Assembly (NCBI GenBank): GCA_964016885.1
Contig: OZ024752.1
Location: forward strand, 16,306,001-16,370,000
Reading direction: 5' to 3'
Source: Eledone cirrhosa
Lineage: Eukaryota
DNA length: 64,000 nt
The notes below the pieces were generated by a model. That model saw nothing but the letters and a program-made list of their open reading frames with translations, searched no databases and was not told the origin of the DNA. This document shows, in pieces, positions 1-64,000 of the stretch. A program made the position numbers and the translations under genes. Numbering within the stretch: the stretch's first letter is position 1; each line of letters begins with the position of its first letter.

Positions 1-3000
1 ACAACACTAGATATACCAGCTAGACAACACTGTAGATATACGACCTAGACAACACTAGATATACCACCTAGACAACACTAGATATACCACCTAGACAACA
101 CTAGATATACCACCTAGACAACAGTAGATATACCACCTAGACAACACTAGATATACCACCTAGACAACACTATATATACCACCTAGACAACACTAGATAT
201 AGCACCTAGACAACAGTAGATATACCACCTAGACAACACTAGATATACCACCTAGACAACACTGTAGATATACCACTTAGACAACACTAGATATACCACC
301 TAGACAACACTAGATATACCTCCTAGACAACACTGTAGATATACCAGCTAGACAACACTAGATGTACCACCTAGACAACACTGTAGATATACCACCTAGA
401 CAACACTAGATATACCACCGAGACAACACTAGATATACCACCGAGACAACACTAGATATACCACCTAGACAACACTGTAGATATACCACCTAGACAACAC
501 TAGATATACCAGCTAGACAACACTGTAGATATACCACCTAGACAACGCTAGATATACCACCTAGACAACACTAGATATACCACCTAGACAACACTAAATA
601 TACCACCTAGACAATGCTGTAGATATACCACCTAGACAACACTAGATATAGCACCTAGACAACACTAGATATACCACCCTGACAACACTAGATATACCAC
701 CTAGACAACACTAGATATACCACCTAGACAACACTAGATATACCACCTTGACAACAGTAGATATACCACCTAGACAACACTAGATATACCACCTAGACAA
801 CACTAGATATACCACCTAGACAACACTGTAGATATACCAGCTAGACAACACTAGATGTACCACCTAGACAACACTGTAGATATACCACCTAGACAACACT
901 AGATATACCACCGAGACAACACTAGATATACCACGTTGACAACACTAGATATACCACCTAGACAACACTAGATATACCACCTAGACAACACTAGATATAC
1001 CACCTAGACAACGCTGTAGATATACCACCTAGACAACACTAGATATAGCACCTAGACAACACTAGATATACCACCTTGACAACACTAGATATACCACCTA
1101 GACAACACTAGATATACCACCTAGACAACACTAGATATACCACCTTGACAACAGTAGATATACCACCTAGACAACACTATATATACCACCTAGACAACAC
1201 TAGATATACCACCTAGACAACAGTAGATATACCACCTAGACAACACTAGATATACCACCTAGACAACACTGTAGATATACCACCTAGACAACACTAGATA
1301 TACCACCTAGACAACACTAGATATACCACCTAGACAACACTAGATATACCACCTAGACAACACTGTAGATATACCACCTAGACAACACTAGATATACCAC
1401 CTAGAAAACAGTAGATATACCACCTAGACAACACTGTAGATATACCACCTAGACAACACTGTAGATATACCACCTAGACAACACTGTAGATATACCATCT
1501 AGACAACACTAGATGTACCACCTAGACAACACTGTAGATATACCACCTAGACAACACTAGATATACCACCGAGACAACACTAGATATACCACCTTGACAA
1601 CACTAGATATACCACCTAGACAACACTAGATATACCACCTAGACAACACTAGATATATCACCTAGACAACACTGTAGATATACCACCTAGACAACACTAG
1701 ATATACCAGCTAGACAACACTGTCGATATACCACCTAGACAACACTAGATATACCACCTAGAAAACACTAGATATACCACCTAGACAACACTAGATATAC
1801 CACCTAGACAACACTGTAGATATACCACCTAGACAACACTAGATATACCACCTAGACAACACTAGATATACCACCTAGACAACACTAGATATACCACCTA
1901 GACAACAGTAGATATACCACCTAGACAACACTAGATATTCCACCTAGACAACACTAGATATACCACCTAGACAACACTAGATATAGCACCTAGATAACAG
2001 TAGATATACCACCTAGACAACACTAGATATACCACCTAGACAACACTGTAGATATACCACCTAGACAACACTAGATATACCACCTAGACAACACTAGATA
2101 TACCACCTAGACAACACTGTAGATATACCAACTAGACAACACTAGATGTACCACCTAGACAACACTGTAGATATACCACCTAGACAACACTAGATATACC
2201 ACCGAGACAGCACTAGATGTACCACCGAGACAACACTAGATATACCACCTAGACAACACTGTAGATATACCACCTAGACAACACTAGATATACCAGCTAG
2301 GCAACACTGTAGATATACCACCTAGACAACACTAGATATAGCACCTAGACAACACTAGATATACCACCTAGACAACACTAGATATGCCACCTAGACAATG
2401 CTGTAGATATACCACCTAGACAACACTAGAAATACCACCTAGACAACACTAGATATACCACCTAGACAACAGTAGATATACCACCTAGACAACACTAGAT
2501 ATACCACCTAGACAACACTGTAGATATACCACCTAGACAACACTAGATATACCACCTAGACAACACTAGATATACCACCTAGACAACACTGTAGATATAC
2601 CAGCTAGACATAACTAGATGTACTACCTAGACAACACTGTAGATATACCACCTAGACAACACTAGATATACCACCGAGACAACACTAGATATACCACCTT
2701 GACAAAACTAGATATACCACCTAGACAACACTAGATATACCACCTAGACAACACTGTAGATATACCACCTAGACAACACTAGATATACCAGCTAGACAAC
2801 ACTGTAGATATACCACCTAGACAACACTAGATATACCACCTAGACAACACTAGATATACCACCTAGACAACACTAGATATACCACCTAGACAACAGTAGA
2901 TATACCACCTAGACAACACTAGATATACCACCTAGACAACACTATATATACCACCTAGACAACACTAGATATAGCACCTAGACAACAGTAGATATACCAC

Positions 3001-6000
3001 CTAGACAACACTAGATATACCACCTAGACAACACTGTAGATATACCACTTAGACAACACTAGATATACCACCTAGACAACACTAGATATACCTCCTAGAC
3101 AACACTGTAGATATACCAGCTAGACAACACTAGATGTACCACCTAGACAACACTGTAGATATACCACCTAGACAACACTAGATATACCACCGAGACAACA
3201 CTAGATATACCACCGAGACAACACTAGATATACCACCTAGACAACACTGTAGATATACCACCTAGACAACACTAGATATACCAGCTAGACAACACTGTAG
3301 ATATACCACCTAGACAACGCTAGATATACCACCTAGACAACACTAGATATACCACCTAGACAACACTAAATATACCACCTAGACAATGCTGTAGATATAC
3401 CACCTAGACAACACTAGATATAGCACCTAGACAACACTAGATATACCACCCTGACAACACTAGATATACCACCTAGACAACACTAGATATACCACCTAGA
3501 CAACACTAGATATACCACCTTGACAACAGTAGATATACCACCTAGACAACACTAGATATACCACCTAGAAATCACTCTAGATATACCACCTAGACAACAC
3601 TAGATATACCACCTAGACAACACTCTAGATATACCACCTAGACAACACTAGATATAGCACCTAGACAACACTAGATATACCACCTAGACAACAGTAGATA
3701 TAGCACCTAGACAACACTAGATATACCACCTAGACAACAGTAGATATACCACCGAGACAACACTAGATATACCACCTAGACAACACTAGATATACCACCT
3801 AGACAACACTGTAGATATACCACCTAGACAACACTAGATATACCACCTAGACAACACTTGATATACCACCTAGACAACACTAAATATACCACCTAGACAA
3901 CACTGTAGATATACCACCTTGACAACACTAGATATACCACCTAGACAACAGTAGATATACCACCTAGACAACACTAGATATACCACCTAGAGAACACTAG
4001 ATATACCACCTAGACAACACTAGATATACCACCTAGACAACACTAGATATGCCACCTAGACAACAGTAGATATACCACCTAGACAACACTAGATATACCA
4101 CCTAGACAACACTAGATATACCACCTAGACAACACTGTAGATATACCAGCTAGACAACACTAGATGTACCACCTAGACAACACTGTAGATATACCACCTA
4201 GACAACACTAGATATACCACCGAGACAACACTAGATATACCACCTTGACAACACTAGATATACCACCTAGACAACACTGTAGATATACCACCTAGACAAC
4301 ACTAGATATACCAGCTAGACAACACTGTAGATATACCACCTAGACAACACTAGATATACCACCTAGACAACACTAGATATACCACCTAGACAACGCTGTA
4401 GATATACCACCTAGACAACACTAGATATAGCACCTAGACAACACTAGATATACCACCTTGACAACACTAGATATACCACCTAGACAACACTAGATATACC
4501 ACCTAGACAACACTAGATATACCACCTTGACAACAGTAGATATACCACCTAGACAACACTATATATACCACCTAGACAACACTAGATATACCACCTAGAC
4601 AACAGTAAATATACCACCTAGACAACACTAGATATACCACCTAGACAACACTGTAGATATACCACCTAGACAACACTAGATATACCACCTAGTCAACACT
4701 AGATATACCACCTAGACAACACTAGATATACCACCTAGACAACACTGTAGATATACCACCTAGACAACACTAGATATACCACCTAGACAACAGTAGATAT
4801 ACCACCTAGACAACACTGTAGATATACCACCTAGACAACACTGTAGATATACCACCTAGACAACACTGTAGATATACCATCTAGACAACACTAGATGTAC
4901 CACCTAGACAACACTGTAGATATACCACCTAGACAACACTAGATATACCACCGAGACAACACTAGATATACCACCTTGACAACACTAGATATACCACCTA
5001 GACAACACTAGATATACCACCTAGACAACACTAGATATATCACCTAGACAACACTGTAGATATACCACCTAGACAACACTAGATATACCAGCTAGACAAC
5101 ACTGTCGATATACCACCTAGACAACACTAGATATACCACCTAGAAAACACTAGATATACCACCTAGACAACACTAGATATACCACCTAGACAACACTGTA
5201 GATATACCACCTAGACAACACTAGATATACCACCTAGACAACACTAGATATACCACCTAGACAACACTAGATATACCACCTAGACAACAGTAGATATACC
5301 ACCTAGACAACACTAGATATTCCACCTAGACAACACTAGATATACCACCTAGACAACACTAGATATAGCACCTAGACAACAGTAGATATACCACCTAGAC
5401 AACACTAGATATACCACCTAGACAACACTGTAGATATACCACCTAGACAACACTAGATATACCACCTAGACAACACTAGATATACCACCTAGACAACACT
5501 GTAGATATACCAACTAGACAACACTAGATGTACCACCTAGACAACACTGTAGATATACCACCTAGACAACACTAGATATACCACCGAGACAGCACTAGAT
5601 GTACCACCGAGACAACACTAGATATACCACCTAGACAACACTGTAGATATAGCACCTAGACAACACTAGATATACCACCTAGACAACAGTAGATATAGCA
5701 CCTAGACAACACTAGATATACCACCTAGACAACAGTAGATATACCACCGAGACAACACTAGATATACCACCTAGACAACACTAGATATACCACCTAGACA
5801 ACACTGTAGATATACCACCTAGACAACACTAGATATACCACCTAGACAACACTTGATATACCACCTAGACAACACTAAATATACCACCTAGACAACACTG
5901 TAGATATACCACCTTGACAACACTAGATATACCACCTAGACAACAGTAGATATACCACCTAGACAACACTAGATATACCACCTAGAGAACACTAGATATA

Positions 6001-9000
6001 CCACCTAGACAACACTAGATATACCACCTAGACAACACTAGATATGCCACCTAGACAACAGTAGATATACCACCTAGACAACACTAGATATACCACCTAG
6101 ACAACACTAGATATACCACCTAGACAACACTGTAGATATACCAGCTAGACAACACTAGATGTACCACCTAGACAACACTGTAGATATACCACCTAGACAA
6201 CACTAGATATACCACCGAGACAACACTAGATATACCACCTTGACAACACTAGATATACCACCTAGACAACACTGTAGATATACCACCTAGACAACACTAG
6301 ATATACCAGCTAGACAACACTGTAGATATACCACCTAGACAACACTAGATATACCACCTAGACAACACTAGATATACCACCTAGACAACGCTGTAGATAT
6401 ACCACCTAGACAACACTAGATATAGCACCTAGACAACACTAGATATACCACCTTGACAACACTAGATATACCACCTAGACAACACTAGATATACCACCTA
6501 GACAACACTAGATATACCACCTTGACAACAGTAGATATACCACCTAGACAACACTATATATACCACCTAGACAACACTAGATATACCACCTAGACAACAG
6601 TAAATATACCACCTAGACAACACTAGATATACCACCTAGACAACACTGTAGATATACCACCTAGACAACACTAGATATACCACCTAGTCAACACTAGATA
6701 TACCACCTAGACAACACTAGATATACCACCTAGACAACACTGTAGATATACCACCTAGACAACACTAGATATACCACCTAGACAACAGTAGATATACCAC
6801 CTAGACAACACTGTAGATATACCACCTAGACAACACTGTAGATATACCACCTAGACAACACTGTAGATATACCATCTAGACAACACTAGATGTACCACCT
6901 AGACAACACTGTAGATATACCACCTAGACAACACTAGATATACCACCGAGACAACACTAGATATACCACCTTGACAACACTAGATATACCACCTAGACAA
7001 CACTAGATATACCACCTAGACAACACTAGATATATCACCTAGACAACACTGTAGATATACCACCTAGACAACACTAGATATACCAGCTAGACAACACTGT
7101 CGATATACCACCTAGACAACACTAGATATACCACCTAGAAAACACTAGATATACCACCTAGACAACACTAGATATACCACCTAGACAACACTGTAGATAT
7201 ACCACCTAGACAACACTAGATATACCACCTAGACAACACTAGATATACCACCTAGACAACACTAGATATACCACCTAGACAACAGTAGATATACCACCTA
7301 GACAACACTAGATATTCCACCTAGACAACACTAGATATACCACCTAGACAACACTAGATATAGCACCTAGACAACAGTAGATATACCACCTAGACAACAC
7401 TAGATATACCACCTAGACAACACTGTAGATATACCACCTAGACAACACTAGATATACCACCTAGACAACACTAGATATACCACCTAGACAACACTGTAGA
7501 TATACCAACTAGACAACACTAGATGTACCACCTAGACAACACTGTAGATATACCACCTAGACAACACTAGATATACCACCGAGACAGCACTAGATGTACC
7601 ACCGAGACAACACTAGATATACCACCTAGACAACACTGTAGATATACCACCTAGACAACACTAGATATACCAGCTAGGCAACACTGTAGATATACCACCT
7701 AGACAACACTAGATATAGCACCTAGACAACACTAGATATACCACCTTGACAACACTAGATATACCACCTAGACAACACTAGATATACCACCTAGACAACA
7801 CTAGATATACCACCTTTACAACAGTAGATATACCACCTAGACAACACTAGATATACCACCTAGAAATCACTCTAGATATACCACCTAGACAACACTAGAT
7901 ATACCACCTAGACAACACTCTAGATATATCAACTAGACAACACTAGATATAGCACCTAGACAACACTAGATATACCACCTAGACAACAGTAGATATACCA
8001 CCTAGACAACACTGTAGATATACCACCTTGACAACACTAGATATACCACCTAGACAACACTAGATATACCACCTAGACAACACTTGATATACCACCTAGA
8101 CAACACTAGATATACCACCTAGACAACACTAGATATACCACCTAGACAACACTAGATATACCACCTAGACAACAGTAGATATACCACCTATATAACACTA
8201 GATATACCACCTAGACAACACTGTAGGTATACCACCTAGACAACACTAGATATACCACCTAGACAACAGTAGATATACCACCTGGACAACACTGTAGATA
8301 TACCACCTAGACAACACTAGATATACCACCGAGACAACACTAGATATACCACCTAGACAACACTAGATATACCACCTAGACAACACTGTAGATATACCAC
8401 CTACACAACACTAGATATACCACCTAGACAACACTTGATATACCACCTAGACAACACTAGATATACCACCTAGACAACACTAGATATACCACCTAGACAA
8501 CACTAGATATACCACCTAGACAACACTAGATATACCACCTAGACATCAGTAGATATACCACCTAGACAACACTGTAGATATACCACCTAGACAACACTGT
8601 AGATATACCACCTAGACAACACTAGATATACCACCTAGACAACACTGTATATATACCACCTAGGCAACACTAGATATACAACCTTGACAACACTAGATAT
8701 ACCACCTAGACAACACTAGATATACCACCTAGACAACACTGTAGATATACCACCTAGACAACACTAGATATACCACCTAGACAACACTGTAGATATACCA
8801 CCTAGACAACACTAGATATACCACCTAGACAACACTAGATATACCACCTAGACAACACTGTAGATATACCACCTAGTCAACACTAGATATACCACCTAGA
8901 CAACACTAGATATACCACCTAGACAACACTAGATATACCACCTAGTCAACACTAGATATACCACCTAGACAACACTAGATATACCACCTAGACGACACTG

Positions 9001-12000
9001 TAGATATACCACCTAGACAACACTGTAGATATACCACCTAGACAACGCTAGATATACCACCTAGACAACACTAGATATACCACCTAGACAACACTGTAGA
9101 TATACCACCTAGACAATACTAGATATACCACCTAGACAACACTTGATATACCACCTAGACAACACTAGATATACCACCTAGACAACACTGTAGATATACC
9201 ACCTTGACAACACTAGATATACCACCTAGACAACAGTAGATATACCACCTAGACAACACTAGATATACCACCTAGAGAACACTAGATATACCATCTAGAC
9301 AACACTAGATATACCACCTAGACAACACTAGATATACCACCTAGACAACAGTAGATATACCACCTAGACAACACTAGATATACCACCTAGACAACACTAG
9401 ATATACCACCTAGACAACACTAGATATACCACCTAGACAACACTAGATATACCACCTAGACAACAGTAGATATACCACCTATACAACACTAGATATACCA
9501 CCTAGACAACACTGTAGATATACCACCTAGACAACACTGTAGGTATACCACCTAGACAACACTAGATATACCACCTAGACAACACTAGATATACCACCTA
9601 GACAACACTAGATATACCACCTAGACAACACTAGATATACCACCTAGACAACAGTAGATATACCACCTAGACAACACTGTAGATATACCACCTAGACAAC
9701 ACTGTAAATATACCACCTAGACAACACTAGATATACCACCTATACAACACTAGATATACCACCTAGACAACACCGTAGATATACCACCTAGACAACACTG
9801 TAGGTATACCACCTAGACAACACTAGATATACCACCTAGACAACAGTAGATATACCACCTAGACAACACTGTAGATATACCACCTAGACAACACTAGATA
9901 TACCACCGAGACAACACTAGATATACCACCTAGACAACACTAGATATACCACCTAGACAACACTGTAGATATACCACCTACACAACACTAGATATACCAC
10001 CTAGACAACACTTGATATACCACCTAGACAACACTAGATATACCACCTAGACAACACTAGATATACCACCTAGACAACACTAGATATACCACCTAGACAT
10101 CAGTAGATATACCACCTAGACAACACTGTAGATATACCACCTAGACAACACTGTAGATATACCACCTAGACAACACTAGATATACCACCTAGACAACACT
10201 GTATATATACCACCTAGGCAACACTAGATATACAACCTTGACAACACTAGATATACCACCTAGACAACACTAGATATACCACCTAGACAACACTGTAGAT
10301 ATACCACCTAGACAACACTAGATATACCACCTAGACAACACTGTAGATATACCACCTAGACAACACTAGATATACCACCTAGACAACACTAGATATACCA
10401 CCTAGACAACACTGTAGATATACCACCTAGTCAACACTAGATATACCACCTAGACAACACTAGATATACCACCTAGACAACACTAGATATACCACCTAGT
10501 CAACACTAGATATACCACCTAGACAACACTAGATATACCACCTAGACGACACTGTAGATATACCACCTAGACAACACTGTAGATATACCACCTAGACAAC
10601 GCTAGATATACCACCTAGTCAACACTAGATATACCACCTAGACAACAGTAGATATACCACCTAGACAACACTAGATATACAACCTAGACAACACTAGATA
10701 TACCACCTAGACAACAGTAGATATACCACCTAGACAACACTGTAGATATACCACCTAGACAACACTAGATATACCACCTAGACAACACTAGATATACCAC
10801 CTAGACAACACTGTAGATATACCACCTAGACAACACTAGATATACCACCTAGACAACACTAGATATACCACCTAGACAACACTTGATATACCACCTAGAC
10901 AACACTAGATATACCACCTAGACAACACTGTAGATATACCACCTAGACAACACTGTAGATATACCACCTAGACAACACTAGATATACCACCTAGACAACA
11001 CTAGATATACCACCTAGACAACACTAGATATACCACCTAGACAACACTGTAGATATACCACCTAGACAACACTAGATATACCACCTAGACAACACTAGAT
11101 ATACCACCTAGACAACACTAGATATACCACCTAGACAACACTAGATATACCACATAGACAACACTAGATATACCACCTAGACAACACTTGATATACCACC
11201 TAGACAACACTAGATATACCACCTAGACAACACTGTAGATATACCACCTAGACAACACTGTAGATATACCACCTAGACAACACTAGATATACTACCTAGA
11301 CAACACTAGATATACCACCTAGACAACACTGTAGATATACCACCTAGACAACACTAGATATACCACCTAGACAACACTAGATATACCACCTAGACAACAC
11401 TGTAGATATACCACCTAGACAACACTAGATAGACCACCTAGACAACACTAGATATACCACCTAGACAACACTGTAGATATACCACCTAGACAACACTAGA
11501 TATACCACCTAGACAACACTAGATATACCACCTAGACAAAACTGTAGATATACCACCTAGACAACACTAGATATACCACCTAGACAACAGTAGATATACC
11601 ACCTAGACAACACTAGATATACCACCTAGACAACACTAGATATACTACCGAGACAACACTAGATATACCACCTAGACAACAGTAGATATACCACCTAGAC
11701 AACACTAGATATACCACCTAAACAACACTAGATATACCACCTAGACAACACTAGATATACCACCTAGACAAGACTAGATATACCACCGAGACAACACTAG
11801 ATATACCACCGAGACAACACTGTTGATATACCACCTAGACAACACTGTAGATATACCACCTAGACAACACTAGATATACCACCTAGACAACACTAGATAT
11901 ACCACCGAGTCAACACTAGATATACCACCGAGACAACACTAGATATACCACCTAGACAACACTAGATATACCACCTAGACAACACTGTAGATATACCACC

Positions 12001-12125
12001 TAGACAACACAAGATATAGCATCTAGACAACACTAGATATACCACCTAGACAACACTGTTGATATACCACCTAGACAACACTGTTGATATACCACCTAGA
12101 CAACACTAGATATACCACCTAGACA
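1..12125. repeat. Tandem satellite, 23-bp unit ACAACACTAGATATACCACCTAG with 25-bp variant ACAACACTGTAGATATACCACCTAG; runs off the window start
   Basis: Continuous head-to-tail array of roughly 500 units, ending abruptly at ...CCTAGACA|GGTC (~12125). Confidence 0.98.
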
Positions 12126-12899
12126 GGTCAGTCGAGATTGCACCCTCTTCTCTTCCCCTTTTTTCCTTACTAGGATCCTTTTCAACACGCTGACGCGTAT
12201 GTGTATATGTGTGTGCGTGTGTATGTGTACATAGGCATACATTTATATGTATGAGTATATAAATATAAACGTGCAAATACAGATACACTTACAAAAATAC
12301 ACACTCACAGACATACATTCACATAATTACACATACATTCACATAAACACACACATAAATTCACACAAACACACATACGTTCACATAAAATACTTCACAC
12401 ATACACAGCATAACAAAAGTAACGCCAGCCGCTATATTGCTATAGTTTTTCCACACACAACCCCCTGCCTTCTATTTACACACACATACATTTACACAGG
12501 TAGCAGATCTAAAGTCCGAGGAGTAGTATAAGGTAGTCAAACTACTCTTCTCTCTTTACGTGTTATAACAGAATCGCAGAGATTTATATATAGATTTAAC
12601 GTCACCATCCTTTTTTCTATTTCTTTTCTCTGTTCATGTGTTTTTTTTTATTTGAATTTTTTAATGTACTTTCAAAATGTATTTTACATTTATCAATCTA
12701 CCAAATAAGAATATAATATTTTGGTGCTGTATTTAGTTATATAGAGCCTTGAAAGTAATTTGATTTGAATCACATATAAATCTCAATGTTTCTAGAACTT
12801 TCTTTTATTCTGCGTGATGTCTTTTCTATCTAAAATTATAGAAGTTTTACATACGATTCTTTTTGTCATCTTCTTAATTCACAATTGATATGTAAGTTT

Positions 12900-14450
12900 G
12901 AAATATAAATCTTCCTACGTGTATACTTAGTAAAGTAATAAAACTTACAGGTGGTAGATCTATTGCTTTAACCTGTCTAACATAAAGATTGCTTTCCTGA
13001 AGTTTTATATTTTTCTGAAATTATTTCACTGTTAGTCATAGCATCTCCGATCAATACACTAACACGGCAAAATATGTTGAAATAGAGAAGACATACACCA
13101 TTGACATTATTTTTTTAACACCTTCAAATATTTTATCAGCTTCCTTTCAACACTGTTTTATCGTAATAGAATATCCTTCCCTATCGACAGCTATCTCACG
13201 GTTAATCTCCTTGCTGGGTTTCTAGAAGGATAACATATCGTCATTTCTATACAGATTGAATAGAATGCACTGTGTTGTATGGTACACACAGTGTTTCTTT
13301 CCTCCTTCTGACCATAAGTATGTGAAATAATTTTTATTAAGTATGTAATGTTGTTAGTGTATTTCCAATAATGTCGATAAAGAGCTTTAAGTTTCCTCGG
13401 ATAGACAGAATGTATATAGAACGATGATTTAATAATTACTCTTTCAATTTCAAGATCACGTAAATTTCAAAAAGTCAAAGGAAATCCGTCGATGTTTATC
13501 TTAACAAAGGAGATGTTTGAAAGGAAATGTGCCATCATTTGTATAACTAAAAGGGAATTTGCGAACGTCCTTTACTTCTTATTCAATAAAATATTTAATT
13601 TCGCTATCAACTACGAATCTTGTCTTTACCACTTCTTTATTGATACATACAAAATTCAATTTATTTAGAAAGTTCCTCAGAGAATTGAAGGTTATCAGAA
13701 AGTGTGTATATCTGTATATATTGTTACATTCTAATGTTTCAGTTATTTCAAACTAAAAAGCCTGTTCCATTGGTCTACCAGGCAGAAACAAAAGCATGTG
13801 ACGTGAAGTGCGTCCACATTGCAATGTTGCTTTCCCTATTACCATTTCCTATTGACATAACCAGCGATGGTCTATTGTTACAAGCACGTAACGTTATTTC
13901 TAACTCATTTTCTGGTGAACTTACAACCCTTGGGATAAATAAAAAGAGAGACCCTCAATGCGGAGAAGTATCTTCTAAACAAAATGGTGTACATCAACCT
14001 TTATCCCGTAAAATGTAGATATTTCTGTCCATTTTAAATAACGGAGGGGAGATTTTAGAATATGATACCACATGCACTATTTCTATACTATAGATAATCG
14101 TTTTCTTTCAATAAGAACAACTTTCAGGACATTTATAAATAAATATAAACATTGATTTGCTTATAATAGGAAAGAAAACACATGTTCTATAAGGATGAAA
14201 ACTGAGATGCTGTGTTATGTTTCGATACTCATCGCATGCGTTGTTAATGTAATTTGCTATAACCTCTAGAAATAAATCGAAACTGAGTTGCAAGGTCGGT
14301 TTTCCCGCAGTTCACTTCTATATTTCAATATCATCCGATAATGGTAAATTTCAGATATTCTTTGTAGTAATTCACAGCAACTACTTCTTGGATAAAACTT
14401 CTTGTTTAGTTGCCATAAACAGTATCAACCTTTTTCTAACGGTTTGATCA
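12900..14450 (-). pseudogene. Highly decayed Ty3/Gypsy pol remnant (RNase H to integrase)
   Basis: Minus strand near 13800-13835 reads GKQHCNVDAL(S)R, matching the GKxHxNADALSR motif. NACDE near 14230 resembles DASD. Many stops; boundaries approximate. Confidence 0.4.
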
Positions 14451-15349
14451 GGAGAAAGAGATTATAGCCATGGACTTCACAGTATCACCACCACCACCAC
14501 TGCCTAGATGAGATGATATCGACATAGTTAATGTTCTTGAAAACAACTACAGTCAGAAACGTGGTGGACAAGAAGGTAATTCCAGAGAAATGACCATTTG
14601 TATGACCGTTGTTTAATGTCGACCAAAGCATTGTGGGTGACATTTGCTAGATGGAAACGTTGATTTCTATCTGTGTTACTGTTCCTGTTATATATTTAAT
14701 CTGTCGACAGATTTAATCTCCCTAAAATGCCTTTAGAGGAGTACATCCAGTTACAAATATTAACTTTCTCCTTAACATTGATGACGGCGAAGTAACAGAG
14801 TCGTTAGAACGTCAGATAGAACATATAGAGGAAATGGGCTCCGCCAGGTGTAAAATGCCCACAAAGCGACGTATGTCACTACGGCGCCCCTACGGGACCA
14901 TACATACATACAGAGAGAGAAAGTTTATTAGGCTGCATTATACTAGTCGGCACTGTCAAGTTAAATATGATAGAATGCTTATCTGATATTAAAAAAATAA
15001 CATTTAAAAAAACTAAGATGGAGACAACAACAAACACACACACACAACAATAACAACACACACACACACTAAACAACACACCCCCACTCAACAATACACA
15101 CGCACACACACACAACACATACTATGCTTCCCACAACAATACATATCCCAACAACAACAACAGGCACACAGTCACAGAAAACAGGTTAGAAAATGACAGT
15201 GGGGCAGAAGTAAGGAACAGTAATAACAATATAAGGTAGACAAAACAATGACACATATAGGGGAGATAACCCGGACGAACACACTGACACATAAAATAGA
15301 TTAGAAAATAACAGTGACACAGAGGGAAGGGACTGGAGAAACAATGAGA

Positions 15350-18145
15350 GACATAAAGACAACCATGAAGCTATAGAGACAACAACACAATTGATAATAA
15401 CAATACTCCCTGGAATTCCACTTTCTACGACCCATCTGATAAGTGCTTCAACATAGGACGCCTTTACCCTACAACGCTTTTGTTTAACAAACGATCGAGT
15501 TTACCGTCGCAAGCTGATGACCAAACGGAGGCACAATTTACAATAACCATAACTAAACGTTAAAAGATTCTAGAACAGCATAGCAGGAAACAGAATAATA
15601 TGGAGGCCCAGCAACTGGAGGGAATCCGAAAATGGCTTGCGTAAGCTCATGCAGCGCTCACAAAATGGAGAGACTGTATGCTTTCCAGCAGACGAGTCTG
15701 GCAGAATATCAGTTAACAGCCTGCCAAACTACATCCAGGCAATGCAACCCCACATCATCAACACAAGAGAGGTAATACCACAGAGCATGAGGAAAAGGAA
15801 AAAACCTCAACGCTCATATGATGATGTGGTCTTGCATAATGCAGCCTAATAAACTGACTGTCAACAACTTCCAGGCCTGGAACAACGATATACTAACGCT
15901 GTATGGGCTTCGCAAAGACCACAAGGCAAATAGTGATCCAGTCACAGGACCACCAACACGGCCAGGCTGTGGAGCTAACATTGCTAGCAACTACAGACTC
16001 TCTTACTTCCCCGCCCTATCATCTAAATGTCCTCAGATATATGCGACAGCATGGAGGACCTCCTAAGCAGAATCAGTGAATGCAATCTGTCTAGAGGCCT
16101 AACAGGCTGTACAATACGTAGCATGGATGTAGTGTCACTATACCCATCCATCGACGTTTATTTTGTTGTAGAAATGATCAGCGAGAGCGATGTGGAATTC
16201 CGTGGAATTGATACCAGTGAGTTTGGTCTCCTAATTAAACTCAGACACAATAAGGAATATTTATACACACAGACCTCAACAGCCTCTTCCCCACAAGGCC
16301 AGAAAGAGGCAGGCCACCTACCATTACCTCAATGGTCGAGAAGACCAACACAGAAAGATAGAGCGGGTGGACTGGAGCAGTACGGACCCCCGAAAGCCAT
16401 AATGAATTAAAGAAAATTATCACATATGTGGTGGAGGCCAGTATAAAACTAACCCTTAAGGAACATATGTTCAATGTTAATGGCATAACATATGCCCAAG
16501 AGGAGGGGAAGCCATTGGTGTTAATATTGCAGTTGACATAACTAACCTTTTTATGGTATGGTGGGACAGAAGACTTAAGGAACAATTAGACAACAATTTT
16601 ATATCCCTGACTATGTATTCCCGCGACATAGATGACATAAACATCGTAGTAAAAACACCCCCACAGGAGAACAGTCAGGAATTAGAGAATAACACAATGG
16701 CAAGCATCCAGCAAATAACTAACTCCATCACCCAGAGTATTAAAGTTACTATAGACTACCCAAATAAACACCCTAACCATAGATTACCCGTACTAGACAC
16801 AGAACTCTGGTTGGAAACTATTAGTGATAGAACGCGAATCCATTCGCATTAGGCCAAACCCATGACCTCCAAATACCAGATCCATCGAAACGCAGCTGTT
16901 ACAGATCACATAAAAATCAATATACTGATTACGGACTTAGTAAGAGTGATGAGAAACGTGTCCCGCATGTGCAAGCCTAAAGAATTAGAGAGACACACAC
17001 AACACTTCTTCCACTGCATGCAGTTCTCTGGCTACAATCAGAGAGACAAGATCGGGGTATATAAAGGAGCCAGAACCAAATGGGCAAGGATTGTAGAAAA
17101 TTATGCGAATGGAACTTGCCCCATGTATAGGAGCAAATTTTGGAACTGAATTGAAAGGATTAGGAATAAGGCAAATAAAATAAGCTCATGGTTTGGTAGC
17201 AATAAATACCAGAGTGTAATGTTCATCAATACAACCCCTAGAGGTGAACTAGCTTATATATTTAGAAGGGCCCTAGACAAGGTTAAATTAAATATTAAGA
17301 TAGTTGAAAAACTAGGTATTCCCATAAAAAACATAGCCATTTCAAAGAACCTCCTGCATTGACAGGAAATGCATAGACTGCAATCTAAGCTCGCAAACTA
17401 ACTGCAAAACTAGGAACGTAGTCTATAGCATAAGATGTACTGAGGGACAGTGTAGGAATAAGAACATAACATACATAGGTGAAACAGCCCGTAGCATAGG
17501 AGAAAGGATAAGTGTGCACTGGTGAGAACTCCAGGATGGGAAAAACTCATCAGTACTCCACCAACATGCCAAAATAGAACATAGAACATTATATCCGCAC
17601 ATAGAAAAGACAAATTCCAGAGGCGACAAACGTAAACGAACTCCAACCAAAATTAAACAGAAAACATGAGTGGAATAACAACATCACAACTAGTAATTAA
17701 GGACAAAATGAAAACATACAGACACACACAAACAAAATTAACAAAACAAATCAGACACACACAGATAGAACAAACAACCAACTAGTGACAAGTAAATATA
17801 CACATAAATAAATAAATAAACACTCACACACACACACACGGACGGTACGCATGCGCACACTTAGCACACAACACACAAAAACAAGATGATGTTGGACAGC
17901 ACAAAGGAGGGACACAAAAACCTAGTCACTGAGCAGGTCACAGACTGTGTGACGAAAGAGCTTTGACAATATATAAACAACCTTCAGGTTATCGAACGAA
18001 CCAGCCAACCGGAAATGTATAATAAATTGAAGTGAAAACCAATAGGTGCGTGTGTTTTTATTGGCAACATGACCCTCCCAAAGTACAACAATTTCTGTTT
18101 CAACACACGTTTTCAGATAAAAAGTCATGCAAAACAAATTTTAAA
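15350..18145 (+). mobile_element. Decayed Penelope-like element (RT + GIY-YIG endonuclease), Naiad/Neptune-like
   Basis: Frameshifted fragments SMDVVSLYPSID, YSRDIDDI, DYPNKHPNHRLPVLD, KPMTSKYQIHRNAA. GIY-YIG region NCKTRNVVYSIRC..YIGETARSIGER..H..H at 17400-17570. HHR-like motif downstream; ends at (TA)n. Confidence 0.85.
17925..17967 (+). ncRNA. Degenerate type I hammerhead ribozyme in PLE 3' region
   Basis: GTCA-CTGAGCAG-GTCACA gactg TGTGAC-GAAA-GAGC-TT-TGAC. Stems I and II pair; the core deviates from CTGANGA. Confidence 0.55.
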
Positions 18146-18149
18146 ATGT

Positions 18150-18402
18150 AGTATATATATTTATATATATATGTGTGTATATATATATGTATATATATAT
18201 ATAATATATATAAATATATATATATATATATAATATATATAAATATATATATATATATAAATATATATATAATATATATAAATATATATATATAAATATA
18301 TATATAATATATATAAATATAATATATATAAATATAATATATATAAATATAATATATATAAATATAATATATATAATATATATATAATATATATATATAA
18401 TA

Positions 18403-18490
<88 letters not shown>
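18150..18490. repeat. (TA)n microsatellite
   Basis: Seen directly. Confidence 0.95.
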
Positions 18491-18494
<4 letters not shown>

Positions 18495-18545
18495 ATTAAG
18501 TCAAATATGTAAAATTTGGGTTGGTTTATTATAAATTATAAATAT

Positions 18546-18600
18546 ACTGCTATATAAATTTCGGTGACAGCCATCATTGGCTGTGACCTCTTCAGGCAGT
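18546..18600 (-). ncRNA. Type I hammerhead ribozyme
   Basis: Minus strand: ACTGC-CTGAAGA-GGTCACAGCCA atga TGGCTGTCACC-GAAA-TTTATA-TA-GCAGT. Canonical core, 5-bp stem I, 11-bp stem II with one mismatch. Confidence 0.85.
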
Positions 18601-19660
18601 CCGAATTGGTGTGGTAGAGACAGGTACACATGTTGTTGAAGTGTGTTTTACTCCGTCAATACATCGATATGTCCAGTTCCTGGTTGTGTTGTTATTCCTC
18701 TGAGGAACTGGAACCAATTTACTCCGGAGTAAAAAAACTAGCTGTCGAGTGCTCCAATCTGCATACTGAGGTGTCGGTAAACAACCAACATATACTCAAA
18801 ATTTATATATATAATGTATGTGTGTGTGTGTGTATCAATGCACTACATACAATATCCTCAGGCAAATTATTTAACTATACTTAATTCGATCTGCTTGTAA
18901 TACCAGAAAATACTCACAATAGACTTCATTGCTAATTGTGTTGTGTTATTTCTTTTAAATTCATGCAGTACCTTAACTGGTCTATTTGTTAGCATCTATT
19001 TTGGGTGCAATACATTTCATTTACAAGAATAATGCCAGTAATTAACCACGTGCCGAAAGAATAATTTGAAAACGCTTCATTTTTCTTAGTGTTTTTTTGT
19101 TTTGTGTTTTTAGGGGTGGATTAGATTTTAGTACTTTTTTCTTGTGGGGGAAAGTGAAATGTTGTAATTGATATCATTTTAAATGATTTGAGAATTCTTC
19201 TAGACTCTTGTGTGTTGTAAAATGTGTTTCAGAGAAACAATTATATCTTGCTTGGGAAGGAAGACAAAAAAATACAAAGCCACTAATTAATATTCTACTA
19301 CTTTTCACTAATTGATATCCCACCAATTTACACTAATTGCATAGTAATATAATTTAAAGCACAAATGCAGCATGAAATGGCGCTTTGTTTGTTTGTTTGG
19401 GGCTTTGTTTTGTTTTGTTTTTCGCAATTAATCTTAGTGTATTTCGACAAAGGAATTACCTTAACTACGGCTGAGTAAACCCAAGTGAAAGTAAATGATC
19501 TAATATCCTTTTGTTGTTAACTCCTATTTTTCATTTTTCAATTTATCTATTTCAGGTTCACTAAATTCAATATCAATCTATTGATATCACTGAAATGCCT
19601 GTTTATCTAAATATTCTGTGGTTATCAGAGTACAGACTATCAGTCAAGCATCAATTATTA

Positions 19661-19830
19661 ATGGCAGTATCGGTAGAGGGTTGGACATGCTTTCCAGCAT
19701 AGTTACGTCCCTTTACGATTTGAGTTCAAATCCTGCCGAGGTTAACTTTGCCTTTCATCCTTACGGGGTCGATAAAATAAAGTACCAGTAATGTACTGGA
19801 TAATTGCTGGCCTTGTGTAGTTTCAAAACT
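19661..19830 (+). mobile_element. tRNA-derived SINE, family A (Meta-like central domain)
   Basis: A-box-like TGGCAGTATCGG, B-box GAGTTCAAATCC, core GCCTTTCATCCTTACGGGGTCGATAAAATAAAGTACCAG shared with >15 copies in the window. Confidence 0.85.
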
Positions 19831-20294
19831 AATAGGATTAATTAATAAACACACGCCATCATCGATATAGAGAGAATGAAACTATGTTATTGGTTTTGTT
19901 CGTCTGGAAATAAAAAGAAATGCATCCTGAAGAATGACAATTAAAATGATAAATTGATTTCACCAAACCCTAATAACTGTCTCTCGTTTTCAGATTCTAT
20001 ATATTTTCGTAACCGTGATTTCATTTTTGCAGTTTGTTCACATATTGGTTTTAAAATGGTGCATAAAACAAAAGAGTGATATAGAATCAGTCCTTAGTAA
20101 GGTCAAGCTGAGATTGAATTCACAAACCCTTATATGACGTCTATTACACAAATAGTACCTGTGTGTGACATACACGATGCGTTAGAAAACTACGTGAAAT
20201 ATAGCTTCGGGAATTCATTCCCAGCTCAAGCACTTAATTGCCAGGTATAAACAACACCTTTAAATCGTAAAAAAAAGAATCAAAGCAACAACAA

Positions 20295-20480
20295 TAATGG
20301 GGGAGGGGAAGTCGATAAAATTGACTCCAGTGCGTGACTGGTACTTTATTTTATCGACATTATAAGGATGAAAAGCAAAGATAATCTCGGTGAGATTTAA
20401 ACTCAGAACGTAAATGAATGTAACTATATGCGGCAAAGCATGTTGTCTGAAGCTCTACCGATACTGAATGTCCACCGCCC
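20295..20480 (-). mobile_element. SINE family A
   Basis: Reverse complement of the same core, diverged. Confidence 0.75.
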
Positions 20481-20499
20481 TAATAATAATAATAATGAG

Positions 20500-22400
20500 A
20501 CACTAAACAGAACGGAAGTGGGGCATAAATACTACAACAAGAAAATTAACTATATGGATGATCTAAAGCTGTATGTTACAGACGAGACATAACTCGAAAC
20601 ACTGCTACTTACAGTACATGGATTCACAAAAGAAATAAGCATGAAAGATTGTCAAGAAAATGCACCAAGGCATCTCTGGAAAGAGAAAAACTATCATGGT
20701 AAATAAATAAACTAAGTTAAGAGAATTTGATCAAACACAGTCATACAAGTACTTAGGAATCAACGAATTCGTTAGGGTTTAACATACACAGATGAAAGTA
20801 AAGATTAGAAAGGAATATTGCAGACGAATTGTATTATTACTTAAAGCTGAACTGAATGCAAAGAATAAGGTAATTGCCATCAATACTCTAGCGATGGAGA
20901 AGGCGTTTCCCCGGAGGATGGTAAGGGAGACGCGCTGGAAAAGCCATTCCAGCTTGCGAAGCTCACACCTGCGGCTGGCCAGCTCAGTGCCTATGGTGGT
21001 GAATAGGAAGGTAGCCCTAGGGATGAGGACACCAGAAGTCTCCACTGCCAAGGGTACAACTGCAAAGCTGTCGGAGAGCGACCGGTATTTGAAGAGTTTG
21101 GCCTCCTCAGCCTGACGTGCAGCAGAACCTGGATTAGTCGCAGACTGCATAAGGTTGCGGCTGGAGAAAGTGTCGGTGCAAGGGCTACATCCCTACTCAC
21201 CACCATAGGTGCTGAGCTGTCCAACCGTATGTGTGAACCTCGCGAGCTGGAATGGCTTTTCCAGCGCGTTCCCTTGCCGTCCTCCGGGGAAACGCCTTCT
21301 CCATTCTGTCCGCCGGGGCTTTGGGAGGCCACCAATAATTGACTGACTTGTCATTTTATCAGTCAGATGTTCTAATGATTCTATATATAGAGAGAGATAT
21401 CTATATACCTGAACACACGGCGGAAGGGGTCGCATACAACTAGAAAACTGTTATAAAATAATTACTGTGGGAATACAAATATATCTAAAGTAGAACTAAG
21501 AAGGGTTAATAGAAATAGCCATGAAGCATGAAAAAAAACAAAATGTGTTCTCTGTTTTCAAAGAAACCAACAAAATTCAAACAGAAGTCAGATTAACATA
21601 TAATTGTGAGGAAAATTAAATCAATGAAGAAACAACAATACAAATTGTGAAAAACATAAAATATAAATTAAAATCAAATCTCCAGAATGCCATGTTTAAA
21701 CAATGGCAAGAAAAAATCTTACATGGCCGATATCTGAAGGACAATATAGAGGAAGCAGACAAGCAAATCTCACAAGATTGGTGACGAAGCACTAGACCTA
21801 AAGCAGTAACGGAAGGATTTCTAATTGCATCACAAGGCCAAAGCGTCCTCATCAGAAACCACTAGAAATACATAATGAAGCAGAACATTGTAACTGCAGA
21901 ATATCTGGGCAAATACAATTAACCACCTTATCTCTGGCTGCCCAGTCTAGCTAAAAGGGAATATATCCACAGACATAATAGAGTTATGCCAATATTATGA
22001 AATACCAACCGAAAAAGATGGTGCATACACAGTAGAAAATCAGAAAATGACAAAGCAACCATTCATAGGGATATACCAATACACACAGACAGGGAGATAA
22101 AAGCTAACCAACCAGATTTTATAGGCAAAGACCACAAAGAAAACAAATCTCTTCTAATTCATGTATCAATCCCCGCAGATAACAATATATCTAACAAGGA
22201 AATGGAAAAACTATCCAAATATAAATATCTAGAAATAACTCGAATGTGGATGGTGAAAACAGAAACAATACCTATAATTATAGGTGGTCTGGGAATGATA
22301 ATAAAACACAGACAGATACACAACCAAAACCCCGAGACTTATAGATATATACAGCATACAGAAAATAGGCACTGCACACATATTACGAATGCCACCACCA
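20500..22400 (+). mobile_element. Decayed R4/Dong-like RLE non-LTR retrotransposon, interrupted by a CRE-like insert
   Basis: YMDDLKLY (~20552), YKYLGI, ELNAKNKVIAINTLA, HGRY, QPD..DHKENKSLLIHVSIP, KLSKYKYLEI. Preceded by (TAA)n. Confidence 0.8.
20891..21335. mobile_element. Two CRE-like LINE 3' ends in inverted orientation (20891-21192 minus, 21192-21335 plus)
   Basis: AARQAEEAKLFKY..VPLAVETSG..WLFQRVSLTILRGNA is the CRE-type RLE C-terminus. A diverged copy of the last ~115 bp lies on the plus strand. Confidence 0.75.
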
Positions 22401-22469
22401 CCAAAAACCACACTGCACATACCCAAGGCGGACAGAGCGGCGCTCGGTAATTCTTTCTAACATTGGAAC

Positions 22470-22474
<5 letters not shown>

Positions 22475-22552
<78 letters not shown>

Positions 22553-22597
22553 TCCCTCTCCCTCTCTCTCCCTTCATCTCCCTCTCTCTCTCTCTCT
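22475..22597. repeat. (CT)n microsatellite
   Basis: Seen directly. Confidence 0.95.
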
Positions 22598-23260
22598 TTG
22601 TCTTTCAGTTTTTCATACTCTAAAGTATCTCTTACTTCCACAAGTCCAGCAGCTTGGATTTCTACTCTGCTCGATCAGTCACTATGTGTTTAGTTCTCTA
22701 AACCCTATGAAGCACATTTCCGAAATAACCCTCTAGCTTTCAAGGTACATTAGGGCATTTCATTCCATAATCACTCTTTGACCACCATTGTCCACGATCT
22801 CTGCACTTACCTATATTGTGCTGCAAAGGTGACAGCGATCTAGATTCAATGCCACGGCTAATGTTCAACACTATCATGTTGGTACGTATTGTGCTGGTTT
22901 ATGTATTGTGGTTAGAGCCTATGGATAGGCACGGCTCACCTTAGCTCTTTGCTTGCCGCTTCACCTCGGTCTTCAATGCTAGGCAGATGCTTCATTTTGA
23001 TCTTGAGATACACTGGTCTATATTTCATCCAGAGCTTCCTTGAGTTTCTTTTTTGAGAAGCAGGAGTGGAAGGTTCCACTCACCACACCACTCCAACTCA
23101 ACCATGCGCTCATACCGAGATTGAGGTATGTTACTTTTCTCTTTGGCCCCCTACTTAAACAATTTCTTCAGATAAGGAGTCGCACTTCTTTTTGACACCC
23201 ACCTGTCTGGTTTCTTTCTCTGTTTTACAGGATAGCTAACCATGTCTCAAAGAGTACAAG
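22598..23260 (-). mobile_element. Very decayed RLE-LINE (HERO-like) 3' end abutting (GA)n; related piece at ~26518-26760
   Basis: 22600-22665 resembles 26518-26590, and both follow CT tracts. Minus-strand remnants resemble RG..S.WLWK.R. Confidence 0.3.
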
Positions 23261-23993
23261 CTAACATGAAACTCCGTTATCAGCTGAAGTCTAATTAATT
23301 AACGATTCAAATAGAATTGATAGATTAATAATCCGTGATTTTTAACGACACAAGAAGCAGAGAATTAAATATTCAAACTTATAACTTGTAGACTATTTCA
23401 TATCAATGTTAGAACTTCTTTCTTCAAGCAACTTTCGTAAAGCAACTTCTAATGGCACTAACATTATGCCAATATCTTGTGTGTCTGTGTTTTCTTGTTT
23501 TGTTTAGTATTTTGTTTGTTTGTTTTTTGTCGTCGCCGCCATTATTCTCATTTTCTCTGCAAATATTTTAATCAATATTGTCACCTCTTTCAAAGCCTTT
23601 ATTTCCCCCAATCCACCCCCGTATATGACTGTTTGTTCAGTGTTGATACCTGTCTTTTATCGATTTCTTTTCATATTTTTCAGTCTGTGCTAATATTTTT
23701 TACCCATAAAATTTGTTTTGGTATGGAGGCTATTTATTTAAGTTGAAAGCTACTCCCACAATGACCAGCATCTCCACCCGCTACCCTTCATACAAAGAAG
23801 CGTACTGAAATAATTGAAGTGAAACAAAGTTTTTCCAAACGGGGCAAGAAAAGGAGAAAACAAATGTTTCACCTCTCTTTATCATAATTCTATGCGACGC
23901 AGAAATGATAATTAAATTTTTGAAAAAAAAAAATTTAACAAAGATTAATTCAAAACAGGAGTCCACATAAACACGTCTGACAGGCAAGAAGAT

Positions 23994-24036
<43 letters not shown>

Positions 24037-24074
24037 GCAGCAGCAGCAACGACAACAACAACAACAACAACAAC

Positions 24075-24119
<45 letters not shown>
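23994..24119. repeat. (CAA)n/(CAG)n/(TAA)n compound microsatellite
   Basis: Seen directly. Confidence 0.95.
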
Positions 24120-25596
24120 TATAAACTTACAAATATCTAGGTGTCTGTGAAGGAGACGGAATCAAGCACTCGACAATGAGGGAAAGGATAAGGAAGGAAT
24201 GTTACCGCAGAGTCAGAGCAATCTTTAAGAACGGAATTGAATGCAAGGAATAGGATCGATGCCATAAACACGCTTGCCATACCAGTAGTAACCTACAGTT
24301 ACAATGTCATCAATTGGTCAAGCACAGAGATACGTAGGCTCGATACAAAAATTAGAAAATTCTTAACCATGCACAGAATGCATCACCCTAAGGCAGATGC
24401 AGATAGAATATATCGCCCTAGGAAAGCAGGAGGGCGTGGGTTAATCCAGTTAGATATTGCGTTGAAAACTGCAACAATTGGATTATCTACATATGTAAGG
24501 GAATCACATGATTGGATGATCAAACACGTTTTGAAACACGAAAGCATCAAAAGATCATATTCCATTACAACAGATGCACAAAGATACAGTAATGGACTAC
24601 AAATTTCAGAAGTCCCATTTACTGCTGAAATGGAAAACACAGAAAAAGCAAAGCAGGTAAAAGTAACTGCAAAGAAAGAACTGCTACAGAAACTGGCTAA
24701 GAAATGGCAAGAAAAGCCTCTGTATGGAAAATACCCAGAAAGAGCTAACAATCCTGATGTTGACAAAACTTTAACCCATCAGTGGTTGGCATCCTCTGGA
24801 CTGAAATCGGAGACTGAAGGACTGATTATATCAGCACAAGATCAGTGTCTGCCAACAAAAAATTACCACGCCAACATAATAAAAAATGGATGCAAGCCAT
24901 TATGCCGTGTATGTAAAAAACAACCAGAAACCATTGATCATATAATTTCAATGTGCAGTCCTATAGCTCCAACCGAATACCTACACAGGCATAACAGAGC
25001 TGCACAATACATACATTGGATAATGTGTAAGCATTTTGACCTGCTCCATCAAAAGAATTGGTGGGAGCATCAACCACCTCCCATACTTGAAAAAGATCAC
25101 ATCTCAATCTAGTGGAACTTTAGCATCCAAACAGACCGAAAAATAGATGCAAATAGACCTGATATAATACTGAAGGACTTTAAAAAGAGGGTATGCCTGT
25201 TAATTGATATGTCCGTTCCAATAGACAAGAATGTATGTATAAAAACATTTGAAAAATTGAGCAAGTATAAGGACCTGCAGATAGAAATTGAGAACTAAAA
25301 CAATACCAGTGGCTGTAGGCGCTCTAGAAATGATACCTAAGGGGTCTAATGATTACTTATCGCAAATCCCAGGAAACCCGCGTATAGGAGAAATACAAAA
25401 GATAGTACTAATGGGAACTGCCCATATACTAAGGAAGATTCTGTCAATATAAGTACATCACAAGTCTAAACACCTAAAGATGCATGTGTGAGTATGTATG
25501 TTCTTTCTTGAACATGGCGGACCTTGTTGTCTCTTGAGGTCACTGGTTGTGACTTGGTGATAACTCGTATGAACATAAAGCAAGATAAATGCAGCT

Positions 25597-25597
<1 letters not shown>
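24120..25597 (+). mobile_element. 5'-truncated R4/Dong-like LINE inserted in (TAA)n
   Basis: YKYLG, GGRGLI, CCHC knuckle CRVCKKQPETIDHIISMC, RHN, RLE motif RPDII..LIDMSVP..KLSKYKDL. (TAA)n on both sides. Premature stop at 25110. Confidence 0.92.
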
Positions 25598-25641
<44 letters not shown>

Positions 25642-25659
25642 TAATAAATGATAAATACT

Positions 25660-25908
25660 GCAAATAATTAATTCAGCAAACACAATTGAGACTGAAGCAT
25701 CCGGAATTTGGAATGAAGTAATGAAACATTATTAATGTATCTCTGACAACAGCTTTTAATAAATTAGAAAATTGACCAGAAGTGATACCTGACTGGCCAC
25801 TCGAAAGGTAACATTTATCGATTATCAAAAATAAGAATACCAGAGGCTCCCAAAATTACAGAACGGTAATTTGTTTGCCAACACTACGGAAAGCTGGAAC
25901 CAACTTGT
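25660..25908 (+). mobile_element. Dong-like RT N-terminal fragment
   Basis: Remnant IPDW...KNKNTRGSQNYRTVICLPT, equivalent to NYRPITCLPT. Confidence 0.55.
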
Positions 25909-26325
25909 AAGTCTCTACATAACTCCTAAACCTACAATACCGCCATATTAAAGTCTCTACATAACTCCTAAACCTACAATACCGCCATATTAAAGTCCCT
26001 ACACAACTCCTAAACCTACAATATCGCCATATTAAAGTCTCTACAATACCGTCATATTAAAGTCTCTACAATACCGTCATATTAAAGTCTCTACAATATC
26101 GCCATATTAAAGTCTCTACAATACCGTCATATTAAAGTCTCTACACAAATAAGCCTACAACATCGCAATATTAAAGTCCCTACACAACTAAACCTACAAT
26201 ATCGCCATATTAAAGTCTCTACACAACTAAGCCTACAATATCGCCATATTAAAGTCTCTACATAACTTCTAAACCTACAATACCGCCATATTAAAGTCTC
26301 TACACAACTAAACCTACTCTACCAC
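25909..26325. repeat. Minisatellite with 25- to 42-bp unit variants (AAGTCTCTACA...TACCGCCATATTA)
   Basis: About 12 tandem units; periods of 42 and 25 measured directly. Confidence 0.9.
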
Positions 26326-27199
26326 CATACTGTCTTAGTAAAAAGGGAACCGTTAGATAATTCCGTCCTGGACACATCAATATACTGCACTAGGACCCTT
26401 GTATTACGTTATTCCATATATTGTGACACTAGCCTATGAGCAGTTATTTTTGCTGCTTCTGCTATTATAAACCCACTTATCCACCCACCCCCTCTCTCTC
26501 TTTCTCTCTCTCTCTCCCCTTTCAGTTCCTCGGGCTAGAAAGCCCTAAAGTCTTTCTTACTTTCACAAGTCCACTAACTGGAGTTCCTACTCGAAAGGTT
26601 GGGAGGTTCATGTATAAAATATCTTTAATAATTATTCTGTCATATCGGAGCTAATGTTGAATGTTAGGGTGCATGCCCTTTCTCCTCTTACATTCTCCAG
26701 AATACAGCTGCATATTGGGAGAAGAACTTCACTCTGGCAATTTTCATCACTCTTCCTCACCTTTCAAATCAATTCTCTGTTATTCTCAACTTTCTCCTCA
26801 AATTGAACTTGAAACTATCGATGAGGGTTGATGAAAGTGTTGTGTGTTTTCAGTGGTGTCCACTATACAGCCACTTCTACAATAGTCACCAATCACAGGT
26901 AACTACCTACTTTACCCGACCAAAAGATTTTCGCGATGAACTCGATCGACAGCCGTACCCCTACTACGCGACACAAAAACTGTGGTAAACTCTTAATGGA
27001 TTCTACACCTCTTATTCGAAACAGAACTCTTACGAGGCCATTGTAGAGATTCGTCTGTACGATGTAGGACACGAAGTGGAAATTATTGTGAATAGCTCTG
27101 TCGCTATTGCACATCTCCGAGAACAAGCGACAAAGTCTTTGCTAGTTCCTTGGTTAAAATCATAAGTTCTGCTTTCAACGAAGTTGTGGCCTAGAAATA

Positions 27200-27395
27200 A
27201 TGATTTCTACTTTAGGCACAAGGCCATCAATTTTGGGGGATGGGAAATTCGATTAAATAAACTCCAGTGCATTACTGGTGCTTATTGTATCAACCGCGTA
27301 AGGATGAAAGGCCGGGATTTGAACTCATAACATAAAGGGCCGTAACTCTATATCGAAAAGTATGTTATCCGACGCTCTACTGATACAGCCAAACC
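27200..27395 (-). mobile_element. SINE family A (internally deleted)
   Basis: Shared core and B-box. Confidence 0.7.
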
Positions 27396-27419
27396 ACTGC
27401 CCTTGTGGCCGAGAAATAA

Positions 27420-27800
27420 TAAATAACCTTTTTCTTATTCTTGTTCTCCTGAAGTAACACTACAATTCTCTGTTTCAAAGTACTAAGAATTACTCTTCTT
27501 TGTCGCCAGTTGTGTCGGTAATTAGCCCAGCATGCATACGTAAAGCTCGAAGGCAAGATCATCTAACTACGAAAATTGGCCTCATTCCCAGCACGTTACA
27601 GTCAACCTTAAATCAGTTGTCGTTATCTACTTGTTGTAGCACATCGAGTTCTTCGCTAAGCAGGTTCAATTCATAAAGTTCAAACAATGTCTCCGATCCG
27701 CTGCTTACTCCGAACAATTTAAGTGAGTGGAAAGCTGTATAGATCCTCCAATAATTGAATTGAACATGTCTCCATAGTTAAAGATTGAATTTAACCTATG
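27420..27800 (-). mobile_element. Decayed RTE-like LINE 3' remnant
   Basis: Weak motif remnants only (METCS; A..R..W). Confidence 0.3.
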
Positions 27801-27883
27801 TTGTCATGTCGGGCTTCTCAAACACATCTCTTATATACATATATGAAAAGTATAGAAAGGGGTCAGCGAAGTATATTATTATG

Positions 27884-28140
<257 letters not shown>

Positions 28141-31100
28141 TTGTGTACCTAACTTGAGCTTGTGGAAGGGGACTGGAGAGGTTGTTGAGTGGTTTAAAGA
28201 AATTAAATATAACAATAATAATAAGTTTATTCAACTAGATATCACTAACTATTATTCATCTATTACCCCTAATCTACTAAATAAGGCACTAAATTACGCA
28301 TTCAAACATACAGACTTAACTAGCAATGAAATGCACATTATATTATCGGCTAGGAAAACATTGATAGAATTTAATGACCAACTATGGACCAGAGCAGATA
28401 GAGATAACAATTTCGACATTACTATGGGATCATCCGACTCAGCTCAGGTAACTGACCTTGTGGGCCTATTTTTAATCAATTCGCTGCATAGGAAAATACC
28501 CGGTGCTACCGGAGGTTTATATAGAGATGACATGCTTTTACTTATTGAAAATAATAACTCTGAACTAAATAGAAAAAGAAAACAAATTACACAATTTTTT
28601 AATTACTTTAATCTAAAAATAGAAATTGAGAATAACCATAGAATAGTCAATTTCCTAGATGTAACATTAAATCTCAACACATGTCTTCACTATCCATTTC
28701 ACAAGTTGAATGAAAACTTAAACTATGTCAGCTTTAACTCTAACCACCCCAGATCTGTTAAAAATACTATAGTAAACTCTGTTCAATCACGTATCTCTAG
28801 AATCTCATCTAATAAAAAGATTTTCGACGAAAAAGCCCATTATTACAATGAAGCGTTAGCTAGAGCAGGATATAGTGATAAAATTATGTACATAGATAAT
28901 AATAGACAAACTAACCAAAATAACAACAATTTTAATTACGGCAACAACTTTAACAACTATAATAGAAAGCATTACAATAATTCCAAAAGCCAAAAAAGAA
29001 ATAGAACTAGGAATATAATATGGTTTGCCCCCCTTTCTCACTAAACATTAAAACCCACATCGCTAAACTATTTTTTAATGCTCTTGATAATCGCTTCCCT
29101 AGAACACATAGGTATCACTCAATTTTCAATAGACATACTATAAAATTAACCTACTCATCCACCAAAAATTTAGCACAAAATATTAATAGAATAAATAATA
29201 GGAATTTAAAATCTAGCCAAAATACCGATAATAGCATAAATAATATCCAAGTTAACAAATGTAACTGTAGAGATAGATCTAAATGTCCGTTAAATAACAA
29301 TTGCTTAGTTAAAAATATAATATACAACTGTAATGTTAAAACGGACTTAAATTCTTTTAACTATGTTGGTTCCACCTCAACAGAATTTAAACTTCGCTAT
29401 AATAACCACAAGAATTCTTTCACAGATCCAAGCAAAAAATCCTCAACATCACTATCAGGCCTACTCTGGCAACTTAGGCATGATAACGTTGGATATTCAA
29501 CGGCTTGGAATATAGTCTCAAGAGGGATTCCTTTTAATTCATCCTCTGAGACATGTGACCTCTGCGCGGAGGAGATATTCTTTATACTAAAATCTAAAAA
29601 TTCCCTTAATTTACGGACAAATTTATTCAGTTGCTGCAGACATAGATTGAACTCAACTTTTAAATATAAATATAAATTTAAAATGTAGTATATTTAATTT
29701 GATTTATAATTATTTATGAAACTCGCCGATAAATCTTTCGATTCCTTTTTATTTTAAACATTCTTCATGAATAATTAAACTACCCTAAAAGCTGATGCTC
29801 CAAATATATCGAATAAATTTTACACTAGATAAACTTCTATATTAAATATAAGACCATCTGTAGGTCAAATGGGTATCCTAAACTTTTGGAATGTTTTCTG
29901 CTAGACAGGATTTGGTAAATAATTTTTGGTTTTGTTTGCTTGTGATTCTGATGCTTATAACGAACTTGGCAATATATTGTCAATTAACTTTGAAGGGTTG
30001 ATCTCTGTGGTTGATTTGCGGGGCATACTATGTTTTATTTTTATTTTAATATTTTTAATATTTTTAATATTTTTATTTTTAATATTTTTTTGTATTTTTT
30101 GTATTTTTTTGATTTTTTTTGTTTTTTATTTACTTTTTGTTTCTGATATTTTTATTTTTATTGATATATTGATATCTGTTCTCTATTTATGCTTGAACGA
30201 TAATCATGTAGAGTAAAGACATGAATAGTATTGTTAAAATTAATGTAGACTCTATATATATTTGTGTGTATGTACATATATATGTATACTAGAATTTTTA
30301 TAGCACAATGAGAATGTTTTCGTGTGAAATAGGAATTTGCAGAGCTGATCACGTAAATTCACATGGATGTATATAGTATAAAATCTGGGATACCCTTCTA
30401 TTTTTCTCAACTCTAATATAAACCTATGAATTTTAAACTAGACATATGATCATTATTTTTCACACATTATTGATACGTGTCTCATTCATGAATACTGATA
30501 TTTACATTATAATGCCTGTTTTATACGAATTGGTATTTTTTACATTGATGAAACATAGTGTTTTAAATCTGCCTCTTTTTTGTCTGGATATTTTTCTTTT
30601 CTTTTCTCTCTATGTAACGGCTGTTTTCTCTCTTAACCACATATATCTCTCTCTACATTAATACTAGAGCTAAATAAATAAATAAATAAATAAATAAATA
30701 TATCATTGATACGTCATTCAACTGGTGCACAACTACCTATTTTCTTTCTCTCTATCTCTATCTATATCTATCTCTCTATATTTTCTCTCTCTCTCTCTCT
30801 CCTCTCTTCTCTCTCTCTCTCTCTATCTATCTCCCTCTGTGTTTTTTCCTCTCTCTATATATCTCTCTCTGTTTCTTTACATGAATTTCTTCTCTCTATA
30901 TATCTCTCTATATCTATCTCTCTCTATTTAGTTGCATGCATTTCTTCTTTTTCTTCGTTTTTCTTTCTTTCTTTTTTTATAACTGTCCCTAATATTTTTT
31001 CCACTACCAAATCAACTTTTCAAATAGAAGTCGAAGTTGAAAGGTATGTCGAATCTATCTATTTATAAGACTGTTTATATTGTATTTTGTCTGAAGAAGG

Positions 31101-31278
31101 CATAACATATTTTTAATATGATATCCCTGAAATATATATAATGAAATAAATATGGTTTTATAAAGATAGTTTCCATTTATTTAATATCGTAAATATACTC
31201 CAAATACTTGTTGAGTGCTTTTATATCAGTTATAAATATTTACTCGTTGTTAACCCAACAATTTAAATAAAACTTTGC
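28141..31278 (+). mobile_element. 5'-truncated Penelope-like element (probably Hydra clade) between (TA)n tracts
   Basis: RT: [45 protein letters not shown] (frameshift in C-run ~29030). Linker CNCRDRSKC. GIY-YIG NIIY..YVGST..FKLRYNNH. Terminal CDLC; stop 29688; 1.6-kb 3' region with HHR. Confidence 0.93.
31083..31148 (+). ncRNA. Type I hammerhead ribozyme in PLE pLTR
   Basis: TATTTTGT-CTGAAGA-AGG..CATAT..ATATG..CCT-GAAA-TATATA-TA-ATGAAATA. Confidence 0.85.
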
Positions 31279-31292
31279 ATATATAAATATAT

Positions 31293-31385
<93 letters not shown>

Positions 31386-31406
31386 TATATATATAATTAT
31401 AAATAT

Positions 31407-31504
<98 letters not shown>

Positions 31505-31505
31505 A

Positions 31506-31570
31506 TGATATTAATAAATGGAAACTATATTTATAAAATCATATTTATTTTATTATATATATTTTAAGGG
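31506..31570 (-). mobile_element. Short inverted pLTR fragment of the same PLE family
   Basis: Reverse complement of ~31126-31190. Confidence 0.7.
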
Positions 31571-31605
31571 TACCAAAAAAACTTTGGTACGCTCTCTCTC
31601 TCTCT

Positions 31606-31695
<90 letters not shown>

Positions 31696-31737
31696 TTCTA
31701 TGCAAGAGAAGAAGCAGAGTGGGCCGGGTTTTTACTT

Positions 31738-31773
<36 letters not shown>

Positions 31774-31778
31774 TTATA

Positions 31779-32189
31779 CACAGTTCAAGAGTAACCAATC
31801 TTAAAGAGAGAGATGGAGATAATGGAGAGGAGATAGGAGAGGAGAGATTGGTGAATTAGTTAGAAGCCAAAGCGTAAAGGCATGTGCTCAATGTGCAATA
31901 TGCAGTAGAAAGCAGCTTGGTGGCTGGGTTCATGCAGAGGTTATGTGCACAGAGCTGGAAATATTCATTAGTTAAGCAAAACAAGGCCACAAATTTCATA
32001 AGGAAGACATTATTAAAAGATTGTCAGCATATTTTAGTTTGATGTAAGGAATTGTAAACGGACATTATTATTATTAATATTATTATTATTATTCTCTACA
32101 TTCCTTACATCAAACTAAAATATGCTGACAATCTTTTAATAATGTCTTTCTTATGAAATTTGTGGTCTTGTTTTGCTTAACTAATGAAT

Positions 32190-32190
<1 letters not shown>
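31779..32190. repeat. Asymmetric inverted-repeat element between (TA)n tracts
   Basis: Arms ~31961-32055 and ~32097-32190 are near-perfect reverse complements. Confidence 0.85.
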
Positions 32191-32643
<453 letters not shown>

Positions 32644-32689
32644 TTTTGCACTAATATGCTTACATATACATATTATGTACATGGGAAGG

Positions 32690-32990
32690 ACATCCATCGT
32701 TTGCGATGACGATTGTTCAAGTTGTCTAATCAACTAAACAGGCTGCACATAGACATGTATATATAATTCTCAGGGAGATTCACCATGACAGTGTCTAACA
32801 AGGCTGTGTTGTTTGAATTACAGATAGAGCTCACCGAGGTGATTCCACTTAATCTCTGTCAACCTAGTTTCATTCACAAAGCATGGGTCCACCGAAGCTA
32901 TGGTAAATGATACTTTCCCAAGAAGCCTCGCAGTAAGAGTTAACCCTACACCTAATGATTGCGAACTTAACTCTTTAACTATTTGGTCAT
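32690..32990 (-). mobile_element. tRNA-derived SINE family B (diverged)
   Basis: Reverse-complement similarity to 34873-35165 (ATCATTTACCATA, tRNA-like head). Confidence 0.5.
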
Positions 32991-33311
32991 TCTATGTCAA
33001 TAAACTCTTGTATTCGTGTCCATTCCGCCATTTTCTCTTCAAGACGTCTCATAACCGTTTAACGCCAACAAACAAACGGTTTTCTTTTTTTGTGTTTGAG
33101 ATTTTTTGTTTTGTTTTGTTTTTTCCGTTTACACTTCTCCCATTTTTTCTTATTCTTCTTAATCTTGGCGTAAAAAGAAGAATATATTTTTGATACACGT
33201 AAATATCAATGATATTGGACGGTGATAGAAGAAAAACAAACATGATTTATTAATCCGATGCACAGTCTCATACACACACGTACATACATACATGTCTGTG
33301 TGTTCTTATAT

Positions 33312-33353
<42 letters not shown>

Positions 33354-33414
33354 ATTCTATTGGTATCTCTGCTATATTGCGGCCGCAACTTCAATTTATA
33401 CTTAATCAGAAACA

Positions 33415-33480
<66 letters not shown>

Positions 33481-34084
33481 TGACTAGTTGTAGTAAGAAA
33501 CATTGTGAAAATTTGAAATGCAGCCGTCCTCACATAAATGGCTCTAAAAATAGTAGATCACTATAAATAATAGTTGAGAACATCGGATAAAGTAACCCTG
33601 GTGGTGGAGAAAAGTGAACAGAACTGCCTGCACGATGTTTTCAAATATTATTTATAACAATCAGCAATTGTTATAATCATTTTCGTTGAGACAACTTCAA
33701 TTCAAATATGTGTGTGAATGAGTGTTATTGTGTGTGAGTGTGTGTGGGTGTGTGTGAGTGTGTGTGGGTGTGTGTGAGTATGTGTGTTGAAAGCCTGGAC
33801 GAGTTATCATAGGTATGACATAAATAAGTTTACATATAAGGTGTGTGAGTGTGTGTGAGCATGTGTAAGCATGTGTGAGCATGTGTGAGTATGTGTGAGT
33901 GCCTATGTTAGAGGGTGTGCGGTGCTTATATTTGATATAAAATAGATTTAAAGCGAAACCTATAAAGTGCCGTAGCTCATAAATAGCTGAAGGTACTAAA
34001 TAATGATTTATAACCAATTAGGCTTCTAACTAGAATGACAACAACATCCGAACGAAATGGTAAAACTTCCAAGGCTAAATAATG

Positions 34085-34790
34085 GTTTCTAATTTAGGAA
34101 CAAGGCCAACAAATTTGGTGGGAGAGGAAAGTCGATTAAATAGACCGTTGCTAGTACTTTATTTTATCGACCACGTAAGGATTAAAGGCAAAGCTAACCT
34201 CGGTGGCATTCGAACTTAGAACGTAAAGGATCATAACTGTGCCACAAAGCATGTTGTCCGACCATCTATTGATGCTGCCAATCCACTCAGCTTTTATAAA
34301 CGTATGGAGGAAAAATGGAATTATATTTGGAATAATATACAGACATATTGCAGGCAGGTTTCGTTTTTGTTTTGTTTTTTTTACATACATTAATCTTTTT
34401 TTATCATCATCTAAATAATTGTTTCTACTTCCGGCACAAGGCCAGCAATTACCCAGTGCATTACTGGTACTTTATTTTATCGACCCCGTAAGGATGAAAG
34501 GCAAAGTCAACCTCGGCGGGATTTGAACTCAGATCGTAAAGGGACGTAACTATACTGGAAAGCATAGCGTCCGACCCTCTACCGATACTACCAATCCACC
34601 TCATCTAAATAATTGTTTCTACTTTAGGCACAGGGCCAGCAAATTACCCAGTGCATTACTGGTACTTTATTTTATCGACCCCATAAGGATGAAAGGCAAA
34701 GTCAACCTCGGCGGGATTTGAACTCAGATCGTAAAGGGACGTAACTATGCTGGAAAGCATGGCGTCCGACCCTCTACCGATACTGCCAGT
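34085..34790 (-). mobile_element. Three SINE family A copies (34085-34290, 34415-34600, 34605-34790); the last two are a tandem duplication
   Basis: Shared core; TCATCTAAATAATTGTTTCTACTT precedes both tandem copies. Confidence 0.9.
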
Positions 34791-34872
34791 GTTTGTTATG
34801 AAGTAAAAATAGAAAACCATGATTTAGTGTTAGTGTTGTTGTTATGACAAACAGCAGATTTGTTTATTTTCG

Positions 34873-35165
34873 TGGATGCAGCATATGGTTAAGAAGTTTG
34901 TTTCGCAATTATTAGGTCACGGGTTCGATTCTACTACCTGGCATCTTCGGCAAGAATCATTTACCATAACAAGAGATCGATATATGCCGTGTGTGTGAAA
35001 CTGGTTTTAATGAAAACTGTTTGAAAGCCCATCAGATGGACTTTTAACACAACAACAATTTCGTTAACATATATCTGTAAAGTGCTCAGACACTTGCACG
35101 TTAATTTTATGAGTAGGATGTTCCTTGGATCTAACTATTGGAACACTCATCATCGAAACCGATGA
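34873..35165 (+). mobile_element. tRNA-derived SINE family B
   Basis: TGGTTAAG...GGGTTCGATTC A/B-box-like head. Confidence 0.55.
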
Positions 35166-35514
35166 AGGTCCATTCCATATGACAAAACAACGTAAATGTA
35201 TTCCGAGGATGAGTTTTATTTATTATATTTTATTGTTATTCTTCTAATTTATAACCTGATGCATCTGTCATGGTAATTTTTTCTAGAGCTTGATAGGCAT
35301 TACAACTACATTCGTACAGATGGAGCCACTGTTCTCAAGCTTTTAAAATGAAGATAAACATCCTTCATTTCCCATTATTCAATATCGATTGATTTATGCA
35401 TGCGTGATCTATGAAAACATTCTTAAATTGGTCATCTTCAAACATTTTCATTAATAAATAACTCCTAAGCTAGGTTGCACACACACACACACACATTATA
35501 TATATATATATAAT

Positions 35515-35701
35515 GAGCGGTGGATTGGCAGTATCGGTAGAGAGTCGGACGCCATGCTTTCCAGCATAGTTACGTCCCTTTACGATCTGAGTTCAAATCC
35601 CGCCGAGGTTGACTTTGCCTTTCATCCTTACGGGGTCGATAAAATAAAGTACCAGTAATGCACTGGGTAATTGCTGGCCTTGTGCCTAAAGTAGAAACAA
35701 T

Positions 35702-35767
<66 letters not shown>

Positions 35768-35980
35768 TATGTATGATATAAAATCTGCGACTTCGTTTGC
35801 ATCCAATGATGTAGACCAGTTCTACATTTTGGGTAAATGCATTCAATGTTCAGATTCAGTTTGAGTTCGAATCCCGACGATGTTAACTTTGCCTTTCATT
35901 CTTACGGAGTCGATAAAATAAAGTACCAGTAATACACTGTGATAATTGCTGACCTTGTGCCAAAAGTAGAAACAATTATT
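35515..35980 (+). mobile_element. Full SINE family A (35515-35703) and a partial copy (35860-35980)
   Basis: A/B boxes, core, and tail TGTGCCTAAAGTAGAAACAATTA. Confidence 0.9.
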
Positions 35981-36263
35981 TTTCACTATTGTCTCTTTAA
36001 AAACTTCACTTCTCCTTCCCTTGCCATCTAACCTCTTCTTTCTAACTTCTCCATAATTATATTGTTTTATGGCTGGGGATGAACAACACAACTATTATGC
36101 CCTCTCTATTGTAGCAGCTCACTTTTGTCTGTAGATATAATCGAATATATATTGGGATGTGTTAAGATGTGATTTAATAAATACTTATCAAATCTGAGAT
36201 GAACGCTATTGAGTACTTATATATATATATGAGAAAAAACAAAAACCTTCCAACTCAATTCTA

Positions 36264-36299
36264 CTTTTGAAAAGCACAAGAACTGCGAAACCGGTAAAG
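36264..36299 (+). ncRNA. Minimal hammerhead with U3-A8 core variant
   Basis: CTT-TTGAAAA-GCA caagaac TGC-GAAA-CCGG-TA-AAG. Confidence 0.7.
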
Positions 36300-36424
36300 G
36301 AACCAAATAAATATTTCTTTTTAAAAAGACCCCCAGTTGCATTTTCGATTTCATCTTTTTTCTTTATACTTTCACTCGTGTAGGATACCTCGTTTTTGTT
36401 TCCTTTTGTAAAAAAACCTCACTT

Positions 36425-36481
<57 letters not shown>

Positions 36482-36591
36482 TAAAAGGAAAAGAAAATGG
36501 TGACAAATTTTTCCCAGTGAAAAATAGTTGAATTAGGAATAAGTATAAATTAGTAATAAGTATTGGTTAGTATTCAGTTTTAGTTTTAAGT

Positions 36592-36627
36592 TTTTACCGG
36601 TTGCGCATTTCTAATGCTTTTCAAAAA
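36592..36627 (-). ncRNA. Related minimal hammerhead, U3-A8 core, GAAA changed to GCAA
   Basis: TTT-TTGAAAA-GCATT aga AATGC-GCAA-CCGG-TA-AAA. Confidence 0.55.
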
Positions 36628-36690
36628 TAATTTTGAGATAGAGCGCTGGTGATGTTTGCTCTAATCTGCATTAGAGCAAACATCACGAGC

Positions 36691-37468
36691 ATATATGTAT
36701 ACAGACATACAGTAGTATGTATATATATATACATACATGCACACATACATATATATGTACGGATGGATTTACCGAACATTTATTATAATGCTCGGTGTGT
36801 TTGTAAACGAACATCCAGAATTAAGCCGTACAGTGTTTAGCAACCATCGTTGCTCTTTTGTTCAACACTGACAAAGGAACGATGTACTAGTTTCAAGCTT
36901 ATTAACTATCGTCAGCACCGTATACCTTCCTGCCAGATGATTGAACGTCTGAAAGTACATACTTTCCTGATGCATATTAACGGCTGAGCAGCCTAATTTG
37001 CATATCGAGTGAGTATGTACGTATACATACTTATATTTAAGTAACAGCCGTACTAAGAGTGAGAAATGAATTTCGTTTCATTTTTTCCGTTTATCGTTTT
37101 CGGTGCGCCGGGCTGATTAACTCATTCGATATGCAAATTAGGCTGCTCAGCCGTTAATATACATAAAGAAAGTATATACTTTCAGACGTTTAATCATCTG
37201 GCAAGAAGGTGTACGGTGCTGACGATATCTAATAAGCTTGAAACTAGTACATCGTTCCTTTGTCAGTGTTGAACAAAAGAGCAACGATGGTTGCTAAACA
37301 CTGTACGGCTTAATTCGGGATGTTTGTTTACAAACACACCGAGCATTATAATAAATGTTCGGTAAATCCATACATACATATATATATGTGTGCATGTATG
37401 TATATATATACACATACTACTGTACGTCTGTATACATATATGTATGTACGTACACATACTTATATTTA
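36691..37468. mobile_element. Hammerhead retrozyme-like element, locus 1: inverted partial monomer (36691-37013, minus) plus a full monomer with terminal redundancy (37014-37468, plus)
   Basis: HHRs at 36880-36920 (-) and 37214-37254 (+). 26-nt repeat at 37014 and 37443 (period 429). Homologous to 42207-43441. Confidence 0.85.
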
Positions 37469-37478
37469 TATATATATA

Positions 37479-37742
37479 GTAATAATAATAGATTTGAAGG
37501 CTAAAATCCAAAGAGGGCTCGATAAGGATAAATATATATGAAATATATAAGAACCGTAGAGAAAATATTTATTAAAATAACAAATTAAAGTTTAGGCAAA
37601 GAATCGCTGCTTTCACCATTAACGGGATCTTCTGAAACTAAAAAAGTCAATCTGTGAACGCAGATTGACTTTTATAGTTTCAGAAGATCCCGTTAAGGGT
37701 AAAAGCAGTGATTATTTGCTTAAACTTTAATCTGTTATTTTA

Positions 37743-37750
<8 letters not shown>
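37479..37750. mobile_element. Short foldback PLE-pLTR-like element with CAGAAGA-core hammerhead, copy 1
   Basis: Hairpin ~37565-37750; homologous in opposite orientation to 44222-44460; (TA)n on both sides. Confidence 0.8.
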
Positions 37751-37805
<55 letters not shown>

Positions 37806-37813
37806 GAGAGAGA

Positions 37814-37889
<76 letters not shown>

Positions 37890-38214
37890 CGCATAGGTAA
37901 ACAGAGAGAAAGAAAAGAAAGGAACAAACGGAAGCAAAGACAAAAGAGAGAGAGAGAGAAATTTCTCTCCTTCAAGAGTTATACAATATTTTGCGCTATT
38001 TTTGAAAATGACATATATTAAAGAAGAGAAAATATTTATCAGATGAAATGGCTTTGATTTTTGTTTTTTATGCGCTGAATGATCATCTTCCATCGTACTA
38101 TTGAATACAGTAACTTTTAGTTTCTCTGCTGCTAGCCATGTGCATATAAATAATAATGCTGAAGCTAGCTAGCTAGCACTACAAACACTAATCAAACTAT
38201 CTATACCTGCAAAT

Positions 38215-38760
38215 TCAAACTCTTCTCCTTCGTCTACCTATTCTTGGGATGGTCATTGAAGCTGAGTCCTCAAACACGTCTTCCAGTGAGTCTTGCCAGA
38301 AGCAACCGTCCCCAGCCGTGACCAGTCAAGCTCATGGATGTTATCCAACCATCTTGCTCGGCGTCTATCCCTGGGTCTTCTGCCCGTTTGTTTTGCACGT
38401 AAAATCTGTCCAGCGATTCCTTCCCGAGACATTCTAACCACTTGCCGATAATATCAGAGCTGTGACCTCTCAATTCGAAGTAGCGGCTCTACCTGGAGTG
38501 ACTCTCTGGTCTCCGAGCTATGCACTATATCGAGTAAAGTTACTCCAAAAACCCTTCGGAGGAGCCCCATTTCGGCTGATTGTGTTCGTGATTGTATTCT
38601 TTCGATCATTACACAAGATTCATGACCATAGGTACAGGTTGGCTCGAATACTGAATTGAAGAGAACCAGTTTGATCAAATTCAAACTCAACTTCCAAATT
38701 ATCTCCACTTGATGCTGTTGTGCAATATTCACTAAATAGTTAAGAAGTCATCATCCATGT
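38215..38760 (-). mobile_element. RTE/Expander-like LINE 3' fragment
   Basis: PTCTYGHES..SAEMGLLRRVFGVTLLD..IERSQL and GRRPRDRRRARWLDNI. Confidence 0.85.
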
Positions 38761-38920
38761 GCCACTGTCATCTTTTGAGGCACTTTTGAAGTGCAGGAAG
38801 ATGTGATGCATAACGATTCATTATTTGGTGGCACAGTGATTATTCTTCAGAGATAATTTTCACCAAATTATACCAGTAAAATTAACAGCCCAATGGTTGT
38901 CTATTATTAGTGCATTGAAT

Positions 38921-39930
38921 TGGGCGGTGAATTGGCAGTATCGGTAGAGGGTGGGACATGCTTTCCAGCATAGAGTTACGTCCCTTTACGATCTGAGTTC
39001 AAATCCGCCGAGGTTAACTTTGCCTTTCATCCATACGGGGGTCGATAAAATAAAGTACCAGTAATGTACTGGGTAATTGCTGGCCGTGTGCCAAAAGTAG
39101 AAACAATTATTAGTGCAGTCCAGGGCAGTGGATTAGCAATATCGGTAGAGCGTCGGACATCGTGTTTTGCAGCATAGACTTATGGTCCTTTACGTTCTGA
39201 GTTCAAATCCCACCGAGGTTAGCTTTGCCTTTCATCCTTATGGGGTCGACAAAATAAAGAACCAGCAATGGGCTAGGATCGATATAATCGACTTTCCCTT
39301 GCCCAAAATGGCTGTCCTTGTGCCTATATTAGAAATCATTATTAGCGCAGGCTTATGGCGGTACGTTAACAGAATTGCTAGCGTTTCAGACAAAATGCTT
39401 TGCACCACTTCATCCAACTGGGTCCAATTTCAGCCGAGGTTAACTTTGACTTTCATCCATCTTAGGTCGATGATATATAGTCCCAGTCAAGTACTAGTTC
39501 GATATAATTGACTTTTACGTTCCTGAAGACGTGTGGCTGGGTGGTTAGAGAACTGGATTCGCAATTGTGAGGTTGTCAGTTCGATTCCTGGACCGGCCGA
39601 TGCGTTATGCAAGACACTTTGTTCACGTTGCTCCTTCTACCTGGAGTTGTTACCGATAAATAGTATTAGCAATTGGAAAGACCAACGGAAACAGTGTTTC
39701 CTCGGTCCGATTTGACGAAATCGATCGACAATATTATTTACCTCCCTGCAAAATTGCAGGCCTTGCACCTCAATTAGCAATGTTATTTGTACATACGACC
39801 CTTCCCGGTCTGAGTTCAAATCCCGCCGAGGTTAACTTTGCCTTTCATCCTTACGGGGTCGATAAAAATAAAGTACCAGTAATGCACTGGGATAATTGCT
39901 GACCTTCTGCCAAAAGTAGAAACAGTTATT
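38921..39930 (+). mobile_element. Cluster of about five same-orientation SINEs
   Basis: Family A copies at 38921, 39123, ~39355 and 39808; a distinct tRNA-head SINE at ~39530. Confidence 0.85.
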
Positions 39931-41124
39931 TGTACATACTTGAAAAACAAATTGCATTTCGAATTCTTGCAAAAATTATCGTTTCAATAATAATAATAAT
40001 AATATGAAAGGTCTGACTAATCTCTATAGTAACGACATCATGTCATACTTGACTCAGCCACCATGTTTATTGGTTTCTACAACATATTAAAAGCAGAAGT
40101 GCTAATGCTGTTAAAACCCTACACGTTGAAACTGCTGAAATTCATTACCATTTCGTGCCAAAGCAAAGAATATTTAATTTAATAGGAAATTTTAGAAAAT
40201 AATTTTTTACAATGTGCAAAGGCAATTACCAAGTTTTCTTTTAACTAGATGATGAGGAGGATGGTGGTGATGATGATGTGGAGGAGGAATTAATCAGTGA
40301 AACCATGAAATCACTGCCAGGAAAGTCTGTAAAAGACCTCCGTCGCTTTTGACGCTGAGTGTTTCATTGAACAGAACAACCTGATCATGAATTTAAGGGA
40401 ATAAGTAACTGAGCTGATGATGATGGTGGCTGTGGATGTGGTAGTGGTGGTAATTGTGGTAATAGGGGTGGTGATGCGAGTGTAGCTGTTTGTGATGTGT
40501 GTCGTCTGTGAGATCTATTATATTGGGGACGGCCTTTGTGACGTTTTGGTTTGTTTTGATAAGTAGTTCCATCCTAGATTCGGATCAGTTTTCTATTTTG
40601 TGTTGATTTGGTACACCTCTAAAATCGTCGTTTTTTCCTCAATGTCTGCAAGGGCAGCTTTGTATAGTTAAGGAGCCGCACCAGAGTCACCTTGACCTTC
40701 ACCAATCTCTGGTTGAAGTGCAACGGCCCGAATTCAACACTTCTAAGGGGAGCCTGGGAGTGAGAGTTTGCTTCCTGGGGGTAGTAAATAAAACATTCAC
40801 CGACCCAAATAGCTTGCCTCGAGTAATATATATTTTGCGTGCCTACAAGCCACCTAAGGCTAGATTTGGGCCTCGGATGCTCACACCAACCATCACGTCG
40901 GAAGATGGTTGATCATCACGTCAGCGTTGATATATTTTTAAAAATGAAAAGGAAAGAAAAAAATTAAATAGCGAAATAAGGGGCATGTGTGAGCAGCAAT
41001 CTCTACATCCCAATCATAACATATTCGGCGTAGGAATATATAAAGATGGTTACCCAATGCCATCCTTCGAGTATCATTTATGCGGCAGGAGGCCGGGATT
41101 GACAGCGTTAGAGCTTCGGACACC

Positions 41125-41232
41125 TTCCAGGGTCGATAAAATAAAGTACCAATAACGCACGAGGGTCGATTTAATCGACTTTCCTCTTTCAAAACAATTT
41201 GTTGGCCTTTATGCCTAAATCAGAAACCATTA
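41125..41232 (+). mobile_element. SINE family A 3' half
   Basis: GGGTCGATAAAATAAAGTACC...TGCCTAAATCAGAAACCATTA. Confidence 0.7.
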
Positions 41233-41599
41233 TTTACGCAGCTGAGACATACCACCTACCCACAAGTGTAGAGTTCCCTCCCTTCCTCTTGCCCTTTTCT
41301 CATTCCTTAATTTTTAGCTCCATCCCCTTTTTTTCTGTTTTTCTTTATTAATTTAATCCCTTTTTTCCTTAGTAATTCCATTATTTTACACTCCTGTCAC
41401 ACAAAGACATCGTCTTGTCGGCGAGATACAAACAAGGTGGTTCAGTGTTACTCATATTCCTGAAGGTTTATTGAAGTGAATATTATTGAAACATATGTAG
41501 AATTACACAGAAGGGAGAGGAGGGATGGAGAAATAGATTTCTAAATGAACTGACATCAAAGAAAAACCTGGGAAGACACTAATTTCACTTGGATACTCA

Positions 41600-43733
41600 T
41601 CTATCTATATATTACTAAAAGTCTGTGATTGCTTGCTTGCTTGTCTTTAATGTAATACGGGCAAAAGGGCGCATAACGGGAAAATATTTTGAAAGGAAGT
41701 TGCCCCTGAAATGAGAATACAAATAGAATAAAACAAGATTCGCGTAAATCGAAGGACGGGTTCCCGAAACATGGTAGTTTTCCGGGTACCTTCATAAATA
41801 GCCAAAACGGTGCATAATGGAAAAATACTCCGAAAGTAACATAACCCTGCAAACCTTCATAAATAGCCAAAACAGTGTATAATGGCAAAATACTCCGAAA
41901 GTAAAATAACTCTGAAATGGGAATACAAACGGAATAAAACAAGTTTGGCGTAAATCGGACATAGACAATATTTTCATTATTCAAAAATATTTTTAAGTGA
42001 ATAAAATTTTTAAAATATATTGAAACATTTTTTTTCAGTGATTTGTCAGTGAATATGATTTCAAAACATACAAGTTGTTTGTACTTTAAGTATCTATATT
42101 TCAGCTTTCTTTAAACAGACGATATTTTAATTATTAAAAAAAACAACATTTTAAGTGAATATGACTGAAAAATACGAGTTGTTTTACAGTAAATGTTTAT
42201 ATTTTTATATAAGTATGTATACGTAAATACATATATATATTCAGACGTACAGTAGTATGTATATATATATACATACATGCACACATATATATATGTACGT
42301 ATGGATTCACCAAATATTTATTATAATGCTCGGTGTGTTTGTAAACAAACATCCCATATTAAGCCGTAGTGTCTAGCAACCACCGTTGCTCGTTTGTTCA
42401 ACACTGACAAAGGAACGCTGTACTAGTTTCAAGCTTGTTAGCTATCGTCAGCAACGTATACCTTCCTGCCAGATAGTGTGAACGTCCGAAAGTATATACT
42501 TTCCTTATGCATATTAACGGCTGAGTAGCCCAATTTGCATATCGAGTGGGTTAATCGGCCGGGTGCACTGAAGACGATAAACGGAAAAAATGAAACGACA
42601 TTTCCTTTCCCACTCTTAGTATGGCTGTTACTTAAATATAAGTATGTATACGTACAGTAGTATGTATATATATATATATACATACATGCAGGAATGTATA
42701 CGTTGCTGACGATAGCTAATAAGCTTGAAACTAGTACAGCGTTCCTTTGTCAGTGTTGAACAAACGAGCAACGGTGGTTGCTAGACACTACGGCTTAATA
42801 CGGGATGTTTGTTTACAAACACACCGAGCATTATAATAAATGTTTGGTGAATCCATACGTACATATATATATGTGTGCATGTATGTATATATATATATAC
42901 ATACTACTGTACGTCTGTATACATATATGTATGTACGTATACATACTTATATTTAAGTAACAGCCATACTAAGAGTGGGAAAGGAAATGTCGTTTCATTT
43001 TTTCCGTTTATCGTCTTCAGTGCACCCGGCCGATTAACCCACTCGATATGCAAATTGGGCTACTCAGCCGTTAATATGCATAAGGAAAGTATATACTTTC
43101 GGACGTTCAACTATCTGGCAGGAAGGTATACGTTGCTGACGATAGCTAACAAGCTTGAAACTAGTACAGCGTTCCTTTGTCAGTGTTGAACAAACGAGCA
43201 ACGGTGGTTGCTAGACACTACGGCTTAATACGGGATGTTTGTTTACAAACACACCGAGCATTATAATAAATATTTGGTGAATCCATACGTACATATATAT
43301 ATATGTGTGCATGTATGAATATATATATACATACTACTGTACGTCTGTATACATATATGTATGTACGTGTACATACTTATATTTATGTAACAGCCGTACT
43401 AAGAGTGGGAATTGAAATTTCGTTTCATTTTTTCCGTTTATATTTTTGTTTTTGTTAAATAGAATATTTAAGTGAATGTGATTTCGAAAATGCAAGTTGT
43501 TGGTACAGTAAGTATTTATATTTTAACTTTCTTTACACAGACAATATTTTAATTTTTTTTAATTATTTTTAAGTGAATACGATTAAAAAGATATGTTTTG
43601 ACATATTCAAAAAATATTCTTAAGTGAGAATGACCTTTAGTTTCATTTTACATTATATACATATCTATGTATATTTTGATTATTTAAACATCATTTTTAA
43701 GAGAACGTGACCCAGCAGGTCACGGGTGGCTAG
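41600..43733 (+). mobile_element. Non-autonomous Helitron 1, containing the retrozyme insertion
   Basis: A|TCTATCTATATATTACTAAAAG start; 3' hairpin CGTGACC-cagca-GGTCACG then CTAG at 43730-43733; internal subrepeats. Confidence 0.85.
42207..43441. mobile_element. Hammerhead retrozyme-like element, locus 2: inverted monomer (42207-42690, minus) plus ~1.75 head-to-tail 430-bp monomers (42690-43441, plus)
   Basis: HHRs at 42416-42456 (-), 42701-42741 (+), 43131-43171 (+): CGTTG-CTGACGA-TAGCT aata AGCTT-GAAA-CTAG-TA-CAGCG. Flanking GTTTATATTTTT at 42195 and 43436. Confidence 0.9.
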
Positions 43734-44633
<900 letters not shown>

Positions 44634-44679
44634 TATTATATAGAAATGGAACAAATACAGCAGACCAATTTAACCAACG

Positions 44680-45215
44680 CTCAAATCCTTTCTTTTTCGT
44701 TTCGCCTACTTATTCTTCAGAGGGTCTTGGAGGCAGGGTCCTCAAACACTGCTTCCAGTGGGTCGAGTCAGAAGCAACCGTCTCCAACTGATCTGGCTGG
44801 ATACCCAAGCGTGACCATCCAAGCTCATGGATGTTATCCAACCATCTTGCTCAGGGTCTGCCCCTGGGTCTCCTGTCGGTTGTTTTTGCCCATAAAATCA
44901 GTCCAATCATTCTTTCCGGAGACATTCTAACCACCTGTCCATAGTATCGGAGCTGTGATCTCTCAATTCAGAGAAGTAGCGGCTCTACTTGGAGTGACTC
45001 TCTGATCTCTGAACTACACACTATCTGTCCAACGATTCTTTCCGGAGACATTCTAACCACCTGTCCATAGTATCGGAGCTGTGATCTCTCAATTCAGAGA
45101 AATAGCGGCTCTACCTGAAGTGACTCTCTGATCTCCGAACTACACACTATCTGTCCAACGATTCTTTCCGGAGACATTCAAACCACATGCCCATAGTATC
45201 GGATCTGTGACCTCT
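44680..45215 (-). mobile_element. RTE/Expander-like 3' fragment with a 126-bp tandem triplication at its 5' end
   Basis: Homologous to 38215-38530; GGAGACATTC at 44918, 45044 and 45170. Confidence 0.85.
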
Positions 45216-45474
45216 TAATCCCACCGAGGTAAATGTTGTCCTTCATGTTTCCAGATCGATAAGATAGGTATCTGTCTGGCTCAATGAAATCTAGTATACT
45301 TCCCCCCCCCCCCCTCGACCCCAAATGTGTAACTGTATATACCTAAATTGGAAATGAAATCAATCTCTTTCTTATTCACCTTGTCACCTTATATGTAAAC
45401 TTATTTATGTCAGACCTATGATAACTCGTCCAGGCTTTCAACACACACATACATCTGCACACGTCCAAGCCCGT

Positions 45475-45548
<74 letters not shown>

Positions 45549-45677
45549 GACATTCTCTCATCATAAAGTCAATATAATTACTTAAATAGTTTTTATTATT
45601 CAAACGTTTACTCATTTCCTAACAAAACTTCGATTTGCTATATTAATCCACAAAGTTCAGAAGAATCCAATGCCTAT

Positions 45678-46186
45678 TGGTGGATTGGCAGTATCGGTAG
45701 AGGGTCGGACGCCATGCTTTCCAGCATAGTTACGTCCCTTTACGATCTGAGTTCAAATCCCGCCAAGGTTGACTTTGCCTTTCATCCTTACGGGGTCGAT
45801 AAAATAAAGTACCAGTAATGCACTGGGTAATTGCTGGCCTTGTGCCTAAAATAGAAACAATTATTAGATAACAAATTGCTAAGAGTTAAATAATTGTTTC
45901 TACTTTTGGCACAAGGTCAGCAATTATCCCAGTGTATTACTGGTACTTTATTTTAACGACACTCGTAAGAATGAAAGGCAAAGTTAACCTCGGCGGGATT
46001 TGAACTGAGACAATAAAGAGCCGTAACTCTTTGCTGCAAAAGATGGCGTCCGACCCTATTCCGATACTACCAATCCACCGCTAAGAGTTAATTAATTGTT
46101 TCTAATTTAGGCACAAGCCCAGCAATTAACCAGTACATTACTGGTACTTTATTTTATCGACCCCGTAAGGATGAAAGGCAAAGTTA
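45678..46186. mobile_element. SINE family A copies (45678-45864 +, 45890-46081 -, 46093-46186 - interrupted by Gypsy)
   Basis: Shared core. Confidence 0.9.
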
Positions 46187-46210
46187 TTAGTTGTAGATGT
46201 TATTGAGAAG

Positions 46211-46432
46211 GCAGTATTAGTTGTAGATGTTATCGAGATACGAGTGACATAATAACAGCAGAAATTCGAGATGAAATATACGTTTATTTTTTGATGTAGC
46301 ACAAACAATGTTGTTGTACAGAGGCTGGTATCTGGCGTGTGATCAGTCGGCTTTCCAGTGGCTGTCTGTCTTTTCTTCCTGGCGTTCTCAACCGGCGTTG
46401 TTCTATCAAGGAGCGTGAGGCGTCTTACTACA
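46211..46432 (-). repeat. Gypsy 3' LTR with damaged outer terminus
   Basis: Starts TGTAGTAAG on minus; matches 51452-51673. Confidence 0.95.
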
Positions 46433-46665
46433 GTACCTCGAGCCAGATTTTCAAATTATTGAAAATCGATGTCATTACTCACATGTGGAGTAAGATGGTG
46501 AACAATGCAACAAGGGGGAGCTATCCGCTCTAGCAAAATTTGAATCCATAATAAGGATTTGAAAAATGTTAAAAAAAAAAAAAAAAGCGACATGCGTGCA
46601 TAAAAAAAACAAGGCAAAGAAAAAGCAGAAACACAGAGGCAAAAAAAAGGTGCAGCTAACATAGT

Positions 46666-49600
46666 CTAAATATAGACGGTGCTGCAAAGTTTTTGGGGCC
46701 AGTGAACCCTACGACCTGAACGGGTCGTGGTCTTGTAACGTGGCGATGGTGGTGGTGTAGGGACAGGCGATGATGGTGGTTCAGGAACAGTCGTTCGCTC
46801 AACAGGCAAATACGAAGGGGTTCGTGGATCAGGAACCACAGCGTCCGTATCAAGGTGCGCCTGCTTAAGCCTGTCTAATGTAACTGTCACCCTGGACCCC
46901 TTAATATCTAACGTGAAATGCTTAGCCGAGCGCGCTAAGACACGGTAAGGTCCAGTGTAAGGCTGTGTGAGCGGGGGCTTCACCGTATCATTCCTTACAA
47001 AGACATGCGTCCACGAGGCAATATCCCTCGGGACAGCAGTCTTGACAGTTTGTTTCCTAGTGTCCATTGGCGGCAAATCCTGGAAATAGGAGCGCAAACG
47101 GGACACGTAGGAGGCGTGATCTTGGGCATCAAGATCGATAGGGGCAAGCATTTGCCCGGGCAACGTCAGAGGGGCACCGTACAGTACTTCGGCCGGTGAA
47201 AATCCAAAGTCAACCTTCACCGTTGACCGAATCCCTAGTAGCACAATAGGGAAGTACTCGCTCCAATGCGCCGAGTCCATTGAGGCCATTAAGGAGGCCT
47301 TCAGTTGGCGGTGAAAACGCTCCACCATACCATTCGAAGCGGGATGGTATGCCGTAGTTCGAATGCGTTTAGCACCAATTATTTTTGACAGCTCGAGGAA
47401 AAGGCTCGACTCGAACTGTCGTCCACGGTCGGTAGTTATTGTGGATGGAACTCCATAACGAGAGATCCATCCAGACACAAGAGCACGTGCTGTTGTCTCC
47501 GCGGTGATGTTTTTCAAGGGGATGGCCTCAGGCCATCTCGAAAAACGGTCAATGACGGTAAGTAGATAAGAAAAACCATCGCTGACAGGCCAAGGTCCCA
47601 CTATGTCAATATGAATATGCGAAAAACGCGCATCTGGGTTAGCAAAGGTACCCAGGGAAGCCTTGACGTGTCGATGGACCTTTGATCTCTGGCAAGCGAC
47701 GCAGGAACGGCACCAAGCAGCAATTTCACGCCTCATATTTGGCCAGAAAAATCTAGCTGATATGAGCTTTGCTGTGGCAGAAGATCCTGGATGCGAGATA
47801 CAATGTAATCCCAGAAACACGGTCCGACGATGATTCTCTGGAACGAAGGGCCTAGGCACGTCCAAAGAGACGTCGCAGAGAATTTGGCCAACTGCAGTCG
47901 ACAGAGGCAAGTATTTCATCTCGCAATTCACAAACTCGGGCGATGTGACATCCAGTGACTCAAGGGGAGGCTGATCCGCAGCCAAACGAGTCAGATCTAT
48001 GTCAGAGGGTGACGAGATCGCTGTCACGGGTAAGCGGGACAAAGCATCGGCCGCTGTATTTAGTGAACCCGGAATGTGCTGGATATCACTCGTATATTGC
48101 GAGATGAAATCAAGGTGTCTCGTCTCTCTGGGCGAGTATTTATCAGCCTTCGCTCTCAAAGCAAAAGTCAATGGTTTATGGTCAGTGAGGATAGTAAATT
48201 GTCTACCCTCTAGCACATGTGAAAAATGTTTCACGGCCAAATAGATGGCTAAAAGCTCTCTTCCAAAGGTGCTGTAGCGCGTCTCAGCAGGATTTAGCTT
48301 TTTGGAAAAAAACTCCAGCGGTTGCTGGTAACCATTGATGTTTTGCTGTAGTACTGCGCCCACAGCGATATCCGATGCATCAACACAAAGCGTTAGCTTT
48401 GCACCGGGTACCGGGTGAGTCAGTAACGAAGCATTAGCCAAAACAGTTTTGGCGTGCTGAAAATCAGCAAGTTGAGTGTCTGTCAAAGAAATATCTTTGT
48501 TCTTCCTCCGACAATTTTTCAAAATTTCTGTCAGGGAGAAAAGCAACTTGGCACAATTTGGCACGAAACGCCTATAAAAGTTAACCAGACCTAAGAACTG
48601 GCGTAACTGACGTAGTGAGGTCGGTGGAGGCAAATCCTCTATGACCTTAACTCGCTCAGGCGGGGGTCGAATTCCGTCAGCATCGATGACGTGACCCAAG
48701 AAAGTCAGTGACTCAGCACCAAAAACACATTTGGGTGAATTAAGCTGCACGTTATACGCCTTCAATCGGCGGAAAAGAAGATTCAAATGGTGCGTATGCT
48801 GCTCAGGAGAAGAACTAGCAATGAGCAGGTCGTCAATATAGGTATAGACGAAATCGAGGCCGCGAGTAACCTCATCCATAAACCGCTGAAAAGTACTAGC
48901 GGCATTCCTTAATCCGAACGGCCTAGTCAAAAACTCGAAAGACCCAAATGGCGTAACTATAGCCGTTTTTGGAATGTCATTTTTATGGACAGGAATTTGA
49001 TGGTACGCACGAATTAAATCCAGTTTGGAGAATATCTTGCATCCCTGCAACGAAGACGCAAAGTCTTGCAGATGAGGGATAGGATAACGGTCCGGTACCG
49101 TTATCGAATTCAGGCGTCGATAATCTCCAGTAGGTCTCCAATCGCCATTCGCTTTCGGTACCATGTGTAATGGGGACGCCCACGGGCTCGTGGACGGACG
49201 AATAATCCCCATTTGCAGCATATGATCAAATTCTGATCGTGCTGCTTTGAGTTTGTCCGGAGGCAAGCGACGAGGGCGAGAGAAAACGGGATCACCAGTT
49301 GTAGATATGAAGTGCTCCGTGGTATGAGTAGGTTCATCAAATCGAAAATTCCCCTGTGTCAGTTGCGGGAACGAGTTCAACAACGCATCGAAAGGATCAC
49401 CGGTGTTAGCAAGAAAAAATATCGGGCTAACCGTTGGAACTCCCGCTGCCTTGCCAACAACAGTTAATCCCGTGATGCCATCAATTAGGCGTTTACCACG
49501 AAGGTCCACCGTCAATGAAAAATGGTGGAGAAAATCCGCGCCTAGAATCGGATACGGCAAGGCAGCGACAGTAAATATCCATTTAAACTCGCGCCGCAGA

Positions 49601-49860
49601 TTACGAAACTGCAAAGGTAACGATATTTGTCCGAAAGTTCGAATCGGCGAACAATTTACTGCCTGCAACTCAATAGGCGTCTCAGGGGGAGTCTCCTTCA
49701 TACAACACACAGGCCATACGGAACAAGCTGCACCTGTGTCAACCAGAAAAGCTCTACCTGACAGCAGGTCCTCAATGAAAAAGTGGCGGTTAGATGTTGT
49801 TTCGCAGAGCGCACTATCCGCCGTTAGTGACTCTGGTCGTCTTTTCCCTCGTAAGTACAA
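46666..49860 (-). CDS. pol: Gypsy Pol polyprotein (PR-RT-RNase H-IN), open frame of 1064 aa
   Basis: [72 protein letters not shown]. Confidence 0.97.
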
Positions 49861-50590
49861 GGAGGCCTACAACGGGCAGCTTTTTTACCATATCTTTCAT
49901 GGTAATAACAATATGTTGTTCCTGGTGTGTTGGAAGGGCTACGGTGGCGAGAAGTTGAATAACGTCGTGAGCGGCTCCTCTGCCGTCCAAAGGACCTGAA
50001 TTCCGTGCACAACTCCGCCATTTGACGAGTCATGGCTTCCATAGTGGTGATTAATTTGTCATCAGACGCTGACGAGCGTGATTGAGGAAGAGAAGAGGAA
50101 GCAACGTACTTTGGCTTCGAAGTGTCTCTCTTCGTCACCTCTACAATTTTGTCAGCAGAGACAGCAATGTGATCCAGGGTATTCACCTCTAGCATCGCCT
50201 GTACCTCTTGAGGTAGGCGAGAGAAGAACAATTGCTTCAGGAAAGGGCTATCCTGATCTTGGGAATCGCTCAAATCCCGCAAATGCCGGAGAAAAGCGGT
50301 AGGGGTCCTGTCACCTAATCGTTCGTCCTCGATCAATGACCGAAAACGACTCTCTACCGACTTACAATTCCTCCTCAAAATCTCGCCCTTCAAAAACTCA
50401 TACGTCAAGTCAGAGGGGGGGGGTCTGTAATTAGGTCTTGGACCGAATCTGCTAGATTAGGGGGAAGGCCGCTAATCAGTACAGCGAGGCGCTGGTCAGA
50501 TTCGGTCTTACAGACCGTAAAATACGCCTGTAACTGGGCAAACCACATCTTAGGTTTTCCAGTAAAGGCGGGCAAATGTGGTACATTCAT
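49824..50590 (-). CDS. gag: Gypsy Gag, with one frameshift in a 9-nt homopolymer at 50415-50423
   Basis: [40 protein letters not shown]. Overlaps pol at a GGGAAAA heptamer. Confidence 0.9.
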
Positions 50591-51433
50591 GTCAACTTTT
50601 AAAATTAAAACAAATATATATACCTATATATCGAAAGAGCAATTAATGCACCCTTGTACAGTGAAAAGAGAACAGCCAATATTGAGAAAAAGTTAAAGGG
50701 CAAAAAGAAACAGACATTCAAAACATAAGGAAATATGCAAAATACATAAAATACAGATATATATCTTTCAAAAAAAATGTTTCCTTCAACGTCTGTCCCC
50801 TCGCGTTGCCTCAACGAACCAGCCAAATCAAATAGGTAAAAAAAAAAAAGGAAGAAAAAAAATGTTTTTTTTTTTTTTTAAAATATATCCGCGTTGGATA
50901 TCAACAAAGGTAGCCAGTGGCTAAAAATCCCTTAGAAAAAGGTAAGGCATGTATATCCCCATGCGGGGCAGTTATGTTCACAAAAACAAGTTTAGTCTCT
51001 TCTCTCTTGATCAGTCATGGAACACATACGCAATTCAAAAAATGTGTCCGTTACAAAACTGGGAAGGAACGCAACGCCACCTTGGAAAAATACACTTTTT
51101 TCTTTTTTCTTCTGTAAGTGAATAAAAAAAAGTTGCTCTAAATTATCGACACGAATGAATCGTTTTGATATTTCCGATGTGTGGTGGTTTGCGTCGGTAA
51201 GGCTATGAAGCTGCCACTCACTATTCCCTGTTTTGGTCAGTGGTTAAACAATGTTGTCGCTGCTGCTGCTGTCGTTGTTGTTGTCGAGTGTAGCAAAAAG
51301 TTTCTTGAAATACTACTAACTTTTCGATAATTTTAAATGGAATATTTTTTATTTTCACAAGTTGCGAAAAAAAGGCCGACAATGTGGCAATAAAAGTTCA
51401 ATTGATGAAAAAGAAGGGCTGCGTTAAATTCTT

Positions 51434-51446
51434 ACGTCGGTCACCA
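51434..51446 (-). promoter_or_regulatory. Primer binding site, tRNA-Trp-like
   Basis: TGGTGACCGACGT, 1 nt after the LTR; compare TGGTGACCCCGACGT (complement of the tRNA-Trp 3' end), 2 nt shorter. Confidence 0.7.
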
Positions 51447-51447
51447 C

Positions 51448-51673
51448 TTTAGCAGTATTAGTTGTAGATGTTATCGAGATACGAGTGACATAATAACAGC
51501 AGAAATTCGAGATAAAATATACGTTTATTTTTTGATGTAGCACAAATAATGGTGTTGTACAGAGGCTGGTATCTGGCGTGTGATCCGTCGGCTTTCCAGT
51601 GGCTGTCTGTCTTTTCTTCCTGGCGTTCTCAACCGGCGTTGTTCTATCAAGGAGCGTGAGGCGTCTTACTACA
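51448..51673 (-). repeat. Gypsy 5' LTR (226 bp, TGTAG...CTAAA)
   Basis: Direct repeat of 46211-46432. Confidence 0.95.
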
Positions 51674-52183
51674 AGTACATTACTGGTACTTTATTTTATC
51701 GACCCCGTAAGGATGAAAGGCAAAGTTAACCTCGGCCGGATTTGAACTCAGATCGTAAAGGGACGTAACTATGCTGGAAAGCATGTCCGACCCTCTACCG
51801 ATATTGTCAGTTCAAATAATTGTTACTACTTTTGGCACAAGGCCAACAATTACCCAGTGTATTACTGGTACTTTATTTTATCGACCCCGTAAGGATGAAA
51901 GGCAAAGTTAACCTCGGCCGGATTTGAACTCAGATCGTAAAGGGACGTAACTATGCTGGAAAGCATGTCCGACCCTCTACCGATATTGTCAGTTCAAATA
52001 ATTGTTACTACTTTTGGCACAAGGCCAACAATTACCCAGTGTATTACTGGTACTTTATTTTATCGACCCCGTAAGGATGAAAGACAAAGTTAACCTCGGC
52101 GGGATTTGAACTCAGAATGGAAAGGGCTGTAACACTTTGCGTCAAAGCATGGCGTCCGACACTCTACCGTTACTGCCAATCCA
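51674..52183 (-). mobile_element. Three tandem SINE family A copies
   Basis: Period ~182 bp; near-identical duplicated block. Confidence 0.9.
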
Positions 52184-52359
52184 GTTTATTTCTACTCTGC
52201 AATATGTTGCTGAAAACACGCCGCAGCTAAGTGTTTCGTCCGTGAAAATACATTGTATAAATAAGATTTTCAACTGAAATTTATATTTTACAATAATTTG
52301 CATATATAATGATGTTTTCAAGTATTTATTTGTAAATATCTGGGCTGCTGTTCATATAG

Positions 52360-52850
52360 TATGTGTGTGTGCGTGTGTGTGTATTAAAGAAGAGAAAGAG
52401 AGAAAGTGTGTGTGTGTGTGTGAAAGAGAGAGAGTGTGTGTCTGTAAAAGGGAGAGAGAGTGTGTGTGTGGGGGTGTGAAAGAGAGAGAGCGTGTGTGTG
52501 CGTGTGTGTGAAAGAGAGAGAAAGAGTGTGTGTGTGTGTGTGAAAGAGAGAAAGAGGGCGTGTGTAAAAGTAAAAGTGTGTGCGTGTGTATGTGTGTGCA
52601 TGCGTGTATGTGTGTGCGCCTGTGTGCATGTGCGTGCGTGTGTGGGAGTGTGCGCGTGTGTGTGCGCGCGAAAGGGGAAGAGTAAAAGAAAGAATGTCTT
52701 GTGTGTTTGTGTTTGTGTGTGTGCTTGTGTGTTTGTGTGTGTGTGTGTGTCTGTGTGTGTCTCTGTGTGTCCGTGTGTGTATGTGTATGTGTGTGTGTAT
52801 GTGTGTGTGTGTGTGCACGGGCTTGGACGTGTGCAGATGTATGTCTGTTG
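52360..52850. repeat. Complex (GT)n/(GA)n tract ending in a short dispersed repeat
   Basis: GTGCACGGGCTTGGACGTGTGCAGATGTATG at ~52812 is also present, inverted, at ~45447-45478. Confidence 0.8.
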
Positions 52851-53219
52851 TTACTGAAATAAATTTAAATAAATATTTTTAAAATATCTAGCAAATCAAA
52901 ATTAATTGTATATATTTTAGGAAATTTTGTAGTGGGACTTAAATTGAAATATTAATTAAGTGTGCAGAATGTCCAATAAAATGGCGGTCAGCTATTAATT
53001 TTCTCTCGTATTTTAGCAAACGTAAATAAGATGAGAAATTCAAGGAAACATTGAAAATATTCAGCTAGAAACATTTCTGTTTAATTTCACTACTAATTAT
53101 CTTCTCAAATGATTGGAATTGTTGCTAGGAATATATATATATATAGCTCAGTATATCTGAAATATGTATAATGAAATATACTTTATCAGATGAATGTCTA
53201 TTTTTGTTAATATCTTGAA

Positions 53220-53272
<53 letters not shown>

Positions 53273-53277
<5 letters not shown>

Positions 53278-53480
53278 AACCAGTAAGACCCCGACAGCTG
53301 AGCTCAAGCCGTTTCGACGGCTAATTCTGGACGGCTAATTCAGTCCAGAATTAGACGTCGAAACGGCTTGAGCTCAGCTGTCGGGGTCTTACTGGTTCCT
53401 ATTACTCACTCTACTACCTCAAGTATTGAGTACTTTGGTGCGTTATGGTCCACCTGGTTCCTTACCACATTTCCTTCGTT
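53273..53480 (+). mobile_element. Foldback pLTR-like element: ~60-bp-arm hairpin plus tail, with the 3' half of a hammerhead
   Basis: Hairpin 53273-53402; GACGGCTAATT..AATTAGACGTC-GAAA-CGGC-TT-GAGC; (TA)n flanks. Confidence 0.8.
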
Positions 53481-53542
53481 ATATATATATATATATATTA
53501 ATTCAAAATATTAACAAAAATAGACATTCGTCTGATCAAGTA

Positions 53543-53609
53543 TATTTTATTATACATATTTCAGAGATATTGAGGTATCTTCAACAGTACGTCTTCATCA
53601 GATAAAATA
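53543..53609 (-). ncRNA. Type I hammerhead ribozyme (pLTR remnant; inverted partial copy at 53147-53225)
   Basis: TATTTTAT-CTGATGA-AGA..TGTTGA agatacc TCAATA..TCT-GAAA-TATGTA-TA-ATAAAATA; perfect 8-bp stem I. Confidence 0.8.
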
Positions 53610-53740
53610 AGATGATGCATGACATACCCTATTACAATCTATTGAAAAACACATTCTTTGATTTATTCATTGAACCTTTAAATATATATATATACAAACA
53701 TACATATATGTATATATATATGTATATATATATATATATA

Positions 53741-54152
53741 TGATATTAAATAAATGGAAACTATATTTATAAAACCATATTTATTTCGTTATATATATTT
53801 CAGGGATATCATATTAACAATATGTTATGCCATCTTCAGACAAAATACAATATAAACAGTCTTATAAATAAATAGATACGACATACCTTTCAATCACCTT
53901 GCATTTGGGAGGTTGATTTGGTAGTAAAAAATATTGTGGACAGTTGTAAAAAGAAAGAGATAAAGAGAGAAAGAAAGAGAAACGAAGAAAAAGAAGAAAT
54001 GCATGTGACTAAATAGAGGGATATAGAAAGATAGATAAAGAGAAGAACTTCATGTAAAGAAACAGAGAGAAATATATATAGAGAGAGGAAAAAAGAAAGA
54101 GATAGATAGAGATAGATAGAGAAATTTGGAAGTTGAGTATCGGTTGATACAT

Positions 54153-54183
<31 letters not shown>

Positions 54184-64000: not shown

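What the first reader, a model, noticed from the sequence alone, without database searches (positions are those of the whole stretch)
42207..43441. Candidate 430-nt hammerhead retrozyme (circular-RNA-forming non-coding retroelement)
Seen: a non-coding unit repeated head-to-tail with period exactly 430 bp. Each monomer has one minimal type I hammerhead (CGTTG-CUGACGA-stem II-GAAA-CUAG-UA/CAGCG; predicted cuts after 42736 and 43166). An inverted monomer precedes the array. GTTTATATTTTT flanks both sides, and its first 6 nt match the element's own 3' end. Known: metazoan non-LTR retrozymes are short tandem repeats with type I HHRs that yield circular RNAs and are thought to be mobilised by PLEs; a palindromic stem III loop (here CUAG) favours dimeric cleavage. 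Inference: this is such a family, possibly undescribed in this lineage, producing a 430-nt monomer or circle (42737-43166).
Basis: partly seen in the sequence, partly recalled or inferred. Interest (0 to 1): 0.9.

Follow-up and report, generated by a model that had tools for sequence, protein, structure and literature searches.

The report
Two-armed Penelope-type hammerhead retrozyme insertion
This is one copy of a 430-base non-coding repeat with a predicted self-cutting RNA motif, present about ten thousand times in this animal genome, whose mirror-image insertions carry the footprint of Penelope-type jumping genes and were likely written into DNA from both sides of a break, in the youngest copies probably by copying round an RNA circle.

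Summary
The insertion is a 0.48-kb inverted arm (42207-42690) joined head-to-head to a 1.75-unit direct arm (42688-43441). It has three type I hammerheads, and their stems change compensatorily across related families. The HHR 21-mer has 9,385 exact matches in the genome. Copies do not end at the ribozyme cut. They end at two fixed sites 59 nt apart (m216, m275), mostly in (AT)n. Of 34 two-armed insertions with both ends at or near these sites, 33 pair one short with one long end. This is the Penelope-like element (PLE) 'tail' footprint. No sampled 5' end runs into a PLE ORF (0 of 57), so the family is non-autonomous; its helper was not found. Young arrays have near-identical units on both arms (3.7+5.0 here; 6.9+12.9 and 17.6+8.0 in a 468-nt sister family), which favours a circular template. 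This window's copy does not show that: its tail differs from its internal unit. No RNA data were available. Verdict: new member of the metazoan non-LTR retrozymes, with useful mechanistic footprints. This scan had already noted the same family (422-nt form) and sister families elsewhere in this genome.

The parts
42195..42206 (+). Left copy of 12-nt flanking repeat GTTTATATTTTT (target-site duplication of 6-12 nt; no empty allele seen)
   Evidence: host repeat continues across the insertion (D15/D17); one search showed no empty-site joint
42207..42690 (-). Inverted arm: 5' end near m140, 24-nt deletion, one full unit, 3' end at the short family end m216 (42207)
42415..42457 (-). Type I hammerhead of the inverted arm, predicted cut after H17 at 42421
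42688..43441 (+). Direct arm, 1.75 units (m382-430, m1-430, m1-275), 3' end at the long family end m275
42688..42690 (.). GCA microhomology at the head-to-head junction
   Evidence: sequence
42700..42742 (+). Type I hammerhead 1, predicted cut after 42736
42737..43166 (+). Predicted cut-to-cut 430-nt RNA monomer (not shown as RNA)
   Evidence: circular MFE -132.5 kcal/mol, z -5.8, much of it from the AT hairpin
42855..42952 (+). AT-rich long hairpin (m119-216) just before the short end; repeated at 43285-43382
43048..43095 (+). Candidate internal promoter: ATGCAAAT octamer (43048) and TATATA (43090) upstream of the HHR; motif meaning recalled, function untested
   Evidence: octamer positions 107-115 of 114-115 units; TATA-like box and neighbours aligned across 430/468/511 units
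43130..43172 (+). Type I hammerhead 2, predicted cut after 43166
43383..43441 (+). 59-nt PLE-type tail (m217-275) with a stem-loop, at one end of the insertion only
43436..43447 (+). Right copy of the 12-nt repeat; first 6 nt are also the element's 3' end
36690..37469 (.). Second, older two-armed insertion of the same family (about 91% identity), HHR at 36885 (-) and a stem-II-damaged one near 37219 (+)

Best explanation
This is one insertion of an abundant non-coding hammerhead repeat with Penelope-type ends, likely a non-autonomous retroelement (non-LTR retrozyme) that borrows a Penelope-like RT-endonuclease and, in its long young arrays, probably uses a circular RNA as template. Shown: unit, HHR structure conserved by compensatory change, copy number, two fixed 3' ends 59 nt apart, (AT)n targets, head-to-head arms pairing one short with one long end, scattered 5' ends, no ORF upstream in the sample. 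Inferred steps: (1) units are transcribed, perhaps from the octamer-TATA module just upstream of the HHR; (2) paired HHRs cleave through the palindromic ACUAGU helix III to release 430/422-nt monomers that a host ligase closes; (3) a PLE protein cuts both strands of an AT-rich site and each DNA end primes reverse transcription internally, one at m216 and one at m275; (4) the two cDNAs grow through the HHR site, stop at random and are joined 5'-to-5' by 0-3 nt microhomology; (5) old arrays are later reshaped by DNA-level duplication, deletion and conversion. Odds: PLE-mobilised non-autonomous family 0.9; priming from both DNA ends 0.8; circle as template for the long young arrays 0.6; monomeric circle as template for this window's copy 0.35.
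For: Ends: 54 of 138 arms at m210-220, 56 at m268-276, 28 elsewhere; 20 of 20 head-to-head pairs with two canonical ends are short+long (two sit in duplicated blocks of L101); 13 of 14 more in young loci. 91 of 110 canonical ends run into (AT)n against 6.1% of flank positions. Coding PLE loci in this genome show an HHR followed by two ends about 50-60 nt apart into (AT)n. The same tail was tied to two internal RT start sites, with both strands cut and extended, for a purified PLE (PMC11167929). HHR: 10 of 16 pairs change on both sides, 93.8% of cells paired, 0 of 500 shuffles; 468-nt sister unit is colinear at 62-64% identity. Non-autonomy: 0 of 57 free 5' ends lead into a PLE ORF. Read-through of the cut: of 56 arms reaching within 30 nt of the cut, 0 end within 3 nt and 50 pass it by more than 10 nt. 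Circle: L251 has 3.7+5.0 units with 344T in all 9 covering units of both arms, seen in 1 of 24 insertions; sister-family insertions of 6.9+12.9 units (18 of 18 full units identical) and 17.6+8.0 units (23 of 24 identical). Units within an insertion differ by about 2%, between insertions by 5%.
Against: No cleavage or RNA was observed. The helper PLE was not found in 80 PLE-bearing loci of more than 10,000 candidates. In this window's copy the two arms share 230A, 247G, 253G, 279C, 283A and 106A, while the tail lacks the three it covers and the upstream unit lacks 106A; L256 likewise has tail-region variants in three internal units but not in its tail. A monomeric circle would not give this without later conversion or duplication. 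Clear DNA-level or mixed-template patterns exist: L097 A-B-A-B with a non-B first unit, L121 two subfamilies in one arm, L130 284C in 6 of 7 direct-arm units only, mosaic variants in the 30-unit array at C1:5.74 Mb. L266 has two long ends (275 and 280). In the purified PLE, HHR mutants inserted normally and uncleaved RNA was the main substrate. Only 1 of 9 Xenopus retrozyme dimers cleaved in vitro. The covariation set is 6 sequences from about 4 lineages, with a structure I drew myself.
Confidence: 0.65

Rival explanations
1. Non-autonomous PLE derivative copied from uncleaved linear multimer transcripts. The hammerhead is inherited from a pLTR and is weak or serves only 5' processing; long arrays come from long source arrays and DNA-level amplification; circles, if any, are by-products.
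For: This window's copy fits a heterogeneous linear template in which RT started at the unit with the intact tail hairpin; L256, L121, L097 and L130 patterns; HHR cleavage dispensable for insertion in vitro; most arms are under 2 units (122 of 138 span 0 or 1 HHR). One arm of the youngest sister haplotype runs into an assembly gap, so a long source array may be hidden.
Against: Arrays with no point mutation are long on both arms at several loci. Linear copying can only shorten arrays, and no source longer than the 17.6-unit arm is visible among 69 matches at 7 loci. Compensatory conservation of the whole HHR across about 38% divergence implies selection on cleavage.
Confidence: 0.25
2. The unit is simply the pLTR of a rare coding PLE, and the copies are its 5'-truncated remains.
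For: Same HHR-plus-tail anatomy as coding PLE ends in this genome; Xenopus retrozymes resemble pLTRs; only 80 PLE loci were examined.
Against: Arms that extend past one unit continue into another unit, never into an ORF (0 of 57 free 5' ends; up to 7.5 units). No pLTR match by BLAST or by a three-family profile.
Confidence: 0.06
3. Linear cut monomers are the template and RT jumps precisely from the 5' end of one to the 3' end of the same or another monomer, building tandem arms without a circle.
For: Would explain both homogeneous and mixed-subfamily arms (L100, L121) and tails that differ from internal units.
Against: No pile-up of 5' ends at the cut (0 of 56 within 3 nt); junction bases m428-m2 are at consensus in 137-140 of 140 crossings, which imprecise jumping would not give.
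Confidence: 0.04

Closest known systems
Metazoan non-LTR retrozymes (Cervera and de la Pena 2020, PMC7229834: passages and Discussion read; Li, Clavereau and Pollet 2026, 10.64898/2026.07.22.740005: parts 1-3 of 5 read)
   Same: Short low-GC tandem unit, one type I HHR per unit, no LTR/PBS/PPT, dispersed monomers to multimers, PLE mobilisation and circular template proposed; palindromic tetraloop and U-U base of stem II recall the two axolotl HHRs.
   Different: Unit slightly above the 170-400 nt RNAs reported. The two fixed 3' ends, 59-nt tail, head-to-head arms and (AT)n targeting are not described for retrozymes in the parts I read. Here RNA and cleavage are untested.
EN+ Penelope-like elements (Craig et al. 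2021, 10.1101/2021.04.23.441226: passages; Frangieh et al. 2024, PMC11167929: parts 1-2 of 4; Cervera and de la Pena 2014, PMC4209133: passages)
   Same: Partial tandems, inverted 5'-truncated copy, tail at one end, AT-rich or microsatellite targets, HHR upstream of two internal RT start sites; circle-templated more-than-unit copying was proposed in 2014.
   Different: No ORF. Tail is 59 nt rather than 30-40 nt (coding PLEs here have about 50-60). Multi-unit arms of a very short unit make template topology readable.

Membership tests
Type I hammerhead ribozyme | Core CUGANGA, GAAA, UH with stems I-III | tested here: met
   base of stem II is U-U rather than G-C; no Rfam hit
Type I hammerhead ribozyme | Self-cleavage after H17 (monomer or dimer) | not testable with these tools
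   no assay; palindromic ACUAGU seen in sequence
Metazoan non-LTR retrozyme | Short tandem unit under 50% GC with one type I HHR per unit | tested here: met
Metazoan non-LTR retrozyme | Non-coding and not attached to an ORF | tested here: met
   longest stop-free stretch round the unit 112 codons; 0 of 57 free 5' ends into a PLE ORF; sample only
Metazoan non-LTR retrozyme | Dispersed, many copies, monomers to multimers | tested here: met
   9,385 and 10,376 exact matches, control 0; 0-7 HHRs per arm
Metazoan non-LTR retrozyme | Target-site duplication longer than 4 nt where present | tested here: inconclusive
   6-12 nt at this copy, no empty allele; unreadable in (AT)n targets
Metazoan non-LTR retrozyme | Expressed as linear and circular monomer RNA | not testable with these tools
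   no RNA holder listed; indirect DNA evidence mixed
Penelope-like element (as passenger) | Two fixed 3' ends defining a tail on one end only | tested here: met
Penelope-like element (as passenger) | Inverted 5'-truncated copy and variable 5' truncation | tested here: met
   37 of 93 insertions have opposed arms; 5' ends scattered
Penelope-like element (as passenger) | AT-rich or microsatellite target | tested here: met
   91 of 110 against 6.1% background
Penelope-like element (as passenger) | Sequence link to a specific autonomous PLE pLTR | tested here: inconclusive
   none in 80 loci; more than 10,000 GIY-YIG candidates unexamined
Autonomous Penelope-like element | RT plus GIY-YIG ORF between pLTRs | tested here: not met

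The most novel reading that the evidence does not exclude
These families record two-ended, rolling-circle target-primed reverse transcription: a Penelope enzyme cuts both strands of an (AT)n site and each end copies round one small ribozyme-made RNA circle from adjacent start sites, writing mirror-image arrays of up to 25 identical units in one event. A lineage of octamer-TATA-hammerhead units (430/422, 468, 511 nt and more distant relatives) has repeatedly exploited this route and is still active.
Probability: 0.55. Interest if true: 0.75.

Novelty: new member of a known kind. Interest (0 to 1): 0.52.

Why it matters
Retrozyme mobilisation by PLEs through circular RNA, and the origin of PLE tandem and inverted structures, are proposed but not shown in the papers read here, and one in vitro study found HHR cleavage unnecessary. 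This family gives nucleotide-exact predictions: RT starts at m216 and m275, cut at m430/m1, both target ends primed. It also gives very young long arrays. A circle-versus-linear assay with a PLE protein is therefore straightforward. If the circle model holds, it is a natural rolling-circle retrotransposition route and a source of newborn satellite arrays. The copy in this window is itself an ordinary, older member.

Tried and rejected
Rfam scan: no hammerhead family hit; only AT-hairpin miRNA matches below gathering scores, rejected. First descriptor run missed the motif because it required a pair at the base of stem II; relaxed. Pfam did not recognise six window frames from the PLE-like regions, so those labels and the clade names Neptune and Poseidon rest on recalled motifs and on the GIY-YIG family search. 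Helper search: BLAST and a three-family nhmmer profile over 80 PLE loci found only nested insertions of the family and other non-coding HHR families. No RNA holder listed; this is no evidence either way. Empty allele: none seen in four DNA runs. RNA-editing scars in the 430 family: A>G 64 against T>C 44 among single-copy variants, p=0.04 as one of six tests, and 4 against 3 among shared variants; inconclusive. Co-folding two HHRs did not return the dimeric ribozyme; uninformative. Pile-up of 5' ends at the cut: not seen, though three arms (two independent) stop 4-6 nt short of it; ends are BLAST-defined. Literature searches for a description in cephalopods and for tail or inverted structure in retrozymes listed no such paper; the O. 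vulgaris repeat paper has no occurrence of ribozyme, hammerhead or retrozyme in its main text. Repbase and Dfam could not be searched, and I saw no supplements (bioRxiv ones are closed), so the family may be catalogued there unnamed. Lunse et al. 2017 was not held; only its title was seen.

Full report
Observation. The stretch 42688-43441 repeats at lag 430 with 94.4% ungapped identity; neighbouring lags give 19-43%. I number the unit from the predicted cut (m1 = 42737). The direct arm runs m382 to m275 (1.75 units). The inverted arm, 42207-42690, runs from about m140 through a 24-nt deletion and one full unit to m216, and joins the direct arm through GCA. A hammerhead descriptor finds H17 at 42736, 43166, 42421 (-) and, in a second copy at 36690-37469, 36885 (-); 0 of 5000 shuffled monomers match. 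Rfam finds no hammerhead. The 12-nt flanking repeat is real but half of its right copy is element sequence, and no empty allele was seen.

The ribozyme. A colinear sister unit of 468 nt (62-64% identity; 7,175 exact matches of a tail 27-mer), an older unit of about 511 nt and a 310-nt family share the core and the AA(C/U)A loop 2. On six aligned HHRs, 10 of 16 pairs change on both sides and 93.8% of cells pair; 0 of 500 shuffles reach this (few lineages, structure drawn by me). Helix III is 1-2 bp with a palindrome (ACUAGU; ACGCGU in the 310 family), the form reported to need dimers (PMC4209133, passages). Cleavage itself is untested.

The family. Two plain patterns give 9,385 and 10,376 exact matches in G000 (3.0 Gb), controls 0. 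From loci L001-L130 I tiled 93 insertions with 138 arms; arms cut by a locus edge were dropped. 3' ends: 54 at m210-220, 56 at m268-276, 28 elsewhere. Of 31 simple head-to-head pairs, 20 have two canonical ends and all 20 are short plus long (two lie in duplicated blocks of L101); 11 have one non-canonical end. In 20 young loci, 13 of 14 pairs are short plus long and L266 has two long ends. 91 of 110 canonical ends run into (AT)n against 6.1% of flank positions. 5' ends are scattered. Among 70 canonical arms in loci picked by a pattern downstream of the cut, 56 reach within 30 nt of it, none ends within 3 nt, and 50 pass it. Contigs of four runs under other organism labels hold the unit at 85-99%. 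The lineage looks octopod to me from recalled repeats; I did not test this.

Link to Penelope-like elements. Partial tandems, an inverted 5'-truncated copy, a one-sided tail and microsatellite targets are the described PLE anatomy (10.1101/2021.04.23.441226, passages). A purified PLE cuts and extends both strands and starts RT at two internal sites that delimit the tail (PMC11167929, parts 1-2 of 4). Coding PLE loci here show the same layout with tails of about 50-60 nt, and L205 has one short and one long arm. The strict short-plus-long pairing is best read as both DNA ends priming, one at each site (inference). The unit is not attached to an ORF: 0 of 57 free 5' ends lead into PLE coding sequence. 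No pLTR among 80 PLE-bearing loci matches it, out of 10,595 GIY-YIG candidates, so the helper is unknown.

Circle or linear template. For: in the young 422-nt subfamily (1,867 matches), L251 has 3.7+5.0 units with 344T in all 9 covering units of both arms, a variant seen in 1 of 24 insertions, and L252 has 4.7+4.8 units. In the sister family one haplotype has 69 matches at 7 loci with arms of 6.9+12.9 (18 of 18 full units identical), 17.6+8.0 (23 of 24), 8.8, about 10.8, at least 4.7+1.9, 0.5+1.8 and 0.4+0.9 units. Long, unmutated arrays on both arms are what two RTs circling one monomer would leave. Against: a long linear source is not excluded, as one arm enters an assembly gap. Of 70 variants covered by three or more units in the young set, 49 are in one unit, 11 in a subset, 5 in all units of a single arm and 5 in all units of both arms. 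L097, L121, L130, L256 and the 30-unit array at C1:5.74 Mb show duplication blocks, mixed subfamilies or tails that differ from internal units. In this window's copy the arms differ at 1 of 323 scored sites and share four rare non-CpG variants, while tail and internal unit differ at 5 of 56. That means a heterogeneous multimer template or later conversion between the arms, not a plain monomeric circle. HHR mutants still insert in vitro, and 8 of 9 Xenopus dimers did not cleave.

Possible promoter. An ATGCAAAT octamer and a TATATA box lie 88 and 46 nt upstream of the HHR core; the octamer is near-invariant in the 430 family apart from 317T, and the region aligns across three families. A further HHR family at L203 carries the same module. 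The meaning of these motifs is recalled; function is untested. I looked at this and at editing bias after seeing earlier scan notes; editing bias was inconclusive.

Comparison and novelty. It meets every DNA-level feature of metazoan non-LTR retrozymes that I could test; expression as circles was not testable. PLE mobilisation and circle-templated tandem cDNA are proposed in PMC7229834 (Discussion), PMC4209133 and PMC7761336 (passages); a pLTR origin is argued in the 2026 preprint (parts 1-3 of 5). Seven searches listed no paper describing this family or the two-armed footprint in retrozymes; Repbase, Dfam and supplements were not seen. Earlier notes of this scan reached the same reading for the 422-, 467- and 310-nt families; they are not independent support, and my reading was recorded before the look-up.

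Verdict. Real feature; new member of a known kind; interest 0.52. The value lies in the family's exact, testable footprint of PLE-driven, probably circle-templated insertion, rather than in this older copy.

Noticed in passing
window 36690-37469: Second, older two-armed copy of the same family, 5 kb from the finding.
   Followed up: partly
window 27782-29688 (+), 55197-55931 (-), 56939-58712 (+): Broken RT and GIY-YIG-like frames of one PLE-like family (motifs recalled; no Pfam hit). Other type I HHRs with 6-nt AT loops lie at 31140 (+) and 53551 (-); whether they belong to this family was not tested.
   Followed up: partly
window 16027-16852 (+) and 18551 (-): Degenerate RT fragments of another PLE-like family with 11,406 genome candidates and near-intact relatives (L192, 823-aa frame); a further HHR at 18551.
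   Followed up: partly
window 46666-50456 (-): 1066-aa open frame with protease, RT, RNase H and integrase-like motifs plus an upstream gag-like frame: an LTR retrotransposon (recalled motifs), seen in the ORF list only.
   Followed up: no
window 1-12125: 23-nt satellite, 516 copies, 92% matches.
   Followed up: no
G000 C1:30.83 Mb, C18:30.95 Mb (L231-L232, L271-L272): Youngest haplotype of the 468-nt sister family carries three A>G changes within 6 nt that turn the octamer ATGCAAAT into GTGCGGAT, shared by its arrays; could be RNA-editing scars.
   Followed up: partly
L102, L134, L114: 310-nt tandem family with a homologous HHR (CGCG loop), also two-armed in L102.
   Followed up: partly
L203:2000-2700 (-), L171, L209: Another non-coding HHR family with repeated octamer motifs and the same TATA-GGCAGG lead-in, and a longer helix III.
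   Followed up: partly
loci L001-L250: Well over a dozen distinct type I HHR forms turn up by chance in flanks; this genome is very rich in hammerheads that Rfam-type scans may miss.
   Followed up: no
window 44222-44372: Near-perfect 75-nt inverted repeat next to an (AT)n tract.
   Followed up: no
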